Assembly (NCBI GenBank): GCA_003345555.1
Contig: PRDJ01000039.1
Span: 13,530-77,529 of the forward strand
From: Candidatus Thorarchaeota archaeon
Lineage (GTDB): Archaea > Asgardarchaeota > Thorarchaeia > Thorarchaeales > Thorarchaeaceae
Direction: 5' to 3'
Length of the DNA: 64,000 nt
Shown here: positions 1 to 64,000 of the stretch, one piece after another
How positions within the stretch are numbered: the first letter of the stretch is position 1
How the letters are laid out: each line of letters begins with the position of its first letter
The notes under the pieces: model-generated
Database searches by the model: none
What the model saw: only the letters and a program-made list of their open reading frames with translations
Told to the model about the DNA's origin: nothing
Position numbers and translations under genes: made by a program

Positions 1-1
1 C

Positions 2-793
2 GCCGTCATGTCCGGAGCACTCGCTGCTGTCAAACTGCATATCCCTCTTGCTCATGTCGAGGCAGGACTCAGAAGTTATGATAAGAGAATGCCCGAGGAG
101 TATAACCGAAGACTAACAGATCATGCATCTGATTACCTATTCGCACCCACTGAACGCTCTGCTGATATCCTTAGGCAGGAGCATGTCATGGGAGAGATCT
201 TTGTCACTGGCAACACAGTGATAGACGCTCTCGAGACCATTCTGCCAAGAGCTAGGAAAAGGAAAATCCCTGTCGCCGGTCTGAAGGCGGGAAGCTTTGC
301 TCTCATGACTCTGCACCGGGCGGAAAACGTGGACGACAAGGCTACTCTTGAGGGTCTTGTAGATGGGCTCATTTCTCTCGACACCAAAATAGTATTCCCA
401 GCTCATCCACGGACTGTGGCCCGTCTGAATGAGTTTGGTCTGATGAGCTTGCTTCGGAGTGGTGGATCCATAGAGGTAATCGAGCCCCTCGGCTATCTCG
501 ATTTCCTTCGGCTCATGGACATGTGTTCTTACGTAATAACTGATTCAGGTGGGATTCAAGAAGAGGTAACGGCTCCATCTCTTAACAAGAGAGTCTTCGT
601 GCTGCGAGTGACCACTGAGCGACCTGAGGCTGTCGAGTCTGGCCATGCAGTAGTCGTTGGTGTGGACCCTACGAGATTTCCCGCCATGATTCGGGATGGA
701 GTCGATTCGGGCCTTCACCCATCCAGACCCTGCCCTTACGGCTCAGGAGACGCTGCCAAGAGAATCATGGACATTCTGATTGACAGGTTGTAG
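2..793 (+). CDS. wecB: UDP-N-acetylglucosamine 2-epimerase (non-hydrolysing, WecB-like), C-terminal ~260 aa; 5' end cut by window edge
   Basis: ORF 8..793 stays open back to the window start. HVEAGLRS matches the conserved HVEAGLRT motif of WecB-type epimerases; HRAENVD is a second family motif. Confidence 0.8.
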   Translation, partial: AVMSGALAAVKLHIPLAHVEAGLRSYDKRMPEEYNRRLTDHASDYLFAPTERSADILRQEHVMGEIFVTGNTVIDALETILPRARKRKIPVAGLKAGSFALMTLHRAENVDDKATLEGLVDGLISLDTKIVFPAHPRTVARLNEFGLMSLLRSGGSIEVIEPLGYLDFLRLMDMCSYVITDSGGIQEEVTAPSLNKRVFVLRVTTERPEAVESGHAVVVGVDPTRFPAMIRDGVDSGLHPSRPCPYGSGDAAKRIMDILIDRL

Positions 794-971
794 CGCCTTT
801 ACGAGCGATTGGCCTGTGTTCAAGCGCCTGAGTGACAAGAAAACACATTCTTCATGGCTGAAAAACCGCCAAAGAAGAGGCAAGAACGCCTTCTGAGCAC
901 CGTCTTCAGATAACGTTTAAAAGGCACGTGCAGGCCATTCTACCTTACCATTAATAGTGGAGCTAAGTGCA

Positions 972-1143
972 AATGAGCTTTGTAGTAAAGAGCAAGGTTC
1001 AGGAATTCGCAAAGAGCAAGGATCTACAAGTCAGCTCAGAGTTCTACGCTGCCCTCGACGCAAAGGTTCGTGACGTGCTTGAGCACGCAGCGAAGAGGAC
1101 CGCAGGCAACAAGCGCAAGACCCTCAAGGATTACGATTTGTAA
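972..1143 (+). CDS. mini histone-fold-like protein (57 aa), missing from ORF track (below 60 aa cut-off)
   Basis: ATG at 972, TAA at 1141-1143. Translation MSFVVKSKVQEFAKSKDLQVSSEFYAALDAKVRDVLEHAAKRTAGNKRKTLKDYDL aligns along its length with the HMf histone fold (..AERVSDDARITLAKILEEMGRDIASEAIKLARHAGRKTIKAEDIEL), including the (K/R)RKT(I/L)..D loop2-helix3 signature. Confidence 0.4.
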
Positions 1144-1268
1144 ACCAGGTGGTCGACGGGAGGGGAGGCAAGCTTAGGCTGCTTCCCGCCTCCCTTTTCC
1201 TTTTTCATCCGCTATTCTTATGAACCGTGTGGGGTCACGTCGGAGTCAGCAAGGCTTGGGAGAACCGA

Positions 1269-2060
1269 TTGTTGCATAAGATATGCTTGACGAACGACGA
1301 TGGTCCAGCGAGTCCCGGGCTGTTGAGTCTTGCAGAGCATCTGAAAGATACCGCAGACCTGATTGTTGTCGTGCCCGACGGGCAAAGAAGCGCCTCCGGG
1401 AAGGGACAGACGCTGAATCGTCCGCTAAGAGTGACTCATGATGCCAACGCTATTGGCTACAGAATGATTACCCACGATGGTCTGCCTGCCGACTCCGTGG
1501 TCATGGCTCAGCACTTCGCTAAGAATCTCGATCTCTTCGTGTCGGGCATAAACGCCGGTGCAAATGCGGGATATCAAAGCATTCTCACAAGTGGCACAGT
1601 GGGAGCAGCAATCGAAGCCGCTCTGAGGGGTTATCCGGCTGTCGCGATATCCATGGAGGTCTCCTCCGACAATTGGTTCTCGCAATCTGGAAAGGACACG
1701 GATTTTCATGTGATTTGTGAGATGGCAACACGCATCATCAATCGGATTCTTGAAACGGGCATGCCAAGAAACACAAGTGTACTGAACCTGAACTTTCCGC
1801 GCGAAATCACCGACAGGACGCGGGTAGTCGTGACAAGACCAGCGAAAGCTCGGTTGAAGGACGAAATCGAACGTAGGATTGACCCGAATGGTAGTCCCTA
1901 CTACTGGGTTCGCGGTGTCGAAATCACTCCCCCAAAGGACACGGACGTTTATGAGGTCTTGACAAGAGGCAACATTTCTCTCTCTCCGATTACCATCGAG
2001 GGCGTGACCGACGCCGAGCTCGACGCTGTGAGGGACTTCGTAAGGTCTCTATCTTTGTGA
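1269..2060 (+). CDS. surE: 5'/3'-nucleotidase SurE
   Basis: ICLTNDDGPASPGL matches the SurE N-terminal (I/L)LxTNDDG motif. The ORF-track ATG at 1227 adds about 14 aa in front of the motif; TTG at 1269 or 1272 is the more likely start. Confidence 0.8.
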   Translation: MLHKICLTNDDGPASPGLLSLAEHLKDTADLIVVVPDGQRSASGKGQTLNRPLRVTHDANAIGYRMITHDGLPADSVVMAQHFAKNLDLFVSGINAGANAGYQSILTSGTVGAAIEAALRGYPAVAISMEVSSDNWFSQSGKDTDFHVICEMATRIINRILETGMPRNTSVLNLNFPREITDRTRVVVTRPAKARLKDEIERRIDPNGSPYYWVRGVEITPPKDTDVYEVLTRGNISLSPITIEGVTDAELDAVRDFVRSLSL

Positions 2061-3048
2061 GGGCGCCCCATAGTGCGTCTGTGATAGGTCGGGGAAGAGT
2101 GCTTCTGCTTTTTCCCGATACGACCTCGCGCTTGCTCCGATCTTGGACTATGGTGCCTATGACTCTTGCCTCGATCCCATCTTTCTTGATTCTTCCGATG
2201 ACTTCGTCAGCATGATTTGCATTGCAGGTCACAATCATACATCCGCTACTGATGAGTTCGAGCGGGTTTATGTCGAGTTCGCGGCAGATCGATGCCGTTG
2301 AAGGATGAATGGGCACAGCATCGAGGTCCATCTCAAATCCAACATCGCTTGCATCACATACCTCATGTACGCCCCCAGCAAGACCTCCTTCCGTGGGATC
2401 GTGCATTGCAGTCACATAACCGGTCTTGAAGGCGGCCAGGCCTTCTCTGACTACGCTGATTTCATTTCGGAGGCGGCGTGCCTCACCAAGCATGGGCTGG
2501 CCGATTGCACCAGAGAGAACTTCTGCCCCTTCTGCCGCGAGGATAGCTGTCCCTTCAAGGCCTACGGTCTTAGTAATGATGATTGAGTCGCCGGGTTGTG
2601 CGCCAGAAGAGGTCACGTATTGTCCTTCACGCGTGATTCCCAGCATGAACCCTGCTACTATCGGCCTATCTGTGCCTCCGGTTACCTCCGTATGTCCCCC
2701 CGCTACTGCTATTCCCAGCGACTTAGAAGCATCATCAATCTGTTCCATGATTGGGCCAATGTCCACTTCGGCGCTGCCGCTTGGCAGCATTATCGATGCA
2801 AAGAACCATCTCGGAGCAACTCCAAAGGTTGCTATGTCGTTGGCATTAACATGGACCGAGAGCCAACCAACGTCCTCAATAGAGCCAGTTATTGGATCCG
2901 TGGAGGCAACGAGGATACTCTCTCCAATTCTGATTAGTGCGGCATCTCGACCAGTGCCGGGGCCGAGCACCAAGTCGGGGTCCTTCCTGCCCAATCTTGT
3001 AAAAACAAGACTCTCTAGCACATCCGTGGGGAGTTTTCCGTGAAGCAC
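1990..3048 (-). CDS. AIR synthase-related (PurM/HypE/ThiL superfamily) protein
   Basis: N-terminus KLPTDVLESLVF...GPGTGRDAALIRIGESILVASTDPITG and GGHTEVTGG fit the PurM-like N- and C-domain pattern. The Arg-rich last ~25 aa read through the antisense of the surE 3' end. Confidence 0.65.
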   Translation of the reverse strand: MLHGKLPTDVLESLVFTRLGRKDPDLVLGPGTGRDAALIRIGESILVASTDPITGSIEDVGWLSVHVNANDIATFGVAPRWFFASIMLPSGSAEVDIGPIMEQIDDASKSLGIAVAGGHTEVTGGTDRPIVAGFMLGITREGQYVTSSGAQPGDSIIITKTVGLEGTAILAAEGAEVLSGAIGQPMLGEARRLRNEISVVREGLAAFKTGYVTAMHDPTEGGLAGGVHEVCDASDVGFEMDLDAVPIHPSTASICRELDINPLELISSGCMIVTCNANHADEVIGRIKKDGIEARVIGTIVQDRSKREVVSGKSRSTLPRPITDALWGALTKIETLRSPSQRRARRRSRPRW

Positions 3049-3243
3049 AATGGACAGCTCCTTTCTTTCAACAGGGGGCGCATCAGTCCTGTACCATGAT
3101 GCATGAAAAGCTGATTCATCGAAAACCCGCTAGGGGCTCTCCTCACTCACTATGACATCAGGCTGCTCTCGGACTGCATGCGCCCATTGAAGGAATCTGT
3201 CTTATGTTAAAAAACAATCGAGTCATCGCCGCTTGCGTTGGCA

Positions 3244-4674
3244 CTACTTGGCTACGTACGTTTCGGCTCTTCTCAGGTTCTGCGTGTTGTGCCTGTTCTG
3301 AGGTTGAGTTCCCTTTAGCATGAAACCTAGAGCTGAACGCTGCGCGAGAATCTCGCCTGAAAGGAACGCCTTACCACCACTTGCTCTTGCCACAAGAAAG
3401 GCACCAAACGATTTTCGGAACTCAGGAATACTGATGACAGTCTCTATGGAATCCTGAAAGCCTTCCTTTTTAGCCCTCAGCAACACTGCCAGTTCCATTG
3501 CATCGTGGTACGGCCTCTTGAGGAGCTTCGACCACTTTGACTGTTCGGCGTCAACGTTTACTGCTGCCAATCGCACTCTCTGAGTTCTAAGCAATCTCGC
3601 GGCCCTTACGATATCGTGTACCGGAGAATAAGTGACATCCTCATGGTGTAAGGACGCGACCAATGGTATGTTGGGTGAGAAGTCCGAGACCATGATGATG
3701 AGAGACTCACCATTGCCTGCTCTAATGCGTTCTCGTCGTACTGTCTCCAAAGCCTTTGCCAGTCCGTCTGCCAGTGGTGTGAGACCAGAGATTCTGAGGC
3801 AAGCGAGAGCTCTGAATATCCTGTTCCAGTTTGAGGTCGGTGTCTGAACTTGGACTGCGCCGCTGTCCTTGAAGGCGACTATTCCAATCCTATCTTTCGA
3901 ACCTCTCGTTTCCTGTTCGATTTTCTCCACGAGCCTGCGCACTTCATTCATGCTGCCTTTCATTGACAGACTTGCATCAATGACAAGAATGATTGTAAGG
4001 GGAGCTCTTTGAGACAGAACCTTCTCTCGCAAATCCTCATCGCATATCTTCAGTCTCTCATGTCCTCTCGTCTTGCCCGTTCTGAGCGCGGCGGCAACAA
4101 TGGTAGATCTAATGCTTGGCGTGGACACTTCACCATGAGGCATTCTTGCACGAACGAATCTGCCTGTTTGCCTGCTTTCCGACGCCTTGAGCGAACCCAT
4201 GGCTCTAGAACTCACTCGCTTTCGGCACCAATTGCCTGATGACACGCTTGAACGCATCATCCCATGGGAGTGAAGCCGTTCTGGGTCGAAGAGGTTCTCG
4301 CCACTGGCTATGTCTGGGGGTTTCATGAAAAAACTCATATCGAGTCCGGTTGGACTGCTTCTGATGTCTGACTTGGGACCGGTGATCTTTGGAGGCACCG
4401 TTGGTGTGTACGGGTGTGTTGCTTCTCCCCACTCGTCGCCTTGATCCGGCGTCGCGCCTTGGGGCTCCACAACGTCAATTCCTGCCGCTGGTCCGCTCTC
4501 TCGTCTCATCATTCCCCTCAGCCAAGCACGAACGAGATAGTAGGCGCATGGGATGTACACGATGGTGTCTAGTGCCAGTACAAAGGGGCTCGGAAATGTG
4601 GCAGGGTTCAGGCCGTATATGAGGTTAATGGGACTGAAGAATATCCAGGCAAAATAAGTGAAGCCCACCACCAT
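3244..4674 (-). CDS. membrane-anchored von Willebrand factor A (VWA) domain protein, ChlD/BchD-like
   Basis: Two N-terminal hydrophobic helices, then a linker, then LTIILVIDASLSMKGS...IGIVAFKDSGAVQVQTPTSN...GLTPLADGL, a VWA MIDAS-type (DxSxS) pattern. It sits adjacent to and co-oriented with a ChlI-like ATPase. Confidence 0.7.
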   Translation of the reverse strand: MVVGFTYFAWIFFSPINLIYGLNPATFPSPFVLALDTIVYIPCAYYLVRAWLRGMMRRESGPAAGIDVVEPQGATPDQGDEWGEATHPYTPTVPPKITGPKSDIRSSPTGLDMSFFMKPPDIASGENLFDPERLHSHGMMRSSVSSGNWCRKRVSSRAMGSLKASESRQTGRFVRARMPHGEVSTPSIRSTIVAAALRTGKTRGHERLKICDEDLREKVLSQRAPLTIILVIDASLSMKGSMNEVRRLVEKIEQETRGSKDRIGIVAFKDSGAVQVQTPTSNWNRIFRALACLRISGLTPLADGLAKALETVRRERIRAGNGESLIIMVSDFSPNIPLVASLHHEDVTYSPVHDIVRAARLLRTQRVRLAAVNVDAEQSKWSKLLKRPYHDAMELAVLLRAKKEGFQDSIETVISIPEFRKSFGAFLVARASGGKAFLSGEILAQRSALGFMLKGTQPQNRHNTQNLRRAETYVAK

Positions 4675-4721
4675 TATGACCGCACAAATGGTTCCCCTTA
4701 TTGGGTCACCACGGGGTCTCC

Positions 4722-5915
4722 TTATCCCTTGTTTAGCTTTTTTTTTACGTCTGTTGCCCCGGCTTCTGCCGTTCTCTGCTGGCGGCCGAACACTCCTCCT
4801 GTGCGTCGTTCAGTCTGCTTCTCTGGCGTAGGAGGAACCTCTGTAGGCGATTGTCGACGATCTCGCTTTCGGACGACTTCCTCAGCCTTGACAATCGCAG
4901 TATCAATTTCATCCGCCGAAGGAGGCTCCAGCAATCCACCTCTCCTTGTTCGGTGGCTCAGTGCCAGCTGCGCAGCAAGCTTCATGTCCTCGAGAGTCAC
5001 TTCCTTGCGACCCTCCAATGCAGCGTTAGCTAAGGCTGTCTTGCTGATGATGATGTCCGGTCTTACGCCATCAACTTCGAGTGCATCACATGCCATGGCT
5101 ATAGCTCTCAGCCTCGACTCGGGAAGCACAACATCTTGGAGTATCTCCTTCGCATGAACGACTTTCCGCTTCAAACTGGATTGACGTTCTGACCATTCAT
5201 CCTTGAATTGCTTTGGATTTCTTTCGAAGGCCAGATTCCGTTTGACGAGCTCCATTCGATCCTCGACGCTCAAACCGCCGCCAACGGCAACGTGAAGTGG
5301 AAACCTATCTAACAGCTGGGGTCTCAGTTCTCCTTCTTCCGGGTTCATGGTTCCCACCAGAACGAAGTCAGACGGATGGACGAATGATATGCCCTCTCTC
5401 TCAATCACATTGACTTTGGTTGCTGCCGCGTCAAGCAAGTCATCAACCAAGTGGTCTGGCAAAAGGTTCACTTCGTCGACGTAGAGGATATTCTGGTTTG
5501 CTTCGGCCAAGATTCCGGGCCTGAGTGCTTGAACGCCCTCCTTCAATACACGCTCTATGTCAAGAGATCCGATAAGTCGGTCTTCAGTTGTCGAAAGTGG
5601 AAGATTGACTACGCGCATCTTCCGCCGCAGCAATCTGAGTTCCTGTCCCTCCTCATGCCGTCCCCGACAATCCGGACAAAGTGAATCGCCCGCCGGATCG
5701 CATCCGAAGACACAACCCTCCACAATGGTGACTTCCGGCAGGAGGTCTGCAAGCGCCCTGACCGCAGTTGTCTTGCCAGTTCCTTTCGGGCCTGATATCA
5801 GGACGCCGCCGATTCTCGGGCTCACACCATTGAGAATGAGAGCAAGCTTCAGCTTCTCTAATCCAACGAGGGCGGCGAATGGCATCACAGACCGTTCAAG
5901 TTCGGTCAAGGACAC
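4722..5915 (-). CDS. Mg-chelatase subunit ChlI/BchI-like AAA+ ATPase
   Basis: [50 protein letters not shown] plus the Cys-rich insert CVFGCDP...CPDCRG, characteristic of the ChlI/BchI family. Lys-rich C-terminal tail. Confidence 0.85.
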
Positions 5916-5996
5916 ACCAACTCAGATCTCAACAACGATTCCTTGGTGATAGTGACCTTTAAGCCTGAGTGTCCGTGTAACCTCGAATGATAGGCC

Positions 5997-7184
5997 TTGA
6001 GCTCGAAAATCGTGATCCTGCAATGCCCTGCATGTGGACATGAATTCTCAGTTGATAGAATCGTTGGATACTGTGCATGCGGTTCTCCTTTGCTGGCCAA
6101 GTACGATACCGATAGCGTGAGAGAGATCGTGTCCTCGCGGAAGTTTCCTTCGTCTGTGAGTTCGATGTGGCGCTACGCGGAGCTGCTTCCTGTCAGGTCA
6201 TGGTCCTCAGTGGTGAGCCTAGGTGAAGGGTGGACACCTATGCTCAGCTCTCGTGGTCTTGCTAGGAACTTGGGAATGCAGAGAGTCTTCATCAAAGATG
6301 AGTCGCGTAATCCAACATTCTCGTTCAAAGATCGAGGGCTCTGTGTTGCCATATCGAAGCACATAGAGCTAGGCGCAGTGTCCTTCGCGCTGCCTTCCGC
6401 GGGCAACGCAGCAGTAAGCATGTGCGCATACTGTGCCGCGGCAGGTGTTCGCGCGCACGTCTTCATGCCTGCTGATACGCCTCCGGTTTTCTTCCGAGAG
6501 TGTGAAATGTATGGCGCAGAGACAATGCGAGTTCCGGGCACGATTGCGGACTGTGGAACAAGAATGAAGAAACTTGCAGGTGATTGGGTCGATTTGTCTA
6601 CAACCAGAGAGCCATACAGGGTTGAAGGCAAGAAGACTATCGGCTTTGAGATTTCCGAGCAGCTGGGATGGAATGCTCCTGATGCAGTTATTTGTCCAAC
6701 TGGCGGCGGAACAGCAATCGTCGGGATTTGGAAAGCATTCAACGAACTCGAGGAAATTGGCTTGGCGGGGAACAAGCGGCCCCGTTTGTACGCGATTCAG
6801 ACTGAGGGCTGTGCCCCGGTTGTGCGCGCAATTGAGAATGGTCAAGACGACATCGAACTGTGGCAGGAGTGTAGAACAAGGGCGTTGGGTCTAAGGGTTC
6901 CAAAGCCCTTTGCAGGGCAACTTATCCTACGAGCAATTCGTGAGTCTGGCGGTAGTGCCTTGAGTGTGTCCGAGTCTGCCATTGACTCAATGCGGGACGC
7001 CGTGGCACGTGCAGAAGGGCTGAATGTCTGCCCAGAGACCGCGGTCGCGTGCTTGGGCCTCAAACGATTGATTGAGCTCGGTAAAGTGCAGACCGATGAG
7101 AACGTAGTCGTCTTGAACACGGGTGCAGGATACCGTTACTCTACATCGATATCGGTCAATGGACGAAATCCAGTATACCTCTGA
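5997..7184 (+). CDS. thrC: threonine synthase (archaeal type with N-terminal Cys4 ribbon)
   Basis: N-terminal CPACG...CACG ribbon as in archaeal ThrC; PLP-lysine motif FSFKDRG; 395 aa PLP fold-type II length. Confidence 0.85.
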   Translation: MSSKIVILQCPACGHEFSVDRIVGYCACGSPLLAKYDTDSVREIVSSRKFPSSVSSMWRYAELLPVRSWSSVVSLGEGWTPMLSSRGLARNLGMQRVFIKDESRNPTFSFKDRGLCVAISKHIELGAVSFALPSAGNAAVSMCAYCAAAGVRAHVFMPADTPPVFFRECEMYGAETMRVPGTIADCGTRMKKLAGDWVDLSTTREPYRVEGKKTIGFEISEQLGWNAPDAVICPTGGGTAIVGIWKAFNELEEIGLAGNKRPRLYAIQTEGCAPVVRAIENGQDDIELWQECRTRALGLRVPKPFAGQLILRAIRESGGSALSVSESAIDSMRDAVARAEGLNVCPETAVACLGLKRLIELGKVQTDENVVVLNTGAGYRYSTSISVNGRNPVYL

Positions 7185-7788
7185 GATCATCATCGCGAAC
7201 CACAGCTTGAGCGGCGTCTGCGACTTCCTGCCTCTCCGGCCTGAATGCTATGGACAGGCCAACTCGTCGAAACACACTGATGTCATTTAGACCATCTCCA
7301 ACAAAAGCAGTCTCCTTGAGAGACACTGCAAAGTGGTCTGCGACTTGTTTGATATGCCGTACTTTCCGGCCCCACTCCACGAGCACCTCCACCTCGCCGG
7401 TCAGCATGCCATTTGTGTGACGAAGCTTGTTCGTCATGACGTAATCTATTCCTACGCGTGCTGCGACGTCGTCGGCGAGGAGATCCACACCTCCGGACAA
7501 AATGGCCACATTGATACCCATTTTCTTGAGAGCACTGACGGTTTCCTTGGCGCCGGGTACCAGCTCGGTTGTTCGGACTATCTCCATGACCCGACTCAGA
7601 GACTTGCCTTTCCACAAGCTTGCATCGGAGTTGGCCCACTGTCGGTATGTAATCTCTCCCGCGAAATACTTGTCAAAGAAGACCCTTCCTTCCTCTTGAG
7701 TACCGAACACCTCATGAAGTCGCCACCATATACTCGTGTGACGCGTCAACGTACCGTCAACGTCGAAAACGACCAGCTTTATTGTCAT
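7156..7788 (-). CDS. HAD-superfamily hydrolase, phosphoserine phosphatase-like (HAD-IB)
   Basis: N-terminal LVVFDVDGTLT (the DxDGT HAD motif I), ~210 aa; convergent with and overlapping the thrC 3' end. Confidence 0.65.
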   Translation of the reverse strand: MTIKLVVFDVDGTLTRHTSIWWRLHEVFGTQEEGRVFFDKYFAGEITYRQWANSDASLWKGKSLSRVMEIVRTTELVPGAKETVSALKKMGINVAILSGGVDLLADDVAARVGIDYVMTNKLRHTNGMLTGEVEVLVEWGRKVRHIKQVADHFAVSLKETAFVGDGLNDISVFRRVGLSIAFRPERQEVADAAQAVVRDDDLRGILDFVH

Positions 7789-7828
7789 CTAAGCACCTGC
7801 AAAGTCATCAAAGGGCAATATGGCCCGA

Positions 7829-8497
7829 CTACTTCTCTGCCTCTCGCTCTTTCTCCTCACGTGCCTCTCGTTCGAGATCTGCCAGAAGGTCGTCAATCCT
7901 TTTCTCTTCGGTGCGAGGTTTGCGGCCAGATTCTTTCTGCTTCTGCTTAGCGAGCGGCGGCAAGACCTTCTCCTTTTCCAGCATGATTTCTGCCTCCATG
8001 GCCTCTAGCTCCTGATTGATTCTCTTTTCCATCTCGACTGTGGTTCCACTCGTGGAGAGGTCTTCAGAGAGCAGTTCGCCTGCCTCAGATATTTGTTCGA
8101 ACGATTGTGTGAGTTTATCCAGCTGCATCTGTATCTCAACCGGGCTGAGCATGGCCTGCGCTTTTGAGAGTGCATCATTCGCTATCTTGAACGCTCCCAA
8201 GACATCAGTCTGGTCTTTTGCCTCCTCGATGTTCATGAGCGCTGTCTCAAGCGTGAGGAATTGCTGACGATATCTGGCCCTGCGGTTGTCCAAATCAAGC
8301 ATGATTGACAGGTGCGACCGGGCCAACGACTTTTCACCCCCGGCCATAGCCTCTTTCGCAGATTTTCGCTCTTCCTGCATTCGCGTTTCGAGCCTGCGAG
8401 TCCTAAGGGTCAGGGCATTCATGGTTCCTTTGATTTCGAGGATTCCTCGTTCGGTGTCCACTTTTTTCTTGCCGCTCAGAAAGCCCATTGCGTGCAC
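7829..8497 (-). CDS. ESCRT-III family protein (Snf7/CHMP/Vps2-like)
   Basis: MGFLSGKKK basic N-terminus, ~220 aa all-helical. Aligns along its length with CHMP2/Vps2 (LRTRRLETRMQEERKSAKEAMAGGE..ARSHLSIMLDLDNRRARYRQQF..ALMNIEEAKDQTDVLGAFKIANDALSKAQAMLSPVEIQMQLDKLTQSFE). Acidic C-terminal helix RIDDLLADLERE resembles a MIM. Confidence 0.75.
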   Translation of the reverse strand: MHAMGFLSGKKKVDTERGILEIKGTMNALTLRTRRLETRMQEERKSAKEAMAGGEKSLARSHLSIMLDLDNRRARYRQQFLTLETALMNIEEAKDQTDVLGAFKIANDALSKAQAMLSPVEIQMQLDKLTQSFEQISEAGELLSEDLSTSGTTVEMEKRINQELEAMEAEIMLEKEKVLPPLAKQKQKESGRKPRTEEKRIDDLLADLEREAREEKEREAEK

Positions 8498-8604
8498 CGT
8501 TCCTATCGTAACCAGCTGAGGTCCTCAGCTGACACATTTAAACGATTGCACATCCGCCCTTCGTCGAAAGAATCGTACCTGATTCGGAGAACAGAGGTCT
8601 CAGC

Positions 8605-9420
8605 ATGACAATAGCCAAAATCCTGAAAGCTGCCTTGGAATATTCAAGAAAGGCAGTACTTGAGAACTTGCAGCGCGCGGCTGAGTCTACAGATAGTCTC
8701 AACCCTTTCGGCGACGTGACTCTTGCGGCAGACATATTGGCAGAAGATGAAATAATCAGAGTATTGCATGAGTCGGGATTAGGCTTTAACATCTTGACCG
8801 AAGAAAGAGGATTGATAGAGGCAGAAAGCCTGCCCGAGTTCTTGGCTGTCGTTGATCCTCTTGATGGCTCGGCAAACTTCGAACGAGGACTCCCCTTGTG
8901 TTGTGGAGGAATATCCGTCATACCATTCTCCGATCAGATGACCACTGATCGAATTGAGACCAGTGTAATCAGTTCGTATTTCACCAAGGACGTCTACGTT
9001 GCGGTCACTGGGAAAGGAGTGAGGCGAAACGGGAAGTCTGTCAGTGTGGCTAGTCCAAAACATGTTGAAGAGTCAGTCGTGTCTTACGATACAAAGGCGT
9101 CTTGGCTGGGAGACTTCGCATCAGGTTCGCTCCGTGTGTTGGGGCACGTGAAGGACATGCGGAGAGCAGGTAGCAATCTGCTCGACCTCTGTTGGACGGC
9201 TTGTGGCGTTCTTGATGCAATGGTTGACCTTAGGGATATTCTTCCCATCGTCCATGTGTCAGGTACACATATAGTCTGTGAAGCCGGTGGGTTTGTGATC
9301 GCTGCAAATGGCAGTCGTTTGTTGCTACCACTACGCATCGATTGCAGAATGAGCTTTGTTGCCGCGTCAACGAAGGAGTTGGCTCGAGAGATACTTCGTC
9401 TGTTTCAGGGTGGTCGGTGA
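8605..9420 (+). CDS. inositol monophosphatase / fructose-1,6-bisphosphatase family protein (SuhB-like)
   Basis: Metal-binding motif VVDPLDGSANF (the IMPase DPxDGTxNF) and ~270 aa length. Confidence 0.75.
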   Translation: MTIAKILKAALEYSRKAVLENLQRAAESTDSLNPFGDVTLAADILAEDEIIRVLHESGLGFNILTEERGLIEAESLPEFLAVVDPLDGSANFERGLPLCCGGISVIPFSDQMTTDRIETSVISSYFTKDVYVAVTGKGVRRNGKSVSVASPKHVEESVVSYDTKASWLGDFASGSLRVLGHVKDMRRAGSNLLDLCWTACGVLDAMVDLRDILPIVHVSGTHIVCEAGGFVIAANGSRLLLPLRIDCRMSFVAASTKELAREILRLFQGGR

Positions 9421-9509
9421 TGTACCTGCGCCTGCTGGGTGTCAGTATTATCGCGCTACTAAGCCTGATGAAGTCCTTGCTCAGTCCGAACTCGTCTTGC
9501 CGAATGGGC

Positions 9510-9959
9510 TCAGTTCTCTGTCTCCTCGTTTTCCTCGTCTAGCTCAGAAGCTCCAGATTGTTCTTCGGCTTCTGCAGGCTCGCGGGCTGCCTCTTTCTCC
9601 TCGGCAATGGTCTCGGCTTCAATCTCGGGCTCCTCTTCCATCGCAGCCATTGCCTTCTTCTTCTCTCGAGGCACTGTCTTCGGTTTGGTCTTGATAACAT
9701 ACACATAGCCGATCAAGATGCTTGCTGCAGATAACCCAAGCATGACCGCGACGGCTCCGAGGTACCCGAACAACGAAAGAGGGTTCAAGGCGAGATTGGA
9801 CGCGGGAACTCGAAGCAGGGTATACTGAATCCACATAGGAACTACAAAGACAAGTGGAAGACAGATGATAAGAAGCAACACAATCGACATGATGATGTCG
9901 GCCAGTTCTGTTACGACGCGGCTCCCGGTGCCAGCTGCTGATTTCTTGGGGGTCGACAT
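9510..9959 (-). CDS. small two-TM membrane protein with acidic C-terminal tail
   Basis: Two long hydrophobic segments followed by an E/A-rich tail (EEEPEIEAETIAEEKE...DEENEETEN). Confidence 0.45.
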   Translation of the reverse strand: MSTPKKSAAGTGSRVVTELADIIMSIVLLLIICLPLVFVVPMWIQYTLLRVPASNLALNPLSLFGYLGAVAVMLGLSAASILIGYVYVIKTKPKTVPREKKKAMAAMEEEPEIEAETIAEEKEAAREPAEAEEQSGASELDEENEETEN

Positions 9960-10644
9960 TTTGTTGCTCTTCGCGATGGCCCGCCGGGGCTCCCTTTAAA
10001 ACTTTGCCAAAGCTGGAGGCTTGTGTGACACCAGCTCACGCTACTCCGAGTCAATGCCTGGGGCCTGAGAAAGGAGGAGGATCGAGCACTTTTTGCTCTT
10101 GGAGGAGAGAGAGTTCAAGCGGAGAGAACTTGGTCCCAGACAGAATATGAATATGGTATAATGATAGATAAGCGTATGTTGCTCGTAACTTCAGAACGGG
10201 GTGAAATCATCGTGCTATGAGTGCAGTCGCGGATAGTTTCGCTAGAACCGGGACTGAATCGTCGGCTTCGAGGATCCCAGGAAGGCATGTCTACGAATAA
10301 CGACAATGAGATTGTCGCGAGGTCACCATTTTGAAGCTTCACTCCTCGTAGCTAATCATCTGAGACACCACTTGTCAGTCGCCCCTTCTTCATGATGTTC
10401 ACAGCATGGGCCTCCGATTACATTGACCTCGTCAACGTACTCTGTTCGTCGCACCTAACACAAGTCGTTGTTGGCGAAGTTGCGCATTCTCAAGACGGTC
10501 TCATTGCGAACCGAATGTGTACTCCGGAAGGAACCAATCACGCTAGCTCCCTCTTCTAGCGCGTAATCAGTATCCTGCCCATGTTCATTCGGAACAAGGA
10601 GTCTCCGCGCGATATGTTTAAGGCCTGACAAAGGGACCGTCGAA

Positions 10645-11511
10645 ATGAAGAGGTCGAGTTCATACATGAGATACGCTTACGGCTTGTTCTTCGGGGCCAT
10701 GCTGCCAGCAGTGATATTTGCGGAGATAGCAGTCCTAAAGATAGCCGGTTACGGAGTCACAGATCCGGTTGCATTGGCTGGGCTATGGGGCCTCTTCTTG
10801 ATTTGGGTAGGAATATGTGTAATCATACTGGTCGCGCCTCCCCTCGCTGTCTTTTTCACGAATAGAACCATGTTCAGAGAAGTCATGCTATACGAGGTCG
10901 GAGGCTTGGCCCTATTCACCCCCATATGGTTCGCAATTTCGACGGAACTGTCAGGTGGTTCGTGGATTGCCACTCTTTTGACTGGGGTCAAAAGCGCAAT
11001 CCCTGTTCTTGGAGAGGGCTGGACGATTGTAGGAGCGGATGTCGGTCCAGTAATACTCGCGCCATCGCTACTTGTCATGATTATACTTGGTGCAATACTA
11101 TTGCGACCTTCCTTCATAGAAAGGTATAGTCTGCCGGCAGAGTCCCGAGAGGCACGCGCACCGAAGGAGAAACCTGTGACACCGAAAGAGAAACCTGTGA
11201 CGCCAAAGGCAAAACCTGTTGCGCCAAAAGCGAAACCAACACCCGAGGGAGAATCCATTGAGACAGAGATGCCAGGAGTCGCCGCTCCGGTTCCTGACGA
11301 GAGAAGTGTCAACGAACTCAAGTCGTTGCTGAACGAGATTGGGGCATCAGATGCAATTGTGAGGGCAATTATGGGGGCAGGCATTGCCACAGTGACAGAC
11401 TTGGTTTCAACGAGTCCGGAACAGCTAGTAGCCATGACAGGACTAGACCGGACGACTGCTGAGAATCTTCACGTGGCTGCGCAGAAGAAGGTGTGGTTTG
11501 GCGGCATATAA
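10645..11511 (+). CDS. polytopic membrane protein with Pro/Lys-repeat linker and C-terminal tandem helix-hairpin-helix (HhH) motifs
   Basis: About 5-6 predicted TM helices in the first 170 aa, then PKEKPVTPKEKPVTPKAKPVAPKAKP repeats, then GAGIATVTDL...LVAMTGLDRTTAENL, which resembles (HhH)2 DNA-binding modules such as the RadA N-domain or ComEA C-domain. Confidence 0.55.
   Translation: MKRSSSYMRYAYGLFFGAMLPAVIFAEIAVLKIAGYGVTDPVALAGLWGLFLIWVGICVIILVAPPLAVFFTNRTMFREVMLYEVGGLALFTPIWFAISTELSGGSWIATLLTGVKSAIPVLGEGWTIVGADVGPVILAPSLLVMIILGAILLRPSFIERYSLPAESREARAPKEKPVTPKEKPVTPKAKPVAPKAKPTPEGESIETEMPGVAAPVPDERSVNELKSLLNEIGASDAIVRAIMGAGIATVTDLVSTSPEQLVAMTGLDRTTAENLHVAAQKKVWFGGI
11161..11244. repeat. 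tandem ~24-nt in-frame repeat encoding (PKEKPVT)-like units
   Basis: ccgaaggagaaacctgtgaca / ccgaaagagaaacctgtgacg / ccaaaggcaaaacctgttgcg / ccaaaagcgaaacca seen directly in the sequence. Confidence 0.7.
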
Positions 11512-11660
11512 GGAAACGACGCAATCACAGTGCCTAGCCGTTCTAAGGAGGCAATGCGGCATGCTGCCAGACAGTGTCAGACGGTTACTTGTCATATGAG
11601 AACGAGGGCGGCCTATTCGTACGAGGTTGAACCTAGTTTCCAGAGAAGCAGAAGCCCCAC

Positions 11661-12437
11661 CTAGCGATTCGCCATTTTCTTCAGTGCATCAAGAGCTACG
11701 AGCGTGAGGTTGTCTATCTTAGGCTTTCCCACGATTTTCGCTTCCTTGTCAATCGATTCCCCCACTATCACACATGCAGTGCCGACTCTGACTTGCCTGA
11801 CCTGACCCAGAACAAAAAGTGCAGCAGATTCCATTTCTGTGGCGATGACATTCGCCCTACGGAGCGTCTGCCAGTAGTTGCGCATCCGTTCTGGGTCTGT
11901 GACCATCTCCGGGAATTCGCTGTAGAATGCATCTTTGGTATGTCCAATCCCCATCCGATATTTCACTCCTCTTGCCTTTGCAGAGTCAGCCAGTGCTCTC
12001 ACAATTCCGGGATCAGCGACGGCAGGGAACTCGATTGGGGCGTATTGTCTGGATGTTCCTTCGTCTCGGACTGCTCCTGTGAATATGACGAGGTCCCCGG
12101 CCTTGAGAGAGGGCTCAATAGCACCCGCAGTACCAACTCGTATGAATGTTGTACAGCCGACCTTAATCAGCTCCTCTAGGGCAATCGCGGCTGATGGGCA
12201 TCCGATACCCGTTGAACATACGCCAACAGAGACTCCTTCATACTTACCCCTGTAGCTCCAGTACTCCCTGTGCCGGGCAATCTCCTGTGAATCCTTGAAG
12301 AATCCCTCTGCGATTAAACGGGCTCTATCCGGATCCCCCGGCAGAAGTACTAACGGCGGAATCTCACCGGGCGCGATGGCTATGTGATACTCAGGTTCAC
12401 GGGTCACCCAATCACCAACGAGTGGGCCGCCGTGCAA
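11661..12437 (-). CDS. nucleoside phosphorylase, PNP/UDP family 1 (DeoD/Udp-like)
   Basis: GVCSTGIGCPSAAIALEELIKVG, FIRVGTAGA and ATEMESAALF are hallmark PNP_UDP_1 motifs. Confidence 0.8.
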   Translation of the reverse strand: MHGGPLVGDWVTREPEYHIAIAPGEIPPLVLLPGDPDRARLIAEGFFKDSQEIARHREYWSYRGKYEGVSVGVCSTGIGCPSAAIALEELIKVGCTTFIRVGTAGAIEPSLKAGDLVIFTGAVRDEGTSRQYAPIEFPAVADPGIVRALADSAKARGVKYRMGIGHTKDAFYSEFPEMVTDPERMRNYWQTLRRANVIATEMESAALFVLGQVRQVRVGTACVIVGESIDKEAKIVGKPKIDNLTLVALDALKKMANR

Positions 12438-12551
12438 TTCTAATAAAAAGCGTTTCTCCGGGACTCTCCTTTGGCATTGATCGTGAGACGCGTGCTGCCG
12501 AGGAATTCATCGACATAGTTAAAAGTGCTAATCAGAGGCCGCCCAGAAGTG

Positions 12552-12788
12552 ATGACTATGAGCAGCGATCTTACAGATCTTGAACAAAAGGTTCTGAGTC
12601 TTGTCAAGAAAGACAGTCATAGACCCTCGGCTATCGCAAGAACACTTACTGCACGTCATGTTGCGTGTGATCAGAACCAGATAGTCGCTGCGCTTGTAAG
12701 CCTTGAGAGCAGAGGGCTAGTGGAAAGATTCACCTCCAAGACCTGGGTGGCTACGTCCAAAGGCCAGTCTGAGGCAGAGCAGACCTAG
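12552..12788 (+). CDS. small winged-helix DNA-binding protein
   Basis: 78 aa; LEQKVLSLVKKDSHRPSAIARTLTARHVACDQNQIVAALVSLESRGLVER reads as an HTH-wing. The ORF-track GTG at 12525 is probably over-extended; ATGs sit at 12552 and 12558. Confidence 0.4.
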   Translation: MTMSSDLTDLEQKVLSLVKKDSHRPSAIARTLTARHVACDQNQIVAALVSLESRGLVERFTSKTWVATSKGQSEAEQT

Positions 12789-14476
12789 GTCAGCTTCAAT
12801 CCGCATTTCGGACAGGATTTGCTGGCACCCGGTACTTCGCTTCCACACTTGGGACATTTTCCAGCATATCTGTCCCACTCTGCGATAACATGTTCCTTGA
12901 CCCCTTCTTTCAACAACTGCCTTGCATCGATTTGATCCAAACCCGACTCCATTTGCGCCCGAGCTCCTCCAGCAAGGAGCATGTTGCCTTCGAGACATGT
13001 TTTCTGGAGGCTGTTCCTGAATGCCGAGATGGTTCCGGAAAGGTCAGAGATCATGGTTTGGAGATATCCGTCAAGGTTTCGGTCAACCGGGACCTCTTTG
13101 AGTGGAACAGAAAACCTCTCTGAGGGCAGCATCGAAGGCGTGAAGACCTTCGTCTCTCCAGCATCATATATGGCAACAAACACTTCGATGTCGAGATGGG
13201 TCAAGGGAGCTAAATCCCTGATTCTGTTGCTTTCGAATTCAAACGCAGCGAGGTTCAGCGCCTCGGTTCTTAGTTCATCGATGCGCTGTCCAATTGCTCT
13301 CTTCAGTGCACCAACAGATTCTGTGGCCGCATCCAGAATCTCATCGAGCTCGTTCTCGTGTTCAGTGTGCTCCATATCGAACTCGACGATTCGATGCTGG
13401 TGTTCTCTAATCTGAGAGTCCAGCGATTCTGCTATCTTTGCCTTTTCCCCGTCTATTGTCCGAGTGAGAACGGCCACCTTCTCGAGGGTTTGTGTCGCCT
13501 TCGCTTTTACATCGTCTATGCTCTCTGTGTATTGACTGATATGCCCTGAAAGGAAACCGACAAGACTATCGAATTCATCGATCGCCCCGTCTATGTCTTC
13601 TCCCTTTTGTCCAATGACGATGCGGCTCTCTCTTATCTTGTCAAGTATCTGAACAAAGAACTGCTCCAACGCCGTGCTTTCTCTTGCGAACTCTGCAGTA
13701 AGGGCGCGTAGACCGATTCTGTACTTCGTTTCAATGTCGGAGAGAGCATCTCTCTTCTTCTCTGCCATTTCTGCCGATTCAAGATTGACGATATCCTCCA
13801 GTGATTGTGATCGCCTCCTCCATCGTTCCTTCTCCGTCTTCACAGTGTCGGACAGAGTCTCGCCTCGCGAGGCGATTCTTTCCTCGGCAAGCCTCTGGAG
13901 TTCCTGGCAGGCCGCTATTCTGTTGTCTCGTGATTCTATGATATGTTGAAATTGCTGGCTTATACTGAGTGCTCCTTGCGAGTCGAGTCTGGAATCAGGT
14001 CTGTTAGGTCTGTATGTTGGTTCGGTCTCTTCAAACCAACTTGCTGTACTCACGACCGCATCTGGTTTTTCGAGGTGCCTGACGTAATCCGCTTTGCGTT
14101 CAACACTGCCTAGGTATGTCAATGCTTGCTCGACAGCTGGAGGGATATCTCTTGGCTCAGGGACCTCACCTAACGACTTCCTCAGAGATCCGGTCGCTGT
14201 ATTCTCGGTGAACTCAAGGGCGGTGGTTCTGTCACTCATTTCAGAGAGCAGTATCGAGCTCGTGCTTGACACCTGAACTATCCAGAATGGGATTGAGACT
14301 GGGGCGAGAATCGCGATTCTCTTCCCGGCACCATAAGAATCCGCTAGCATAAACCCGAGAGAAGTGGCGATGTGGTTCGGCTCGCTCTTGGGCCTGCCAC
14401 CGACCACGGAATTCGCAAAGCTCATACATATCTGACGGACCATACCACTAACCTCTGACAGGCCGCCAGTGCACAC
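12785..14476 (-). CDS. large coiled-coil protein with C-terminal CPKCG..CPKCG zinc ribbon
   Basis: 563 aa with long heptad-like E/R/L-rich stretches; C-terminus KCPKCGSEVPGASKSCPKCGLKLT; no NTPase motifs seen. Confidence 0.5.
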   Translation of the reverse strand: MCTGGLSEVSGMVRQICMSFANSVVGGRPKSEPNHIATSLGFMLADSYGAGKRIAILAPVSIPFWIVQVSSTSSILLSEMSDRTTALEFTENTATGSLRKSLGEVPEPRDIPPAVEQALTYLGSVERKADYVRHLEKPDAVVSTASWFEETEPTYRPNRPDSRLDSQGALSISQQFQHIIESRDNRIAACQELQRLAEERIASRGETLSDTVKTEKERWRRRSQSLEDIVNLESAEMAEKKRDALSDIETKYRIGLRALTAEFARESTALEQFFVQILDKIRESRIVIGQKGEDIDGAIDEFDSLVGFLSGHISQYTESIDDVKAKATQTLEKVAVLTRTIDGEKAKIAESLDSQIREHQHRIVEFDMEHTEHENELDEILDAATESVGALKRAIGQRIDELRTEALNLAAFEFESNRIRDLAPLTHLDIEVFVAIYDAGETKVFTPSMLPSERFSVPLKEVPVDRNLDGYLQTMISDLSGTISAFRNSLQKTCLEGNMLLAGGARAQMESGLDQIDARQLLKEGVKEHVIAEWDRYAGKCPKCGSEVPGASKSCPKCGLKLT

Positions 14477-14520
14477 TCGGGTAATTATGTGTTGTCGGTA
14501 ATCAGCGTCAAATTACATCG

Positions 14521-15507
14521 CTAGATTGTCTTCACTAGCGAATCAACGACGTTGTATGTGCTCTCTGGTCTTCGCTCGCAGAACACGTGCGTATGTATTG
14601 TGTTGGATGTCACTATGCGTCCCCGACTCTTATCGACGAGGTTCTCAAGAAGCTGTTCACCCTTGTCCGCGAGTGGCATCACGTGAACCACAGCCAGTCC
14701 CACATCAGATGCGCCCTGAGCCTTGAGTCTCTCGGCTGCTTTCAGCAAAGTTGTGCCGCTCTTCGTTAAGTCGTCAATCAGAATGACCTTCTTACCTTTG
14801 ACGCTCACATCTCCTGAAAGCTGCACCGAATAGGAGTTGTCGCGCTTCTTTCCGAAGCCCTCTACTGCGAATCGCTCTTGACCTCCCTCGTCAGGGGTGA
14901 CGATAGAGTACTTATCAAACCCAAACTTCGCAGCTGCGAACTTGATTAGGTCCGGCATGATATCGATTTCTTCGTAAACACCTTTAGCTGCGACTGCTTT
15001 CACCCATGGAAGATTCGGGTTTGCATGCGGATTGACGACCCACACTTTGTTGCATGCCCTTGCTATCTGCTCTGCCGCCCATTTGCATGATATTGCTTCG
15101 CCCGTCTTGAATGCTTTGTCTTGGAGAGCGAACGGTTGAAAAGTGAGGACGACCTCAACGTGAGAAGGGGACACGATTGGCTCGCATTGGTACTGCTTAT
15201 GACCCACTTCCTCTACACGACAGGGTTTTGCAAGAATGTCGAGTATCAGAAGTAGCTCCACCACTCGGTCAGATGTGGTAAACACTTCCTTGTCAGTTCG
15301 ACTGGATCCAGTACAACTCTGAATAACGATAACCTTACGATCGGATAGCATTTCGACATCCGGAATGCGCGCGTATACGTCCGCATTGGGAAACATCCGT
15401 CGGCCATCATAGTTCATCGCGCATTTGAAAACACGATATCCATGCTTCTCAAAACCCTCTCTAAGGTGTTCAGCACCACTGGCAAGGACTACGTCGTATT
15501 CCTTCAT
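14521..15507 (-). CDS. prs: ribose-phosphate pyrophosphokinase-like protein (PRTase domain)
   Basis: PRPP-binding motif KVILIDDLTKSGTTL in the C-terminal half; an N-terminal domain of compatible size precedes it. Confidence 0.65.
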   Translation of the reverse strand: MKEYDVVLASGAEHLREGFEKHGYRVFKCAMNYDGRRMFPNADVYARIPDVEMLSDRKVIVIQSCTGSSRTDKEVFTTSDRVVELLLILDILAKPCRVEEVGHKQYQCEPIVSPSHVEVVLTFQPFALQDKAFKTGEAISCKWAAEQIARACNKVWVVNPHANPNLPWVKAVAAKGVYEEIDIMPDLIKFAAAKFGFDKYSIVTPDEGGQERFAVEGFGKKRDNSYSVQLSGDVSVKGKKVILIDDLTKSGTTLLKAAERLKAQGASDVGLAVVHVMPLADKGEQLLENLVDKSRGRIVTSNTIHTHVFCERRPESTYNVVDSLVKTI

Positions 15508-15672
15508 GTTCGTCAGGCCGCGAGGAACGGCCCTCTAATAGAGTTGTCCCCTTCCCAAGCTGGGAAAGGTCGGGGCCATTCTGTTTGGAATTCTTGTTCT
15601 TTGACATTGATATGACATGTACGACAACCTAAAATGAATTGTGTGGCGAAGGAAGCATAATAGAAAAGGTAC

Positions 15673-16401
15673 GTGCTCTTAGTGATTCTCACAGCCCGTG
15701 ATCTGTTGCGAAAGATTGCCCAGGATTCGGGCCTAGACTACCCAGAGGTAGCTAAGCGGGTCAATCGAGACATGAGCAAGGGCAGGGGCTTTCTCCAGTC
15801 GGTGGGAATCATCGTTGAACAGATCGGGCTGAATCCTGAGCAGTACCGTTTAAACCCCGTATCAATAGTGGATGAGGCATTGAGAATACTGCGTCGAGAT
15901 TATTCGCAGACCCTAATGATGTCTGCAGTTCTGGCACGAATGGTGGAATCAGATGCAAAGGACGCTCTTCCTCCTCCCGCTTTTTTTGCTTTTCTTGAGT
16001 TACTATCGGCTATTCCAGACGCTCCCCAGCACAATAAGAGTGAACGGAGTGTCGCAGTGGATGAGGACACCACTAGGGTCATTGAGCTCCTTACAACACT
16101 CGTTTCACTTGTGTGTGAGTGGTCGAAGGACGGGATTCGGGGAGTTGCCACGGACTGTCCGGAGTCCCTTGTTCCGATAGCCCGGTCTGTGTTTCGAAAG
16201 ACCAAGCTTTACCAAGGGGGCCTCTGGACCTGCATATCGTGTGGAAGAATAGTGGGAATCAAAGAGACACACGCGCTGGTCTGCGATGAGTGCGATGTAA
16301 AGATGTCTCGTGTTCTCCCAGTGGTGGATCGCTTGACTTCGAAGGAGCCTGAAAGAAGGGTCTACGGGCGTGCTGACCACGGTGAGCCTTTCAAGAGATA
16401 G
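15673..16401 (+). CDS. hypothetical protein with C-terminal Cys4 zinc ribbon
   Basis: CISCGRIVGIKETHALVCDECD near the C-terminus; otherwise helical, no known motif. Confidence 0.45.
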   Translation: MLLVILTARDLLRKIAQDSGLDYPEVAKRVNRDMSKGRGFLQSVGIIVEQIGLNPEQYRLNPVSIVDEALRILRRDYSQTLMMSAVLARMVESDAKDALPPPAFFAFLELLSAIPDAPQHNKSERSVAVDEDTTRVIELLTTLVSLVCEWSKDGIRGVATDCPESLVPIARSVFRKTKLYQGGLWTCISCGRIVGIKETHALVCDECDVKMSRVLPVVDRLTSKEPERRVYGRADHGEPFKR

Positions 16402-16558
16402 CTTCAAGGGTACCTCAATAACGAGATTGCCAGCGCCTTAGGGAGAAATAGTGTGACGTGGGTGTCCTCCGTGTCGGCAATGCGATATTCACGGGGGCCC
16501 GCACGTCTTTGGTTAATCTAGATCCGGATTCCGTCCCCTTTCGCCAGGCACCATCTGC

Positions 16559-16843
16559 CTAGTGATGAGTCAGGGCCTCTTCAACAACGCTGAGTGAGAC
16601 CTTGGGACTTGCAGACTCCATTTCCTTTAGTTGCTTGCGCGCTTTCTCGGTAATCTCGAATCGAGGACCGCCTGTCAGAGACCAATCCCTGGACTCGACA
16701 CGTCGAGCAAGCCCTGCCTTCTCGAGAGACTCAAGAATCGGCAACGGTTCTGCAATATTCGTATGCAATGACACGAAACCCAGTGGGCAGGATCCCTTAG
16801 CCATATCCAGCGCTTGTAGTACAGTAATCATTTTCTTGTCCAT
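16559..16843 (-). CDS. small winged-helix protein
   Basis: 94 aa; ILESLEKAGLARRVESRDWSLTGGPRFEITEKARKQL resembles a wHTH recognition helix plus wing. Confidence 0.4.
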   Translation of the reverse strand: MDKKMITVLQALDMAKGSCPLGFVSLHTNIAEPLPILESLEKAGLARRVESRDWSLTGGPRFEITEKARKQLKEMESASPKVSLSVVEEALTHH

Positions 16844-16867
16844 TCTTTCACCTCATTTCGTTCTTGA

Positions 16868-18094
16868 TCAATGACTCCCCTTGTTGATGCGTCGTTCCAT
16901 TGCTTTCTGGACCCTTTCCTTTGCAATCATCATTGCAACGGCCCTCGGAAGCATCACGACATCACCGCTGATTGAGCTGGTCAACACCAGCTTCGTGTTC
17001 TCCCTGATCTTGGAATCGATCATGGCGAACGCTTCATCGATGCTCTTGCCAAGATACTCAGCATAAGAGCCTATCACGCCTCCAGAGTTGGCAAGCATAT
17101 CGGGCAGAATTAGAATGCCCTTCTTGAAGAGTATCTCTTCTCCGGCTGGAGTCGTCGGGTTGTTTGCACCTTCAACTATGAGCCCTGCTCTGATCTTGCT
17201 TGCATTGCGGTCCGTGATGACATTTCCAACCGCAGCCGGAATCAGCACATCACATTCTACTTCGAGAACCTCGTCTCTGCCAATCTCTTTGGCTCCCTTG
17301 CAGTGTTTACAGGAGTGTGCCTCATCTGTTGCGTACGCATGCTTCATTGCTACGTCAATGTCAATGCCTTTGGCACTGTAAGCTCCTCCCCAGAAGTCTC
17401 CTATGGCTACGATTTTTGCACCCTTGCGAACGAGATACTTAGCCACTTCCGATCCCACATTGCCAAATCCATGGATTGCGACTGTGAGACCATCGACTGT
17501 CTTTTGGACCGGGACAAACTCAGAGAGTATGCCTAGCGTTGTCTCTATACCGACCCCAAGTCCGAAACCCGTCGTTCCAAGTTCATGAGGAATTCCTCCC
17601 ATTCTCTCAGGCTTTCCAGTTGCAGCCTTCTTGTCGCCAATGACTTCGACAAATGCTGCGATTTCTTCTTCACCTACGTTCATGTCAGGGGCAGAAACCC
17701 ATTCGTCTGGCACGTGAGCTGATACAGCTCTTGCGAATGACCTGACATAGGACAGCTTGTCAATTGAATATGGATCTGCATTAATGCCGCCTTTGGCTCC
17801 TCCGAATGGAAGACCCGCAAGTGAGCATTTCCAGGTCATTGTCCTCGCTAGGCCGAAGACTTCATGCGGCGTTAGGCCTGCTCTGATTCTAAAGCCGCCC
17901 TTTCCTGGGCCCAGTGCCGTATTGTCTATGATGAGCATCCCTTCCATACCCAGGTTCGGGTCATAGACACGAAGGACCTTCTCAGGGCCCCATTTGTCAC
18001 TGAAAGCAGCAACGTTAACATCCTCGAGCATTCGCTCGAGCATAGCCATCTGCTGCGATTGAACTTCTGTCGATGCATCCTTCAATGTTGCCAT
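16868..18094 (-). CDS. gdhA: glutamate dehydrogenase (paralog 1)
   Basis: GGAKGG, the K-containing active-site region and the GFGNVG Rossmann motif; 408 aa. Confidence 0.9.
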   Translation of the reverse strand: MATLKDASTEVQSQQMAMLERMLEDVNVAAFSDKWGPEKVLRVYDPNLGMEGMLIIDNTALGPGKGGFRIRAGLTPHEVFGLARTMTWKCSLAGLPFGGAKGGINADPYSIDKLSYVRSFARAVSAHVPDEWVSAPDMNVGEEEIAAFVEVIGDKKAATGKPERMGGIPHELGTTGFGLGVGIETTLGILSEFVPVQKTVDGLTVAIHGFGNVGSEVAKYLVRKGAKIVAIGDFWGGAYSAKGIDIDVAMKHAYATDEAHSCKHCKGAKEIGRDEVLEVECDVLIPAAVGNVITDRNASKIRAGLIVEGANNPTTPAGEEILFKKGILILPDMLANSGGVIGSYAEYLGKSIDEAFAMIDSKIRENTKLVLTSSISGDVVMLPRAVAMMIAKERVQKAMERRINKGSH

Positions 18095-18349
18095 TCTTCA
18101 TCGCTCTTCTGGCTTCTTTGTTGAAGCTCGTGCCTTTCTCGCCGAGTGGAGTACACTTAACTCCGGTGGACCCCCGACCGGAGACCAGTGCCAAAGAATG
18201 TACCAAAGTGGCTTGGAAAGTGCATTTGCATACCATTCATCCAGACGTTATGTGCAGAAAGTACACTTATAGTGGGCTTGCCTACCGCTGGCATTTTTGG
18301 TATTGCATTCACACAAAAGTATTAATTATGTCACATTGGTCCCATCTGT

Positions 18350-19432
18350 GTGCCAGATCTTCTATCCGACAAGAGCAATCTCACTATTCTTGAGGAATTG
18401 GTATCGGGACAAGCGGTTGGTGTCAATCTTAGCGAACTTTCTCGGGTTCTAGGTCATCATAGGCACACAATTGCAGGCAGGGTTCAAGACCTCATGGACC
18501 ACGGAGTCCTAGATGTCCCACATGTTCCGTTCATCGGCTTGGGCAGGGTCTACCCTCTGTTCGTGATTCTATACCTTGAAGCTCCAGATGACGCTCGATT
18601 TGAGAAATGGATTAAGGAAGACCCGTATATATTCGCGGCTTTCAGAACTAGGCAATCAGACTTCAACACCCTGCTGTTCGTATACCACCAGGACTTGACG
18701 AGCTATCTCCGGTGGAGGGAGTCCCTTCCCTCAATCATGAGAACTGAGTATGACATTCCCGAAGAGATGGCCTCATTTCTATCTAGTTCATTCTATCACT
18801 CTAACGAACTGACAATCAAACATGAACCCTCTTCTGGGTTGAGTCTTATGATGAAGGAGGCTCACCATAACAACTCTCAGCATCTGAACGGACTTAGTCT
18901 CGCAGACCTTGATTTCGAGATACTGAAGTGCCTTACTTCCGGTGTGGGTCTCAAGATCAATGAAGCACATTTGTGTCAGAAGACGGGATTGCATCGAAAG
19001 ACTGTCGAGAAGCGAATTGCGTCGATGATGGAGGAAGAATACATCTCCCGCCCGGTGTGCAATTTTCCCAACTACTTCGTCCCTCCTGACTACATACTGA
19101 CACTGTCGCTGGTAGAGGTGAAGAAACAGTGGGAGAAAATCGTGCGCGAGATTGTTGTCGACCCGCATGTTCCCATGGCTCTCAGGACCGTGCAAGGAAG
19201 GTACAATCTCCTAATACTCGGAAACCACGAGAGCATAGGCGACTATCTTCAATGGGACGAAGGATACAGGGAGAGATTCCCTGGGGCATTTGGTGGTGCC
19301 AGCGTTACATACCTGACACCCCGCATGACCATCTCCTTCAACTACAATATCGTTGCTCTGATGTTCATCCGGAAGAAAATGGAGATGTATAAAGGAAGAA
19401 AGTTCAGGGAGCTTCTTGAACCAAGACACTAG
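18350..19432 (+). CDS. tandem Lrp/AsnC-like HTH transcriptional regulator
   Basis: Two modules, each with an AsnC-type HTH (SNLTILEELVSGQAVGVNLSELSRVLGHHRHTIAGRVQDLMDHGVL and DLDFEILKCLTSGVGLKINEAHLCQKTGLHRKTVEKRIASMMEEEYI) followed by ~100 aa. A TATA-like attaattat lies ~25 nt upstream of the GTG start. Confidence 0.55.
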   Translation: MPDLLSDKSNLTILEELVSGQAVGVNLSELSRVLGHHRHTIAGRVQDLMDHGVLDVPHVPFIGLGRVYPLFVILYLEAPDDARFEKWIKEDPYIFAAFRTRQSDFNTLLFVYHQDLTSYLRWRESLPSIMRTEYDIPEEMASFLSSSFYHSNELTIKHEPSSGLSLMMKEAHHNNSQHLNGLSLADLDFEILKCLTSGVGLKINEAHLCQKTGLHRKTVEKRIASMMEEEYISRPVCNFPNYFVPPDYILTLSLVEVKKQWEKIVREIVVDPHVPMALRTVQGRYNLLILGNHESIGDYLQWDEGYRERFPGAFGGASVTYLTPRMTISFNYNIVALMFIRKKMEMYKGRKFRELLEPRH

Positions 19433-19787
19433 ATCATCGCATTCGAGGGTTCATGCGGAGAACTAGTCTTCCAGCGTGAGCTCGCGAGAAATAAAGCCAC
19501 ACTGAAGTCCTTTGGCCTTCATCGATAGTGGCCGTATGCTCTGTGCTCGGACACGATTGCACGAGACCGCCAGAATGACATATCAGTCCATCAGTCTGAG
19601 CCAAGATTGCTGCATTTGGAATCAGAAATGCTCTTGGGTGCAAGAAGCTCGTAAAAACAGGGTCCTGATTGTCCACGGTTGCTATTTGACCGTGCATCTT
19701 TAATAGGTGGAGCTTCAAGCCGCGGATGGCTTCCTTATCACTTCTCAAGGGAGGAATATCAACTTGGAAGAGGAAACACACGGCAGC

Positions 19788-21032
19788 ATGGCTAACAACC
19801 CGTTCGAAATCGCTCAGCACCAGATTGACATCGTCGCGAAGCGATTAAAGGTCGATCCGGGCATAATTGAAATCATAAAACAACCCAAACGCGTCTTGGA
19901 AGTGGCAGTTCCCATAAGGATGGACAACGGTCAGTTGCGGGTCTTCCGCGGTTACAGAGTCCAACACAATGATGCGCGCGGTCCCTTCAAAGGTGGCATC
20001 CGGTACGGTCCAGGAGTAAACATGGATGAGGTGAAGGCACTCGCTACTTGGATGTCAATGAAAACAGCAGTAATGGACATTCCATACGGTGGAGGAAAAG
20101 GCGGAATCATATGCAACCCCAAAGAGATGAGCAGCGCCGAGCTTGAGAGGCTGACCCGCAGATTCACCGCCGAGATTAGCTCTATCATCGGACCACTGAA
20201 GGATATCCCTGCTCCCGATGTGAACACGAACCCGCAGACGATGGCTTGGATAATGGATACCTATAGCGCTACTATGGGCATCGCTGAGCCCGCAGTTGTG
20301 ACAGGTAAGCCCATCTCCCTTGGGGGATCCCTCGGTCGAAACGAAGCCACTTCTCGTGGTGTTGTGATATGTGCCAGAGAGGCAGCCAAGGTGACCGGAG
20401 CAAAGCTTCAGGGCGCCACTGTGGCAGTAACTGGATACGGAAACGTTGGCTACAATTCGGCATGGCTTGCTCAAGAACTTCGCATGAGAGTTGTCGCTTG
20501 TAGCGACTCCCAAGGCGCTATCTACAATCCAGATGGTTTGGATGCTCGAAAAGTCGGTGATTTCAAGGCAAGGACTGGCACGGTCAAGGGTTACCCTGGA
20601 TCGAAAGAGATTCCCATTGACAAAGTGGTCGAACTGGATGTCGATTTTCTGTTCCCCTGCGCTCTGGAAAATGAGATTACATCGACTAACGTAGAATCAG
20701 TGAATGCGAAGATTATCATTGAGGGCGCAAATGGTCCCACCACACCCGAAGCTGATGAAGTTCTATACAGAAATGGAACCTTCCTTGTTCCTGACATCTT
20801 GGCCAATGCCGGAGGAGTGACGGTCTCTTACTTCGAATGGCTTCAGAACCTACGGCGCGAGTATTGGACTGAACAGGAAGTTAATGTTAAACTCGAGGCA
20901 CGCATGGTGAAGGCATTTCATGAAGTCTATGACATTGCCAAGAAGGAAAACGTCCACATGAGAACGGCAGCATTCATGCTGGCCGTGGGCAGAATAGCAT
21001 CAGTTATGGAGACGCGTGGTCTGTTTCCATAG
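19788..21032 (+). CDS. gdhA: glutamate dehydrogenase (paralog 2)
   Basis: MANNPFEIAQHQ is a typical GDH N-terminus; GGGKGG and GYGNVG motifs. The ORF-track GTG start at 19707 falls inside the TATA-like ctttaatagg and is probably an over-extension. Confidence 0.9.
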   Translation: MANNPFEIAQHQIDIVAKRLKVDPGIIEIIKQPKRVLEVAVPIRMDNGQLRVFRGYRVQHNDARGPFKGGIRYGPGVNMDEVKALATWMSMKTAVMDIPYGGGKGGIICNPKEMSSAELERLTRRFTAEISSIIGPLKDIPAPDVNTNPQTMAWIMDTYSATMGIAEPAVVTGKPISLGGSLGRNEATSRGVVICAREAAKVTGAKLQGATVAVTGYGNVGYNSAWLAQELRMRVVACSDSQGAIYNPDGLDARKVGDFKARTGTVKGYPGSKEIPIDKVVELDVDFLFPCALENEITSTNVESVNAKIIIEGANGPTTPEADEVLYRNGTFLVPDILANAGGVTVSYFEWLQNLRREYWTEQEVNVKLEARMVKAFHEVYDIAKKENVHMRTAAFMLAVGRIASVMETRGLFP

Positions 21033-21049
21033 AGTTCCATAGGGTACTC

Positions 21050-21088
21050 GGAGGACTATCCATCAGGATGGTCCTCCACTTCTTTTAC
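21050..21088 (+). terminator. hairpin GGAGGAC-(14 nt loop)-GTCCTCC followed by a T-rich tract, 18 nt after the GDH2 stop
   Basis: ggaggactatccatcaggatggtcctcc followed by acttcttttac, read directly from the sequence. Confidence 0.45.
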
Positions 21089-21305
21089 ACATCGGCATGG
21101 ATCATGCGGTGGAAACACTGGAGAATAAGTGGCACTAGGGTGAGCACGTGCACCAGCAAAAATCAGTGCCTCGAACGAGGAGGCACGAGTTGCGCATGAT
21201 GTCTCCAACATTCTCACTAATCACTGGCCAAATTGCATTAAGATGGGCCGAAGGAGTCCTCGTGAGGAGGTCCCTCCTTCGGTCAGACAAATAACAACTA
21301 CACTA

Positions 21306-22568
21306 CTATGGGAATATGCCTCTGAGCTCTATCGCCCTAGCGACTCTTTTTACCGCCAGTGCGAGCGCAGCAGTTCGAAGAGTCTTGATGTTGAACTCCA
21401 TTGCAGTCTTATTGACTTCGTCAAATGACTTGACTAGGATGTCTCGAAGCGCCTGGCTAACCTGCTGCTCACTCCAGAAGAAGTGCTGCAATCCCTGAAC
21501 CCATTCGAAGTAGGACACAGTAACACCGCCTGCGTTTGCAAGTACGTCCGGAACTACTGTCGTTCCTTTTTCTGCCAGAATAGCATCGGCTTCCGGAGTA
21601 GTGGGACCGTTGGCCCCTTCAACTATCAGGGATGCCTGAATGGAATCCGCATTGTCCTCTGTAATTGCGTCGCCCATAGCGCATGGCGCAATAATGGGCA
21701 CATCCAGTCCGAAGAGCTCTTTGTTGGTTATGGAGTCCGCACCTGGAAAACCTTCAACCGACCTCTTCGGGTGCTTTGCGGCATAGTCGGCCAGCTTTGG
21801 GATATCGAGCCCGTGTGGATCGTAGGCACCACCGAAGGCATCTGCTACAGCTACGACTTTGAAGCCGCCTTGATGAGCGAATCTGCAAAAGTAGCTGCCC
21901 ACGTTGCCGAAGCCTTGCACAGCAAGCTGTAACCCCCTAGTGCTTCGACCTTTCTGTCTCAAGGCTTCCTCCATCACATAGAACAGCCCTCTTCCCGTCG
22001 CCTCAGTTCTGCCAACACTGCCACCGATCTCCACTGGTTTGCCTGTAACGACGCTAAGCTCGGTGTGACCAGTCAGCATGGAATATGTGTCCAGCATCCA
22101 CGACATAACCTCTGGGTTCGTGTTCACGTCCGGAGCAGGTATGTCTGATTCTGGCCCAATCATGTTGATCAGACTGTAAGTGAATCTTCGAGTCAATTTC
22201 TTTAGCTCACCAGAGCTGAGCTTCCACGGATCGCACACGACACCGCCTTTGGCCCCGCCGAATGGAATATTGACCACTGCAGTCTTCCAAGTCATCAATG
22301 CGGCCAAGGCTTTCACTTCGTCGAGGCTAAGGTCGGGCGAATATCGGATTCCGCCCTTGCATGGTCCTCGGTGATGTGAGTGCTGTACCCTGTAACCTTC
22401 AAACATTTCAAGATGGCCGTCGTCCATGATAACTGGGAAATAGGTTATCAGGATCTTATCCGGCTTCTCGAGAATCTTGAGTATGTTCTCGTCTAGCTTA
22501 ATCGCTTCAGCTGCAAGGTGCAGCTGAGTCAGAACGTTCTCCCAAGGATTAGATTCTGGATTTGACAT
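21306..22568 (-). CDS. gdhA: glutamate dehydrogenase (paralog 3)
   Basis: MSNPESNPWENVL start with GGAKGG and GFGNVG motifs. The ORF-track start at 22712 adds 48 non-conserved aa. Confidence 0.9.
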   Translation of the reverse strand: MSNPESNPWENVLTQLHLAAEAIKLDENILKILEKPDKILITYFPVIMDDGHLEMFEGYRVQHSHHRGPCKGGIRYSPDLSLDEVKALAALMTWKTAVVNIPFGGAKGGVVCDPWKLSSGELKKLTRRFTYSLINMIGPESDIPAPDVNTNPEVMSWMLDTYSMLTGHTELSVVTGKPVEIGGSVGRTEATGRGLFYVMEEALRQKGRSTRGLQLAVQGFGNVGSYFCRFAHQGGFKVVAVADAFGGAYDPHGLDIPKLADYAAKHPKRSVEGFPGADSITNKELFGLDVPIIAPCAMGDAITEDNADSIQASLIVEGANGPTTPEADAILAEKGTTVVPDVLANAGGVTVSYFEWVQGLQHFFWSEQQVSQALRDILVKSFDEVNKTAMEFNIKTLRTAALALAVKRVARAIELRGIFP

Positions 22569-22879
22569 AGTCAACCGTCCTGAGGTCTTTATAGTGGAAC
22601 CCGTTCGATTTGGTATTAAACGCTTTCCTAGGTACTCCTCGCCATTCGCGTGGAAACACTGTGTACAGGAGATGGCTTGAGTTTTGTAGAATCCTTCATG
22701 TGATATGCACACGCAGCTATCCCCCGTTCGTGCGAAATCTGTTCGACCCGGAAAGCGGTCTCAGCGCCCTGTGCCACTACCTGCCTTCGAATCGAACAAC
22801 ACTTCAAGGGATTCAGATTCTGCAAACAACAGACTGCAACAGAACTGCAATTCTAACGAGCCCGTGGATGCATCCTCTT

Positions 22880-23491
22880 CTATCTTCTTATGACTTCGAG
22901 GAGTTCTGCCAGCCGCGCCTTTACGTCGGTCTCCACAGTTCTCAACTCAGCGAGTTGCCGGATTTGGGACATGCGGGCGGATCGGTAGTCAGCTTCCGAT
23001 ATCTTGCCGGTTCTTCGCTGAGCTTCAATCTTGTCCATCTGAGCAGCTATCTCGTTGCGCCTGTTGATAACGAGTTCGAAGCCGTGCTTCAGTGACATCC
23101 ATTCAATCATGGCATTACTTCGTTCTTCTTCCATGTGCTCGCGTTTTACTCTCTCTGCTTCCCTTTCTTTGAGCTTCTTGTTTGCGGTCCTGATCTGCTG
23201 CTGAAGCTCATACAATCTGGCTTCAACTTCTCTCTTCACTTCGATTATCTGTGTTGAAAGCTGCCATTTCTCCTTATACTGCTGAATATGCTCCTGCTCG
23301 GTTATCTCTCTCCTCGCGAGCTTCTCATCGAGTTTCGTGAGATCCATCTGCACTTGCTCGAGCTTTGCCTTGACTTCCTCGTATGACGCACGAAGGGCAG
23401 TCCACTCAACACTGAACTGGGTCAGAACCTCTTTCGGGTCTAGCTGTAGGTAGTCTTCGCCGCCCCCTTGGGGTCTTTGGCCATGACTCAT
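22880..23491 (-). CDS. coiled-coil protein (203 aa), unknown function
   Basis: Continuous heptad-like charged/hydrophobic pattern (KLEQVQMDLTKLDEKL...); no motif. Confidence 0.45.
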   Translation of the reverse strand: MSHGQRPQGGGEDYLQLDPKEVLTQFSVEWTALRASYEEVKAKLEQVQMDLTKLDEKLARREITEQEHIQQYKEKWQLSTQIIEVKREVEARLYELQQQIRTANKKLKEREAERVKREHMEEERSNAMIEWMSLKHGFELVINRRNEIAAQMDKIEAQRRTGKISEADYRSARMSQIRQLAELRTVETDVKARLAELLEVIRR

Positions 23492-23672
23492 CAGCTACAT
23501 CCGTCCTTGTCTATCAACATAGTTGTCCTACAATGCCTTCACCAATTGGACCGACTTAAGCTTTTTCCGAAGAAAGTGATGCAGAATGGTATTCGCTAGA
23601 GGGAAACACGACACCATTTCACCGAAAACTATAACGTGAGGGCCAGCAGGACTTTGGTCGTCGTGAAGGCAC

Positions 23673-24737
23673 ATGAATCTGAAGGTAGAACTTGTCCCGC
23701 CCGTAAGGAGGAAGCCAAAGCCCAAAGATCCTCTCAAGCTTCCTTTTGGATCAACCTTCACAGATCATATGTTCACAATGCGTTATCGGAATTCAGAATG
23801 GTCAGACCCTCAGATTGGACCCTACCAACCGCTGTCGCTCGACCCGGCTGCAATGTGCCTACACTATGGGCAAGGCATATTCGAAGGGATGAAGGCATAT
23901 CGCAGAGCAGGGAAGGTCTATCTATTTCGCCCCCGGGACAACATCATGCGCTTGAACGATTCAGCCAAGAGAATGGTCATGCCAGAAGTTGACGTTGATT
24001 TTGTGCTTGGGTGCCTGAAAGAGCTGGTGAAAACCGAAAGGGACTGGATTCCCGACCTGCCCGGCACATCGTTATACATCAGACCGACGATGATTGCAGT
24101 TGAGCCTAAACTCGGCGTTAGAGCATCTCTCGAGTATTTGTTCTACATAATAGTAGGACCCGTTGGTCCGTATTTTCCCGAAGGCTTTAACCCGCTGAAA
24201 ATCATGGTTTCAGACAAGTATGTTAGGGCTGTGCGAGGAGGAGTAGGGTTTTCAAAGACAATGGGCAACTACGCCGCCAGTCTCTTGGGGGGCAAAGAGG
24301 CATCAGATGCAGGTTGTTCCCAAGTACTGTGGCTGGATGCTATTGAACGTAAGTACGTCGAAGAGACAAGCACCATGAATGTGTTTGTCAAGTTTGACAA
24401 GGAGCTGGCCACGCCGCCTCTGGATGGGACGATACTGCCTGGCATAACGAGACATTCTGTGATTCGAATAGCGAAGGACTGGAATCTAACTGTGAACGAA
24501 CGTCGTGTTTCCATTGACGAGATTGCCGACGGAACGAAGTCAGGAAAGGTCAAGGAATTGTTCGGCGCCGGTACTGCGGCCACTATAGCTCCCATTGGAG
24601 AGCTTTTGTACCAAGGGAAATCATACGTTGTGTCCGGTGGCAAGACTGGTGACCTGACCCGCAGGCTATATGACGAACTCACTGCCCTACAGTGCGGCGA
24701 AGGAAAGGACAAATATGGCTGGGTTGTGAGCGTCTGA
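23673..24737 (+). CDS. ilvE: branched-chain amino acid aminotransferase (fold-type IV)
   Basis: N-terminal FGSTFTDHMF matches the conserved FG(T)VFTDHM block; 354 aa, long-form BCAT. Confidence 0.85.
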   Translation: MNLKVELVPPVRRKPKPKDPLKLPFGSTFTDHMFTMRYRNSEWSDPQIGPYQPLSLDPAAMCLHYGQGIFEGMKAYRRAGKVYLFRPRDNIMRLNDSAKRMVMPEVDVDFVLGCLKELVKTERDWIPDLPGTSLYIRPTMIAVEPKLGVRASLEYLFYIIVGPVGPYFPEGFNPLKIMVSDKYVRAVRGGVGFSKTMGNYAASLLGGKEASDAGCSQVLWLDAIERKYVEETSTMNVFVKFDKELATPPLDGTILPGITRHSVIRIAKDWNLTVNERRVSIDEIADGTKSGKVKELFGAGTAATIAPIGELLYQGKSYVVSGGKTGDLTRRLYDELTALQCGEGKDKYGWVVSV

Positions 24738-24798
24738 TTCGTCTCCTGATGCATATCTATATCCGTTGTCCATGGCTTGAACTTCGAATCATAGTGAG

Positions 24799-25314
24799 GT
24801 GTTAGACCTGCCTGCACAACTGACTGTCGATTACACCAAGTGCACTGGATGTAGAATCTGCGAGCTAGCTTGCAGTGCGAAGAAGGAGGGCCTCTTCAAC
24901 CCCGCTCTTGCCCGTCTCAAGATAGTCCGTTACGACGACTTAGGGATGGACATTCCCAATGTGTGTGGCCCCTGTGATGAGGCTCCTTGTGTTGATATTT
25001 GTCCCGTCTATGCGATGCGGCGCGACCCCCTCTCAAGAATGACGTATCTGGATGAGGACAAGTGTATCCTCTGCAAGTCCTGTGCCGGGGTATGTGTCAA
25101 CGGTGTGATTAAGCTGGACACCTCACGAATGAGAATTATAAAGTGTGACCACTGTGGAGGCGATCCTGAGTGCGCCAAGGCCTGTCCGACAGGTGCCATA
25201 CAATATGGCTCCATTTCTCAATCGACCATCAGGGGTCGGCATGGTAAGATGATACACTACCTCAAGGAGATAGAGCGGACTGCGTTAGCAGAACAAACCG
25301 ATGGGGAGAAGTAA
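24799..25314 (+). CDS. multi-cluster 4Fe-4S ferredoxin, probable electron partner of the adjacent AOR
   Basis: Four Cys-cluster motifs: CTGCRICELAC, CGPCDEAPCVDICP, CILCKSCAGVC and CDHCGGDPECAKACP. The stop overlaps the AOR start. Confidence 0.75.
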   Translation: MLDLPAQLTVDYTKCTGCRICELACSAKKEGLFNPALARLKIVRYDDLGMDIPNVCGPCDEAPCVDICPVYAMRRDPLSRMTYLDEDKCILCKSCAGVCVNGVIKLDTSRMRIIKCDHCGGDPECAKACPTGAIQYGSISQSTIRGRHGKMIHYLKEIERTALAEQTDGEK

Positions 25315-27217
25315 CGTGCAAGTCGGAGGATATGCTGGGAAGATCCTGAGGGTAAACTTGACCGATAGCAGTTTTCATGTGGAGCCCTTGCCGTCAGAAT
25401 GGGTCCGCGAATATGTAGGGGGAGATGGCTTCGCGGCAAGGATGCTCTTCTCGGAATTGAAGCCGAGAATAGACCCACTTGGCGAAGACAACAAGCTGAT
25501 AATCGCCACAGGCCCGGTCACTGGCACGTTGTGGCCCATGAGCGGTCGGACTGTATTTGTATCGAAGGCGCCTCTGACAGGGATATGGGGAGAGAGTCAT
25601 GTCGGCGGCTTTCTCGGACCTGAACTCAAGTATGCGGGATACGACCTTCTGGTTGTGGAGGGTAGGTCCGATGAGCCCGTTTACATTTCAATCGAGGACT
25701 CGGACCTCGAGCTGATGAAAGCAGCCGAGTTATGGGGTCTGAAGACAAATGAGGCTACAGCCGCCATCAAAGGAAGGCATTCAGATCCAGACACCCAAGT
25801 GGCTGCCATCGGGCCGGCTGGGGAACGCCTTGTGAGATTCGCATCGGTAATAGTGAACAACGCACGGGCGGCCGGAAGGACTGGCATGGGCGCAGTCCTG
25901 GGCTCGAAGAAGGTGAAAGCCATCGCAGTAAGAGGGCATAAGGCACTCGAGGTCAGTGATCACGATGAATTCGTTAGACTTGCGAAGGCCGCACATAAGC
26001 GAGTTCGGGAGAACGGTCAAGCCAGAGAGATGCACAAGTGGGGCACCTGGATTCTGACTTCAGTTAAGCAGACGATTGGGGAACTGCCCACATACAACCA
26101 TCGTACTGGTGTGTTCGACGGCTGGGAGAAACTCAGCGGCGAATACATACGACCAAGGTACACAATTTCAGATAGGGCTTGTTTCGGCTGCAGTCTAGGC
26201 TGCAAGAAGGTCAACTACGTTCGCGAGGGACCGTATGCCGGGACGTTTGGGGAAGGGCCTGAATATGAAGGTCTGATGTCATTTGGTAGCCTGTTAGGTA
26301 TCGCAGACTTTCCGACCGCTTTGAAAGCAAATCAATTATGCAACGGACTCGGTCTTGACATGATCTCCACAGGAGCCACAATCGCGTTCGCAATCGAGGC
26401 GTTTGAGAATGGCGCTATCGATGAAAGCATCGCGGATGGGATGAAACTGGAATGGGGCAACAGTGAGCAGGCTCTGCGACTGCTTGAGATGATAGCCAAG
26501 AAGGAGGGCATTGGCAAGCTGTTGGCAGAAGGAAGCAGAGCGGCGGCCAAGAGCATCGGTCATGGAAGCGACAAGTACGCAATCCACGTTAAGGGGCTCG
26601 AGATGTCAGGCCAAGACGGTCGAACTCACCGGAGCATAGGCCTGTCTCATGCCACTGCGGCCCGCGGGGCCGACCACCTTCGGAGTCTCGTGACCGTCGA
26701 TCAGCTTGGATATCAGGAAGTGGCTGCCAAGAGATGGGGTCGCGACAAGCTGCCGGAGATAGTTGATCCCTACACAGAGAAGTACAAGGCTGCTGCTGTC
26801 GTAGAGACTGAGAATGTGTACTGCATCAGGGACTCGATGATTGTCTGTTGGTATTCGGTGTCATGGCCTCCAATCTTCTGGCTTGATGATTTTGCGCAAG
26901 TGCTGCCAGTTGTGACGGGGGTCGATTCACTCGGGTCTACAGATGAGTTGCACAAGATTGCTGAGCGTCAAGTAACGCTGAAGCGGCTGTTCAATGCCCG
27001 AGAAGGCATTGACAGGAAGGACGATCGATTGCCCACCAGATTCACAGAAGAACCGATGCCCGAAGGTCCCGGGAGAGGACAGAGAGTGAATCTTGAGCCC
27101 ATGCTGAACGACTACTACAAGCTGCGCGGATGGAACCTGAAGAACGGACTCCCCACAGACGAGACCCTGCAAAGGCTATCACTTGAGTGGACTCGCACTG
27201 GCGTTCGACGGGAGTAG
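25301..27217 (+). CDS. aor: tungsten-type aldehyde:ferredoxin oxidoreductase family protein
   Basis: N-terminal GKILRVNLTD (AOR has GRILRVNLT); 638 aa; Cys ligand region CFGCSLGC; the family's two-domain size. Confidence 0.9.
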   Translation: MGRSNVQVGGYAGKILRVNLTDSSFHVEPLPSEWVREYVGGDGFAARMLFSELKPRIDPLGEDNKLIIATGPVTGTLWPMSGRTVFVSKAPLTGIWGESHVGGFLGPELKYAGYDLLVVEGRSDEPVYISIEDSDLELMKAAELWGLKTNEATAAIKGRHSDPDTQVAAIGPAGERLVRFASVIVNNARAAGRTGMGAVLGSKKVKAIAVRGHKALEVSDHDEFVRLAKAAHKRVRENGQAREMHKWGTWILTSVKQTIGELPTYNHRTGVFDGWEKLSGEYIRPRYTISDRACFGCSLGCKKVNYVREGPYAGTFGEGPEYEGLMSFGSLLGIADFPTALKANQLCNGLGLDMISTGATIAFAIEAFENGAIDESIADGMKLEWGNSEQALRLLEMIAKKEGIGKLLAEGSRAAAKSIGHGSDKYAIHVKGLEMSGQDGRTHRSIGLSHATAARGADHLRSLVTVDQLGYQEVAAKRWGRDKLPEIVDPYTEKYKAAAVVETENVYCIRDSMIVCWYSVSWPPIFWLDDFAQVLPVVTGVDSLGSTDELHKIAERQVTLKRLFNAREGIDRKDDRLPTRFTEEPMPEGPGRGQRVNLEPMLNDYYKLRGWNLKNGLPTDETLQRLSLEWTRTGVRRE

Positions 27218-27301
27218 GCATTCCCCGCCGACCGAATAGGATATAGACAAGCGCTCGTATCTGTAAACAGGCATTTTTAGCATGCCATCAGGGAGAGATA
27301 T

Positions 27302-29503
27302 GTGATTATGGCAAACAAGAACATAGTAGTATCGCTGTTTGTAGTGTTCTTGGTTGCTTCGTTTGCTGCCTTTGCACAGACAACACTCCCACAATCAAAC
27401 AATAACACTCAAACCATCGCTGAGCCAATTGGCTATCGTGCGCTTGCTGATTGGTCCGGATCAAGTGCTCTGATGCGGGAATACTTACTACCCGCAGGTA
27501 GTCCGGCCACCACCTACGTGCCATCAGCAGGTCCGAGCTATCCGACGGCCATAACGTACGATGCCAATGGTTTCATCTGGTTCACAGACATCTTCAACAA
27601 CAGGGTTTATCGTCTGACACCGGCGACAGCAATCAACCAAACGTCTACTACAGCTTTGAAGTGGCAACTGCCTCTCTTTTTGAACATGACACGCGGTCCT
27701 GCACACATCATCGTTGATGATGCTCATACCTCCGTGTGGTTCACCGACTACGTCAGCATGCAGATTAGCTGCCTCAATTGGACAACCAATCTGCTCAGGG
27801 ATTGGACTATCCCAAGGAACCTGAACATTCATCCATGGGATCTGCTTATGGACCCGGCAACCGGTCACATCTGGTTCACTGGGCTCAATTCATCTAGGTT
27901 CTGTGAGTTAATTCCACCCAATAATGCGCTAATCATCTACAACTTGATAGTCATGGGTGACACAGGCGGGCCACTACCTGTGAGTCTTGCCGAAATGAAG
28001 CCAAATGGGCCGAGATTCTACATGACGGACTTCCGTCTTGACTTTCTCTACAGGGTTCAGTTCATGAACCCTGGAGCAGGTGCCTCGGTCTTCCCACTCG
28101 TGCCTGGTGGCTCTAGCTTGGCGCTTGTCCTAGATAGCAAGCAAGACGTATGGGTTAGTCAACCTGCAAGTGACTTTGTGAATGAGCAGCTCACTGGCAG
28201 CAATTACAAGAAGACAGGAAGCATAACCTCAATGGGAACAACACTGGAGGATGACATGAATGTTGTTGCCCCCAACTCGGTAAATATCCCCATTCACATT
28301 ACTCCAGTAAGAGCCGCGGAATACACGACTCCCCCTCAGGTCATAGGTGATCCGTTGAACGTATGGAACGTTCCTTCCTCACCATCGGGGCCCTGGGGAA
28401 TTGACACCGATACCAACGATAGCGCATGGTACGCCGAATACACAGGGAATCAAATCGGAATGATAACTCCTTCGACCAACAAGACACTTGAGTTCATGGT
28501 TCCGACAACTAATTCCCACCCGCTCTACCTCACTGTGCCACGCTTCGGCATGCCACCCTATGCGACGCACGTATGGTTCACGGAGTTTACGGGCGGGAAG
28601 GTCGGTGAGCTTTTCACTGGCACCTTTGTGGACGTTCGGGCAGCACCATCCATTCCGCCACAGTATCCTCCTCCGAATCCTGGCTCCATTCGTTGGACTG
28701 CTGAGCCCGGAGCCGAGATATGGATTGACGCACCCAGCAACGGATTTAGCTCTGCACACCATGACATCCCTGAGAGAGGCGTTGTGAACCATCTGTACGC
28801 TCGTGTGGCGAACTTGGGCTTCTCTGCAGCCACCAACATCAATGTGAAGTTCTATTACCACAACATGTCCGTGGCGTTTGCGGAGTTCGTCCCATTGCCG
28901 CCATCTACGCCATCGGTTACTGTGTGGTTCCCGATAGGTAGTACGACGATAGCATCATTGGCACCCAGTCTCTCTACAGACGTGTATGTGGAGTGGACAA
29001 TCAACTCAACAGTGCCCGACCACTTCTGCATAGGCGTCCAAGTGTATACTTCAGGCGACATCAACCTGTATGACAACGTTGCCTATCGGAACTTCGAGAT
29101 ATTCAGCGTCCTTGCAGGTGTCCCCACTACACTCTACCTGCCAGTCTGGGCCACCAACTTCCTGAATGCGACTGGCACGCTGAGCGTGTCATTGTCCGGT
29201 GTTCCAGATGGCTGGACTGCAGTTGTCAAACCCAACGGCGTTTCTGTAGGACCGGGCAAGTCTACGCTACTGAACCTCACTATCCAAGTGCCTTCATCCG
29301 CAAAGGCTGGCATGCGTGCGGTGATAGAGGTCACGGGCATGATCGATGGAACCACGACTGGAATGCTCTGGGTTGAAGTCGATGTCGTTGCTCAGACCAC
29401 TACACAGACGCCGCCAATCAGTACGCTTGATGTGGGTTTCTTGGCAGGTGGATTCGTAGCGGGCGTTGTGTTGATGCTACTGATACGCAGACGCGGAAAG
29501 TAA
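27302..29503 (+). CDS. secreted cell-surface protein: signal peptide, Vgb/NHL-like beta-propeller repeats, Ig-like region, C-terminal TM anchor
   Basis: Signal-like N-terminus NIVVSLFVVFLVASFAAFAQ. At least six repeats of the (I/V)WFT(D/E)..N.(I/V) type: IWFTDIFNNRVYRL, VWFTDYVSMQISCL, IWFTGLNSSRFCEL, FYMTDFRLDFLYRV, AWYAEYTGNQIGMI, VWFTEFTGGKVGEL. Many N-x-S/T sequons. C-terminus VGFLAGGFVAGVVLMLLIRRRGK. Confidence 0.65.
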   Translation: MIMANKNIVVSLFVVFLVASFAAFAQTTLPQSNNNTQTIAEPIGYRALADWSGSSALMREYLLPAGSPATTYVPSAGPSYPTAITYDANGFIWFTDIFNNRVYRLTPATAINQTSTTALKWQLPLFLNMTRGPAHIIVDDAHTSVWFTDYVSMQISCLNWTTNLLRDWTIPRNLNIHPWDLLMDPATGHIWFTGLNSSRFCELIPPNNALIIYNLIVMGDTGGPLPVSLAEMKPNGPRFYMTDFRLDFLYRVQFMNPGAGASVFPLVPGGSSLALVLDSKQDVWVSQPASDFVNEQLTGSNYKKTGSITSMGTTLEDDMNVVAPNSVNIPIHITPVRAAEYTTPPQVIGDPLNVWNVPSSPSGPWGIDTDTNDSAWYAEYTGNQIGMITPSTNKTLEFMVPTTNSHPLYLTVPRFGMPPYATHVWFTEFTGGKVGELFTGTFVDVRAAPSIPPQYPPPNPGSIRWTAEPGAEIWIDAPSNGFSSAHHDIPERGVVNHLYARVANLGFSAATNINVKFYYHNMSVAFAEFVPLPPSTPSVTVWFPIGSTTIASLAPSLSTDVYVEWTINSTVPDHFCIGVQVYTSGDINLYDNVAYRNFEIFSVLAGVPTTLYLPVWATNFLNATGTLSVSLSGVPDGWTAVVKPNGVSVGPGKSTLLNLTIQVPSSAKAGMRAVIEVTGMIDGTTTGMLWVEVDVVAQTTTQTPPISTLDVGFLAGGFVAGVVLMLLIRRRGK

Positions 29504-29673
29504 CAACCTTTGGGTTAGGAATTGACGTTCCTGACCCCCTCTCTTTCTTTTCTAACTCCTTCACTAGCTAATACGGAGATAATGCCGGGATTGGTGTCCC
29601 GGTCTTGACACGCCTCGATTGGTCAGCAGAGAGTTACCGATGAGGCCTCTGCCTGATTCTATGACAAACCAGC

Positions 29674-29892
29674 CTAGGCGCCTGGGCGAGCAATCGAAAG
29701 GTAAAGTACATCCTCATACCCGAGAATGCCGTATCCGGACGGGTTCTCGAGCTTGACGTAGTCATCATAGACCTCGCTCACGCGCACGTTCGGTATCTTG
29801 GCTAGTGTATCTTTCTGCATATAACGCAGGTAAACGGTGAAGACCTGCCCGCTGCTCTTCATCTCCTCGAATATAATCCTCCAGTTCGGCAT
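29674..29892 (-). CDS. small hypothetical protein (72 aa), possibly a small beta-barrel (Sm-like?)
   Basis: MPNWRIIFEEMKSSGQVFTVYLRYMQKDTLAKIPNVRVSEVYDDYVKLENPSGYGILGYEDVLYLS; beta-rich pattern with a GxLxGYEDVLYL end faintly like an Sm2 motif. The ORF-track start at 29949 is probably an over-extension. Confidence 0.25.
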   Translation of the reverse strand: MPNWRIIFEEMKSSGQVFTVYLRYMQKDTLAKIPNVRVSEVYDDYVKLENPSGYGILGYEDVLYLSIARPGA

Positions 29893-30128
29893 TCTAGAAT
29901 CCTCTGAACAAAAACTGCGTAGATATGGGCATTTAATGCTTGCTCCCAAGATTGGCGCCGTATCTCTTTAATCAGCTAGGCCTTCTTGCAGGTCGCGACA
30001 CGGTCCAGATTAGCGTGAATCGATTTCCGCCTGACCTGAGTCACTGCAAACGATTCAACCAAAATACGTCTCAGGAACGAACAGTCGATAGCGTCATAAG
30101 GGCCCTAACCGTCCCTCAATGCTTGAGC

Positions 30129-31076
30129 ATGCTCTTCTCAGAGATAACCCCTGGCGTCCACTCCGTAAGAGGGAAGTTCGCTCCGGAATTTGGCTTCATC
30201 TCAAGCTACTTGGTCGTAGAAGGTGAGGAAGTTCTCGTTATTGATCCGGGTACTGTGGGGGACCCAGGGGAAGACATTCTGAAGGCAATCGACTCCCTTG
30301 GAATGAAACCAAAGCGCTGTGTTGTAGGCATCTTGTGCACTCACGGTCACCCTGATCACATTGGAGGTGTCTCTAGGCTGCGAAGAGCAACCGGCGCCCC
30401 GGTAATGATTCACAGCGGGGACAAGGAGCTTCTCGAGAGACCTGAGACGTTTCCTCGAGAACGGCTTAGATTGAATTTCGCGGGACGTCTTGCTATGAAG
30501 GTTGACCGAAGCCCTCTCCGGGTAAACTATGCCGGGCAGAAACCTGACCGTATTCTGAGCCAAGGCGATCAGATAGATGTGGGCGCGGTTTCTCTCAAGG
30601 TGATTCATACCGGGGGCCACTCAGCAGGGCACTGTATGTTCTTCGACCCCGACAGAAAGATACTCTTCTCGGGCGATGAGCTGAACAACTTCCCAAATGA
30701 GCCCCGGAGGTTCTATGTCGATCTCAGCGGCAGTCTCACAACCAAGCTCTCAGCGATTGAGCGTCTCTCTTCCATGGAGATTGACTATATACTTCCTAGC
30801 CACGACGTGCCTCATGTATTGGACGATGCCAAGCCCCAACTAGACGAGATCAGGGAAGGAGTTGTCCAGTTTCTCGACTTGCTTCTAGAACACTTGGGCT
30901 CTAGAGGTGAAGCCGACATAGAACAGCTCGCATTTGATTTGGCGCAAAGCAAGGCAGTGCCGATTCCCGAGGTACTGAATTCTCTTCTTCCAACGACAAT
31001 CCAAGTTGCACTAAGTGACCTGATGAGAGCTGGGCTGGTCAGGGTCAACGCAGACGGGGTATGGAGTCCAAGATAG
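30129..31076 (+). CDS. MBL-fold metallo-hydrolase with C-terminal winged-helix-like tail
   Basis: MLFSEITPGVHSV..SYLVVEGEEVLVIDPG then THGHPDHIGG (the HxHxDH motif) and later H and D ligands. The ORF-track start at 29940 overlaps the opposite-strand ORF and precedes the conserved N-terminus. Confidence 0.75.
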   Translation: MLFSEITPGVHSVRGKFAPEFGFISSYLVVEGEEVLVIDPGTVGDPGEDILKAIDSLGMKPKRCVVGILCTHGHPDHIGGVSRLRRATGAPVMIHSGDKELLERPETFPRERLRLNFAGRLAMKVDRSPLRVNYAGQKPDRILSQGDQIDVGAVSLKVIHTGGHSAGHCMFFDPDRKILFSGDELNNFPNEPRRFYVDLSGSLTTKLSAIERLSSMEIDYILPSHDVPHVLDDAKPQLDEIREGVVQFLDLLLEHLGSRGEADIEQLAFDLAQSKAVPIPEVLNSLLPTTIQVALSDLMRAGLVRVNADGVWSPR

Positions 31077-31218
31077 GGTCCGAGTGCCTTACAACCGAGC
31101 TATGTTCAAAAGAAACCTGCTTCTCTTCTGATTTGTTGTGATACTCGTCCAGCGGGTGCACACTAGGTCGCGCATCAGCTGTGTCCTTGGTGACTAGGTG
31201 AACACAGGAGGCTAAATC

Positions 31219-33816
31219 GTGAGTCGAACGGGGAAGCCAAAGGCTGTGAGTGGAAGTACTATCGAGGCTATTCGAATGGCGTCCGCATCGGTTCTGGGTT
31301 CCACGACCGGACATGGCTATCCAATCGGTGATGCGGTCGGTGTGGGCAGCATGATGGAGGCCAACTCTGAAGCTGTTGCAGGAAATGTGGCACCACTGAT
31401 TCTCTCGGTAAGCACACCTTTGAAGGCCTCTGAAGAGCTTGAACTTCTGTCTATGGAGTGGGACCTCGAAAGGACGCCGGGACCCGAGATACTGCCTGAA
31501 CAGCTCGTTGTTGCTGGGGGGTATGCCCGGGGTGTTAGTTCACATGTTTCCATGCTAACTTGGGAAAAGGGCATTGCGGATCCCTTCAATATCGAAGAAC
31601 GAGTCGAGCTAATCTCAAAGAAGCTTGCTGACCTAGAAGCGGCAACATCGGCAAGCGGGCTCGGGGTTGAAAACGAAGGTCTAGCCGTCCTCCGTAAGTT
31701 CTCGGGCAGATTGAATCGGACTCTGTTCCTGGATATGTTAGATCGTCAGTTTCAGGGGTCTTGGAGTACGCTCAGGATCAAGCCTGAGGATGTCGATGTA
31801 GAACTTGTGATTAGGCAGAGCTATCGGAAGGATTTCACGACTATGCCTCCCGGTGTGAACATCTCCGAACGCTCAAGTCCTGAATTCTTGCTTCCAGATG
31901 CTGATGATGCTGCGCTAACGGAGCACTTCAAACACCGAATCCTGAGCCCAAGCGCAGTAAGAGCGCTGTCCGTTCAAGTGCCCGAAATCGGAAGGGCGAT
32001 TCTCAAGGAAATGAACAGATATGCTTACAGCGGCGAGGAGGCTGATATAGCTCGAGCGCTTACGGCGGCGCTCGTCCGGTTCTTGGGCCGGACCGATATG
32101 CGATTTGCCGAACTGGACAGCATAGCGAAGGAAGCTGTCGATTTCACAAGCACTGCAAAGAACGCGATTAGGATCCTTGGAGATGCCGTAGAGCAGCATG
32201 TTTCCTCTGGTACGAGTCTTCGTCTAGCCGAGCACAAAGAGCGTCTTGATACTGCAGTTGAATCCTTAATCGTTAAGTTACCCAGCCCCACTCGCGATGT
32301 AGTGACTTGGTTCCTGCATGAAATGACCTCTGCCATGATGAAGTCTGCCGGAGGTGACCTGCCGGGTGAGGTCGAGTTCAAGGCTTGGCAACTCAAGAGC
32401 GCGACGGGATATTTCCTCACCTACGCTAGGAAAGTCAGCGACTACTTTGCTGAGCAGCTCTATCGTTTCCTCATCGTTTCATTCGCACGGGCAGGCATCA
32501 TGAATTCGCTTCACAGTCTTCATCAGGAAATGCTTGAGAAGGGTCTGAGCCCCACAGATCTGGTATTGTTTAATATGCTCTATGATGAGCTTCTGTCAAA
32601 GTTCAAGTCGGCTCTTGGCCGACGGGCGTGCGAAGGAACGACAGAGCGCAACCCAGGCCAGCTCATGGTAGCAATAGTCCAAGAAATCGTCGATGAATTC
32701 TCACGGGATAATCCGCGGAACATGGCTCAGTTTAGGAACATGGTTCAGGTCGCACGTTCCGAGATAGAGGCAAAACACAAGGTCGAGGAGCGAGATGGCG
32801 TACAGGGTCTCGACCGACTAGGAGAAGCACTGTTGGTCCGACTCTCTGACCTTGAGACTCTCGTCACACAAACGCTTCAGGATATTGCAGATACCCTTCT
32901 CAGCAAGAGATTCATCACTCAACTCGCAGATTTGACGACAACAGAGCAATCCAAATTGTCGGCCGAATTCATCAGACTAGTCGAGCTGCAGGAAGGTAAG
33001 TCGGCGCAATGGAAGAGCGAAGCAAGAAAGATAGTAAACGATGCTCTGCAAGGAGCCGCCATGGGAAAGGGCACAGCCCCGAGGTTGCTTACGCTAACAC
33101 AGAATCTACACGAGGCCATCCGTACCGGCCCTTCCACCGAGTCAGTCCTACAACGCGTGAAATCTGAAGCCGAGAGGCTCCAAGCAGAATACGAGCGCGA
33201 AGTCGAGGAGTGGGAGATAGCGTGTTCTCGGATAGAATCAGAGAACGTGCGTATTCGGGATGAGAATGAAACAAGAGAAGGTCTCCTGAAGCAGGCAAGC
33301 GCTGACTATGCTCGCGAGACGGCTCAATATGAGCAATTGAAACAGGCATATGACCCGTCTACCGTCCCAGGTTCTCCTCCTGAACCGCCTGAAACCCTCG
33401 AGCAGCGTGTTCTTAGAATCGAGCGGGCGCATCCCGTACAGATGCCCAAGTCGATGCCCACGAAACCAGAGGCGCCTGAAGAGCTTCTCGTTGCTGATGA
33501 GCTGCGCGATACGATTGCCGCCAACATCGAGACAGCAAGCAGAGACGAAAAATCATTACAGAGTATTCTCATAGATCGACTGAATTCCATGCGCGATCAA
33601 CCGGCGAACCAGATGGGGGATCAGGTCGTCAATATCGCTGACGGATTTCATGAGTACCTATTGGAGTCAACAATACGAAGCATCGGAAAGCTGCTGCCGC
33701 GTGCTTCACGGGTCTATCTTAAATCGCCTGAAGAACCCGACCTGATTTATCTCGTGAGCTACGAATACAAGAAGGACGAGATGATGGTTCAAATCGGCAG
33801 CAATTTCCTGAGGTGA
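31219..33816 (+). CDS. large hypothetical all-helical protein (865 aa), no recognisable domain
   Basis: GTG start 7 nt after an aggagg SD-like element. Long uninterrupted ORF with a helical/coiled-coil composition (EAERLQAEYEREVEEWE...); no P-loop, no TM. Four nt separate it from the next gene. Confidence 0.6.
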   Translation: MSRTGKPKAVSGSTIEAIRMASASVLGSTTGHGYPIGDAVGVGSMMEANSEAVAGNVAPLILSVSTPLKASEELELLSMEWDLERTPGPEILPEQLVVAGGYARGVSSHVSMLTWEKGIADPFNIEERVELISKKLADLEAATSASGLGVENEGLAVLRKFSGRLNRTLFLDMLDRQFQGSWSTLRIKPEDVDVELVIRQSYRKDFTTMPPGVNISERSSPEFLLPDADDAALTEHFKHRILSPSAVRALSVQVPEIGRAILKEMNRYAYSGEEADIARALTAALVRFLGRTDMRFAELDSIAKEAVDFTSTAKNAIRILGDAVEQHVSSGTSLRLAEHKERLDTAVESLIVKLPSPTRDVVTWFLHEMTSAMMKSAGGDLPGEVEFKAWQLKSATGYFLTYARKVSDYFAEQLYRFLIVSFARAGIMNSLHSLHQEMLEKGLSPTDLVLFNMLYDELLSKFKSALGRRACEGTTERNPGQLMVAIVQEIVDEFSRDNPRNMAQFRNMVQVARSEIEAKHKVEERDGVQGLDRLGEALLVRLSDLETLVTQTLQDIADTLLSKRFITQLADLTTTEQSKLSAEFIRLVELQEGKSAQWKSEARKIVNDALQGAAMGKGTAPRLLTLTQNLHEAIRTGPSTESVLQRVKSEAERLQAEYEREVEEWEIACSRIESENVRIRDENETREGLLKQASADYARETAQYEQLKQAYDPSTVPGSPPEPPETLEQRVLRIERAHPVQMPKSMPTKPEAPEELLVADELRDTIAANIETASRDEKSLQSILIDRLNSMRDQPANQMGDQVVNIADGFHEYLLESTIRSIGKLLPRASRVYLKSPEEPDLIYLVSYEYKKDEMMVQIGSNFLR

Positions 33817-33820
33817 TTCA

Positions 33821-36265
33821 ATGTCAAGCTCTTGGATACTCAGAACTCGTCAGATGAGTGAAGCTGGAAAGGAAATCCTTCTGAGAGAAGCGCTCGCTTC
33901 TCATATGAGGAACACACGCGATCGACAGTTTGTCGCAGAGCTCCTGAAACAGAGATTGCCTCTGGAAGACATTGTTTGCCTCTTTGCAGCTTATTACCTC
34001 ACGAGCTATCAAGACGTGAGGCTGAGGGGACATGAATCCTTTGAGAACGTTCCCGGCGAACAGAAGGATCGGGTAGCGGCTGAGTCGCGGAGACTTCTGG
34101 AACTGGAGATACGCGGGCTCTTGGGTAACAAACAGAAAGAAGAGATGGACGTTGCAAGACTCATCAGCGAATTCATAGTTGAATTCTGTGATGAAGTCGT
34201 GAGACCTGACTCGTCAAACCCTCAGGCAGGGATTGAAGTCACTAAGCTGCTGCAATCGTATGTCAAGAGAATTCCTAATGACTACTCGCCAAACCATCAT
34301 ATCGATTTCATCAATGGTGTTACAGGCTGGGGGTCTATATGGAGAGACGAGATCTATGAGAAGGCATCGGGGCTCAAAGAGTCATCCCTGACGCTCAGAG
34401 AGGAGCTGCTTAAGGAGCGTGAGCCGGAGATACCCGAAACAGCTGTTCTTCTTAGGTGCATTACACGTTTGCTGGGACATACTACGTACCTTCAGGGCCC
34501 GTTGAGCCCCGGTGATATCGATAATAGCAAGTGGGAGGAGATTGCCCGAGCAGTAACCCAGAATATCGCCAAGAGCGGACAGGGGCTGCAAGCGCTGAGG
34601 AAAGCCCATCAGATTCGTCTAGAAGCTCTTGATGCCATCGAGAGGGAATTTCAAACCCCGACTTCCCTTGAGGAATTCGAGAATCGAGTCGGCGATTTTC
34701 TGGCGAAGCGAATTGCCGAGGAGATTGCAGCTAATCCAAATGACGCGTACTTTCTCTTGGGGCACTTGCTTGGCCTCAACCCAAATGATGTCAAAGCGGC
34801 ACTCAGACCGAAAGGAATCGCCAGCCCAACTGACCTTGTGTCTGGGTTCGGCGCACTGACCGCGGGAGCACCTGAGGATGTTGGGCGCACCCCAGCGGAA
34901 AAGGGTGATTTGGAGGACATGGACCGCTCGCTGAAAACATTGGACAAGATCGAGCAGACCCTTGAGAAGTCTGTGAAGGGTATGCTTCGTTCCCGCGGTC
35001 TCAAGTCTTCCGAACTCGACAAGATATCCCTCCAACTTCTCACCAAAGAGCGAAGCAGCCTCATAGGAATCGAGATTGTTGTATTGGAACAGTTGAAGAA
35101 GATGGTACGTGTTCCTCCTCCGCAAGAGATTGCCCGATTAATCAAACTCCGCGAGGACGTACAGAAAGGTGCCCTGACTTCTTCGGGTGTCTCCTCAGGA
35201 CCACAAGTCAGCCGCCAGCTGAAGCAAGATGAGACAATCCGTTCTCTTAAGCTGGATATAGTCTGGCACCTGATGATAGGCCTGTTTACGAACCTGACTC
35301 GTGTAGTAGAAATGTACGTGCGTTCCAAGCAGGACATTCTTCGTATCAAAGCGCTTCTCAAAAGCATCTACGAGAAGACCGAGAGTGAATTGCAGGTCTA
35401 CCGAGAAGAGATACTTTTCGACTTTGCCATCGTACGAATCCAAGAGATCAAGTGTATTTGCCCTGAGTTGGACACCCTTTCCCTTTGGGCTTGGTTCCAT
35501 GCGCGGCTGTCAGGCGAGGACATGGATTCTGCTAAGTCTGAGTTCACTGGTTCGTCAAGTTCTGTGTTTGAGGGCGTGGTCAAAGCCCCTCTCAGAATAG
35601 CTGGTCTTGAATTTGATAACTACGCTATAGCTTTCGACGTGATGAACAGATTCCTAGTGAGGGAGAAAAGGGCAAAGCAGGCTAAGGAAGAGGTTGCGGT
35701 AGAGACGAAGCTTGAAGAACAGAAAATGATAGAAACCAAACGGAAGGAGCTCGACGTCCTCACATTTATCTATACTAAGGCTCACACCGTATTCAAGGCC
35801 ACGGGCAGGACCGGTCCCAAAGGCTTGGAATGGACATCAACTGATAGTTCCAAATGTGCGAATCTCCTGAGTCTGTACTTGAGAACCAATCGGGGCCGAG
35901 CCATATGCACGGCATGTGGGTCAATGGCTAAGGAGGGAACGTGTCCTAATCATGGTTCAGAGCTTGTAAATGCGAGTTCCGACTTGGACAACTTGGCGGT
36001 GTTCATAATGCAGGGAATCTCCGAAATCAAGACTGGCCTTATCGGGCCGTCTGCTGAATCCATGTCGTGGGAGAAAGCGAAGGCCGTCGTGCAGAAAGAA
36101 ACTAGCTTGCTCAAGCAGAAAGGCAAGCTTGACAAGAAGGCGAACTTGAAGCTTCTCTTGCCGGGTGAGATAGACTATGTGGTCGGCCCAGCAATGGCGG
36201 CCGTCGTGGCGCAGTACTTCAATGAGTCACTTCAGTATGCCGCTCGTCGGGCACGCTTGGCATGA
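33821..36265 (+). CDS. large hypothetical all-helical protein (814 aa) with one Cys2-Cys-His knuckle
   Basis: ATG preceded by gaggtga; coiled-coil stretches; CTACGSMAKEGTCPNHG near the C-terminus; no NTPase motif. Translationally coupled to the upstream 865-aa gene. Confidence 0.6.
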   Translation: MSSSWILRTRQMSEAGKEILLREALASHMRNTRDRQFVAELLKQRLPLEDIVCLFAAYYLTSYQDVRLRGHESFENVPGEQKDRVAAESRRLLELEIRGLLGNKQKEEMDVARLISEFIVEFCDEVVRPDSSNPQAGIEVTKLLQSYVKRIPNDYSPNHHIDFINGVTGWGSIWRDEIYEKASGLKESSLTLREELLKEREPEIPETAVLLRCITRLLGHTTYLQGPLSPGDIDNSKWEEIARAVTQNIAKSGQGLQALRKAHQIRLEALDAIEREFQTPTSLEEFENRVGDFLAKRIAEEIAANPNDAYFLLGHLLGLNPNDVKAALRPKGIASPTDLVSGFGALTAGAPEDVGRTPAEKGDLEDMDRSLKTLDKIEQTLEKSVKGMLRSRGLKSSELDKISLQLLTKERSSLIGIEIVVLEQLKKMVRVPPPQEIARLIKLREDVQKGALTSSGVSSGPQVSRQLKQDETIRSLKLDIVWHLMIGLFTNLTRVVEMYVRSKQDILRIKALLKSIYEKTESELQVYREEILFDFAIVRIQEIKCICPELDTLSLWAWFHARLSGEDMDSAKSEFTGSSSSVFEGVVKAPLRIAGLEFDNYAIAFDVMNRFLVREKRAKQAKEEVAVETKLEEQKMIETKRKELDVLTFIYTKAHTVFKATGRTGPKGLEWTSTDSSKCANLLSLYLRTNRGRAICTACGSMAKEGTCPNHGSELVNASSDLDNLAVFIMQGISEIKTGLIGPSAESMSWEKAKAVVQKETSLLKQKGKLDKKANLKLLLPGEIDYVVGPAMAAVVAQYFNESLQYAARRARLA

Positions 36266-36577
36266 GCCTTTGCGATCTCAATCAAGGAAAAAAACCACTC
36301 TTCCTCTCCGTCAGATGGTAACCTCTGTGCTATTTAATCACCTCAAATCCAGCGCAATCGCAGGACAGTCTCCGCCGTTCTGACCGACAGAAAACGTAGA
36401 ATATTGTCTGTCGGCAGATTGTGGGTGAATAGTTGAATTGATTCTCGGTGAATAACCGAAATGAACGTCGAGACAAGACCCGTTGTTCCACCGGACGGTC
36501 CTTGGGTCTTCTAAGGAGCACCAAGGTCAACCTCTGGAATCACATCATTGAGAGATTCGTGAATATTCAAAGCCCCT

Positions 36578-36624
36578 GGTGCCGGTACCGATTCTGGGAC
36601 CGGCACACCATCCTCTTTTTTCGT
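36578..36624 (+). terminator. strong hairpin (9-bp GC-rich stem) followed by a T6 tract, about 310 nt downstream of the 814-aa gene
   Basis: ggtgccggtaccgattctgggaccggcacc then atcctcttttttcg, read directly. Confidence 0.4.
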
Positions 36625-36816
36625 CTTCAAGTAACTCCGTTGGGCTGATTCATTCTACCAGTTCGCCGATTGTTGTCCTCCTTCCGCATTCTTCACGAAT
36701 CGCTGCTTTTGTTAGAAGAGGCGGTTGATCGGCCTATTCCCCTGATAGTCATAGAGCAACGTAACCTGAAACTTATATACGGCCTTAGGACCGGCTTGGC
36801 TGCTGAGTGAATTCAG

Positions 36817-38220
36817 ATGCCTAAGAAGTTCGTGCCAAGAGGGATAATGCCAGCCCTCATAACGCCATTCGCGAAAGATGGCGAGATAATCGAACAGAGC
36901 TTTCGCGAGATTATCGATTACACAATTAGCAAAGGAGCCGCCGGAGTCGTACCCGCTGGCACAACGGGCGAGTTCGTTTACATGAATATGGACGAGCGCA
37001 AGAAGCTTCTGAGTCTGACAACGGAATGCGTGAATGGTCGCGTTCCGATTATTGCAGGCACAGGTCAGAGCAGCACTGAAGCAGCTACTGAGCTGACGAA
37101 GTACGCGGCAGATATTGGATGCGATGCAGCTTTGATCGTTTCTCCCTTCTATTTGAAACCGACTGACAAGGGCTACTACGAGCACTATGCCACTATCGCA
37201 AGAAAGAGTGACCTGCCTGTCATAATGTATAATATTCCTCAGATGGGCGGTATGGGTGTCCTCCCTGTTAGCGTTGTGGAAGACCTAGCCGAACTGGACA
37301 ATATCGTAGGCATCAAGGACAGCAGTGGTAACATAACCTACATGCTGGAACTACTGCAGAAGCTAAAAGGCCGCATTTCTGTGATAAATGGCAATGACGA
37401 GATCTTCTTCTCTGCAGTGACTGCGGGTGTGAACGCCGCAATCATGGCCTCAGCGAACTTGATGCCTCATCTTTGGAATGATCTTTTGAAGAAAGTCCGC
37501 AAAGGTGACATTGATGGAGCCCTCAAGCTTCAGCTCTCGATGCAGACTCTGACTCGAATTGTGACAAGGTATGGAGGTGCTCCGCCAGTCAGGGCAGCAC
37601 TGAAGATGATGGGAATCGATTCGGGTAAAGCACGAATGCCACTTAACACAGGTGGGACGTTGACTCCCGAACTTAAGGAGGAAATAAGAGTCGAGCTGGA
37701 GAAGCTAGGGCTGATTGGGGGTTCAAAGCATGTTGGTCCAGCGAAAGAAGTCGACATTAATGGTGTCCTACTAGAGGCCGGATTGAGTGCCGAACAGCAA
37801 CAAGCCCTCAAGGTCGGACGCGGATCGAGTCAAGCTTGTACCGCCAGCGTCGTTTGTGGATCCAAGACCGGTCCCCTGGGATCAGCGTTTGTCCGATTGC
37901 TGACGACTCCGCGAATTGGACGCGAGGCACTATCAGTGATTCTTGAACCGAACTTGGCTGTCAGACCTTCCAGCCTAATGTTGCCGGGCAGAAAGATCAG
38001 CTCAATGCGTCAGGCGTCAGTGTTCTACGGTCCAGTGCAGTCCGGCGCTGCTAGAGCTGTTGCAGGTCACCTAGCTGCTGGCAAGATATCTCCTGACGCG
38101 GTTCAAAACAATGTCATGGTGATGGTGATCGATGTGGACTTGGATACAGTCGACAGAAGAGCAGTCACTGCCGCTACGGAGGTAGCGGTTTCCGCGGCTC
38201 TCAGTCAGATTTGGAGGTGA
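36817..38220 (+). CDS. DapA/DHDPS-like class I aldolase fused to a C-terminal Fae-like domain (paralog 1)
   Basis: N-terminal 295 aa: GIMPALITPF...GTTGEF..., the Schiff-base aldolase (DHDPS/NAL family) pattern. C-terminal ~170 aa aligns with formaldehyde-activating enzyme (LMLPGRKISSMRQASVFYGPVQSGAARAVAGHLAAGKISPD.. versus Fae [41 protein letters not shown]). Confidence 0.7.
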   Translation: MPKKFVPRGIMPALITPFAKDGEIIEQSFREIIDYTISKGAAGVVPAGTTGEFVYMNMDERKKLLSLTTECVNGRVPIIAGTGQSSTEAATELTKYAADIGCDAALIVSPFYLKPTDKGYYEHYATIARKSDLPVIMYNIPQMGGMGVLPVSVVEDLAELDNIVGIKDSSGNITYMLELLQKLKGRISVINGNDEIFFSAVTAGVNAAIMASANLMPHLWNDLLKKVRKGDIDGALKLQLSMQTLTRIVTRYGGAPPVRAALKMMGIDSGKARMPLNTGGTLTPELKEEIRVELEKLGLIGGSKHVGPAKEVDINGVLLEAGLSAEQQQALKVGRGSSQACTASVVCGSKTGPLGSAFVRLLTTPRIGREALSVILEPNLAVRPSSLMLPGRKISSMRQASVFYGPVQSGAARAVAGHLAAGKISPDAVQNNVMVMVIDVDLDTVDRRAVTAATEVAVSAALSQIWR

Positions 38221-38256
38221 GGAAAAACGCCTGAAGGATCTTGGCGATTCAAAGGT

Positions 38257-39705
38257 GTGTACGCCGGACTAGTCACACCGTTTGGTGAGAACGGCGTCAA
38301 TGAGGCACAATACCGCAATCTGATTGAGCATGTTATCAAGGCAGGGGCAAACGGCATTGTTCCCTGCGCATCACTCGGCGAATTCACAAGTATGTCATTT
38401 GAGGAGAAAGCTGAAGCTATTCGAGTCGCATGCGACGCTGCGAAGGGACGGGTGCCGGTGCTTGCGGGTGCATGCGCGGCTTACACTGCCGACGTCGTCA
38501 AGCTGTATCTAAAGGCTGCCGAGTACGGAGCTTCGGGGGCGTTGGTAGTCTCTCCGTATTTCATGAAGCCTTCCACAAAGGAAATCTATGAACACTATGA
38601 GAAGGTTGCGAACTCAGCTGGTCTCCCAGTATTCCTGTATAATTGTCCACAGTTCACTGGCGTGAACCTCGACTGGTGGCTGATCGAAGGTCTGCGCGAG
38701 ATCAAGGGCATTATTGGGCTCAGCGATGCGAGCGGCAACTTGGTCAATGTCTCGCAGATACTCGCTCGTCGGCCAGAGGACTTTCAAGTTGTTGTTGGCC
38801 ATGATGAAGTCGTTCTGCCGAGTATGGCAGCAGGCTGCGATGGAGCTATCCTAGCAACTGCAAATATCTTCCCCGACAGATATGTAAGAATGGCGATTGC
38901 TCTAAGTCAAGGCGATCTCAAAGAGGCTAGACTCATTCAGCGTAGCGTTCAGAGAACCGCGAGAATCGTTGTCAACAAGGGCGGTCCTCTCGCTGTCAAG
39001 GCGGCCCTGAATATGATGGGCATCCCCGTCGGTTCTGCTCGAATGCCTCTCCTACAGGGCGATGTTCTGGGCTATGATGACTTAGATGAACTCAGGACAC
39101 AGCTGGAAGACCTCCAGCTGATGCCTAGAGGGTCAGTCACCTACAGGGCGCATGGTCGATCCGTTGTTACGGATGCATATCCGAAGGCTGTGGGAATGAG
39201 CAAGGACATCATCGATGACCTCACCCTCCTTCATGGAGAAGCTTTGTGTGGGGAGGGATTGGAAGTTGCTCATGTCGATCTGGTTGTGGGACTCAAGGAT
39301 GGGCCTATGCAGGCTGCCTTGACCAACGCAGGTATCAAGACCGATGGCTTCCATATGTCCAACATCATCAAGGACCTTCGACCTACGACCGTATTTGCGC
39401 CCACGGTGACAATCACCGACGAACATCACAGCAGGCTCGTGTTCGAGTTCGCTCAGAAGGCCGTTGCTGACGCTGTGACAAGGACAATCACAGACCGGAT
39501 GATTCCCGAGGAGCTTGTGCCAGACCTAGTGATTGCTGTGAAAGTGTTCGTCCATCCCAATGCCAACAACCCAAGACGGGTACACATGAACAATTTCCGA
39601 GCCACGAGGTTTGCGATAAGGCGAGCTCTGGAAGGTCGACAATCTGTAGAGGAGGTAGTTGCCCGAAAGGACTCAGCTCGTCATCCATATGGCTACAATC
39701 CATGA
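38257..39705 (+). CDS. DapA/DHDPS-like class I aldolase fused to a C-terminal Fae-like domain (paralog 2)
   Basis: GTG start. DapA-like N-half (LVTPF..., GEF). The C-terminal domain carries the Fae signature HGEALCGEGLEVAHVDLVVGLKDGP (Fae: [24 protein letters not shown]) and a KDSARHPYG end (Fae: KSATHPF). Confidence 0.75.
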   Translation: MYAGLVTPFGENGVNEAQYRNLIEHVIKAGANGIVPCASLGEFTSMSFEEKAEAIRVACDAAKGRVPVLAGACAAYTADVVKLYLKAAEYGASGALVVSPYFMKPSTKEIYEHYEKVANSAGLPVFLYNCPQFTGVNLDWWLIEGLREIKGIIGLSDASGNLVNVSQILARRPEDFQVVVGHDEVVLPSMAAGCDGAILATANIFPDRYVRMAIALSQGDLKEARLIQRSVQRTARIVVNKGGPLAVKAALNMMGIPVGSARMPLLQGDVLGYDDLDELRTQLEDLQLMPRGSVTYRAHGRSVVTDAYPKAVGMSKDIIDDLTLLHGEALCGEGLEVAHVDLVVGLKDGPMQAALTNAGIKTDGFHMSNIIKDLRPTTVFAPTVTITDEHHSRLVFEFAQKAVADAVTRTITDRMIPEELVPDLVIAVKVFVHPNANNPRRVHMNNFRATRFAIRRALEGRQSVEEVVARKDSARHPYGYNP

Positions 39706-39802
39706 GCCTACCTCATAGATGTTGATATAAGCCAGAAACGCTCGGGAAGATGTAAGCCGGCCATACATCGCCACCATCTCCAATCTACGGCAGGCGAAAC
39801 GG

Positions 39803-40012
39803 GTGTCGGGACAATACGGTCAGTCGCTAAAGGATCTACTTGAGCGAATGCATATTTCTGACTCAGAGAAGCTTGTTGCGGAAGGTGAGACCTTAGTGAT
39901 AGACACGAAAGCAGAACGAATTCTCCTCTCGCGAAAGGATGGCGTTCTGTCAATCAGGTCTCTTCCTTCACCGGGATCCGGCAGTATTGCTGGAAAGGGT
40001 CACAACACTTAG
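39803..40012 (+). CDS. small hypothetical protein (69 aa)
   Basis: ORF in an otherwise empty ~0.9 kb gap; GETLVIDTKAERILLSRKDGVLSIRSL is protein-like but matches nothing I recognise. Confidence 0.25.
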   Translation: MSGQYGQSLKDLLERMHISDSEKLVAEGETLVIDTKAERILLSRKDGVLSIRSLPSPGSGSIAGKGHNT

Positions 40013-40597
40013 TTGGCCGATTGTTAAGCCAAGTTGTCACCGAAAGTGTGACAATTCGAGAGGCCTTGGCCATCACAGTTGGAATTGGCTCTTCTTTGCC
40101 CTTCTTCGCTCTCCGGGAGGTTTCTGTGCCTGTTTGGGGTATTTATACTTACAGAGCCAGTATTGAGTGAGCCAAGCAGATTTGTCTTAGCGTGCTAGCC
40201 CAGATTCCGTTGGAGCTCGACAATATGGTTGAAACCCGTTCTGCCAAAGTGGGCCTCCATCAAGGGGACGAGACGGCATGCTTGGCTGGGCCCACAAGGG
40301 GGACCAAGACGTTGGCGATCGACACCGCCGAAATCAACAGTTGCGTATCTATCTCGAAGGTTCTCCACATCACCTCTTCGAGGGATGGCGGACCTTGTTC
40401 GGTTTGTCCTGTGAAAGTGTCTCATAGATAGCAACCTGAGAAAGCGGCCGTTTGGTATGGAACGGGTTTCAACCTAACCATTCTGCAGGTCCGGCAGGTC
40501 ATAAACAACTCTGGTGGCAAGTCTCAGCCTGCTCTTGGATCGTCATTGCTCGGTGCTCAGATAGGGGTAACCGCCTCATCGACCCGCCGTTCTCCAC

Positions 40598-41821
40598 TTG
40601 TCTCGCGCTCACCTTATGAAACTGCCTTTTTCCGTCGCAATCTTCTTAGCGTGCCTAGACTGGTCCCTCACTGATGCAGCGTTGGTAAACACATCGCGAG
40701 TTCTTCATCTTGTCAAAGCCCTCGTAGCCGCGAACTCAGAGAATCCCCCAGGTCGAGAGGATCGGGCCGCCCAAGTCCTACGTGAACACGTGGAGGAACA
40801 TAGTCTTTCCTGCACGACAATCGGTCCAGACGAGCGACCGAATCTGGTCGTTTCGACCGATCGTCTTGACGAGGCAGAGCTGGTGCTTCACGGTCATCTT
40901 GATACGGTCCCCGTAGGTCCGAGAGACTCATGGTCGCATGAACCATTTCAGTGTGAGCAGGTGGGTGACAGACTCTATGGGCGAGGAGCCTGTGACATGA
41001 AAGGGCCACTAGCAGCATTGGTTGAGACGATGATAACCTATGCTGACGAAAGGCACGCGAAGCCGCTGCTTATGCTAGCCACGACTGATGAAGAGAGCGG
41101 TTCTTCTGGTGCTGACCAAGTAGCTGCAAGCAAGATCCTAACCGGAGTTCGCTATGGCGTATGCGCGGAACCTACGTCGCTTGAGGTTCTGGTGGGCGAG
41201 AAAGGGATGCTATGGGTTCGCGTTACTGCTGAAGGGAAGTCAGCCCATGGTTCTAGGCCTGAGGAGGGGATCAATGCCATTGAACTCTGCATAAACGCCG
41301 TCAAGATACTGACAAAGCGCCCCTATCCGTTCGAGCGAGATTCACTCATGGGAAAGCCGACGATGAACGTAGGTGTCATAAACGGCGGCGTCAAAATCAA
41401 TGTGGTACCCAATCGGTGTGAAGCACTTATCGACATGAGACTAGTGAAAGGGCAGGGCATCGAGTCCACCCTTGAGCAAATGAAGAACAGGTTGAAAGAA
41501 GCTGGTCTATCTGAAAGAGTCAGGGTGGATTATGTCCACGGACTCCCCGCAGTAATCACTCCGATTGATGCAGAGATAGTGTCAGCAAGTCTTGAAGCTG
41601 TTGAGAAGGTGACGGGCCGAGCACAGCGACCCCGTGCCGCAACGTTTGGCACGGACTGTTCTGTTCTGCAACCCAAGATAGGCATCCTGAATGTGATTTG
41701 CGGGGCAGGTTCAATTGAACAGGCGCATCAACCTGATGAGTACGTTTCTGTGGAGCAGTTGCTCTCTTCTGTTGATGTCTATCTCCATATAGCGAGGCAC
41801 TTTGCTCGCGACATCTCTTGA
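40598..41821 (+). CDS. M20-family metallopeptidase (ArgE/DapE/acetylornithine deacetylase-like)
   Basis: LHGHLDTVP metal-binding motif, catalytic ..DMKG.. and ..TDEE.. blocks, and a dimerisation-domain-sized insert; the N-terminal ~40 aa may be over-extended. Confidence 0.8.
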   Translation: MSRAHLMKLPFSVAIFLACLDWSLTDAALVNTSRVLHLVKALVAANSENPPGREDRAAQVLREHVEEHSLSCTTIGPDERPNLVVSTDRLDEAELVLHGHLDTVPVGPRDSWSHEPFQCEQVGDRLYGRGACDMKGPLAALVETMITYADERHAKPLLMLATTDEESGSSGADQVAASKILTGVRYGVCAEPTSLEVLVGEKGMLWVRVTAEGKSAHGSRPEEGINAIELCINAVKILTKRPYPFERDSLMGKPTMNVGVINGGVKINVVPNRCEALIDMRLVKGQGIESTLEQMKNRLKEAGLSERVRVDYVHGLPAVITPIDAEIVSASLEAVEKVTGRAQRPRAATFGTDCSVLQPKIGILNVICGAGSIEQAHQPDEYVSVEQLLSSVDVYLHIARHFARDIS

Positions 41822-41955
41822 TTCCTCCGCAGTAGCGTCCACAATGAACCGCACTAGCAGCATGTAGTGGACAAGATTCTGCCAATACGTAGAAACCTAC
41901 TTATCGATGTTTGCCGGCAGCATGAGTCGGGCCTGCTGGCTCGGGGCAAAACCAG

Positions 41956-42450
41956 ATGCACGACGTTACTTTTGTCATGTTCTTGCAGAGCCCTCTTGCT
42001 CTCTTGCTCCTTACTGCCGGGCTTGTTCTGAAGAAACGCTCCAAAAAGCCCACGAAGGCTCCGTACGAGAAACAGATTCGTTCCATGATCACAGCGATTG
42101 ACAAGGGAAAGACTGTCACAGCTCCTGCCACTGATAGTCGTCTGGAGATTATCACCGACCTCTTTGAGAGCAAGATGAAAGCTGTAGGTCTGGAGCCGTC
42201 TCAGGATTCGGGCTACGTACCTACCGGTTTCACACCTCTAGCTACCTTTCTTCACGAGCATGGTGCATCAGAAGATATCGTGGGCGCAATGCTCTCAGGT
42301 TTGAAAGAGGCCAATTCTGAGTCAGAAGTTCTCGATATGATCGACGCGGCAGCAGAGTCGAAGGAAATTGACTTGCGCGGATCGACGTTGGCCAAAGCCA
42401 AAGAGCTTGCTATGCTCGAATGGAAACGTTCCGGACACGACACGTCGTAG
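41956..42450 (+). CDS. N-terminally membrane-anchored hypothetical protein
   Basis: One hydrophobic helix (FVMFLQSPLALLLLTAGLVL) followed by KKRSKK and a soluble helical domain. Confidence 0.4.
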   Translation: MHDVTFVMFLQSPLALLLLTAGLVLKKRSKKPTKAPYEKQIRSMITAIDKGKTVTAPATDSRLEIITDLFESKMKAVGLEPSQDSGYVPTGFTPLATFLHEHGASEDIVGAMLSGLKEANSESEVLDMIDAAAESKEIDLRGSTLAKAKELAMLEWKRSGHDTS

Positions 42451-42462
42451 AGGGAGAATCCC

Positions 42463-43191
42463 TTGACCGAGTTACTACATATGCAGGATAACTATCTCCG
42501 AGAGTTTGACGGACGGGTTGCCAGCATAAGTGAAGGTGCTGTCGTTCTTGACAGGACCTGCTTCTATCCAGAAGGAGGAGGGCAGATCGGCGACAAGGGC
42601 ACTCTTAGCGACAGCAAGAGCACATTCCAAGTTACGGACACTAGGAAAGTGGATGATGAGGTTCGACATATCTGCGCAGGTATTATTCCGCAGGGATTTG
42701 GTCCAGTGGTTCATGGGTCTCTTGACTGGAATTCACGTTACGAATGCATGCGTTTCCATACTGCACAGCACGTTCTTTCTCGTTATCTCCTCTTGAACTA
42801 TGGACTTGAGACAGTGGGAAATATGGTCAAGCCGGGCGAGAGCAGAGCCGACTACCAGCAAGTGGATCACATAACTGAAGATATGAAAAGGGAAGTTGAG
42901 GCGGGTGTCAATTCCATTCTTGCCCGCAACCTCGATATCGCCATTCGCTTCATGCCGCGCGAAGAGGCCATCACTTTTCTGCAGGAAGCCGGCTATCAGG
43001 TGAGGTACCTCGAGATGGTTCCTAAGTCGGTCTCCGAATTCAGGGTTGTCGCCGTGGGTGACTACGACTTCGCCTCATGTGCAGGCACGCATGTGGCCAA
43101 CACCGGGGAAATCGGGAGAATCGTAATCGGGAAGAGTAAGAACGTGGGAGCAGGAAAGCAGCGGATATACTTCTCACTGTCTCGCGCGTGA
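42463..43191 (+). CDS. alaX: alanyl-tRNA editing protein AlaX-M
   Basis: HTAQHVL (HxxxH) and CAGTHV (CxxxH) zinc motifs of the AlaRS/ThrRS editing domain; 242 aa matches the AlaX-M size. Confidence 0.8.
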   Translation: MTELLHMQDNYLREFDGRVASISEGAVVLDRTCFYPEGGGQIGDKGTLSDSKSTFQVTDTRKVDDEVRHICAGIIPQGFGPVVHGSLDWNSRYECMRFHTAQHVLSRYLLLNYGLETVGNMVKPGESRADYQQVDHITEDMKREVEAGVNSILARNLDIAIRFMPREEAITFLQEAGYQVRYLEMVPKSVSEFRVVAVGDYDFASCAGTHVANTGEIGRIVIGKSKNVGAGKQRIYFSLSRA

Positions 43192-43257
43192 ACCCGTCAT
43201 GTCATAAGCATCTCGGGCCAAAGACTTTATTCAGCCTGAGTATCTCGGGAAGGCAGT

Positions 43258-44562
43258 GTGAAAGAGATGAAAGCACTGGTTCTGACTGCAGGCGTCGGTA
43301 ATAGGCTCAGGCCTCTCACTGCCAATCGATCAAAGTCGATGCTCATGATAGCTGGCAAACCTGTGGTGCAGTACATTATCGATAGTCTCAAAGAAAACGA
43401 CATACGAGATATCACGATTGTTGTGGGACACGGCAAACAGGAGCTTATGGACTACATTGAGCAGGGTGGTGACGAGGACATCAGCATCCGCTATGTCCAC
43501 CAACTCGAACAGAAGGGAGTGGAAAATGCAATACTCTGTGCAAGAGATGAGCTGGGCGACGAGGAGGAGTTCCTTGCTGTGCACGGAGACGTTCTGGTCG
43601 AGCCCGAAATGGTCGCACGTGCACTCGAAAATCACGAAACGCAGGACGCCTACATGACTTATCTCGTGACACTTGTCTCAAACCCTGAGCAGTTTGGCAC
43701 CGTGAAGATAGGCCGAAATGGGATGGTGGAGCGGCTTGTGGAGAAGGGTGGTCCCGACCGCTATGTAAGCAACTACGCAGTGGCGGGCTTGACCGTATTC
43801 AACCGAGAGATCTTCTCACTGCTTTCAAAGCATGGAACCATGGAACGCGCAATCGAATCTGTAATCACAGGCGGTAAGAGAGTTGGCGCCGCTGTCTGGG
43901 AGAAGGAGTGGGCCGAATTCACATGGCCATGGGACATTCTTAAGGCAAACAGGATTGTCATGGATAGAAAGCTGAAGGGCCATGGGACATTCATAGCCGA
44001 GTCTGCAGAGATTCATAAGAACGTGGTACTAGAAGGGCCAGTCTTCATTGATGAGGGAAGCATCATCCGCCCTGGTACGACTCTGCACGGCCCGATATAT
44101 ATCGGAAAGGGAGTCTATATCGGGAACAACTCGCTCGTGAGGGACTACGCAAGTCTGTGTGATAACGTTCACATAGGCTACGCTGTTGAAGTGAGGAACA
44201 GCATGGTTTTCGAACGAGTGAAGATTGGAAGAATGACTTACTTAGCTGATAGTCTCGTGGGTGCTGACGCTGTCATAGAAGCCGGGGTCCAGCTCTGGAA
44301 CTGGAGACCGGGAAATCAGCCACTTTACCTGCGGGAACCGGAAGAGAAGATACGAGTGCCGATGAGTAAGTTCGGGGCTATCATAGGCGATGGCGTTATC
44401 ATCGGAGTGAATACGTCAATCTATCCCGCTACGCGTATCGGGGAGAATAGTGTCATTGCAGCAGGGTGCATAATTGACGAGGACATCCCGCCTGACAGCG
44501 ATGTCCGAGTACAACAGAACCTTTCAATCACCAAGCGTTCTGATTCCCAAAGCTGTGAGTAG
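43258..44562 (+). CDS. bifunctional sugar-1-phosphate nucleotidyltransferase / acetyltransferase (archaeal GlmU-like)
   Basis: N-terminal LVLTAGVGNRLRPLTANRSKSML (the nucleotidyltransferase G-x-G-x-R-L motif) and a C-terminal left-handed beta-helix with hexapeptide repeats. Confidence 0.8.
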   Translation: MKEMKALVLTAGVGNRLRPLTANRSKSMLMIAGKPVVQYIIDSLKENDIRDITIVVGHGKQELMDYIEQGGDEDISIRYVHQLEQKGVENAILCARDELGDEEEFLAVHGDVLVEPEMVARALENHETQDAYMTYLVTLVSNPEQFGTVKIGRNGMVERLVEKGGPDRYVSNYAVAGLTVFNREIFSLLSKHGTMERAIESVITGGKRVGAAVWEKEWAEFTWPWDILKANRIVMDRKLKGHGTFIAESAEIHKNVVLEGPVFIDEGSIIRPGTTLHGPIYIGKGVYIGNNSLVRDYASLCDNVHIGYAVEVRNSMVFERVKIGRMTYLADSLVGADAVIEAGVQLWNWRPGNQPLYLREPEEKIRVPMSKFGAIIGDGVIIGVNTSIYPATRIGENSVIAAGCIIDEDIPPDSDVRVQQNLSITKRSDSQSCE

Positions 44563-44564
44563 GA

Positions 44565-45236
44565 TCAGTCCTGGCTGTCAATATGCGTTTTCGCGACAAG
44601 CTTTTCATCAATATAGAGAGCGACTGAATCTTCTCTCACTAGAAGCTTCACACTAGACCCGGGCAGGATGGTTACTCCTTGGAACACATAACCCCCGACG
44701 TGGGCTTGACAATCCCCGCCAATTGCCGTGTCATGGATGGTTTCCGTCAAAGAGACACCGTAGCTCGATGGTACAATCTTTAGTAAGTCAAGCAAGCGGT
44801 CCAGCTGTTTCGTTTCATGCTGTGTCAGGTACTCTCTCACAGTCTGATAGCCGAGATACCTATCTCGACCCCTGCCAACTACTTGGTCACGATATCGTCC
44901 GGTCGTAATCCTTTCAGCGGCGAGGTAGACCCCAAGCCCTCTCTCAATTGCATCGAGGTCTGTTCTTTCTTCTGCACGCCTCGAAGTGGACACGCAGGGA
45001 TGGCTCATTTCATGAGCCAGTAGACCTAGCAACGCGCACTGGTGCCATCGCTGGGCAGTCTTGTCACAAACAAGACTGATTGCCTCGCGTGGGTTGGTCC
45101 ACCTTATTTCAGCGAACGAGGACAGCCTGCTCCACTTTGCCCTCAGAGGCTGGTCAACGAGTTCTGGGTATGCGTATCTGGAAAGATTCGATACAAGCAT
45201 GCTGAGCTCAGAGTCGGAGTGTTTCTCCCTTCTCAT
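44565..45236 (-). CDS. hypothetical protein with HEMSH (HExxH-like) motif
   Basis: LLAHEMSHP is the only motif; a possible metal-dependent hydrolase. Confidence 0.35.
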   Translation of the reverse strand: MRREKHSDSELSMLVSNLSRYAYPELVDQPLRAKWSRLSSFAEIRWTNPREAISLVCDKTAQRWHQCALLGLLAHEMSHPCVSTSRRAEERTDLDAIERGLGVYLAAERITTGRYRDQVVGRGRDRYLGYQTVREYLTQHETKQLDRLLDLLKIVPSSYGVSLTETIHDTAIGGDCQAHVGGYVFQGVTILPGSSVKLLVREDSVALYIDEKLVAKTHIDSQD

Positions 45237-45357
45237 TGGTCATCACGCAAGCAAGCATAATGGCGGCACTTAAGCCTGAGTCACACTTTTTCAGCGAATC
45301 CGCAGTCGCCGCTGCCCGGGTTGACACAAATTGCCAACATTCACACAACAACGCATG

Positions 45358-45371
45358 AGCATATTTAAAAG
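45358..45371 (+). promoter_or_regulatory. TATA-box-like element upstream of the S25e-like gene
   Basis: catatttaaaagcc seen directly; the predicted TSS (~45390-45395) lies upstream of the in-frame KKKWGK-encoding stretch. Confidence 0.35.
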
Positions 45372-45473
45372 CCAAACTCCAGATTCCCGCGAAGGAACCG
45401 TCCCAAATCAACTAGGAGAGTAATTGCCATCAGCAAGAAGAAGTGGGGAAAGCCTGCCGCAAAGACCGAGCGA

Positions 45474-46238
45474 TTGGTGCGAGAAGCAGTTCCCAAGCCA
45501 GAGACACTTCAGGAAGTGGATGACTACCTCAAGAAGGTCAGATCAACAACGGTTTTTGATGTGGCCAATCGGTTCAACATTCGTATGAGTGTTGCTCGGA
45601 GTATATTGGCGGAAAGAGAGGCAAACGGCAGTCTTGTTCCGTACGTGCGCGATGGCGGATTCGTAGCATACTCAACTCCAGCTGAAATGGAGAAACGTCA
45701 GTCGGGTCGTGCCGTCCTTATCGCTGATGCACTCGAGGAGGTCGCATCATCTGTCACTCATGAGAGTCTTATGACTGACCAGGTGGAAACAGCGTTGGCA
45801 GCAGCTGCCAGCATGGCAGTGGTGAAGCCGGGCAAGATTGCACGCCAGAGACGAGAGTTTGGCGAAAGAAAAGAGAAGACAAGGGATCGGAGACCCGAAG
45901 TCCTCGTGCAGCCTTTGGAAGGCGAAGGCGAGACTGGGCGAACGCTGGAACCAGAAAGGGGATTCACTCGGCCGGTTGCTCCGAAGGAGACTCCCCGGGA
46001 GGTAGCGCCGAAGACCGCTATCGTATCGCCAGAGGCCCCACAAGCGAGTTCCCGTTCGAAGAAGACTCCATCCAAGCCCGAAAAGCCCGCCAGACCTGCG
46101 GCGAAGCCAAAAGAGAAAGCCGGGCCCAAGAAGAAGCCTGAGGCCGCAGCGAAGAAGCCTGCCAAGCCTGCGCAGAAGGCTCAAGTCAGGAAGAAACCAT
46201 CTTCCGAAAAGCCGACCAAGACCGTCAAGAAGAAGTAG
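45474..46238 (+). CDS. rps25e: ribosomal protein S25e-like winged helix with ~160-aa Lys/Pro/Ala-rich C-terminal extension
   Basis: VRSTTVFDVANRFNIRMSVARSILAEREANGSLVPYV aligns with the S25e core ([33 protein letters not shown]). The in-frame upstream codons encode ISKKKWGKPAAK, matching the S25e KKKWSKGK N-terminus. C-terminal tail KPARPAAKPKEKAGPKKKPEAAAKKPAKPAQKAQVRKKP. Confidence 0.6.
   Translation: MVREAVPKPETLQEVDDYLKKVRSTTVFDVANRFNIRMSVARSILAEREANGSLVPYVRDGGFVAYSTPAEMEKRQSGRAVLIADALEEVASSVTHESLMTDQVETALAAAASMAVVKPGKIARQRREFGERKEKTRDRRPEVLVQPLEGEGETGRTLEPERGFTRPVAPKETPREVAPKTAIVSPEAPQASSRSKKTPSKPEKPARPAAKPKEKAGPKKKPEAAAKKPAKPAQKAQVRKKPSSEKPTKTVKKK
45990..46235 (+). repeat. low-complexity Lys/Pro/Ala-coding tract (S25e-like gene tail)
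   Basis: Reiterated aagcc/gccaag/cctgc units encoding KPAKP/AKKP repeats. Confidence 0.6.
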
Positions 46239-46402
46239 GAATATTCCTACTATCAAGCGGTCGTCCGGCTGTCTACAGAATCACGTTCAGTCAGGGTCAT
46301 CGCCACTAGGTCCCACGAGTACGTCGACAGAATCCGAGTCACCGATGGAAAGATAGGATGAGGCAAGAAACAAAGAGTATCTTGCCTTTCCAAAACTCGA
46401 TC

Positions 46403-47047
46403 TCACTTCATGCCAGCTATTTGCCTATCAAGATCCTCAAGCTGCGAATCCAGTTCGGCTTCCTTGGTCTTGTAGTCCTCTTCTGGAATGTATCCTCTCA
46501 TGTAGTCAAAGCGCAAGTCAGTCAAGGCAGCCTTCAAACGATCCTTCTGTTGCAGAAGGAAGTCGAGTTGGTCGCTAGAACCTGCAGGCGCTGCTGGAGC
46601 TGGAGCAGGAGCTACCTTTGCTGCGGGTGCAGCAGGCGCTGACTTCGCTGGGGCCGGAGCTAGTGCCGATTTCGCGGGAGCGGGTGCTGGCGCAGGCTTT
46701 GGCGTAGGTGCTGGAGCTGCTTTTGGAGTTGCAGCAGCCTTCGGAGGAGCTGTCGGTGCAGCCCTCGGTGGCGCAGTCGGGGCAGCAGCCTCTGCCGACA
46801 ATGAGCTTGGTTGTACTGCCTCCATAGTCTCCATGTTACGCCTAAGAGTGTCAATCTGGTCAGCAATCTGAGTAAAGCTATCATTGATGGTCTGATTAAT
46901 CGCGGTCTTCATCCTTGCCAAGTTCTCTGCCAGCTGATCGGCAAGCTTCTTTGTCTCCGCGACCTTGTTAGCAAAGCTTTCTATCGCCCTGAGCTTCTGG
47001 TTCAGCTCTTCCATTTGTCTTTGAATAGCGCTAAAATCGAAGGCCAT
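46403..47047 (-). CDS. coiled-coil protein with Pro/Ala-rich low-complexity linker
   Basis: N- and C-terminal amphipathic helices flank an (AP/PA/AK)n stretch (46560..46800, GC-rich low-complexity DNA). Confidence 0.5.
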   Translation of the reverse strand: MAFDFSAIQRQMEELNQKLRAIESFANKVAETKKLADQLAENLARMKTAINQTINDSFTQIADQIDTLRRNMETMEAVQPSSLSAEAAAPTAPPRAAPTAPPKAAATPKAAPAPTPKPAPAPAPAKSALAPAPAKSAPAAPAAKVAPAPAPAAPAGSSDQLDFLLQQKDRLKAALTDLRFDYMRGYIPEEDYKTKEAELDSQLEDLDRQIAGMK

Positions 47048-47144
47048 GTATACTCACCTGATGGACAGCCTCTGTGCATGAAAGTCTGGGCTGTCGTTCT
47101 TAACCTTTGTCGTCATCAACTCCGTCACCTGCGCGTATGGGAGC

Positions 47145-48017
47145 CTACGCAGGCACCGGTTTGGCTTCACCCTTTCCTTCAAGGATGGCTTTCCGGATGA
47201 TTTGAATGAGGCGGTCTCTATAGGAGATGTCTATCGCGACGAGCTCGTAAGTGGCGATTCCGAGAATCTGGCCCACTCTCTCAGGAGTCAGAGCAGTGGG
47301 CAGGTCTTGCTTGTTGGCGATGCCAATTACCTTGGCTTCAGGAACCTCCTCTTTGACCAGAGACACCAACTTCTTGCTACGCAAAACGTTCTCAAGGGTA
47401 CTATCGGTCACAATGATGACAACTTGGGCATTCGCTATCATCTTGGCCCAGAGGATACTAAACCGCGATTGACCCGCAAGGTCCCAGAGTACTATGTTCG
47501 CATTTTGGACTTCGTCCGGGAGCTTCTTTATCGATACACCGATTGTAGGATCATGTACCAGTGGAAGTGTCTCTCCCCTGAGCAGATGCAGTGTGGTGGT
47601 CTTGCCAACGCCTGCGTATCCAAGAATCGCCACCTTCACCATTGTCACTGCTATCTCGTCGACCTTTGCATCAAGACCTTCCAAGGGGAGGTTCGCTTCT
47701 GCAAGGGTTGCGAAGTCCTTTATGAAGGCATCAACTAGCTGCGTCATCCGCTCCTCTATCTGAGCTGTGTCGTCGGCCTTGTCGGCCACAAACATGAATA
47801 CGAAGTCGCGTCGAGCAGCATAGAATATCCTTGTCCCTGAGAAACCCATGTACTCTGTCTTTCCCTCCAGGTCAACTGAGGAAATGAAATGAGCGAAATT
47901 CACTAGGAACTCAACCAGTCCCTCTCCTGATTCGCTCTTGGCGTATTCTTTGGAATATATGACATTGCTCTGTTGTCCAAGTATGTATAGGCTTCTAATC
48001 ATTGCTCGCCACTCCAC
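47145..48017 (-). CDS. longin/roadblock-like N-terminal domain fused to a Ras-superfamily small GTPase
   Basis: GTPase motifs: G1 GYAGVGKTT, switch-I PTIG, G3 WDLAGQ, G4 ANKQD. The first ~125 aa (IRSLYILGQQSNVIYSKEY...FVFMFVADKADDTAQIEERMTQLVDAFIKDF) follow the longin/SRX/roadblock profilin-like pattern (compare Sec22/Ykt6 ...VVIADNEYPSRVAFTLLEKVLDEF). Confidence 0.7.
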   Translation of the reverse strand: MEWRAMIRSLYILGQQSNVIYSKEYAKSESGEGLVEFLVNFAHFISSVDLEGKTEYMGFSGTRIFYAARRDFVFMFVADKADDTAQIEERMTQLVDAFIKDFATLAEANLPLEGLDAKVDEIAVTMVKVAILGYAGVGKTTTLHLLRGETLPLVHDPTIGVSIKKLPDEVQNANIVLWDLAGQSRFSILWAKMIANAQVVIIVTDSTLENVLRSKKLVSLVKEEVPEAKVIGIANKQDLPTALTPERVGQILGIATYELVAIDISYRDRLIQIIRKAILEGKGEAKPVPA

Positions 48018-49117
48018 TTCTCGGCAAGTATCTCAAGATGTCTTCTGGCAATCTCAGGGGTTATCTCGTCGTTAGACAGCTTATCTGCTATCAGCGGCAG
48101 AACAAACTCTGGGATAAATGATTCCATGATTGGGTTGGTCACCAAAGCCCAGATTCCTTCTCCGATTTGTGCCGCAACATTTTCAGACTCTAAGCTGAAT
48201 AGCGCGTTTTGAACGATTTCTTCCTGAAGCAGCGTTCTGTTCGATATCTCTCTCACTGAAAGCGGCTCATCTCGCAGAGAAGTTAGGACCTTGTATTCGA
48301 TCTTCTTGGAAAGCACTCTCGCGATCTTTTCCCTGTCTTCGACCAGCGGTGAATTGGGGTCGTCGCTGGGTATCGTGGGGTTGTATCCTCGGCTCGGAGG
48401 TGGCGGTGCGAAGAACTCAGCAACTCGCTGTTGGTACTGAGCGGCGAGCCCGGGCATGGATTTCCTAGCTTTCGTGATGGCTTCAACTGGCGGGGCCCTG
48501 TAGGCAAATACGTCCTTTACTAGAAACACGGCCTCGATGCCTTTTCCTATGATTTCGACGTTGACGATACCAGAGTCCATCAAAGGTAAGATGGACTCCC
48601 GCAAATCCACGGAGTCGCTCTGGACTTGGCTCTTGAGCCAAATCGAGAGCTTCGCAGCTCTCTCGACTCCTTCGTTCTCAATCTTTTCAAGTACCAATCC
48701 TGATGATGGTGTCAGGAATATCTGGGCATATCTCTGTTCTTCGCTAGCTTCCCCTAGGCTGCTGTGGCTCTCGAGTATCTCATCAAGGTGAACCAGCTCA
48801 GGATTCTCGACCATGAGCTCAATTATCAGTCTCCCCATCCCTGGTATTTCTTCCTTAAGCCCTTCATAGTCCTCGTCAGCGGTCAAGACGAAGCATGCCA
48901 TCCAGCGGGGACGCGCTCTGTCTACAAAGGAGACTATCCGCACGTTGTCGATTTCACTGTACCTTAAGTTCTCCTTCTCTTCCTTCTCATGTTCATAGAA
49001 TATCAAGTTCAGGATCTTCTCGTTCAGCGAGAAAGAGAAGGGATGTCTCTTCTCGACAACAAAACCTTGGTAGTCGTCTAGGTGGACCACGAATATTGCT
49101 TGTGGCATGCCATGCAC
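47999..49117 (-). CDS. protein with a longin/roadblock-like N-terminal domain and a C-terminal winged helix
   Basis: AIFVVHLDDYQGFVVEKRHPFSFSLNEKILNLIFYEH...WMACFVLTADEDYEGLKEEIPGMGRLIIELM has a longin-like beta-beta-alpha pattern. C-terminal SVREISNRTLLQEEIVQNALFSLESENV is wH-like. Overlaps the GTPase gene start by 19 nt (operon). Confidence 0.45.
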   Translation of the reverse strand: MHGMPQAIFVVHLDDYQGFVVEKRHPFSFSLNEKILNLIFYEHEKEEKENLRYSEIDNVRIVSFVDRARPRWMACFVLTADEDYEGLKEEIPGMGRLIIELMVENPELVHLDEILESHSSLGEASEEQRYAQIFLTPSSGLVLEKIENEGVERAAKLSIWLKSQVQSDSVDLRESILPLMDSGIVNVEIIGKGIEAVFLVKDVFAYRAPPVEAITKARKSMPGLAAQYQQRVAEFFAPPPPSRGYNPTIPSDDPNSPLVEDREKIARVLSKKIEYKVLTSLRDEPLSVREISNRTLLQEEIVQNALFSLESENVAAQIGEGIWALVTNPIMESFIPEFVLPLIADKLSNDEITPEIARRHLEILAEKWSGEQ

Positions 49118-49197
49118 TGATATGTGTTCGTAGCCGTTCGGTTAAATGTTTGACTCCGATGTTCTATCCCCTGCGGGTCATATTCAAGAGGATGAGG

Positions 49198-49698
49198 TCA
49201 GCTCTGTGAATCGTGAGCGTTTCGCTTTTCGAGATGCTTGACGCAGTTGATTCTGCCGAGGTTGTCAAGTATCCAGCAGTGTTCACACACAAGTTTCCCG
49301 CACTGAACACAGGTCCCAATGTAGTGATCGGGGCCATTCATCACGACCTCAAACCGGTTCCGGCTATGGTGAGCGCAGTATGGACGGCCGCAGGCGCTGC
49401 ACTCAACAGATTTTGCCTCGTTGCACAAGCAGCATGTCCTTTCCCGTTCAGAGGAGGCTTTCATGCCTTTTCCGTGTGGTGAAGGTACTCGTCGCTGTTC
49501 CTTTTCAGGTAGCTCGAGGGAACCGGGGCAATCAGAGTACCGGCAAGGGCCGACGCCCTTATAGCGGCCACATATCCCGCAGTAGGGGTCGAGGAGTTCG
49601 CTGTCTCTTTTCATAGCATTAGATAACCTCGCACCGTGACGGGACGACTCGTTTGACACGGTGTCGCCTTTTCGAGTCACTGGCTGGACGTCTAACAA
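49198..49698 (-). CDS. Cys-rich multi-zinc-finger protein
   Basis: At least four CxxC pairs (CGICG, CCLCN..CSACG, CVQCG..CEHC); the start may instead be the internal MKRDSEL. Confidence 0.4.
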   Translation of the reverse strand: MLDVQPVTRKGDTVSNESSRHGARLSNAMKRDSELLDPYCGICGRYKGVGPCRYSDCPGSLELPEKEQRRVPSPHGKGMKASSERERTCCLCNEAKSVECSACGRPYCAHHSRNRFEVVMNGPDHYIGTCVQCGKLVCEHCWILDNLGRINCVKHLEKRNAHDSQS

Positions 49699-49721
49699 TC
49701 ATCTAGAAAGGATGAAAAGCA

Positions 49722-52118
49722 TTGCCTCGCACTTTGGGGCAAGGGACCATTATGGACCACCACCATCAGCGGACTATTGTCCCAGTGGCAGCCATTAGTA
49801 CTGTTGAGATGGTAACCGGTCCACCTGTTCAGAAGCCAATCCCGGAAGACTACGTACTAGCGGATTTCGTTTTGAGGGCTATTGACAGCAAAGAGGGTCG
49901 GGATCTGGAATTCGTTTTGAAGGCATATCTGGATTTTCTCGTCATGCCCACCGGGTCCCCCGGCAAGTGCTTCTTTGTGGAAATGCGGGGCCTGACATCA
50001 GCCTCAGTTCCCGTACTCCAAGAATATGACTTGGATGAACTAATCAGGAAAGTGCACCATTCCGAAACACAATCACAGTTGGTTGCAGCCATCAAGGAGA
50101 CAGGCGTCTATGCGCGTGGGATTACTGGAGTCGAAGAGATTCTCCTCAGGGGCGTCGTTTCCAATCCGACTGCATCGAGCCTAGCCCAGCTACTTGCTTG
50201 GCCTATGAAGGAACAGGCCGAGACCTACTCTATGCTATTTCCGTCAACGATTGACACCTCGTATTGCACTTCGGTTCGCAACACTCTAAGGAATCTATCT
50301 GAGTTCACCCATAAAGCGGAGACGGGTCTACCGTGGTTGGTTGACGCTCTGAGAATGAAGGCTCGTGACATCATGGCTGCTCTGGAAGGCGATCTGTCTC
50401 CGAAGTTGAGTCGGCTTGACCTCAGGATATCTGCCCTGCGCAGGGAGATTTCTGGTATCGAGTCCAAGACCAAGCAGATACCAAGGTCTGAACGACACGG
50501 GCCTAAGGAGGCCGAAACAAGAGACCTGCTCAGGGCTCGTCAAACCGCCCTAGACAGAGACCTCAAGAGACGGGACAAGACGGTGTCGGAATCCGAGACG
50601 CTCAAGAGCGAGCTCAGTGAGACACTGAATGCAGTCCTCTCAGAGCTTGAAGTCTCTCATGAAATGATACTGGCTTTCCGAAAGAGCATCGACTCCATAG
50701 AGGCAACTGTGGGATCTCTTGATGTGCCCGAAGATGGTATCCGACTCCTTGTTCCTGTCATCATCGCTGGGCTATCAAAGAAGGGACGACTTGACATGGT
50801 CGTATACCCTCCCTCGATACTAATTCCCGGCACCCAGAAGGCTGGCCGCCGCAAAGACTTCACGGATTCACTGATATCGGCATCAGAGGAACTTGCACAG
50901 ATTGCTGCATGGTGTGAAGAACAGATATCAAATGATGTCACTCTGAAGAAGTCAATCCGTGACTCTTCGGAGGTTCGCAATCTTCTTGCCCTGAAGAACA
51001 CAAGAGCCGCAATAGGGGAAGGAGTGAAGCTACTGTTGGCCGACGGTTTCGCGAATGAGCCGGCGGTCAATCAGATTGAAACACTTCTTTCAGGCGTGCC
51101 AGAGCATTCACTGACCTTGGATGCAACTCCGCCGGCTGGTACTGAGCTGATTCCGGGCAAGGCATCAGACTGTACGCTAATCCTTCACGTTCGCGATGAA
51201 AACGATACTCCGGTGAACCATCCGGTCCTTGAAACAGCTGACATCAAAGCCGAAGGCAATCAACAAGGAGTCATCAGGGTCCGTCTTTGGGCTGGTCTTC
51301 ACAGGGCGAGCATTTCAGGAGCGGGCCACAGAAGCAAATCCATCGAGTTCAGCCTCCAATCAGGTACCGATGTTGTTATCCCTGTTGCTCTGTCTCCCCT
51401 TTCACGTGAGGAAGAGATTGAGAAGGAACTTGACCAACTAGTGGGTCGGGCGGAGCGCATTGACCAGGTTCGGAAGCGGCTGGCGGATGCATTTGGCGCA
51501 CAGGGCGAAACGATGCTCAGCATTCCGGCGTATCGGAGTTCCCTAGTTGAGCTCCTAGTGGACCTCGGATACGATCCGGAATCATGGATTTCAGAAGCAA
51601 AGAAGAAGAAAGGAATGGTCAAACGCTTTCTGAAACGAGACGACCGGGCGGATGCGCTCAGAAGAGATATCCTCCGAATTGCCGAGGAGTCAAAGCGATC
51701 AGGAGGTATCATGCTCTTTTCGGGTCTATTGGTCCAGCTGGACGCCAAGGGCTGGACAACAGACATGAATGAGGTGACGTCCATCATAGGCGGTTTGTCG
51801 CGCGATGGACTGATAGAGGGTCTAGCGACAATCGAAGGAGGTGCACGCCTAGTGAAATTCGTGCCAGTGGGGCTGACTGATGATCCTCAGAAAGTGCTGA
51901 GCCTCGCTGCAGAGAAGGATGGTCACCTGACCCCCGAAGACGTTGTGCTGAGCCTTGGGTGGACAGAGGAAAGAGTGAGAAACGCGCTGAATCTACTTGT
52001 CGCCAATGGAGTTGCGAAGGTCCAAAAGAGCTACTCGCAAAGTACTCAGTACTGGTTCCCGGGGCTTAGAATGCGCCCCGCGAGAGAACAGGAATCGCAA
52101 AAAGATGAGACAACCTAG
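49722..52118 (+). CDS. large protein (798 aa) whose C-terminal ~160 aa is an EAP30/Vps22-like tandem winged helix (ESCRT-II-like)
   Basis: The C-terminus aligns with human SNF8/Vps22 (GGIMLF..NEVTSIIGGLSRDGLIEGLATIEGGARLVKFVP..QKVLSLAAEKDGHLTPEDVVLSLGWTEERVRNALNLLVANGVAKVQ..STQYWFPGL versus GGLITL..DDLIRAIKKLKALGTGFGIIPVGGTYLIQSVP..VLQLAEKNGYVTVSEIKASLKWETERARQVLEHLLKEGLAWLD..AHYWLPALF). The N-terminal 600 aa hold a coiled-coil region and have no match I know. Confidence 0.6.
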   Translation: MPRTLGQGTIMDHHHQRTIVPVAAISTVEMVTGPPVQKPIPEDYVLADFVLRAIDSKEGRDLEFVLKAYLDFLVMPTGSPGKCFFVEMRGLTSASVPVLQEYDLDELIRKVHHSETQSQLVAAIKETGVYARGITGVEEILLRGVVSNPTASSLAQLLAWPMKEQAETYSMLFPSTIDTSYCTSVRNTLRNLSEFTHKAETGLPWLVDALRMKARDIMAALEGDLSPKLSRLDLRISALRREISGIESKTKQIPRSERHGPKEAETRDLLRARQTALDRDLKRRDKTVSESETLKSELSETLNAVLSELEVSHEMILAFRKSIDSIEATVGSLDVPEDGIRLLVPVIIAGLSKKGRLDMVVYPPSILIPGTQKAGRRKDFTDSLISASEELAQIAAWCEEQISNDVTLKKSIRDSSEVRNLLALKNTRAAIGEGVKLLLADGFANEPAVNQIETLLSGVPEHSLTLDATPPAGTELIPGKASDCTLILHVRDENDTPVNHPVLETADIKAEGNQQGVIRVRLWAGLHRASISGAGHRSKSIEFSLQSGTDVVIPVALSPLSREEEIEKELDQLVGRAERIDQVRKRLADAFGAQGETMLSIPAYRSSLVELLVDLGYDPESWISEAKKKKGMVKRFLKRDDRADALRRDILRIAEESKRSGGIMLFSGLLVQLDAKGWTTDMNEVTSIIGGLSRDGLIEGLATIEGGARLVKFVPVGLTDDPQKVLSLAAEKDGHLTPEDVVLSLGWTEERVRNALNLLVANGVAKVQKSYSQSTQYWFPGLRMRPAREQESQKDETT

Positions 52119-52462
52119 AGCCAATCTTCCTCCTCGTCTTCGCTGCTCTCTTCCTCTTCTTCTTCGTCTTCCTCTAACAAATCCTCTTCGGTCTCTTCTT
52201 CAATCTCCTCTTCCGGCTGTTCTTTAGCTGCGGGGCTGATCACTTCTTCTTCCTCTTCTTCTTCATCCTCGAAGAGGAAAGTTTCCTCATCTGGTTCTTC
52301 TTCACCCGGACGCTCCTTCTTGACTTTCCTCGGTTTCTGAACGGCAAGACAGATCTCATCGTCCGGGTCAAGAAATTCGCACTCTGGACAACACTCGCCC
52401 TTGTGAGTGCAGGTATAGAAGGCTCCACATTTCCGGCAGCATTTGAGCTCTTGAGTCAACAT
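52115..52462 (-). CDS. zinc-ribbon protein with hyper-acidic C-terminal tail
   Basis: N-terminal CCRKCG...CPEC ribbon; the C-terminal 60 aa are almost entirely E/D (EEEEEEEESSEDEEEDWL). Convergent, with a 4-nt overlap of the ESCRT-II-like gene. Confidence 0.5.
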   Translation of the reverse strand: MLTQELKCCRKCGAFYTCTHKGECCPECEFLDPDDEICLAVQKPRKVKKERPGEEEPDEETFLFEDEEEEEEEVISPAAKEQPEEEIEEETEEDLLEEDEEEEEESSEDEEEDWL

Positions 52463-52623
52463 CCCACATCCAGTAGAGGTGTGTTTACCGCAAGATTACT
52501 CCGTTCACACCCAAAAAAGCTATCTCTAAGCTCAAACCGACTTTTGTGATTGGACGTGATGGTATGCATGGCCAGTCAAAGTTAAATGATTGGCCCAAGC
52601 ACCCAACTCCGGGTTGCATGTGA

Positions 52624-54357
52624 TTGAGCGATCTGAATCTGGAAATCCGCAAGTTTGTGCTTGAAAACGCGATTAGGTACAGCGGGACTCCGGACGCCAA
52701 GTCCGTGATGAGTGCTCTGCTCGGGGCTCGTGCAGACCTGCGTTCACGGGCCTCAGAGGTGAAAGCGATAGTCGAGAGGACGGTGACTGAGGTCGGGAAG
52801 CTCTCTCTCGAACAGCAACAATCTTTGTTGGCCGAAATCGCTCCCGAAATGCTGGGACAGGAGGCAGAATCTAAGATCGGTCCGAAGGGGCTTCCTGATT
52901 TACCAAACCTGAGTAGTTGGCCCAAGGTCGTCATGCGGATGGCTCCATTTCCATCAGGTCCGCTCCACATAGGCAACTCCCGCATGGTCATACTCAATGA
53001 TTACTATGTTCAACGGTACAACGGCAAGCTAATCCTCGTGTACGACGACACCATCGGGTCAGAAGAGAAGGTGCTTGAGCCCGATGCCTACGATCTAATA
53101 CGGGAAGGTCTTGAATACCTCGGTGTCAAGTATCATCAGACCATATACAAGTCCGATAGGTTGGATGTATTCTACAGGTATGCAGTTGACCTCATCAGTA
53201 ATTCACAAGCGTACGTGTGCACCTGCGATGCTGAAGTATGGCGGAAACAGAACAAGGTCAAGGGAAAGCCATGTGCATGTCGTGATCTCAGTCCTGAAGA
53301 GAACCTCGCTCGTTGGGAGAAAATGGTTGATGGCTCATACACAGTGAAGGCCGCTGCGGTTAGGCTCAAGACTGGCATGGACCTGCCCGACCCTGCACTT
53401 AGAGACCATGTCATTCTCAGGATTTCAGAGGCACCACACCCGAGGGTGGGAACCAAGTACAGAGTCTGGCCCCTTCTCGAGTTTTCGTGGGGAATTGATG
53501 ACCATGAGCTCGGCATCTCTCACATAATAAGAGGAAAAGATCTCGTGAAGGAAGGGAAAATCGAGGAGTTCGTGTGGAATATCTACGGCTGGCCGCATCC
53601 AGAGTTGCTTTATTATGGCAAGCTGAGGTTCGAGGACGCTACTTTGAGCAAGAGCAAGTCCCGCAAAGAAGTGAAATCGGGTGCCTACAGTGGTTGGGAT
53701 GATCCTCGGACTTGGAGCATGCAATCGCTTGCGAAACGCGGAATCGAGGCACAAGCTCTCCGGAAAGTCATGCTTGACCTCGGTCTCAGCATGGTTGACA
53801 TATCGATTTCAATGAAGGCCGTATACTCAGAAAACAGAAAGCTGAAGGATGCAGAAGCACCGAGGTTATTCTATGTGGATGACCCGGTCTGGCTGGGTCT
53901 AACTCGAGTTCCTGCCGAAATACGAGAAGCAGACGCACCCATACACCCTGACTTTCCTGAGCGCGGCAACAGGCACATTCCGCTTGTGCGAAAAGGCACG
54001 AAGCTAGCTGTGGGCATAAGTGATCTTGACTATCAGCGGTTTGAAGATGGACAGATCTTCCGGCTCAAGGACTTTGCCAACTTCACATTGAAGAAGGGCC
54101 CGACCCCTAGTGCAGGTTTCCACAGTCGCGAGGTGGAGAGGGCAAGAGAGGCCAACGCCTCAATCATCCATTGGGTACCAAAGGAAGGTCGCGTTGGCGT
54201 GGAGATGACTTGGGCGGATGGCAATCGGACAGCGGGCTTCGCAGAACCCTCCGTGTCTGGGGTTGCCGCTGGGACGCTCGTTCAGTTTGAACGTGTGGGC
54301 TTCGCCCGTATCTATGAGATCAGTCCTTCAATAAGGGCTGCATTTGCTCACAAGTAA
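52624..54357 (+). CDS. gltX: glutamyl-tRNA synthetase, archaeal/eukaryotic type
   Basis: Class I HIGH motif (PFPSGPLHIGNSR) and the archaeal GluRS layout, ~570 aa. Confidence 0.85.
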   Translation: MSDLNLEIRKFVLENAIRYSGTPDAKSVMSALLGARADLRSRASEVKAIVERTVTEVGKLSLEQQQSLLAEIAPEMLGQEAESKIGPKGLPDLPNLSSWPKVVMRMAPFPSGPLHIGNSRMVILNDYYVQRYNGKLILVYDDTIGSEEKVLEPDAYDLIREGLEYLGVKYHQTIYKSDRLDVFYRYAVDLISNSQAYVCTCDAEVWRKQNKVKGKPCACRDLSPEENLARWEKMVDGSYTVKAAAVRLKTGMDLPDPALRDHVILRISEAPHPRVGTKYRVWPLLEFSWGIDDHELGISHIIRGKDLVKEGKIEEFVWNIYGWPHPELLYYGKLRFEDATLSKSKSRKEVKSGAYSGWDDPRTWSMQSLAKRGIEAQALRKVMLDLGLSMVDISISMKAVYSENRKLKDAEAPRLFYVDDPVWLGLTRVPAEIREADAPIHPDFPERGNRHIPLVRKGTKLAVGISDLDYQRFEDGQIFRLKDFANFTLKKGPTPSAGFHSREVERAREANASIIHWVPKEGRVGVEMTWADGNRTAGFAEPSVSGVAAGTLVQFERVGFARIYEISPSIRAAFAHK

Positions 54358-54375
54358 CCGTGGAGTCTTAATCAT

Positions 54376-55563
54376 ATGGAACCAGAGTACTCGGCTGTAC
54401 TTCTCAGATATGGTGAGATTGGCATTAAGTCAAGGCAGACCAGAAAGCACATGGTGGACCTTCTCGTCAAGCATGTGGGTACTGCCCTGAGGGAGAAGGG
54501 AACTCCGTTCGACAGAATACGGACGGAGTATGGTCGTATCTTCATCGAGACAAGTGACGCTCCGAGAGCAGCTGCCGTTGCCTCGCGTGTCTTCGGCATT
54601 GTGTCGGTATCCCCTGTAATCGTAGTGGAATCGGCCATGGAGAAGATACTCGAGATGGGGCTCTTGGTGGCCCAGAAGCATTTCACGAGGGGGAAGAGCT
54701 TCGCTGTTCGAGCCAGCAGACTGGGGTCGCATGCCTATACGAGCCAAGAGATTAGAGAACAGCTGGGTGCCCGGATTCTGGAGGGATTGTCCGAGCTTGA
54801 ACTAAGGGTTGATCTTGATTCGCCAGATCAGTACATATACGTCGAAGTGAGAAATGACAGGGCCTATTTGTTCACACAGACGGTCAAGGGTGTGGGGGGA
54901 ATGCCCACAGGTTCCCAAGGCACCGTGGTCTGTCTAATCTCAAGTGGCCTGGACTCTCCTGTCGCAGCATACAAGGCTATGAAGAGGGGCTGCATACCGG
55001 TCTTTGTCACATTCGACAATATGCCCTACTCAAATGAAGCCTGCGCCAACATAGCGGTGAAGCAGGCAAGTCTGCTGGCACAATACATCTACGACCACGA
55101 AGTCAAGATGTATATTGTGCCGCATGGGCTGGACCTAACCGATATTGTTGATCACGTACCGCAACGGATGACTTGTCTGTACTGCAAGAGGAATATGTTC
55201 CGATTGGGGCGTGAAGTCGCTATCAGGGAAAACGCTGATGCTATAGTGACCGGCGAGATAATCGGTGAACAAGCGTCTCAAACTAGCAGGAACCTGAGAG
55301 CGACCAGCAGTGCGGTCTGTGACTTTCCGATACTGAGACCCTGCATCGGAGAAGATAAGGTGGACATAGAGCATTTGGGCATGGAGATTGGCACCTATCA
55401 ATTCGCGAAGGAGAATGTTTCTTGTTGTACCCTTCCTCCCAAGTATCCGGTCGTGAGGGCGAACATTGACGAAGTAGGTGCGTTAGAAGGGGGCATGGAT
55501 CTGAGCGTCCTCGATAAGGAAATCTCTCTCGCAAAGGTAATCGTCTTGAGGTCTGTTGAGTGA
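54376..55563 (+). CDS. thiI: tRNA sulfurtransferase ThiI (THUMP + PP-loop)
   Basis: N-terminal LLRYGEIGIKSRQTR (ferredoxin-like/THUMP region) and the PP-loop VCLISSGLDSPVAAY. Confidence 0.85.
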   Translation: MEPEYSAVLLRYGEIGIKSRQTRKHMVDLLVKHVGTALREKGTPFDRIRTEYGRIFIETSDAPRAAAVASRVFGIVSVSPVIVVESAMEKILEMGLLVAQKHFTRGKSFAVRASRLGSHAYTSQEIREQLGARILEGLSELELRVDLDSPDQYIYVEVRNDRAYLFTQTVKGVGGMPTGSQGTVVCLISSGLDSPVAAYKAMKRGCIPVFVTFDNMPYSNEACANIAVKQASLLAQYIYDHEVKMYIVPHGLDLTDIVDHVPQRMTCLYCKRNMFRLGREVAIRENADAIVTGEIIGEQASQTSRNLRATSSAVCDFPILRPCIGEDKVDIEHLGMEIGTYQFAKENVSCCTLPPKYPVVRANIDEVGALEGGMDLSVLDKEISLAKVIVLRSVE

Positions 55564-55645
55564 ATGGCGCCCCATGCCAGATTGATGCGCCAATCTATGA
55601 TAAACCAAATCGCAGTCCATGGACGTTTCGTTCTCAAAACCAATG

Positions 55646-55655
55646 TCTTAAATAG
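55646..55655 (+). promoter_or_regulatory. TATA-box-like element ~23 nt upstream of the histone ATG (leaderless transcript likely)
   Basis: tcttaaatag seen directly. Confidence 0.4.
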
Positions 55656-55677
55656 TGCAACGGGGGAATAGAAGTTT

Positions 55678-55953
55678 ATGAGGACTGCTTCGGGCAGTCC
55701 GAGGAGCGAGAACACTTTGCCGAGGTCCAGAAAGGACAGGATTATCCCTGTTGCGCCCGTAGATCGCCTCATACGAAAGGCAGGCGCTGGTCGAGTGAGT
55801 GACAAGGGTTCGGAGAGGTTGGCGGCAATCTTGGAGGAAGTCGGCGAATTCCTTGCAAGGCGAGCTTTTGAGCTGACGGAGCATACAGGTCGTAAGACAA
55901 TTACTGACAAGGACATCGATTTAGCTTACAAACAGTGGACCAAGCCCAAGTAA
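55678..55953 (+). CDS. archaeal HMf-family histone with ~20-aa N-terminal extension
   Basis: IPVAPVDRLIRKAGAGRVSDKGSERLAAILEEVGEFLARRAFELTEHTGRKTITDKDIDLA is near-identical in pattern to HMfB ([32 protein letters not shown]...HAGRKTIKAEDIELA). It is preceded by MRTASGSPRSENTLPRSRKDR. Confidence 0.85.
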   Translation: MRTASGSPRSENTLPRSRKDRIIPVAPVDRLIRKAGAGRVSDKGSERLAAILEEVGEFLARRAFELTEHTGRKTITDKDIDLAYKQWTKPK

Positions 55954-56034
55954 TCGAACACGAGACGAGTTTCTTCGTTATCCCTAATAGCCAAGGGTGG
56001 TTCACATTGACTCCCGAGAAGGAGAAAGAGCCCA

Positions 56035-56733
56035 GTGCAGCAGCCAAAGACAGATGCAAGTGTAAGCGAAAGAACTGCACTTCTGTCCCTTCATGATGTA
56101 AGTCCTGCCTTTGAAGACGATGTTGTAAAGACCATAGACAGACTGACTGACATGGGCATCGAGAGCTTCACCTTGCTTGTTACGCCATTTTACGGAATGA
56201 AAATGTCGAATAGCATTGAGAAAAGCGAGCTCTTCTGCAAGTACCTCCAGTCTCTTGGTCTGGAGATTTCTATGCATGGGTACTCGCATCTCTCGAAGTC
56301 CGGTGCCGGGGACGAGTTCACAAGAATGGTCCAAGACCGAGCAATTGCCAGACTACGATCGGGCTTCAGCGCAGTCGAGAAGGCAATCGGAAAGAAGCCG
56401 AGCGGATTCATTCCACCCCTATGGCAGGCGCCCTTAAGAATTGTCGACGCTGCGAGATTGACTGGTTTCAGATACTGCGCGGTCGGCAACAGGCTCTATT
56501 CATTTGCCGAGCCGAGGGTCTTCACGACAGCTCAGTATCTTGTCAGCGAGGGCGCGGCTCGCACTTCTTTCGTTGATTCAGTAGTCGAGCTCGAGCTAGG
56601 CGGCCCCGTACAGGTGGGGGTCCATCCCCTAGACCTACGGACAAACAAGGTTCTCGAAATGCTTGACGATATGAGGGATCGACTGGGGTACCGTTTCACG
56701 GGCTATCTCAATTTCCTTGACTCTGTTCATTGA
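56035..56733 (+). CDS. polysaccharide deacetylase-like (DUF2334-type) protein
   Basis: LSLHDVSP...ISMHGYSH motif arrangement typical of the predicted-deacetylase DUF2334/PDA family. Confidence 0.5.
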   Translation: MQQPKTDASVSERTALLSLHDVSPAFEDDVVKTIDRLTDMGIESFTLLVTPFYGMKMSNSIEKSELFCKYLQSLGLEISMHGYSHLSKSGAGDEFTRMVQDRAIARLRSGFSAVEKAIGKKPSGFIPPLWQAPLRIVDAARLTGFRYCAVGNRLYSFAEPRVFTTAQYLVSEGAARTSFVDSVVELELGGPVQVGVHPLDLRTNKVLEMLDDMRDRLGYRFTGYLNFLDSVH

Positions 56734-57189
56734 GCGACTCCCTGATCAGCCTGCTGGTGAACTCAGAGGTCGTCGCCGGCAACTCACTTTCCGGCCCATT
56801 GGCTTGGATAGTCGTGCCATGTGCAAGTCTTTGATTCCAACACCTTAAGCTTATCAATAAAGAACGCAGATGAACGACCGTCTTGCCAAGCGCGTCGCGA
56901 TATGGCTGACTGCACGACAATCGCGAAATCGCGTGCTCCAACGATTCTGCCGCACGGAGGGCTTTGGTGATTTGAATCCGAAGTCACGGTTCTGCAAGTG
57001 GTCAACCGCCGCATGTGTCGGATGGCCAAAAAAAGGAACGGCTTTGCGACCAAACGAATGGCTTTGTACGGAATTGCTTATTATGCGAAGCCAAACAACT
57101 GGGCGTCATTCCGAAGTGAGCCGGTCAGGCCGTCTGATAGCTATCCCGTATCCATCCATCGTAGGGAACGATGCTGGAGGTAGTGATTG

Positions 57190-60100
57190 ATGAAGAGAAT
57201 TAGCACCTCTTTGATAGTCATGTTCGTGATGTTGCTCTTTACAGGTGTGGGTTTTGCGGGTACTCCCGTTGCACTAAGTTCTGGATCTCAGCCCAGTCTG
57301 GTTGACCAGAGTCTCGACGCGGCCGGGCAGGGTGCGTACACCGGCACCGGCGCAGCACGCACTGCCACACTGAAAGGCATGACAAGCAACGTGACTGGAG
57401 TTACGAATCTTGACTCCACCGGGACAGCAACGACCAAGGTGCTCCGCCCGACGGGTTGGACAGGGACCAATCTGAGGACAGACATCAAAGGGCTGAGGGC
57501 ATGGTACTACAACGTCCTTAGGAACGGCAACTTCTCGACATACCACGATGAGATATACACCGAGCGGGGCGGCGAAGACCAGATTTCATTCCCTGATTAT
57601 TGGCGCCTTCACAAGTACGATGCGCATGGAAGTCAGAACGCTACAAGCGGATACCTATATTTCTCCGTAGAGGGCACAGATCCAGATTATTACTGGCGCA
57701 TGGTGATTGACGATTCTCCTCCCGACGCAGGCGAATACCTGTCTCTCTCCCAAGAACTGAAGCTGCCATACATGGCAATCGAAGAGATGCAAATCACCGT
57801 CTCATTCAGACCTGATTACTGGGGAGGCACATACAATAACTCATTCATGTTCATCAAGGTAGGAACGTATCAGATCTCAGATTACTGTTTCAGGAGTACG
57901 GACACTTTTGGTGCGAGACTATTGAGGACATACACTGTACCGGGTTCATACTTGTCTTCTCTTACTTGTCCAACTGCTGTGAATTTCGAGATAGGACACA
58001 AAGTCAAAACTGGCGTGAGTAGCGGATGGTATGGAGCCATTCTTGACATCATGTATGTCACTGTGGATATCAAGGTAAGGCCGCTCCCTGACAGAATAAA
58101 CATGAAAGCCAACTCAACCGCGATACTAGATGCAACAACTGGCAGCGGAGGTCCATACAAGGTACCTCTGGCTCAATACATCGCTGGGGTCTCGAGCCGA
58201 GATGGGTACAACATAGGCTCAAGCACGTTCGATATAAATGGGTATTCAGATGATGGCCACCTTTTCGTCGGTTATGCTCCAAACTGGGGTGGTGTCGGCC
58301 GAATGGGTCTTCAGATGCAGGTTTACGTCCCGAAGGGTGCCATCATTACGAGTGCAACCCTTACTCTTACTGGCGCAGACTACTCCGGGTCGCCCACCTA
58401 TCCAGCTAGATTACTAGTTGACGTGGCAGATCGTTCCAATTCCGCCACATTCACACAGGGCGGGACCACAATCCTGTCACAATCGACTTGGATGAATAAC
58501 CCCGTGGTTTGGCAATTCTCGAGTTTCAGTGGCGGGACGAAGTACACTTCACCAGACATCTCAGCTCTACTTCAAAGAGTTGTATCGAACAGCACATGGG
58601 CCAGTGGTAACTATGTCGTCCTGATGGTGTCTGGAGCGTATTTCGGCGGCGAGACGGTGGACGCCGGTCTTAACTTCTATGGTACTGCGGCCGGAGTGGA
58701 TGCGAATGTTGGATATCTCACCATGACCTGGCTTGTTCCGTCAAGCACGACAGAGCAGACCAAGTATACGAGCACGGGCTCTTGGTCAAGCACCAGCTCC
58801 GTATCATTGAGCTTTCAGTCAAACGCAACCGACGTTTCGTTCAGCTCGAACATGTACTTGAACGCCTCTATCATTGTAATCTCTCTAGACAACAATCTAA
58901 ATCCCGGCACAACATTCAGTGTGGCCAACAACACTGTCATGACTTGGACAGCCAATGTACTGGTATCACCGCCGGTGGGTGTGGGCTACACTAACATCTC
59001 TTTGAGCAAACCGGCAACTTCTTGGACCCTCTCAAGTGTTACCGATGCTGATGGTTCTACTCGAACGTCAGAAGTTACTATAACCTCAAATGCGGTGCAA
59101 GTCAAATCATCGGTGGTTGATGTATTTGGAATATGGAAGTTCGTTTTCACGGCCGACCAGCAGTTAGCCAGCCCGTATCTGCAATGTGGAATCAATGGTG
59201 GTAGCTACGCCAACACCTACACATACTATGTGGGGAACTCGGCCTCTTTCATCAGTTGGGCTCCATATTTGTCCACCAATGCAGAGCGTCTTTTGCTTAC
59301 TGCCCCCAGCGGTCAGCTTTTCTATGCCGTAGACGATCTTACGCAATCAGTTAACAGTCCATACCCCTTTGAATGGACTGGAATCACTGTCACGAGTGCA
59401 TGGCCGGCCGGGGTCTGGTACGCTGATGTGAACTTCAACAACACCAAAGGTGCCGTTCCTTCGGTTGTGGGTAGAGCAACGCGCAGTTTCACGGTCATAC
59501 ATGCGACGAGCCTGAGTCTAATATCGCCTGCCACTCAAATTACGAGTAGGATTGCAGGTAACTTGCTCTACGTTCAGGTAAAACTCACCGACACAGACAA
59601 CTCGGCTCTCGTAAGCGGTGCAACTGTTACTATGAACTGGACGAGTCCGAGCACTGTGACTCTTGACGACTGTGGCAACGGTTACTACGAGAAGACATTG
59701 AACACTACTGACTTGGGCACTGCCAAGAGATGGAGAATTGATCTGTCCGCCTCCAAATCATACTACTCTGGTTCGTTAACTTACTTCAATTTGGACTTGA
59801 CCCATTCAACGTTCTTGACCTATCAGACTCCAGCATCCGCACCCTACGGAGACGACTTCAGGGTCAAGGTGACGCTCTACAACGCTTTCACCAAGACGAC
59901 AGTACCCGGCGCTACTATCACATCCAACGGCACCTTCTTTGGCTCGCCCACAGATCACGGTAACGGCAGTTACACGGTCACATTCGAGACTTCCGGCCTA
60001 GGTGTGGGTGACTATCTGTATCGGATTATTGCGACTCCAGCCAGCGCGTATATTCTGGCAAGCAATGTGACCATCAGGTTCACCCTGCGCAATGTCTACA

Positions 60101-63100
60101 CTACCACGTACGGCGTGGGCGGCAGTTCGGTCTCAACACCTTACTCGATAAGCACATCCAAGATAATAACGTATAACGATACTGACCACGCGTTTGCAGG
60201 AATAGCCGGAGCATCGAATTCGGTTCAGAGCCCGACCGGCGTCATAACTACCGTGTCTGATTCTGGTGGAGGCAAGTACACAGTAAGCATCAATGTTGGT
60301 ACCAAGACTGTCGGAACGTACTTGATCAACATCACGCTGTCCAAGTCGAATTACTACAGCAGCACAATTCGGATCTCTCTGACTATTACGGCGCGTATCA
60401 CGAGCGTTGTCTGCAAATATACTAACATTGTTCCCTACGGGTCCAACTCCCCGTTCACTGTTACTTGGTATGACATTGACGGCGGAGGAGCAAACATCTC
60501 AGGTGTAGTGGCCATAAGCAGCATCACTGTCAATGGTACGTCCTATGGAAGCAATCCTAGTTTTGCATACGTTTGTAGTAGCCTCTCTGTGCGGAGCTAT
60601 GTACTGAACGTTACTGTAAACTCCGGCAATACCGGTTACAAGAGCTCATGGCAGATTGTGACTCTCACGGTCCGAAGCTTGGGCATCTATATCTACAATG
60701 AACCCAGTGATCTTGTGTTTCCAAGCGGTGACGATTTCGTCATTGTCATTCGCGTCAACATTAGCGAACCGGGCAATCAGTTCAACAAGCAGCCGATAAG
60801 CAACCTTACTGCTGCTCAGTTCACAATCTCGAACTCTACGTACACGTTCCCCAAGACGATTACAGCGCTCGGAAACGGTAGGTACAACCTTACGATAAGT
60901 CACACCTATCTGAACATGAATGCATACACAATCACCATACTTCTGACTCCAAGTAATTCGAGATTCGCTAGCGCGTCTGTGCAGATATCATTCAGCTACA
61001 GGGCGGCCAGAAGCTACCTTTCATCACCAAACTATCCTTACATTATCACACCATACGGGACATCGGTCGTAGTCACACTCAACTTCACCGATGTGGACCG
61101 CAACAAGGGTATCACAACAGCTGACATCACTGCTACGGGCATCTCGATATACGGAAAGACGAACGTCGGCAATGGCATCTATAGAGTGACGCTCAATGTC
61201 ACTGGTTTAGCTAAGGGAGATCATCAGTTCAACCTGAAAGCAACTGCATCACAATATCAGTCGCAGAATCTAACGTTCACTCTAACGGTCAGGATTGTCT
61301 TCACGTCTGTTATTCCAACGGTTGGTTCTCTTGACATACCCGTCGGCAACAGCCCCGTCTTCTATGTGAGGTTCTGGGACCAAGACAATAACCTGCCCAT
61401 AGCGGGCGCCACAATGACCAGCACTTGGATTAGGAGCTTGACAGTTACATACATACCAGCAGATCAAAGATACAGCGTTACTTTCGCAACTCTCGACACG
61501 GACATACTGAGATCCAACTATGTAGTAACCTTCAACTTCTCGAAGGGTGTCAACTATCAGCTCGGTATCTTCAATGTCACGATTACTATTCGAACTCACA
61601 ATACTGACTTTCGACTTGTGAGCGCCGTACAACCATCATCCTATAACGGTATCATCAACGTATCAGTGTACTACGGTGACCTCGATAACAATGCAGGAAT
61701 AAGGTCAAGTTATGTCCATCACAAAGTGATCAACTCAACGGGTTCTGTAAGCTCAACTTTGTACAATGATACGGTCTTAGGAGCTGGCTTCTACATAATC
61801 AGGATTCCAGCGTCTCAGTTTGCCGGTCTAGGTCTTCGGACTTTCACAATCTACTTCAACTGGACAGGTTCTGTCTACAAGTACCTCAATAAGACCTTGT
61901 CGACAAGCGTCAATCTTGTAGGTACTGATTCCAAATATACGTTGCTTGTGGCAGCCGAGCCGACAGCATATCTCAACAACATGAGCTACATGTTCCTCTA
62001 TGCTCAACTCAGCGGTATCGGCATTGACAACAGTTCCGGCAACGTTCATATCAGGGTCGCATTCCAAGGTGAATCCGTAGACCTGTCGAGAGTCAAGATT
62101 TGGTGGGTGGCGGGCGGGAACTACTCTATCCGCTTCAACACAACGGTGTTCACTCATACCGGTCTCATATACATGACTGTATACGTCAACTGGACCAAGG
62201 GTGCGGTGCCGTTCTACACAAACCGCACCGATGTGATTTCTGTTCGCATTCTCCCGCGAGACACACTTGTGTCCGTCATCCCACCATCGCCCACATCATG
62301 GGGCCAGAACGCAACGTTCACGTTTGCTTATGAGGATGTAACTGGAGGCGGCAGTGTACCCATCCCCTACAACGTTAAGATGACAATCAAGCTGAGCCTA
62401 TCTAGCTACACACTCACCTACAGCAGCGCGACCAAGTTATTCACGGTGTCGTTCAATTGCAGTCAATCTCCGATAGGTCTCGCGCCTCTTGGTTCGAAAT
62501 CCTTCATACTGAATGTCACCTGGGCTGGGTCGCCGTTTTACAACAACCGGACAGGTCAGTCGATCAGCATAACGGTGCTTGCTCGGCAGACGGTCTTGGA
62601 CTATCAGACTCCTGCCCCGACATCGTATTCCGACAATGTAACATTCGTCGTGAGTTGGTTTGACGTAACTACTGGTTCTTCTGTGGGAATCAATGGAGCA
62701 ACAGTAACGCTCTATGATGGTGCGGTTCCAGTGTCCGCGAGCAAGTACAAGGTCACGCCGCTCGGAGGAGGCAGCTACTCCATTCAGCTGAACACGACCT
62801 ACAAGTCGTCTCCTGGTACCTACGCTTTGAAGGTGATCCTCGACAAGTCTCTGTTCTACCTTCCGGCTGCCAACTCCACAAGGCAGTTCAGCATCATCTG
62901 GCGCATAACGCTTCTTTCATCAGAACCTGTTGATCAAGTACCCTACAACTCGTCGATCCAGGTCAGAATCCACTATCAAGACTTGCTGAGATTGACCTCA
63001 ATCGGGAATGGTTCAGGCTACACTTCAATCAAGATACTCAACGGGACAAGTTGGCTGTTCACGAGTTCTTGGCAATCCGCGTTTGACTACTACCTTCTTA

Positions 63101-64000
63101 CGATTCAAACCTACAATCAAGCCGGGCTCAAGCTTGGAACCGTATACACTCTACATCTCAACATGACCTACGCGAGTCTATCTCCATTCTATCGTTGGGA
63201 TGATGCTTACATAACATTCCAGCTGCGCCCGCGGACAACAAGCCTCAGTGCCTCCTCGCCGTCTTCTACACCGTATCTCGACTATGCCAACTTCACTGTC
63301 ACCTACTTGGACACAGATGCTGGTGGGAAAGGAATCGGGTCTGCTACCATTTCAATAAAGAAGAACGGCACACTTCTGACACCCGGTTCACAGTACTTGG
63401 CTGTTCAGACTTTGCCTGGTGTGTGGGCCATCTCGGTGAACTCCACAGCCCTGAATGCCCTGACCACGACTAGGATTGATGTCTATGCGACCTGGTTCGG
63501 AACGCCGTACTACGCCAACAACTCAAGGTCTGTTGACATCACGGTCATTCGGAGACCGACGGCAGTTGATGTTGTGACGCCGCCATCGCTCACGCGGTAT
63601 CTCGACAATGTCACATTTACAATCGGTTTCTCGGACGTCGAAAGAGGCAGCTACATCGGTAGCATAATCAACAACATCCTCATTTACAATGGTACGAAAT
63701 ACCTCACTTCGAGTCAGTATAAGGTGGTAACGGGTTCTGTTGCAGGCACCTTTGACATAAGGATTAACTCGACGATTCTGAGTGCTCACTTACTTACCAA
63801 CTATCAGATAACAGTGAAAGTGTACTGGCTCAACATACCGTACTACGCAAATGCAACAATCTCTGTGCGCTTAACAACTACGAACAGAGCTGGGGCGCTT
63901 ACTTGGGACCAGATTGATAACACTCCCATGGGTGACCTCCTGAACCTGACGTTCTACTACAAGGATCTCGATACAGGTCTAGGAATAGCAAACGCAATTG
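57190..64000 (+). CDS. giant secreted cell-surface protein (more than 2270 aa; 3' end beyond window) with reiterated ~100-aa beta-rich domains
   Basis: ATG at 57190 with a signal-peptide-like ISTSLIVMFVMLLFTGVGFAG. No complete ORF is listed in this frame, so it stays open to the window end. Recurring domain motif (T/S)P.P(T/S).Y.DNVTF.(V/F)...D...G.GI..ATV; very rich in T/S/N/Y with dozens of N-x-S/T sequons. Confidence 0.65.
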   Translation, partial: MKRISTSLIVMFVMLLFTGVGFAGTPVALSSGSQPSLVDQSLDAAGQGAYTGTGAARTATLKGMTSNVTGVTNLDSTGTATTKVLRPTGWTGTNLRTDIKGLRAWYYNVLRNGNFSTYHDEIYTERGGEDQISFPDYWRLHKYDAHGSQNATSGYLYFSVEGTDPDYYWRMVIDDSPPDAGEYLSLSQELKLPYMAIEEMQITVSFRPDYWGGTYNNSFMFIKVGTYQISDYCFRSTDTFGARLLRTYTVPGSYLSSLTCPTAVNFEIGHKVKTGVSSGWYGAILDIMYVTVDIKVRPLPDRINMKANSTAILDATTGSGGPYKVPLAQYIAGVSSRDGYNIGSSTFDINGYSDDGHLFVGYAPNWGGVGRMGLQMQVYVPKGAIITSATLTLTGADYSGSPTYPARLLVDVADRSNSATFTQGGTTILSQSTWMNNPVVWQFSSFSGGTKYTSPDISALLQRVVSNSTWASGNYVVLMVSGAYFGGETVDAGLNFYGTAAGVDANVGYLTMTWLVPSSTTEQTKYTSTGSWSSTSSVSLSFQSNATDVSFSSNMYLNASIIVISLDNNLNPGTTFSVANNTVMTWTANVLVSPPVGVGYTNISLSKPATSWTLSSVTDADGSTRTSEVTITSNAVQVKSSVVDVFGIWKFVFTADQQLASPYLQCGINGGSYANTYTYYVGNSASFISWAPYLSTNAERLLLTAPSGQLFYAVDDLTQSVNSPYPFEWTGITVTSAWPAGVWYADVNFNNTKGAVPSVVGRATRSFTVIHATSLSLISPATQITSRIAGNLLYVQVKLTDTDNSALVSGATVTMNWTSPSTVTLDDCGNGYYEKTLNTTDLGTAKRWRIDLSASKSYYSGSLTYFNLDLTHSTFLTYQTPASAPYGDDFRVKVTLYNAFTKTTVPGATITSNGTFFGSPTDHGNGSYTVTFETSGLGVGDYLYRIIATPASAYILASNVTIRFTLRNVYTTTYGVGGSSVSTPYSISTSKIITYNDTDHAFAGIAGASNSVQSPTGVITTVSDSGGGKYTVSINVGTKTVGTYLINITLSKSNYYSSTIRISLTITARITSVVCKYTNIVPYGSNSPFTVTWYDIDGGGANISGVVAISSITVNGTSYGSNPSFAYVCSSLSVRSYVLNVTVNSGNTGYKSSWQIVTLTVRSLGIYIYNEPSDLVFPSGDDFVIVIRVNISEPGNQFNKQPISNLTAAQFTISNSTYTFPKTITALGNGRYNLTISHTYLNMNAYTITILLTPSNSRFASASVQISFSYRAARSYLSSPNYPYIITPYGTSVVVTLNFTDVDRNKGITTADITATGISIYGKTNVGNGIYRVTLNVTGLAKGDHQFNLKATASQYQSQNLTFTLTVRIVFTSVIPTVGSLDIPVGNSPVFYVRFWDQDNNLPIAGATMTSTWIRSLTVTYIPADQRYSVTFATLDTDILRSNYVVTFNFSKGVNYQLGIFNVTITIRTHNTDFRLVSAVQPSSYNGIINVSVYYGDLDNNAGIRSSYVHHKVINSTGSVSSTLYNDTVLGAGFYIIRIPASQFAGLGLRTFTIYFNWTGSVYKYLNKTLSTSVNLVGTDSKYTLLVAAEPTAYLNNMSYMFLYAQLSGIGIDNSSGNVHIRVAFQGESVDLSRVKIWWVAGGNYSIRFNTTVFTHTGLIYMTVYVNWTKGAVPFYTNRTDVISVRILPRDTLVSVIPPSPTSWGQNATFTFAYEDVTGGGSVPIPYNVKMTIKLSLSSYTLTYSSATKLFTVSFNCSQSPIGLAPLGSKSFILNVTWAGSPFYNNRTGQSISITVLARQTVLDYQTPAPTSYSDNVTFVVSWFDVTTGSSVGINGATVTLYDGAVPVSASKYKVTPLGGGSYSIQLNTTYKSSPGTYALKVILDKSLFYLPAANSTRQFSIIWRITLLSSEPVDQVPYNSSIQVRIHYQDLLRLTSIGNGSGYTSIKILNGTSWLFTSSWQSAFDYYLLTIQTYNQAGLKLGTVYTLHLNMTYASLSPFYRWDDAYITFQLRPRTTSLSASSPSSTPYLDYANFTVTYLDTDAGGKGIGSATISIKKNGTLLTPGSQYLAVQTLPGVWAISVNSTALNALTTTRIDVYATWFGTPYYANNSRSVDITVIRRPTAVDVVTPPSLTRYLDNVTFTIGFSDVERGSYIGSIINNILIYNGTKYLTSSQYKVVTGSVAGTFDIRINSTILSAHLLTNYQITVKVYWLNIPYYANATISVRLTTTNRAGALTWDQIDNTPMGDLLNLTFYYKDLDTGLGIANAI

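Follow-up and report, generated by a model that had tools for sequence, protein, structure and literature searches.

A B-type ESCRT-III gene of Thorarchaeota encoded away from the Vps4 cluster and next to two phosphatase genes

Among the open reading frames of a 64-kb stretch of DNA from the Candidatus Thorarchaeota C4K47 MAG (hereafter the window, i.e. the whole stretch analysed), a Snf7-like gene lies between genes for metabolic enzymes. A preliminary description had proposed that its product is a CHMP2/Vps2-type ESCRT-III protein, or alternatively a PspA/Vipp1-superfamily member, and that its distance from other ESCRT genes is unusual. Which type of protein does this gene encode, and does its location set it apart from its relatives in Thorarchaeota (Thor) and other Asgard archaea?

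Results

Gene product and family membership

The mechanical ORF (7829..8497, minus strand, 222 aa) begins at a GTG codon at 8497; the true start codon, an ATG at 8488, places the gene at 7829..8488 (minus strand) and yields a 219-aa product, 100% identical to the deposited Thorarchaeota protein P0001 (C4K47_05030). The Pfam Snf7 profile (PF03357) matches the 219-aa protein with 52.3 bits (GA 27.3, E = 6.9e-14) over residues 19-182, corresponding to profile positions 3-166 of 171, and NCBIfam provided no model for it. In the AF2 model, helices span residues 5-49, 53-113, 116-140, 152-173 and 193-218, with pLDDT values mostly >90 in the hairpin, and their layout, alpha1 to alpha5 followed by a terminal helix, is that of ESCRT-III proteins. 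Foldseek searches with this model returned only ESCRT-III proteins as top matches, headed by 9ftl (Asgard ESCRT-IIIB) and 9fn1 (Loki CHMP4-7), with TM-scores of 0.5-0.66 to ESCRT-IIIB structures. The net charge is approximately +8 for residues 1-80 and -13 for residues 81-180, i.e. a basic N-terminal and an acidic C-terminal half. The protein is a bona fide ESCRT-III of the Snf7 family, as first proposed, on the strength of its profile score and its fold matches.

Assignment to the B-type subfamily

Every sequence, profile, tree and fold comparison puts the protein in the B-type subfamily, also named ESCRT-IIIB, Vps20/32/60 or CHMP4-7 (A/B nomenclature after Souza et al. 2025, Sci Adv), and the initial CHMP2/Vps2 call, based on a supposed full-length alignment with that type, is wrong. 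With the family profile A1, the PDB matches comprise Heimdall ESCRT-IIIB (91.6 bits, E = 4.7e-25), the Loki Vps20/32/60-like protein (E = 8.4e-13) and yeast Snf7 cores (E ~1e-10), the B-type chains scoring 91.6, 51.6 and 45 bits. The best A-type protein, CHMP1B, reaches 36.7 bits (E = 2.9e-8), and CHMP3 27 bits. A simple NJ tree (numpy NJ bootstrap, non-eukaryotic sequences) separated A- and B-types with 100% bootstrap support and placed the window protein on the B side, outside the A clade; the Thor-type ESCRT-IIIB family forms a clade of its own (86-98% bootstrap). The reference comparators for the A/B assignment behaved as expected. Of note, in the supplement of Hatano et al. (2022, Nat Commun) the labels of the two Loki paralogs are reversed relative to the Thor ones, so that A/B names need care across the literature.

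The first proposal, an A-type, CHMP2/Vps2-like subunit with a C-terminal MIM1, can draw on the C-terminal helix DDLLADLEREAR, which is loosely MIM1-like, and on the A-type structures found among the weaker profile matches, but the B-type references score far higher and the protein lies on the other side of a fully supported split. The true Thor A-type is a separate gene adjoining Vps4, ThorAB25_09000 in Thorarchaeota AB_25, which has no tblastn match in the 64-kb window and scores only ~32 bits against the window protein by blastp, and the ortholog of the latter has been published as ESCRT-IIIB or Vps20/32/60. The A-type reading, already refuted by the profile scores, the comparison with ThorAB25_09000 and the tree, is thus very improbable. 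The likelihood of a PspA/Vipp1-family stress protein, i.e. a bacterial-type protein belonging to the ESCRT-III superfamily instead of ESCRT-III proper, is next to nil. JGI automatic annotation calls many of the orthologs 'phage shock protein A', and PspA and Vipp1 structures occur among the weak fold matches. However, the PspA profile PF04012 does not match the window protein even at E <= 10, no PspA/Vipp1 chain of the PDB was matched by the family profile at E <= 1, Foldseek ranked PspA/Vipp1 at position 13 or beyond with TM-scores of 0.23-0.31, well below those of ESCRT-IIIB, and the best PspA Pfam score among the relatives is 10.5 bits (GA 33.9). The Snf7-versus-PspA profile comparison suggested in the preliminary description, in which PspA obtains no score at all, refutes this alternative. 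Many ESCRT-IIIB orthologs are therefore misannotated as phage shock protein A.

Conserved segments and motifs

The hydrophobic and basic MGFLSGKKK motif at the N-terminus (codons 1-9; 8462..8488, minus strand) is present as previously noted, and it is conserved: alignment A1 shows no substitution at F3 or K8 and conservation of 90% or more at M1, G2, L4 and G6. The extended MGFLSGKKK..ERGILEIK segment presumably resembles the N-termini of CHMP6/Vps20, which we take as a lead; we know of no evidence for N-myristoylation in archaea. The MGFLSGKKK motif presumably inserts into the membrane or binds to it, because N-terminal hydrophobic residues have been proposed to dip into the bilayer (Souza et al. 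2025). It is followed by the alpha1 and alpha2-alpha3 hairpin, the predicted polymerisation core (codons 5-113; 8150..8476, minus strand), and by an acidic, putatively autoinhibitory half made up of alpha4 (116-140) and alpha5 (152-173) (codons 116-173; 7970..8143, minus strand).

The description of an acidic MIM-like C-terminus holds in part. A MIM2-like proline motif, L176-P177-P178 (codons 176-178; 7955..7963, minus strand), is found in a disordered linker (residues 175-192, pLDDT <50 in the AF2 model). L176 and P177 do not vary in alignment A1 and reach 90% conservation or more in alignment A2, and the motif is presumed to contact the Vps4 MIT domain. MIM2-like motifs have been reported in Asgard Vps20/32/60 proteins (Lu et al. 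2020, mBio; Frohn 2022), although the VLPPL sequence departs in part from the eukaryotic/TACK MIM2 consensus, a caveat also made by Lu et al. (2020). The C-terminal helix (codons 193-218; 7835..7912, minus strand), in which L205 is invariant in alignment A1, harbours only a fragmentary MIM1: DDLLADLEREAR (residues 199-210) has an acidic start and leucines but lacks the RLxxL(K/R) core of the MIM1 consensus, (D/E)xxLxxRLxxL(K/R). A 'fragmented MIM1' was described in CdvBa2 or Vps20/32/60-type proteins (Frohn 2022).

Separation from the Vps4 cluster

The window contains no Vps4, Vps25, Vps28 or second Snf7 gene, as judged by Pfam and by tblastn searches in which ESCRT proteins from Baldr and Thor AB_25 served as queries, in agreement with the initial observation that the gene is not physically linked to Vps4 or ESCRT-II. 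Likewise, neither Vps4 nor Vps25 was found within ~10 kb of the ESCRT-IIIB gene in the flanks of 38 genome and 51 metagenome loci. In Thorarchaeota AB_25, the locus tags of the Hatano et al. (2022) supplement define a cluster of 08990 (SB), 09000 (ESCRT-IIIA), 09010 (Vps4), 09020 (Vps25) and 09030 (Vps22), to be compared with ThorAB25_07240 for the B-type gene; in Lokiarchaeum, the corresponding tags are 37460-37480 and Lokiarch_16760. We confirmed the Thor cluster in SMTZ1-45 and two other assemblies, where its only Snf7 gene is of the A-type; in Thor genomes, this ESCRT-IIIA gene is divergent and adjoins Vps4. SMTZ1-45, in which the B-type Snf7 and Vps4 are on different contigs (L032 and L056), is the only assembly shared between the Vps4 and Snf7 loci.

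Thor Vps4 is widespread, with 120 clusters at >= 80% identity, and the ATPase, the absence of which the preliminary description had named as counting against its reading, is both abundant and conserved in Thorarchaeota. For the source MAG itself, we infer the presence of the Vps4 cluster from the other Thor genomes. Given the AB_25 locus tags, the A-type-only clusters of other Thor genomes and the split in Lokiarchaeum, the dispersed layout, initially deemed unusual, is the norm in the lineage: it is invariant across ~90 Thorarchaeota loci and could be read from published locus tags. The Baldr Vps4 probe mainly recovered loci of a different lineage with a full ubiquitin-ESCRT cluster (L047-L054), among them L049, which NCBI labels Thorarchaeota. 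These loci were rejected as Thor, since their Vps4 is only ~46% identical to that of Thor AB_25, whereas Thor Vps4 orthologs share at least 80% identity with each other; they therefore do not speak for a second B-type paralog in Thor.

An EAP30-like gene had also been pointed out 41 kb away. The region exists at approximately that distance, at the C-terminus of a 798-aa ORF outside the ESCRT-IIIB unit (49722..52118, plus strand), whose last ~200 residues correspond to a Vps22/SNF8-type double winged helix (residues ~570-790). It was detected by tblastn with Baldr EAP30 (E = 1.4e-17) and matches human SNF8 in the PDB over residues 570-783 (E = 2e-9), while the Pfam EAP30 score is only 16.5 bits, below the GA of 26.8. 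The protein shares 34% identity with ThorAB25_09030 Vps22; canonical Thor Vps22 proteins are 252-270 aa long and are encoded next to Vps4. The 798-aa protein is a long Vps22 paralog distinct from the canonical one, and hence its gene gives no evidence for a scattered core ESCRT system. Elsewhere in the window, the ORF-poor stretch between 57 and 64 kb corresponds to one giant ORF that runs past the window end.

A conserved neighbourhood with two phosphatase genes

The position between a HAD phosphatase and an IMPase gene proved accurate. The conserved downstream partner (7156..7788, minus strand) encodes a 210-aa HAD-IB hydrolase similar to phosphoserine phosphatases, which scores 152.3 bits with TIGR01491 (archaeal phosphoserine-phosphatase-like HAD-IB; cut-off 151.9) and 127 bits with SerB TIGR00338, under the cut-off of that model; its catalytic motifs DVDGT and GDGLND are intact. 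The divergent neighbour (8605..9420, plus strand) encodes a 271-aa IMPase/FBPase-family phosphatase with Pfam Inositol_P and FBPase matches and a NF009321 score of 147.7 bits, under the cut-off of 264. The triad, in which the IMPase gene diverges from ESCRT-IIIB and the HAD-IB gene follows it on the same strand, was found in ~90 loci (38 genome and 51 metagenome loci), down to 32-35% Snf7 identity; the locus search with alignment A1 recovered mainly Thor orthologs. The HAD gene adjoins Snf7 in every locus with sufficient flank, and the IMPase gene is upstream and divergent in nearly all loci; it is absent in L044.

Upstream of the ESCRT-IIIB gene, a putative BRE/TATA promoter element, CAATCGTTTAAATG, can be read from the sequence 47-60 nt before the ATG (8535..8548, minus strand). 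Most orthologous loci share its CAAT-N-GTTTAAATG core, equally far from the start codon, and in most loci TATA-like boxes lie at -52..-58. A GGTG motif resembling a Shine-Dalgarno ribosome-binding site lies 7-10 nt upstream of the ATG (8495..8498, minus strand), and 38 of the 38 loci examined have GGTG 6-10 nt upstream of the start codon. The 40-nt spacer between the Snf7 stop and the HAD start (7789..7828, minus strand) harbours its own GGTG but no T-run and no TATA box; across 33 loci this gap is 3-42 nt long, with a T-run of at least 5 in only 2. Short gaps that usually lack a terminator suggest that Snf7 and HAD are probably co-transcribed. A 9-bp palindrome between the TATA box and the start codon was considered as an operator and discarded as incidental, since the window alone has it, apart from a degenerate copy in L037. 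An Rfam scan of the window gave no match.

Might this arrangement be functional? The relocation of the B-type gene into a unit with two small-molecule phosphatases could mean that Thorarchaeia regulate their membrane-nucleating ESCRT-III subunit jointly with enzymes governing the supply of serine and inositol, i.e. of anionic lipid head groups, or another phospho-metabolite signal. We consider this unlikely; if true, expression of ESCRT-IIIB would be controlled separately from the Vps4/IIIA/ESCRT-II cluster. A neofunctionalised ESCRT-III that has left the ESCRT cluster and plays a Vps4-independent or lipid-linked role together with the co-transcribed HAD-IB, and perhaps the IMPase, appears decidedly doubtful. 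One version of such a role would be membrane coating or repair coupled to serine and inositol head-group supply for anionic archaeal lipids. The short intergenic gaps and the separate clade of the family are in line with it, as is the conservation of the Snf7-HAD pair at low Snf7 identity and despite rearranged surroundings (L044, L099 and L101). The closest non-Thor ortholog, from Baldr, is still part of the canonical cluster, indicating that relocation in Thor was a discrete event, and in vitro membrane binding by Heimdall IIIB requires at least 40% anionic lipid (Souza et al. 2025), which makes a lipid link conceivable by extension. Nevertheless, this is the sole B-type gene found in Thor, whose cluster has only the A-type, so the canonical B function must fall to this protein as well. 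It retains the MIM2-like motif and the terminal helix, and its AB_25 ortholog was used with Vps4 in yeast two-hybrid and ITC assays. Moreover, a whole block of ~15 genes is syntenic across Thor, and the Snf7/HAD adjacency may thus be neutral, while the HAD protein resembles an ordinary small-molecule phosphoserine phosphatase and its gene adjoins that of threonine synthase.

Comparison with known systems

ThorAB25_07240 of Thorarchaeota AB_25, named Thor 'ESCRT3B' by Hatano et al. (2022) and Vps20/32/60 by Lu et al. (2020), is an ortholog of equal length and 72% identity. It shares the MGFLSGKKK start, the VLPPL motif and the LADLE(K/R)EA C-terminus with the window protein, and it is likewise encoded far from the SB-IIIA-Vps4-Vps25-Vps22 cluster. 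The two proteins differ by species-level divergence only, the C4K47 MAG representing a different Thor lineage. ESCRT-IIIB of Heimdallarchaeota AB_125 (PDB 9ftl and 9ftm; Souza et al. 2025) is the top match by sequence, profile and fold, with the same helix layout and B-type clade, although identity is only ~23-25%. In Heimdall, the ESCRT genes all cluster with ubiquitin genes (Hatano et al. 2022); the Thor gene, by contrast, stands apart from the other ESCRT genes and has a HAD phosphatase gene as its partner. Lokiarch_16760 of Lokiarchaeum GC14_75 ('CHMP4-7', PDB 9fn1; Melnikov et al. 2025, EMBO J) is also of the B-type and encoded away from Vps4, and its basic N-terminus and the proline motif that follows alpha5 are as in the window protein, but pairwise similarity is low (single-sequence E = 0.016). 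The 1.7-kb contig of a Loki-like B-type relative, P0140, gave no sign of a HAD partner. In Baldr, the ortholog sits inside the canonical Vps4 cluster, where in Thor only the A-type does.

Eukaryotic Vps20/CHMP6 and Snf7/CHMP4 belong to the same B-type clade in the phylogenies of Souza et al. (2025) and Lu et al. (2020); the eukaryotic B-type comprises four subfamilies, whereas Thor has one gene for that job. Finally, Thor ESCRT-IIIA (ThorAB25_09000 and the Snf7 of the SMTZ1-45 cluster, Vps2/24/46 class) shares the Snf7 fold family, is of similar size and presumably co-polymerises with the window protein, but it belongs to the other subfamily.

Proposed mechanism

It is highly probable that the product of this gene is the thorarchaeote's only B-type ESCRT-III subunit, orthologous to ThorAB25_07240, and that it works by a mechanism that we infer from its homologs, notably Heimdall ESCRT-IIIB and Loki CHMP4-7 studied in vitro. 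The protein would be a soluble, autoinhibited monomer in which the basic alpha1-alpha3 hairpin packs on the acidic alpha4-alpha5 segment. On a negatively charged membrane, and aided by its MGFLSGKKK N-terminus, it would open and assemble into flexible filaments, and the polymer would then recruit the A-type subunit, ESCRT-IIIA, leading to tubulation and constriction. The model for these steps is Heimdall IIIB, which binds anionic membranes, forms flexible filaments and recruits IIIA (Souza et al. 2025); polymerisation that depends on membranes has been shown for the Heimdall and Loki homologs (PDB 9ftl and 9fn1). Disassembly of the polymer is predicted to follow engagement of the LPP motif (176-178) and the C-terminal helix by the Vps4 MIT domain. 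The AB_25 ortholog, under the name Vps20/32/60, has been purified for ITC against the Vps4 MIT domain, and a model places its MIM2 within the MIT groove (Lu et al. 2020). Upstream, ESCRT-IIIB is probably recruited by Vps25/ESCRT-II; yeast two-hybrid interactions were reported between Vps25 and IIIB, Vps4 and ESCRT-III, and IIIA and IIIB (Hatano et al. 2022).

The genes of the likely partners, i.e. the Znr-PH-CC-SB protein, ESCRT-IIIA, Vps4, Vps25 and Vps22, lie together at another site of Thor genomes. In all sampled Thorarchaeia, the B-type gene would have its own BRE/TATA promoter, opposite the divergent IMPase-family gene, and would form a transcription unit with HAD-IB.

Discussion

Earlier papers already cover the gene family, its subfamily, the Thor ortholog and the separation of this gene from the Vps4 cluster (Lu 2020; Hatano 2022; Frohn 2022; Makarova 2024). 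The ortholog has already been published and tested, including for Vps4 MIT domain binding, and the finding, although real, is thus not new. Spang 2015 and Zaremba-Niedzwiedzka 2017 reportedly also number among the prior work on these ESCRT genes. As a discovery it carries little weight; its value lies in the correction of the subfamily to the B-type, the recognition of the EAP30-like gene as a paralog and the exposure of the misannotation. The class-wide arrangement of the IMPase, ESCRT-IIIB and HAD genes is the only point that may be new. If the triad were functional, it would open a way to study how Asgard archaea control the nucleating ESCRT-III subunit separately from the remaining machinery.

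A B-type ESCRT-III protein

The Snf7-family ORF was called at 7829..8497 on the minus strand, and the ATG at 8488 is the biologically sensible start, giving a 219-residue product 100% identical to C4K47_05030 deposited from a Candidatus Thorarchaeota MAG. A GGTG motif 6-10 nt 5' of this ATG is kept in all orthologous loci examined (38/38). The Pfam Snf7 profile matches residues 19-182 with 52.3 bits for a gathering score of 27.3 (E 6.9e-14), which bears out the preliminary description of a Snf7-family ESCRT-III gene. The alternative considered there, a PspA/Vipp1 member, fails the profile check, as PspA_IM30 yields no match even at E <= 10; an NCBIfam search returned no model for the protein. 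Many JGI entries, including the orthologs P0002, P0008, P0027 and others, are labelled 'phage shock protein A', but PspA profiles do not match them, and these labels are annotation artefacts representing systematic mis-annotation. The closest species-level ortholog, with 93% identity (locus L037, CAVSBO010000003.1, 10001..10381), is interrupted after 126 codons. Because the sequence downstream of the break still aligns, this is probably a frameshift or a MAG assembly error rather than gene loss.

Asgard and eukaryotic ESCRT-III proteins form two clades, the A-type (ESCRT-IIIA: CHMP1, CHMP2, CHMP3 and IST1, with Vps46, Vps2 and Vps24) and the B-type (ESCRT-IIIB: CHMP4/Snf7, CHMP5/Vps60, CHMP6/Vps20 and CHMP7) (Souza et al. 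2025). As a single sequence, the window protein matched only B-type solved structures, namely Heimdall ESCRT-IIIB (E 4e-6), the Loki Vps20/32/60-like protein and yeast Snf7. A family profile built from 17 sequences and compared with PDB references ranked the B-type Heimdall ESCRT-IIIB (9ftl; 91.6 bits, E 4.7e-25), Loki Vps20/32/60-like protein (9fn1; 51.6 bits, E 8.4e-13) and yeast Snf7 core (about 45 bits, E about 1e-10) above the best A-type protein, CHMP1B (36.7 bits, E 2.9e-8); control comparators behaved as expected. In an NJ tree, A- and B-types were split with 100% bootstrap, the window protein clustering with Heimdall IIIB, Lokiarch_16760 and further B-types, and the Snf7 genes adjoining Thorarchaeota Vps4 being all A-type.

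The AF2 model of the protein (mean pLDDT 75, hairpin >90) comprises helices alpha1 (5-49), alpha2/3 (53-113), alpha4 (116-140) and alpha5 (152-173); a disordered linker connects these to the terminal helix (193-218). Foldseek searches with this model placed 9ftl (Asgard ESCRT-IIIB) and 9fn1 (Loki CHMP4-7) on top, with PspA and Vipp1 not before rank 13 (TM-scores 0.23-0.31). The C-terminal region harbours an invariant, MIM2-like L176-P177 and a terminal DDLLADLEREAR, reminiscent of the report that Vps20/32/60-type proteins have MIM2 and only a fragmented MIM1 (Frohn et al. 2022, who analysed 'Thorarchaeota strain OWC' and AB_25). As structure matches, family profile, NJ tree and AF2/Foldseek analyses all agree, the protein is ESCRT-III proper of the B-type, and neither PspA nor CHMP2/Vps2-like as initially proposed.

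Relation to the canonical ESCRT cluster

Using Vps4 of the reference genome Thor AB_25 as a query, we collected 120 clusters at >=80% identity, consistently labelled Thorarchaeota. In SMTZ1-45 and two other assemblies, its genetic context comprises genes for an SB-family (Znr-PH-CC-SB) protein (505-536 aa), a divergently transcribed A-type Snf7 (202-205 aa), Vps4, Vps25 and Vps22 (252-270 aa), flanked by TldD/PmbA, ArgRS and AspRS genes, with no B-type Snf7 within 10 kb. In SMTZ1-45 the B-type gene (locus L032) and the Vps4 block are on different contigs. None of the five cluster genes is present in the 64-kb window, consistent with the early observation that the gene is unlinked to Vps4 or ESCRT-II cluster genes.

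The same layout is found in published data. Hatano et al. (2022) list the AB_25 ESCRT proteins in their supplementary file 4 as ThorAB25_08990 (SB), _09000 (ESCRT3A), _09010 (Vps4), _09020 (Vps25), _09030 (Vps22) and ThorAB25_07240 (ESCRT3B). The latter (MGFLSGKKKVDAERGILEMKGTMNALTLRV...) shares 72% identity with the window protein and 92% with the SMTZ1-45 ortholog, and some 176 locus tags separate its gene from the cluster; a stand-alone Thorarchaeota B-type gene was therefore already readable from these tags. In Lokiarchaeum, Lokiarch_16760 (Vps20/32/60-like, same sequence as PDB 9fn1) is likewise distant from the genes for Vps25, Vps4 and the A-type protein, Lokiarch_37460-37480 (Hatano et al. 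2022). The dispersed organization, at first thought unusual, is thus the usual one for this gene. Of note, the same file labels Lokiarch_16760 ESCRT3A and Lokiarch_37480 ESCRT3B, the reverse of the Thorarchaeota labels and of the nomenclature of Souza et al. (2025). Thor_AB_25 Vps20/32/60 has also been purified for ITC assays with the MIT domain of Vps4, and its proline-rich MIM2-like motif modelled in the MIT groove (Lu et al. 2020).

The closest non-Thorarchaeota relative, from Baldrarchaeia (about 33-35% identity), is encoded within a canonical cluster (Vps25-Vps4-IIIA-IIIB-UEV/Vps23-Vps28-x-EAP30), unlike the Thorarchaeota gene, whose position therefore reflects relocation. Loci L047-L054 (e.g. 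L047, 785..17543), from a different Asgard lineage, harbour a complete ubiquitin-ESCRT supercluster with a B+A Snf7 pair, Vps4, Vps25, Vps22, an SB-like protein, Vps28 and UEV, as well as ubiquitin, E2, E1 and a RING protein. The NCBI Thorarchaeota label of one of them, L049, looks wrong, as its Vps4 shares only about 46% identity with that of AB_25.

A conserved phosphatase neighbourhood

As described initially, the immediate neighbours are HAD and IMPase genes. The HAD-IB hydrolase gene is downstream in the same direction; its product has intact catalytic motifs (DVDGT and GDGLND) and matches TIGR01491 (archaeal phosphoserine-phosphatase-like) with 152.3 bits, barely over the cut-off of 151.9. 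The IMPase/FBPase-family gene is upstream and divergent. Farther out come a threonine synthase gene and two genes for a ChlI/ChlD-like AAA-VWA pair, in which the AAA member is not Vps4.

The IMPase, ESCRT-IIIB and HAD triad is kept in this orientation in all 38 species-level loci from genomes and, among metagenome loci, in each of the 51 whose flanks were long enough. It persists at Snf7 identities of 53% (L096), 45% (L099, although the threonine-synthase/AAA-VWA block is relocated) and 35% (L101), and in a 32%-identity relative (L044) the Snf7-HAD pair alone remains, 18 nt apart. Given the short Snf7-HAD spacer (3-42 nt in 33 loci), with T-runs of >=5 in only 2, and in most loci a BRE/TATA-like element (CAAT-N-GTTTAAATG) 47-60 nt 5' of the Snf7 start, the two genes are likely co-transcribed. 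Their pairing may be functional or may just be frozen synteny, since the entire block of ~15 genes shows conserved order in Thorarchaeota. A perfect 9-bp inverted repeat, CAGCTGAGG-A-CCTCAGCTG, lies between the TATA box and the Snf7 start (8513..8531, minus strand); found only in the window and, in degenerate form, in L037, it is probably incidental, as it is not conserved across orthologs.

A long Vps22 paralog and other genes of the window

The EAP30-like gene described 41 kb away does encode an EAP30-like region, but it is a paralog and not the Vps22 of the canonical cluster. Its 798-aa product (49722..52118, plus strand) carries a Vps22/SNF8-type double winged helix of ~200 aa at the C-terminus (about residues 570-790), with an E of 2e-9 to human SNF8 and 34% identity to AB_25 Vps22; the Pfam EAP30 score is under threshold. 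The N-terminal ~570 residues match no Pfam family and contain coiled-coil stretches. This is a second, long ESCRT-II-like paralog outside the cluster, and it gives no indication of a scattered core ESCRT set. Nearby (within 47145..49117, minus strand), the gene for a 290-aa Arf-family small GTPase, whose N-terminus is extended by ~120 aa, shares a 19-nt overlap with the end of an upstream gene for a 372-aa protein without Pfam family; the two look like an operon. A Cys-rich 166-aa protein is encoded between this pair and the Vps22-like gene (49198..49698). At 46403..47047 (minus strand), a 214-aa protein with a coiled coil at each end of a long Ala/Pro-rich linker matches the coiled-coil domain of CdvA weakly and below threshold (23.3 bits, GA 30).

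Elsewhere, three Glu/Leu/Phe/Val-dehydrogenase paralogs occur within 6 kb (16868..18094, minus; 19707..21032, plus; 21306..22712, minus). Two adjoining large proteins of 865 and 814 aa (31219..36265, plus strand) match no Pfam family at E <= 0.01, and two tandem paralogs (36817..39705, plus strand) each fuse a DHDPS-family aldolase to a formaldehyde-activating-enzyme (Fae) domain. The segment 57187..64000 (plus strand) seemed ORF-free in the ORF listing because a single giant ORF runs past the window end; it exceeds 2,271 codons, contains weak internal repeats and has a signal or transmembrane segment at its N-terminus. An Rfam scan of all 64 kb gave no family at gathering score, and hence no rRNA, tRNA or known ncRNA by that scan.

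Biological significance

The window thus contains an already catalogued gene, that of Thorarchaeota ESCRT-IIIB, at its customary position, a real but ordinary finding. Neighbourhoods of +-5 genes were tabulated for all Asgard ESCRT genes (Makarova et al. 2024), and we found no discussion of the IMPase/ESCRT-IIIB/HAD arrangement in the ESCRT papers cited here; this local arrangement may be a new point. The identity of the protein and its role as the B-type membrane-nucleating subunit are very probable. By analogy with its homologs, it would nucleate on the membrane, recruit ESCRT-IIIA and be recycled by Vps4, both partners presumably being encoded elsewhere in the genome, as judged from the cluster's location in other Thorarchaeota.

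Follow-up and report, generated by a model that had tools for sequence, protein, structure and literature searches.

Two adjacent open reading frames, 36 nt apart, form the locus described here; they lie in a 64,000-nucleotide stretch of contig PRDJ01000039.1 from a Candidatus Thorarchaeota archaeon, the whole of which we call the window. Their products, G1 and G2, are referred to as the α and β subunits. Both match Pfam profiles for an N-terminal DHDPS-family aldolase domain and a C-terminal Fae domain. For DHDPS (PF00701, cut-off 22.1 bits) the matches cover residues 8–278 of G1 (260.7 bits, E = 1.4e-77) and 4–267 of G2 (226.3 bits, E = 4.5e-67), and for Fae (PF08714, cut-off 27 bits) they cover residues 335–463 of G1 (83.4 bits, E = 2.4e-23) and 327–478 of G2 (120.2 bits, E = 1.1e-34). 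TIGR03126, the NCBIfam equivalog-domain profile for Fae (cut-off 118.05), places G2 above its cut-off at 132.3 and G1 below it at 72.0. These matches bear out the preliminary description of the sequence, which had recognised two neighbouring aldolase–Fae fusions. The Fae signature it quoted for the second copy is present in G2, as HGEALCGEGLEVAHVDLVVG and the terminal SARHPYGYNP, and the first copy is, as it said, the more divergent: the Fae domain of G1 has Thr342 and Ser344 at the positions of the Fae residues His22 and Asp24, and the last ~22 residues, which include the C-terminal arm, are missing. G1 matches a protein from a Thorarchaeota MAG exactly (RDE13960.1), and RDE13961.1 (482 aa, 'hypothetical protein C4K47_05160') belongs to the same 90%-identity cluster as G2.

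Features of the α/β locus (positions are those of the window)
Feature	Position	Strand	Remarks
Possible archaeal TATA box, TTATATA	36773..36779	+	~41 nt 5' of the α ATG; putative, read from the sequence
α subunit gene (G1)	36817..38220	+	467 aa, ATG start; ORF call; RDE13960.1 identical
α DHDPS-family class I aldolase domain	36838..37650	+	Pfam; alignment to solved DHDPS
Codon of α Lys167, predicted Schiff-base lysine	37315..37317	+	Alignment to solved DHDPS
α Fae-like domain	37819..38205	+	Pfam; below TIGR03126 cut-off
GGAGGTGA, Shine-Dalgarno-like motif	38213..38220	+	Overlaps the α TGA stop; 6 nt 5' of the ancestral β start
ACG in place of the ancestral β ATG	38227..38229	+	ATG at the same position in L019, L020 and L022
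β subunit gene (G2)	38257..39705	+	482 aa from GTG; 492 aa from ACG 38227
β DHDPS-like domain	38266..39057	+	No Schiff-base lysine; under purifying selection
β Fae domain	39235..39690	+	His339 (39271-39273), Asp341, FVHP, SARHPYGYNP C-terminal arm

The aldolase catalytic set is complete in α, which has GTTGE, Tyr112, Tyr138 and Lys167, the last three corresponding with Tyr107, Tyr133 and Lys161 of DHDPS; Met143 occupies the position of Arg138. The catalytic residues are kept in all 120 Thorarchaeota α homologues, and GTTGE, Tyr133 and Lys161 are kept in 18/18 α proteins from other lineages and in 27/27 single-gene relatives. The Fae-like domain of α retains the middle motifs EPNL (from 37948), RQA (38008) and YGPxQ (38029). 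Its lack of the Fae catalytic His and Asp is common to all 120 Thorarchaeota members, and its lack of the C-terminal arm to these 120 and the 18 non-Thorarchaeota α proteins.

In β, the Fae domain has neither the PNL nor the GP middle motif, and the aldolase-like domain is altered at several active site positions. Ser156 (38722-38724) stands at the position of the Schiff-base Lys161, ASLGE replaces GTTGE, and Phe102 and Phe133 are found in place of Tyr107 and Arg138; Tyr128 corresponds with Tyr133. The preliminary description had implicitly taken both copies to be catalytically complete, which does not hold, as G2 has no aldolase lysine and G1 no Fae His/Asp or arm. Its proposed check of the catalytic residues gives a divided outcome: the aldolase Tyr133 is conserved in both copies, the lysine in G1 only and the Fae His in G2 only. 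Lys161 is kept in 106 of the 110 Thorarchaeota β homologues, its loss being limited to the clade of the window, and the Lys-to-Ser replacement is common to G2 and four relatives of 83–86% identity (ω ~0.05), which indicates an old and tolerated state. The β domain without the lysine has a dN of 0.08–0.10, equal to that of the α aldolase domain, and ω ~0.04–0.06, with dS saturated (>1.4); subject to that saturation, decay of this domain as a pseudogene is rejected on the dN and ω values.

This division of motifs recurs in other lineages. Two-gene loci were found in Thor-, Bathy-, Kor- and Geothermarchaeota, Chloroflexota, Brocadiia and Myxococcota. In these loci the β proteins have E11, H22, D24, H121 and the HPF arm in 19/19 and a deletion of PNL in 18/19, and the α proteins keep PNL, RQA and GPxQ in 16–18 of 18 and are without the C-terminal arm in all 18. 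Single-gene relatives, from Lokiarchaeota and some Bathyarchaeota, carry every Fae motif on one chain, and each residue retained by either α or β is present in 26–27 of the 27 such loci. No feature of the family varies less than its set of Fae motifs. The division between the two chains does have exceptions, as some α proteins, from Brocadiia and at locus L009, still have His22. At another locus, L024 (P0247 with a P0254-like β), the complementary Fae motifs are kept and neither subunit has the aldolase lysine, so that aldolase chemistry is dispensable at least there.

The α and β proteins represent two distinct families that co-occur widely across Thorarchaeota (120 and 110 homologues), with 32 clusters in which the same longest contig appears in both homologue lists. 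In all 19 two-gene loci α lies directly 5' of β, the pattern seen in the window, with an overlap or gap of -10 to +6 nt wherever the junction was read, and in the two-gene lineages examined the genes are never apart. The pair thus belongs to two old, co-inherited families and did not arise by the local duplication that had been suggested. Constant adjacency and complementary loss of Fae motifs make α and β look like one heteromeric enzyme, and from the residues retained we infer one composite Fae site per α–β pair, at the interface of the two Fae domains. In the window, where the aldolase lysine is found in α only and the Fae His and C-terminal arm in β only, the pair looks like a single heteromer that has an aldolase site and a Fae site, one of each. 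The architecture is not rare: it occurs across the Thorarchaeota as a whole and in a number of other lineages, both archaeal and bacterial, with a distribution across lineages that is patchy; the family genome scan used an alignment of 3 sequences.

The start of β in the window differs from that in its relatives. The change from ATG to ACG at 38227 is confined to the window among the relatives compared, and the conserved N-terminus SWRFKG is encoded 5' of the GTG, which lies in frame 30 nt 3' of the ACG. The Shine-Dalgarno-like GGAGGTGA before β is also kept in the relatives L019, L020, L022 and L001, and contigs of two or more different sources carry the 482-aa form of β. In the window a single TGA separates α from β, which are in the same frame. 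Joining of the two chains by stop-codon readthrough or selenocysteine was considered and rejected, as L020 has two successive stops and in L001 the frame differs; a search for Rfam elements found none, which also counts against it.

Identification of the aldolase is complicated by the fact that profiles and residues disagree. G1 and G2 score 222.3 and 221.9 bits against TIGR00674 (DapA), above its cut-off of 206.15, and their best PDB matches are DHDPS (phmmer E ~1e-52 for G1); α shares with DapA and PF00701 proteins the fold, GTTGE, Tyr133 and Lys161. The TIGR00674 scores explain the DapA name in databases, but conflict with the test of Arg138, the residue that binds aspartate semialdehyde in DHDPS and is required for DapA function. 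It is absent from all 230 Thorarchaeota members and from every other lineage, being replaced by Met in G1, Phe in G2, Cys in 113/120 Thorarchaeota α proteins and Val in 102/110 β proteins, and we conclude that the DapA name is wrong. Further differences from DHDPS are the replacement of GDD by G(H/N)D and, in the β of the window, the missing lysine. The pockets around positions 138 and 187 also differ in their residues between the α and β families. A neighbour-joining tree groups the aldolase domains of all the fusions in a single clade (98/100 bootstraps), separate from standalone DHDPS, and within it the α subtree mirrors the β subtree; the deep nodes dividing α, β and single-gene forms are weakly supported (33–34%, 73%).

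Fae accelerates the condensation of formaldehyde with tetrahydromethanopterin (H4MPT), and Fae-Hps fusions are common among archaea. The present proteins resemble Fae-Hps (PRK13307) in that Fae is fused to a formaldehyde-handling aldolase in H4MPT-using archaea, where formaldehyde would be captured or delivered at the aldolase. They differ in that the partner is not Hps but a class I (Schiff-base) aldolase of the DHDPS family, the aldolase is N-terminal and Fae C-terminal, and two subunits share the Fae motifs; a search for an Hps (OMPdecase-like) domain in G1 and G2 found none, PRK13307 giving 59 and 110 bits (cut-off 274) through its Fae part only. The β Fae domain aligns over its full length with Fae of Methylorubrum extorquens (PDB 1Y5Y/1Y60; E = 1.8e-22), shares its His22, Asp24 and C-terminal HPF arm (RHPYG), and passes TIGR03126. 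The matches from a homology search with this Fae were all at least 78% identical and are not usable as a measure of Fae-wide conservation. His22 of Fae reportedly has a role in catalysis, and the enzyme is said to be a free 18-kDa homopentamer with sites between identical subunits, in contrast to the present motif set, which is spread over two non-identical chains that each have an aldolase domain attached. A literature search on Fae with DHDPS/DapA, or on formaldehyde metabolism in Thorarchaeota and Asgard archaea, found no description of the fusion, in agreement with the earlier view that the architecture is biochemically uncharacterised. The family, in which Fae is joined to a DHDPS-like class I (Schiff-base) aldolase of the pyruvate type, is most likely previously undescribed.

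Gene neighbourhoods were surveyed by annotating ~40 ORFs of the window and ~40 neighbours at 20+ loci, and by clustering the neighbours of 55 loci. This survey found no conserved pathway around the pair across lineages, so that the neighbourhoods identify none. The sole recurrent neighbour, a protein of ~310 aa that carries no annotation and gives a faint U32/TrhP-like signal, is missing both in the window and at all Thorarchaeota loci examined. Aminotransferases flank the pair in L002, and an ELFV dehydrogenase adjoins it in L016, weak hints of 2-oxo-acid or amino-acid chemistry. In the window, the region 12–20 kb upstream encodes three ELFV dehydrogenases together with an aminotransferase of class IV (branched-chain type).

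A heteromeric DHDPS-like aldolase–Fae enzyme with chemistry linking 4-hydroxy-2-oxobutanoate (HOB) and H4MPT is, in our view, the best overall explanation, with a probability of about 0.55. That G1 and G2 are the α and β subunits of one heteromer with split Fae sites is the firmest part of this and very probably correct. Its ancestor would have been one gene encoding the two domains in complete form, as still found in Lokiarchaeota and some Bathyarchaeota; one old duplication would then have been followed by the sharing out of the Fae motifs, β retaining the His22/Asp24 catalytic loop and C-terminal arm and α the PNL, RQA and GPxQ segments, to leave a composite H4MPT/formaldehyde site at the interface of the Fae domains. 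In the clade of the window the aldolase chemistry would be one-sided, with Lys167 in α and Ser156 in β. A pyruvate aldolase coupled to formaldehyde and H4MPT, by analogy with Fae-Hps, would be the most economical chemical reading. More specifically, and tentatively, we propose the reaction HOB + H4MPT <-> pyruvate + methylene-H4MPT. At the α site HOB would be split into pyruvate and formaldehyde or made from them, with the C1 unit being handed to or from H4MPT at the Fae site. The net reaction would be a pterin-dependent hydroxymethyl transfer, like those of Fae-Hps, PanB or SHMT, and would tie into the H4MPT branch of the Wood-Ljungdahl pathway, which is complete in Thorarchaeota. Aldolases can feasibly form HOB from pyruvate and formaldehyde, which has been known up to now as a promiscuous activity in synthetic pathways, whose literature terms HOB a non-native metabolite. 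The promiscuous enzymes, among them RhmA, that serve as HOB aldolase in the synthetic homoserine cycle, and likewise PanB and SHMT, would share this net chemistry of a carbanion donor and a formaldehyde-level C1 unit, but are unrelated in fold or mechanism, being class II metal aldolases or, for SHMT, a PLP enzyme. It is possible, if somewhat more doubtful, that the enzyme is a natural pterin-dependent pyruvate hydroxymethyltransferase making HOB from methylene-H4MPT and pyruvate for amination to homoserine, or running in reverse, and that its Fae site was split after a pentamer-type interface had been captured in a dimeric aldolase scaffold.

The loss of Lys161 from a β domain still under purifying selection, the persistence of Fae motifs at L024 where both lysines are gone, and the invariance of the Fae motif set would also suit a complex that is the organism's Fae, active in formaldehyde detoxification or H4MPT assimilation, with DHDPS-like domains serving mainly as a dimerisation scaffold and catalysing no relevant aldolase reaction. 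We regard this as unlikely, since the unbroken conservation of GTTGE, Tyr133 and Lys161 in α and single-gene proteins is hard to square with a scaffold, and free-standing Fae does without one. Alternatively, the same heteromer could use another 2-oxo acid donor, either 3-methyl-2-oxobutanoate, giving ketopantoate as an H4MPT-dependent analogue of PanB, or 2-oxobutanoate. The small or hydrophobic residues at position 138 and the upstream dehydrogenases and aminotransferase of the window are consistent with such a donor, and PanB, the textbook case of an enzyme that moves a C1 unit from a methylene-pterin onto a 2-oxo acid, offers a precedent. Pyruvate, however, is to our knowledge the donor in characterised DHDPS/NAL-family enzymes, and the patchy distribution is more typical of an accessory role than of core cofactor biosynthesis; we consider a different donor quite unlikely.

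Expression of β in the window is uncertain because of the lost ATG, and this counts against the heteromeric HOB/H4MPT enzyme that we favour. Together with the Lys-to-Ser replacement, the mutated start could mark G2 as an incipient pseudogene that is being lost from this genome. This seems improbable given an ORF intact across 482–492 codons, perfect Fae motifs, four relatives that have the same serine under purifying selection, the in-frame GTG downstream and the strong Shine-Dalgarno-like motif that is kept. Slightly less credible still are two independent bifunctional paralogues with different substrate specificities, which the duplication had initially suggested: both proteins are full-length and above the Pfam thresholds, and their pockets differ, but the α proteins have lost the Fae His/Asp (Thorarchaeota) and arm (Thorarchaeota and other lineages alike), β proteins the Fae middle motifs and G2 the aldolase lysine, and an ancient couple of tightly juxtaposed, never separated genes with complementary losses speaks for one enzyme. 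A true DapA (4-hydroxy-tetrahydrodipicolinate synthase, of lysine biosynthesis) with an accessory domain, as the database annotation implies, is highly improbable; the TIGR00674 scores and DHDPS structural matches that recommend it are outweighed by the universal absence of Arg138, the missing Lys161 of G2, the altered GDD and the separate clade.

If the proposed chemistry is correct, the enzyme would give anaerobes, Asgard and Bathyarchaeial ones among them, a direct bridge from the C1 pool on H4MPT to central C3/C4 metabolism. Nature would then have its own counterpart of the HOB-aldolase step that synthetic methylotrophy has engineered, and a route from C1 + C3 to C4 that has until now been known only from synthetic designs. 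Whatever the substrate, the family is a clear-cut natural case in which a gene was duplicated and the copies then degenerated in complementary parts of an active site shared between subunits, and because the complete single-gene and split two-gene forms are both extant, the transition is open to direct study. Automatic annotation names family members DapA, Fae or 'hypothetical', which is why current metabolic reconstructions would miss such a bridge. The misannotation is systematic, with the name DapA given to proteins that have no Arg138 and, in G2, no catalytic lysine either, and it can distort inferences on lysine biosynthesis for the genomes concerned.

G1 (alpha family) and G2 (beta family) lie 36 nt apart on the same strand, and each joins an N-terminal DHDPS-family aldolase domain (E=1.4e-77 in G1, 4.5e-67 in G2) to a C-terminal domain matching the formaldehyde-activating enzyme, Fae (E=2.4e-23 and 1.1e-34), as the preliminary description had proposed. 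RDE13960.1, from a Candidatus Thorarchaeota MAG, matches G1 exactly under the database name '4-hydroxy-tetrahydrodipicolinate synthase'; RDE13961.1, also from a Candidatus Thorarchaeota MAG, clusters with G2 at ≥90% identity as a 'hypothetical protein'. A 157-aa antisense ORF overlaps the G1 start opposite a strongly conserved coding region, and is probably spurious.

Homology searches with G1 and with G2 each returned more than 100 clusters, the named ones nearly all from Thorarchaeota. The homologues fall into an alpha family (~465 aa, G1-like) and a beta family (~491 aa, G2-like), with the same longest contig in both cluster lists in 32 cases. A profile search run exhaustively over 1.84 billion cluster representatives gave only ~13 clusters of full-length fusions (50% identity), likewise split into alpha and beta types. 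The two genes, first read as tandem paralogs, are members of two separate families rather than products of a local duplication.

Coordinates of features in the window and in homologous loci (L numbers)
Feature	Position	Strand	Length
G1	36817-38220	+	467 aa
G2	38257-39705	+	482 aa
ACG at beta start position	38227-38229		
Next in-frame beta start, GTG	38257		
Alpha/beta junction, shared frame	38218-38256		
Antisense ORF	36712-37185	-	157 aa
Glu/Leu/Phe/Val (ELFV) dehydrogenase paralog	16868-18094	-	
ELFV dehydrogenase paralog	19707-21032	+	
ELFV dehydrogenase paralog	21306-22712	-	
Class IV aminotransferase	23673-24737		
Poly-ferredoxin	24799-25314		
Aldehyde:ferredoxin oxidoreductase (AOR)	25301-27217		
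Whole ELFV-AOR cluster	16868-27217		
Two large proteins	31219-36265		865, 814 aa
M20-family peptidase	40598-41821		
Snf7/ESCRT-III	7829-8497		
Arf/Ras-family small GTPase	46403-47047		
CdvA-like coiled coil	47145-48017		
Giant ORF	57187-63999		≥2271 codons
Lysine-less pair	L024:231-2788		
FSA operon	L041:1096-6054		
~310-aa protein	L030:6648-7577		
~310-aa protein	L041:1894-2841		
~310-aa protein	L049:8215-9153		
~310-aa protein	L011:4484-5392		
~310-aa protein	L016:11866-12798	-	

G1 and G2 were aligned to solved DHDPS structures, E. coli DapA and M. extorquens Fae. The G1 aldolase domain retains GTTGE, Tyr112 (Y107), Tyr138 (Y133) and the Schiff-base Lys167 (K161), and its Fae-like domain carries Thr342 and Ser344 at the His22 and Asp24 positions and stops ~22 residues early. 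In G2, ASLGE replaces GTTGE, Phe102 replaces Y107 and Ser156 replaces K161. Its Fae domain is complete, with the previously noted GEAL...EVAH339VD341L and SARHPYGYNP motifs as well as FVHP, and scores 132 bits, above the NCBIfam equivalog-domain cut-off of 118. Catalytic residues sought in both copies are therefore only partly present: the aldolase Lys and Tyr but not the Fae His in G1, the Fae His but not the Lys in G2.

Over 120 alpha and 110 beta proteins, GTTGE, Y133 and K161 are kept in all 120 alpha, and K161 in 106/110 beta; position 107 is mostly Tyr in alpha and is Phe in 108 beta. His22 never occurs in alpha (Ser, Thr or Ala instead) and Asp24 in ~1% (mostly Gly or Ser), whereas each is found in 109 of the beta proteins. 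The four beta proteins with Ser for Lys all belong to the window's own clade (P0001-P0004; 83-100% identity to G2).

Motif retention in the Fae domain, numbered against M. extorquens Fae
Form	Loci	E11/H22/D24	PNL	RQA	GPxQ	H121	C-terminal HPF
Single gene	27	27/27	27/27	26-27/27	27/27	27/27	26-27/27
Alpha	18	His22 only 7/18	16-18/18	17-18/18	17-18/18	7/18	absent 18/18
Beta	19	19/19	deleted 18/19	variable	lost	19/19	19/19

The Fae residues that the two families retain are complementary. Beta alone retains positions 9-25, which form the His22 loop, some within 51-91, and 119-169, with FxH... and the C-terminal SARHPF arm; alpha alone retains 38-60 (P58-N59-L60 among them), M68, R78-Q79-A80, G85-P86 and G90. 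Fae is reportedly a homopentamer in which methylene-H4MPT occupies a cleft formed by two neighbouring subunits, with His22 said to be the acid catalyst, the C-terminal arm said to become ordered upon binding and Gln88 said to flip. Given this intersubunit cleft and the complementary motifs, we infer that alpha and beta together build one composite Fae site. A head-to-tail, pentamer-type interface trapped between just two Fae domains could form only a single complete site, and after duplication each subunit would have shed the half it no longer used. The alpha-beta heteromer model is well supported by the comparative data.

Gene order and distribution are described by two scans and by cluster look-ups. 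In the genome scan, beta-type genes occur in Bathyarchaeota, Geothermarchaeota ('Ca. Scotarchaeum'), Chloroflexia, Anaerolineae, Brocadiia, Myxococcales and one gammaproteobacterial MAG; look-ups add Korarchaeota/Thermoproteota. An alpha-type gene lies directly upstream on the same strand in every genome-scan locus with upstream DNA except L014, whose ORF reaches the contig end. Alpha-beta spacing, between an overlap of 10 nt and a gap of 6 nt, is of the kind usual for subunits with coupled translation and suggests such coupling here. The metagenome scan gave at least 390 related contigs. Among the 55 longer loci from all sources, 19 carry the pair, and at least 27 have just one fusion gene and no neighbouring alpha. 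The single-gene proteins (492-496 aa; L006 P0242 and loci L045-L104), common among Lokiarchaeota/Promethearchaeota and Bathyarchaeota metagenome contigs and belonging to these lineages, have complete aldolase and Fae motif sets, and probably represent the ancestral, homomeric form.

The fusion aldolase domains form one clade apart from standalone DHDPS-family proteins (NJ bootstraps 95-98/100). Lineage order is the same in the alpha and beta subtrees, with weakly supported deep nodes, and the two subunits of the Korarchaeota pair L023 group together. The mirrored subtrees fit a single ancient duplication, after which the two genes were inherited or transferred together. In the Lys-to-Ser clade (window, L019, L020, L022), dN is 0.08-0.10 for the Lys-less beta domain and 0.07-0.10 for the intact alpha domain, with ω ~0.04-0.06, approximate since dS is saturated. 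As it evolves as slowly as its intact counterpart, the Lys-less domain evidently still serves a function, the simplest being that of a structural partner of alpha. In L024, alpha (P0247) has K→A and beta has K→L and Y133→H, with complementary Fae motifs intact; with the lysine missing from both subunits, aldolase chemistry is evidently not indispensable everywhere in the family.

In relatives the alpha-beta junction reads ...TGGAGGTGA-NNNNNN-ATG, the alpha stop falling within the Shine-Dalgarno-like motif GGAGGTGA and the beta ATG following two codons after. The window has ACG where three close relatives carry this ancestral ATG, and starting at the next in-frame GTG loses the conserved N-terminal SWRFKG. 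Since contigs of at least two different sources encode the 482-aa form, the variant is probably real. Alpha and beta share a reading frame in the window clade (also L019 and L020), separated by a single TGA and two codons; programmed readthrough joining them is nevertheless unlikely, since two stops follow one another in L020 and the frame differs in L001.

From these data, the enzyme can be said to have one predicted Schiff-base aldolase site and one predicted Fae site, both conserved. DapA and Fae are the closest relatives of the two domains by sequence. DHDPS Arg138, which binds aspartate semialdehyde, is Met in G1 and Phe in G2, so the DapA name is unjustified despite a TIGR00674 score slightly above its cut-off; Lys161 is also missing from G2, and of the pair only beta has the Fae His22, Asp24 and C-terminal arm. 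By logic the closest system is archaeal Fae-Hps, whose Hps domain is missing from G1 and G2. According to published work, Fae acts specifically on formaldehyde and H4MPT, Thorarchaeota encode a complete H4MPT Wood-Ljungdahl pathway, archaeal Fae is fused to the formaldehyde-handling aldolase Hps, and pyruvate + HCHO ↔ 4-hydroxy-2-oxobutanoate (HOB) is known only from promiscuous aldolases of the synthetic homoserine cycle, HOB being termed a non-native metabolite. A DHDPS-type aldolase using formaldehyde as its aldehyde would interconvert pyruvate + HCHO and HOB. On these grounds we hypothesise a net reaction HOB + H4MPT ↔ pyruvate + methylene-H4MPT, in either direction, which would lie near equilibrium because condensation is favoured in both half-reactions. 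We found no description of a DHDPS/DapA-Fae architecture in the literature; Fae joined to an aldolase of another class, with a putative Fae site split over two subunits, would be new.

Neighbourhoods give weak hints to function, and no conserved operon partner of the pair was found in Thorarchaeota. In L002 the pair has aminotransferases and a peptide ABC transporter on its flanks, and an ELFV dehydrogenase adjoins it in a Myxococcales locus. The window cluster 10-20 kb upstream (three ELFV dehydrogenases, class IV aminotransferase, ferredoxin/AOR pair) resembles a set of genes for amino-acid catabolism; L001 likewise has an AOR upstream of its pair, and L049 one upstream of its single-gene form. 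The tight same-strand operon in L041, in the order transaldolase/fructose-6-phosphate aldolase (FSA), a U32-like protein, alpha and beta, hints at a sugar-phosphate context in its lineage. At least five lineages, including Bathyarchaeota, Chloroflexia and Myxococcales, have a conserved ~310-aa protein encoded beside the fusion gene(s), in several of them 10-120 nt upstream and in the same orientation. This protein has no Pfam or PDB match and shows only a faint U32/TrhP-like signal. It was found neither in the window nor in the Thor loci, and may be a third component where present.

Two large adjoining proteins with no Pfam match directly precede the pair in the window and in the Thor loci L001 and L020; in L019 the 814-aa gene alone is seen, the locus ending beyond it. 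Downstream, here and in L001, L019 and L020, lies an M20-family peptidase (ArgE/DapE/LysK-like), which with the 'DapA' name might falsely point to a cluster for lysine biosynthesis or breakdown. A search of the window for RNA genes found none. Eukaryote-signature-type genes (Snf7/ESCRT-III, a small GTPase and a faint CdvA-like match below the Pfam cut-off) give it an Asgard-like look. An ORF of lower GC (0.47-0.50) with a signal-peptide-like N-terminus runs past the window end, and probably encodes a giant secreted or surface protein.

What the first reader, a model, noticed from the sequence alone, without database searches (positions are those of the whole stretch)
46403..49117. Operon of a longin/roadblock-domain-Ras-like GTPase fusion, a second longin-like/winged-helix protein and a coiled-coil Pro/Ala-rich protein
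Three co-oriented minus-strand genes, overlapping by 19 nt or separated by ~100 nt.
- 47145..48017 has a complete Ras/Rab-like G-domain (GVGKTT, PTIG, WDLAGQ, NKQD) preceded by a ~125-aa domain. That domain's secondary-structure pattern and sequence resemble longin/SRX/roadblock regulatory domains.
- The upstream gene, 47999..49117, begins with another longin-like module.

In eukaryotes, longin and roadblock domains are the building blocks of small-GTPase GEFs and platforms (TRAPP, Mon1-Ccz1, DENN, SRalpha-SRbeta, Ragulator). A prokaryotic longin-protein plus longin-GTPase pair therefore looks like a self-contained GEF/GTPase switch module. The attached coiled-coil/PA-rich protein is a possible effector or scaffold.

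Roadblock- or longin-fused GTPases have been mentioned for Asgard genomes, but this three-gene arrangement has not, to my knowledge, been characterised.
Basis: partly seen in the sequence, partly recalled or inferred. Interest (0 to 1): 0.8.

Follow-up and report, generated by a model that had tools for sequence, protein, structure and literature searches.

The report
Asgard longin-GTPase switch gene trio
A Thorarchaeota genome carries a tightly linked trio of genes – a longin-plus-winged-helix protein that looks like the eukaryotic NPRL2/DENN regulators, an Arf-like GTPase with its own longin domain, and a small coiled-coil protein – that is conserved in two classes of Asgard archaea and offers a rare, ready-matched "regulator + GTPase" pair for testing how eukaryote-style GTPase control began.

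Summary
Three co-oriented minus-strand genes are present. The first two overlap by ATGA (4 nt, not 19).

- **Gene 2** (285 aa) is a longin domain fused to an Arf-family-like G domain. Foldseek matches sigma-adaptin, zeta-COP, VAMP7 and Sec22b at E about 1e-5. Pfam Arf scores E 5.5e-20.
- **Gene 1** (369 aa, AF2 pLDDT 89) is a longin domain plus two winged helices. Its best eukaryotic structural matches are NPRL2/NPRL3 of GATOR1 and DENND1A, but these matches are weak.
- **Gene 3** (214 aa) is a helical N-terminal region, then a 69% Pro/Ala linker, then a conserved helical hairpin.

Genes 1 and 2 are adjacent in 60/60 Thorarchaeia species, and gene 3 follows in 55/60. The whole neighbourhood is syntenic within that class. 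The decisive evidence is that the same trio recurs in Jordarchaeales with different flanks.

The building blocks are already published: longin-GTPase fusions, and NPRL2-like proteins in Thor MAGs. I did not find the conserved operon in the literature I searched.

GEF versus GAP is unresolved. Neither longin domain has a conserved arginine finger.

The G domain is about 95% identical across the class, against 65% for GluRS.

Verdict: new variant of a known kind, moderately interesting.

The parts
47999..49108 (-). Gene 1 ('UP369', 369 aa plus stop): a longin domain, two winged-helix domains and C-terminal helices. It is an NPRL2/DENN-type longin protein.
48755..49108 (-). Longin domain of gene 1 (aa 1-118), carrying the family-wide N-terminal motif MPxGxxxxxWDDxxGxxVxAKYP. 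In Thorarchaeia the motif reads ...HLDDxxGF...
   Evidence: Secondary-structure order is bb-a-bbb-a-a. G15 and P23 are invariant across six Asgard lineages. There is no conserved Arg in the b4-b5 hairpin.
48407..48754 (-). Winged helix 1 plus two helices of gene 1 (aa 119-234).
48350..48406 (-). Proline-rich linker of gene 1, PPPPxxGYNPTxPxDDPNSP (aa 235-253). It is specific to Thorarchaeia and nearly invariant there.
   Evidence: pLDDT here is low (56-73) in an otherwise confident model. The columns are invariant in the Thor alignment. The segment is deleted in homologues from the other classes.
48002..48349 (-). Winged helix 2 plus the C-terminal helical pair of gene 1 (aa 254-369).
   Evidence: Model elements H254-E331 and H336-365. 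Sequence similarity to ArsR/SmtB wHTH is weak, E 1e-3 to 1e-2. The recognition helix is acidic or neutral.
47999..48002 (-). ATGA start/stop overlap between gene 1 and gene 2, which suggests translational coupling.
   Evidence: The sequence reads ...GAGCAATGATTAGA.... The same 4-nt overlap appears in the called genes of related contigs.
47145..48002 (-). Gene 2 (285 aa plus stop): a longin domain fused to an Arf-family-like small GTPase.
   Evidence: Pfam Arf E 5.5e-20, Roc 1e-14, Ras 2e-12. By sequence, the best PDB hits are Arl1 and Arf1, E about 1e-15. More than 1000 homologues were found. The Jordarchaeales orthologue is 45% identical over the full length.
47643..48002 (-). Longin domain of gene 2 (aa 1-120).
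   Evidence: Foldseek PDB matches sigma-adaptins, zeta-COP, mu-adaptin N-terminus, VAMP7 and Sec22b at E 1.5e-5 to 1e-3, probability 1.0, TMt 0.55-0.73 over about 120 columns. This part of the model has pLDDT about 75. There is a faint Pfam Clat_adaptor_s hit. Jordarchaeales paralogues pass the Pfam Fuz_longin_1 threshold.
47148..47642 (-). G domain of gene 2 (aa 121-285): P-loop GYAGVGKTT, switch I PTIG, WDLAGQ, NKQDLP and VAID.
   Evidence: Alignments. Median identity is 94.9% across 59 Thorarchaeia species, against 65% for GluRS in the same loci.
46403..47047 (-). Gene 3 ('CC214', 214 aa plus stop): an N-terminal helical region (aa 1-80), a Pro/Ala-rich linker (aa 81-160) and a conserved C-terminal helical hairpin (aa 161-214, DQLDFLLQQKDRLKAxLTDLRFDYMRGYIPEExYK...).
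   Evidence: Composition. It lies downstream of the GTPase in 55/60 Thor loci. The C-terminal hairpin has median identity 82%. hhalign against the third gene of the Jordarchaeales and Hodarchaeota clusters gives probability 77.5%, E 1.9e-5. The Pfam CdvA coiled-coil hit is below threshold, 23.3 bits against 30.

Best explanation
This is a conserved Asgard small-GTPase switch module made of three proteins that are produced together.

- **Gene 1** encodes a regulator or partner built like the eukaryotic longin regulators NPRL2/NPRL3, FLCN and DENN. It has an N-terminal longin domain followed by winged-helix protein-interaction domains.
- **Gene 2** encodes the switch itself, an Arf-family-like G domain. 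Its usual N-terminal membrane helix is replaced by a sigma-adaptin/Mon1-type longin domain.
- **Gene 3** encodes a small coiled-coil hairpin protein that acts as adaptor or effector.

The most likely mechanism follows the way every characterised eukaryotic longin regulator works, namely as a longin-longin dimer that docks a G domain. In this reading, gene 1's longin domain pairs with the GTPase's own longin domain to form the platform. That platform sets or reads the nucleotide state of the attached G domain. The winged helices and the coiled-coil protein then link the complex to downstream partners. In Jordarchaeales and Hodarchaeota that link may include a membrane, through an N-terminal amphipathic helix on the small protein.

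Shown here: the folds, the domain order, intact GTPase motifs, the ATGA coupling, and conservation of the trio in two Asgard classes.

Inferred: physical association, longin-longin pairing, the direction of regulation (GEF, GAP or scaffold), and the role of gene 3.
For: **Folds**
- Gene 1 model has pLDDT 89, with a longin domain and two winged helices.
- Its best eukaryotic matches are NPRL2/NPRL3, Npr2, DENND1A, Lst4 and TRAPPC2.
- The gene 2 N-terminus is a longin fold: Foldseek E about 1e-5 and probability 1.0 to sigma-adaptin, zeta-COP, VAMP7 and Sec22b.
- Paralogues pass the Pfam Fuz_longin_1 threshold.

**G domain**
- Arf-like with all G motifs and the catalytic Gln.

**Linkage**
- ATGA overlap between genes 1 and 2.
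- Gene 1 sits directly upstream of gene 2 in 60/60 Thorarchaeia species genomes. Gene 3 is downstream in 55/60, and is missing only at contig ends.
- The same order, UP then 282-284-aa longin-GTPase then about 106-aa coiled-coil protein, occurs in two Jordarchaeales loci with 13-29-nt gaps and with flanks unrelated to the Thorarchaeia flanks.
- In Hodarchaeota the gene 1 homologue is directly followed by the small coiled-coil protein.
- A second, solitary longin-Arf paralogue in Jordarchaeales lacks both neighbours. The linkage is therefore specific to this orthologue.
- The third genes are related: hhalign probability 77.5%, E 1.9e-5.

**Selection**
- The G domain is about 95% identical across the class, against 65-70% for GluRS and NTP-transferase. 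This fits a hub protein contacted on many surfaces.

**Winged helices**
- They are acidic, which argues for protein binding rather than DNA binding.
Against: - No interaction was tested, because no multimer prediction tool was available.
- A mirror-tree analysis gave no specific signal for co-evolution of the two longin domains: partial r 0.18, lower than with an unrelated neighbour.
- The two longin domains show no detectable sequence relationship to each other (hhalign probability 0.2).
- Similarity of gene 1 to NPRL2/3 is structural only and weak (Foldseek E about 1e-3, TM about 0.2 because domain orientations differ). There are no Pfam NPR2/NPR3 hits.
- Neither longin domain has a conserved arginine in the b4-b5 hairpin. 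A GATOR1/FLCN-type GAP mechanism is therefore unlikely, and the catalytic direction is unknown.
- Within Thorarchaeia the whole 10-gene neighbourhood is syntenic, so adjacency there is weak evidence on its own.
- More distant gene 1 homologues sit beside, or are fused to, giant surface-type proteins and have no GTPase next to them. The family is not an obligate GTPase partner.
- The G-domain part of the gene 2 model is poor (pLDDT below 50 around the P-loop).
Confidence: 0.55

Rival explanations
1. Cis-regulated targeting GTPase, analogous to SRX-SRbeta. The fused longin domain folds back on the switch region of its own G domain, as the SRX domain of SR-alpha binds SR-beta-GTP. Gene 1 protein is then an effector or cargo adaptor that reads the state, not a regulator of it.
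For: The G domain is Arf/SR-beta-like: Pfam SRPRB is above threshold in paralogues at 27.8 bits against 25, and E 4e-5 in the Jordarchaeales orthologue. The longin domain is of the sigma-adaptin/SRX-like class, which binds Arf-type GTPases in eukaryotes. Gene 1 homologues occur in other lineages without an adjacent GTPase. There is no co-evolution signal between the two longin domains.
Against: The window protein scores below the SRPRB threshold (16.1 bits against 25). No SRX structure appeared among the top 50 Foldseek hits. The ATGA coupling and the conserved order suggest a stoichiometric complex, not a loose effector relationship.
Confidence: 0.2
2. A GATOR1/folliculin/C9orf72-type GAP. 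Gene 1 protein, alone or dimerised with the GTPase's longin domain, supplies an arginine finger and switches the G domain off.
For: The top eukaryotic structural matches of gene 1 are NPRL2, Npr2 and NPRL3. The conserved N-terminal motif WDDxxG, just before strand 2, lies where GAP-type longins carry their WD and GP motifs (and PMC12290439 as read). Liu et al. describe an NPRL2-like family in most Thor MAGs.
Against: No Arg is conserved in the b4-b5 hairpin, the position of NPRL2 R78 (that position is from my own memory of the NPRL2 sequence). This holds for gene 1 across classes and for the GTPase longin domain. The Pro of the GP motif is replaced by F, A, T, L or M. There is no sequence-level hit to NPR2, NPR3 or folliculin families.
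Confidence: 0.1
3. Gene 1 encodes a transcription factor: an ArsR-like winged helix-turn-helix with a longin-like sensor domain. It regulates the operon, and there is no protein complex with the GTPase.
For: WH2 has weak sequence similarity to ArsR/SmtB repressors, E 1.6e-3 to 2e-2. Some database records call homologues 'ArsR family regulator' or 'winged helix-turn-helix domain-containing protein'.
Against: Both winged helices and their recognition helices carry negative or neutral net charge across the family. The same module is fused to the C-terminus of giant LamG-containing proteins, which is implausible for a DNA-binding regulator. The overall architecture matches NPRL2/3, whose C-terminal winged helices mediate protein contacts.
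Confidence: 0.08
4. The adjacency is inherited gene order without functional coupling.
For: The whole neighbourhood from GluRS to NTP-transferase is collinear in nearly all Thorarchaeia loci. The mirror-tree analysis is uninformative.
Against: The trio recurs in Jordarchaeales with unrelated flanking genes, and the gene 1 plus gene 3 pair recurs in Hodarchaeota. There is a 4-nt ATGA overlap. The solitary paralogue lacks both neighbours.
Confidence: 0.07

Closest known systems
GATOR1 subunits NPRL2/NPRL3 (yeast Npr2/Npr3) acting on RagA/Gtr1
   Same: Gene 1 has an N-terminal longin domain followed by winged-helix-containing C-terminal domains in a protein of about 370 aa. NPRL2/NPRL3 are its best eukaryotic structural matches. 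It is paired with a small GTPase that carries a dimerisation-type alpha/beta domain.
   Different: There is no detectable sequence homology and no conserved arginine finger. Only the Gly of the GP motif is kept. No DEPDC5 equivalent is present. The GTPase is Arf-like with an N-terminal longin domain, whereas Rag has a C-terminal roadblock domain.
Asgard longin-GTPase fusions and 'NPRL2-like' longin proteins (Liu et al. 2020/2021, bioRxiv 10.1101/2020.10.19.343400; Tran et al. 2024, PMC10933270)
   Same: [quoted passage not shown]
   Different: As far as I could read them, those papers do not describe the two genes as an operon with a third coiled-coil gene. Tran et al. state that in MK-D1 GTPase genes are generally not in operons with longin or roadblock genes. 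I could not confirm that gene 1 is the exact asCOG they mean, because no supplements are held.
SR-alpha SRX domain with SR-beta (eukaryotic SRP receptor)
   Same: A longin-like domain is partnered with an Arf-family-like GTPase. In relatives, SRPRB Pfam scores are near or above threshold.
   Different: Here the two are fused in one chain. There is no SRP-receptor NG domain and no transmembrane anchor. The window protein scores below the SRPRB threshold.
Tri-longin Rab GEFs (Mon1-Ccz1, Fuzzy-Inturned, HPS1-HPS4) and DENN-domain GEFs
   Same: In these systems a longin heterodimer is the catalytic platform for a small GTPase. Jordarchaeales paralogues of gene 2 pass Pfam Fuz_longin_1. DENND1A, BLOC-3 and Fuzzy-Inturned appear among the structural hits of gene 1.
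   Different: There is one longin domain per protein, not three. There are no central or downstream DENN domains. The GTPase substrate is Arf-like and covalently attached to one of the longin domains.
MglA-MglB (bacterial and archaeal roadblock-GTPase pairs)
   Same: It is a prokaryotic operon that couples a Ras-superfamily GTPase with an alpha/beta platform-domain regulator.
   Different: The fold here is longin, with the helix order of sigma-adaptin and VAMP7, not roadblock. The G3 motif is the canonical DxxGQ. The best sequence matches are Arf and Arl, not MglA.
CdvA / ESCRT-I steadiness-box helical hairpins
   Same: The C-terminal 55 aa of gene 3 form a predicted helix-turn-helix hairpin with a sub-threshold Pfam CdvA coiled-coil match. 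Makarova et al. 2024 (PMC10936438) describe such hairpins as recurring archaeal adaptor elements.
   Different: The score is below the Pfam cut-off (22-23 bits against 30). There is no PRC barrel and no ESCRT-III or Vps4 genes nearby. The Jordarchaeales-type homologues give only generic coiled-coil hits.

Membership tests
Longin domain fold (gene 2 N-terminus) | A five-stranded sheet with the order b1-b2-a1-b3-b4-b5-a2-a3, and structural superposition on known longin domains. | tested here: met
   DSSP order is E2-8, E14-19, H26-42, E49-54, E57-64, E67-74, H79-96, H110-120. Foldseek matches sigma-adaptins, zeta-COP, VAMP7 and Sec22b at E 1.5e-5 to 1e-3, probability 1.0, TMt up to 0.73. Caveat: the model has pLDDT about 75 in this region and is poor elsewhere.
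Longin domain fold (gene 1 N-terminus) | The same strand and helix order, and structural superposition on known longin domains. | tested here: met
Arf family (Pfam PF00025; Arf/Arl/Sar/SR-beta plus Asgard ArfR) | Sequence match above the curated threshold, with G1-G5 motifs including WDxxGQ and NKxD. | tested here: met
   Pfam Arf scores 72 bits against a cut-off of 22.3. By PDB profile search the best hits are Arl1 and Arf1, E about 1e-15. The motifs are read.
Arf family (Pfam PF00025; Arf/Arl/Sar/SR-beta plus Asgard ArfR) | An N-terminal amphipathic helix coupled to the interswitch toggle. | tested here: not met
   The N-terminus is a 120-aa longin domain, with no amphipathic helix directly before the G domain. 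The interswitch toggle itself cannot be tested here.
Arf family (Pfam PF00025; Arf/Arl/Sar/SR-beta plus Asgard ArfR) | Phylogenetic placement inside the ArfR/Arf clade rather than in the Asgard-only ArfL group or the RagGtr group (Vargova et al., bioRxiv 10.1101/2024.02.28.582541). | not tested
   No reference tree could be built with the sequences available. Only relative HMM scores are available: Arf 72-85 bits, Ras 47-59, Gtr1_RagA 15-29.
Rag/Gtr GTPases | An N-terminal Gtr1/RagA-type G domain followed by a C-terminal roadblock dimerisation domain. | tested here: not met
   Pfam Gtr1_RagA scores 14.7 bits against a cut-off of 22. The domain order is reversed and the extra domain is longin, not roadblock. 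Relatives only just reach the cut-off, at 22-29 bits.
GATOR1 NPRL2/NPRL3 (and FLCN/SMCR8-type GAP longins) | Architecture of an N-terminal longin domain plus a C-terminal domain containing winged helices, with structural similarity. | tested here: met
GATOR1 NPRL2/NPRL3 (and FLCN/SMCR8-type GAP longins) | A catalytic arginine finger in the longin domain (NPRL2 R78, FLCN R164, SMCR8 R147). | tested here: not met
   No Arg is conserved in or next to the b4-b5 hairpin across the family. The same is true of the GTPase's own longin domain: R64 is conserved only within Thorarchaeia. My mapping of R78 to the b4-b5 hairpin comes from memory of the NPRL2 sequence.
GATOR1 NPRL2/NPRL3 (and FLCN/SMCR8-type GAP longins) | The GP motif immediately before strand b2 (PMC12290439). 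| tested here: inconclusive
   A Gly at that position (G15) is invariant, and in most lineages it is preceded by WDD. The following residue is F, A, T, L or M, never Pro.
GATOR1 NPRL2/NPRL3 (and FLCN/SMCR8-type GAP longins) | Sequence-level homology (Pfam NPR2/NPR3/Folliculin, or PDB sequence hits). | tested here: not met
   There are no such hits in Pfam at E up to 0.1, and none in a PDB profile search at E up to 10.
Tri-longin Rab GEFs (Mon1/Fuzzy/HPS1; Pfam Fuz_longin_1) | A match to Fuz_longin_1, and three consecutive longin domains. | tested here: not met
   The window protein has no Fuz_longin_1 hit. Jordarchaeales paralogues score 28-34 bits against a cut-off of 26.1. All have only one longin domain.
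MglA/MglB | An MglA-type G domain (non-canonical G3, intrinsic Arg) with a roadblock-fold partner. | tested here: not met
   DxxGQ is canonical. The best sequence matches are Arf and Arl. Both partner domains are longin folds.
CdvA coiled-coil domain (PF18822) | A score above the Pfam cut-off, plus a PRC barrel and an ESCRT-III/Vps4 genomic context. | tested here: not met
   The score is 22.1-23.3 bits against a cut-off of 30. There is no PRC barrel, and no cdvB or cdvC genes lie in the neighbourhood.
ArsR/SmtB transcriptional regulators | A wHTH with a basic recognition helix and wing, and a family-level sequence match. | tested here: not met
   Only weak PDB profile hits, E 1.6e-3 or worse. 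There is no Pfam hit above threshold. The recognition helices and wings have net charge -1 to -2. DNA binding itself cannot be tested here.

The most novel reading that the evidence does not exclude
The trio is a minimal, self-contained prokaryotic ancestor-type of the eukaryotic longin-dimer GTPase regulators (GATOR1, folliculin, C9orf72-SMCR8, Mon1-Ccz1).

In this reading, one longin partner is still covalently attached to its Arf-like G domain. The other partner, NPRL2/C9orf72-like and carrying a WDxxG motif, is a separate subunit. A steadiness-box/CdvA-like hairpin protein couples the switch to membranes or to ESCRT-like winged-helix machinery, which in Thorarchaeia may be the neighbouring 798-aa EAP30-like protein.

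The near-invariance of the G domain across the class would then mark it as a central cellular hub, comparable to Ran or Arf1 in eukaryotes.
Probability: 0.15. Interest if true: 0.85.

Novelty: new variant of a known kind. Interest (0 to 1): 0.58.

Why it matters
Asgard genomes encode dozens of small GTPases and dozens of longin and roadblock proteins. Tran et al. (PMC10933270) point out that gene layout almost never shows which regulator goes with which GTPase.

This module is an exception. An NPRL2/DENN-type longin protein is translationally coupled to a longin-Arf-like GTPase, and a conserved third partner follows. The arrangement is maintained in two Asgard classes.

That yields three small soluble proteins that can be expressed and tested directly for binding, for nucleotide exchange or hydrolysis, and for membrane recruitment. 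Such experiments address whether longin-dimer control of GTPases, the logic behind GATOR1, folliculin, C9orf72 and Mon1-Ccz1, already operated before eukaryotes.

The roughly 95% identity of the G domain across a whole class also suggests that this is a core cellular switch in Thorarchaeia rather than an accessory gene.

Tried and rejected
- **AF2 model of the GTPase.** The alignment was too uniform, since the G domain is nearly invariant. The result was mean pLDDT 63.5 and a badly modelled P-loop region. Only the longin part was used.
- **hhalign of the two longin domains against each other.** No similarity (probability 0.2).
- **Arginine-finger idea.** R64 of the GTPase longin domain sits at the b4-b5 hairpin and is more than 90% conserved in Thorarchaeia. 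It is Ser, Asn or Thr in Jordarchaeales orthologues and paralogues, so I rejected it. The Arg residues in the gene 1 hairpin (R64, R66, R68) occur only in the closest relatives.
- **Mirror-tree partial correlations** among the three proteins and controls. They are dominated by residual phylogeny, and the unrelated Big798 correlates as well as anything. Uninformative.
- **afdb50 fold library.** Unavailable.
- **Klinger et al. 2016 and the Liu et al. supplements.** Not held. I could not confirm the asCOG or ArfL assignment.
- **Pfam scan of the Jordarchaeales-type small proteins.** Only generic coiled-coil noise.
- **The Odin 136-aa gene downstream of the gene 1 homologue.** It shows no similarity to the GTPase longin domain.
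- **PDB profile search with the broad gene 1 family.** No longin, NPRL or DENN sequence hits, only weak ArsR-type winged-helix hits.
- **tRNA and Rfam scans of the window.** Both empty.

Full report
**1. Observation**

ORF listing confirms three co-oriented minus-strand ORFs at 46403-47047 (214 aa), 47145-48017 and 47999-49117. Homologues of the second and third are 283-285 aa and 369 aa. The real starts are therefore the ATG at 48002 and the ATG at 49108.

The sequence ...GAGCAATGATTAGA... shows that the stop of the upstream gene and the start of the GTPase gene share ATGA. The overlap is 4 nt, not 19. The 97-nt spacer before the third gene ends in GGTGAgtatacATG.

The window is from a Thorarchaeota genome. 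The proteins are 99-100% identical to cluster representatives whose clusters also hold RDE13970.1 and RDE13971.1 of a Thorarchaeota MAG.

**2. The GTPase (gene 2)**

- Pfam places residues 127-283 in the Arf family (72 bits, E 5.5e-20), ahead of Roc and Ras. Gtr1/RagA and SRPRB are below threshold.
- A profile search of PDB sequences gives Arl1 and Arf1 as the best matches, at about 1e-15.
- All G motifs are intact: GxxGVGKT, PTIG, WDLAGQ with the catalytic Gln, NKQDLP and VAID.

The AF2 model was poor overall (pLDDT 63.5) because the alignment is almost invariant in the G domain. Residues 1-120 are modelled at pLDDT about 75, with the longin strand and helix order.

Foldseek places this part on sigma-adaptins, zeta-COP, the mu-adaptin N-terminus, VAMP7 and Sec22b. 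Values are E 1.5e-5 to 1e-3, probability 1.0 and TMt 0.55-0.73 over about 120 columns. This agrees with a faint Pfam Clat_adaptor_s hit.

Paralogues in Jordarchaeales pass the Pfam Fuz_longin_1 threshold, at 28-34 bits against 26.1. The N-terminal domain is therefore a longin domain, not a roadblock domain and not half a G domain.

**3. The upstream protein (gene 1)**

It has no Pfam or NCBIfam family. AF2 with 49 homologues gives a confident model: pLDDT 89, pTM 0.86. The domains are:
- a longin domain (aa 4-114);
- a winged helix (aa 123-205) plus two helices;
- a low-confidence proline-rich linker;
- a second winged helix (aa 254-331) plus a helical pair.

Foldseek against the PDB ranks NPRL2/NPRL3 chains of GATOR1 first, aligned over the full length. 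E-values are only 1e-3 to 1e-2, and TM-scores are low because the domains are oriented differently.

The winged helices are acidic, including their recognition helices, so protein binding is more likely than DNA binding. Sequence-level similarity exists only to ArsR/SmtB-type HTH domains, and it is weak.

**4. The third protein (gene 3)**

Residues 1-80 are helical. Residues 81-160 are 69% Pro+Ala.

Residues 161-214 form a helix-turn-helix hairpin that is 82% identical across Thorarchaeia. Its only database signal is a sub-threshold CdvA coiled-coil match and a sub-threshold GvpG match. I do not file it under CdvA.

**5. Conservation of the arrangement**

A scan of species-representative genomes returned 60 loci, nearly all labelled Thorarchaeota.
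- Gene 1 lies directly upstream of gene 2 in 60/60.
- Gene 3 lies downstream in 55/60. The five misses are at contig ends.

The whole stretch from GluRS to NTP-transferase is collinear in that class, so adjacency there proves little. The informative evidence comes from outside the class.

A profile search of 1.8 billion representatives found 195 members of the gene 1 family. They occur in Odin-, Jord-, Loki-, Hel-, Hod- and Njordarchaeota.

| Lineage and loci | Arrangement |
|---|---|
| Jordarchaeales, two loci | Gene 1 homologue, then a 282-284-aa longin-Arf-like GTPase (45% identical over the full length) after 13-29 nt, then an about 106-aa coiled-coil protein. Flanking genes unrelated to those in Thorarchaeia |
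| Hodarchaeota | Gene 1 homologue directly followed by the small coiled-coil protein, with no GTPase between |
| Jordarchaeales, second paralogue | Solitary longin-Arf paralogue with neither neighbour |
| Njordarchaeota, Loki, two unassigned metagenome contigs (L070, L071), partly Odin | Gene 1 homologues beside, or fused to the C-terminus of, giant LamG/CarboxypepD_reg-containing proteins |

The small proteins align with the C-terminal hairpin of the Thorarchaeia gene 3 (hhalign probability 77.5%, E 1.9e-5). They carry an N-terminal MG(L/I)xxKxxxxFK amphipathic segment.

The trio is thus a specific, conserved sub-context of a broader family.

**6. Mechanism**

Every characterised eukaryotic longin regulator works as a longin-longin dimer that docks a G domain. 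This is established knowledge and is summarised in PMC10933270 and PMC12290439.

The simplest reading is this:
- The longin domain of gene 1 pairs with the longin domain fused to the G domain.
- The resulting platform controls or reads the nucleotide state.
- The winged helices and the hairpin protein connect the complex to partners or to a membrane.

Translational coupling fits a 1:1 complex.

I could not test binding. A mirror-tree analysis was uninformative and did not single out the two longin domains.

GAP versus GEF remains open:
- The GAP-type longins carry an arginine finger and a GP motif.
- Gene 1 keeps an invariant Gly at the GP position, preceded by WDD in most lineages. That resembles the WD..GP of C9orf72 as I remember it.
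- It never has the Pro, and it has no conserved Arg in the b4-b5 hairpin.
- The GTPase's longin domain also has no class-spanning Arg.
- A GATOR1-type arginine-finger GAP is therefore unlikely. A GEF, scaffold or non-catalytic partner role is more likely.

**7. Comparison with the literature**

[quoted passage not shown] - Tran et al. show longin-GTPase architectures by AF2 in MK-D1. They note that these were annotated as Arf from sequence but look Rag-like in structure, and that GTPase genes are generally not in operons with longin genes.
- Vargova et al. define the Asgard GTPase groups ArfL, ArfR, RagGtr and RasL. I could not place this protein among them.
- Full-text searches for NPRL2 plus Asgard, and for longin plus Asgard plus GTPase, found no description of this operon.

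The components are therefore known. The conserved three-gene module, its presence in two classes and the matched pairing appear to be new observations. I rate it a new variant of a known kind.

**8. A striking side result**

Across 59 Thorarchaeia species the G domain is 94.9% identical (median) to the window protein. The comparison values are 63% for its own longin domain, 49-57% for gene 1, 65% for GluRS and 70% for the NTP-transferase in the same loci. That degree of constraint is typical of hub proteins contacted over most of their surface.

**9. Verdict**

Interest is moderate (0.58). It is not surprising to an Asgard specialist, but it is a practical handle on an open question.

Noticed in passing
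window 47148-47642 (-), and loci L004-L063: The G domain of the longin-GTPase has median identity 94.9% (range 89-98%) across 59 Thorarchaeia species. GluRS is 65% and the NTP-transferase 70% in the same loci. The domain is far more constrained than housekeeping enzymes.
   Followed up: partly
window 49722-52118 (+): A 798-aa protein is transcribed divergently from the cluster and is conserved next to it in 53/60 Thorarchaeia loci. It has a coiled-coil middle and a faint Pfam EAP30/Vps36 (ESCRT-II tandem winged-helix) match at aa 607-765 (E 7e-3, below threshold). It is absent from the Jordarchaeales loci.
   Followed up: partly
window 49198-49698 (-): A Cys-rich 166-aa ORF lies 89 nt upstream of gene 1 and is co-oriented with it. 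It has several CxxC pairs and a faint ANCHR-like B-box/zf-HIT hit. It was detected in 42/60 Thor loci at about 36% identity. It may belong to the same transcription unit in Thorarchaeia, but it is not part of the Jordarchaeales trio.
   Followed up: partly
window 48350-48406 (-), aa 235-253 of gene 1: A nearly invariant proline-rich motif, FFxPPPPxxGYNPTxPxDDPNSP, lies in a predicted disordered linker. It is present only in Thorarchaeia and is deleted in Jord, Odin, Hod and Njord homologues. It looks like a short linear binding motif.
   Followed up: no
L032 7964-8713 (+); a similar about 900-bp insertion in L037, L039, L044 and L048: In some Thorarchaeia species a co-oriented 249-aa gene sits between the GTPase gene and the coiled-coil gene. 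It encodes an N-terminal Zn-ribbon followed by several hydrophobic stretches that look like transmembrane helices.
   Followed up: partly
P0272, P0280, P0281, P0309, P0313; loci L068, L070, L071, L064: The longin-plus-two-winged-helix module of gene 1 is fused to the C-terminus of 1300-2500-aa proteins, three of which have significant (and two more only faint) hits to LamG, CarboxypepD_reg or DUF2341 (P0272 has no Pfam hit). In Loki-, Njord- and Odinarchaeota it is otherwise encoded immediately next to 1469-4495-aa proteins. This is a second, unexplained context for the family.
   Followed up: partly
P0329 (Helarchaeota, 1020 aa): The gene 1 module is fused N-terminally to a SIR2_2 domain and TPR repeats. 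SIR2_2 and TPR are domains I associate with defence/NTPase-type signalling proteins.
   Followed up: no
L072 5001-5888 and L074 1283-2188: Jordarchaeales carry a second, solitary longin-Arf-like paralogue of 295-301 aa. Its N-terminus passes the Pfam Fuz_longin_1 threshold. It always sits between an ATP-synt_F gene and a radical-SAM/DUF8061 gene.
   Followed up: partly
window 45474-46238 (+): A ribosomal protein S25e-like N-terminus (Pfam below threshold) is followed by an about 140-aa tail rich in Lys, Pro, Ala and Glu. The tail is conserved as a feature in Thor loci, where the protein is called at 306-311 aa.
   Followed up: no
window 52115-52462 (-): A 115-aa protein has an N-terminal CxxC...CxxC zinc ribbon and a long poly-Glu/Asp tail. 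It is conserved between GluRS and the 798-aa gene in 45/60 Thor loci.
   Followed up: no
window 1-64000: ARAGORN finds no tRNA gene in the 64-kb window, and no Rfam family reaches its gathering threshold.
   Followed up: yes
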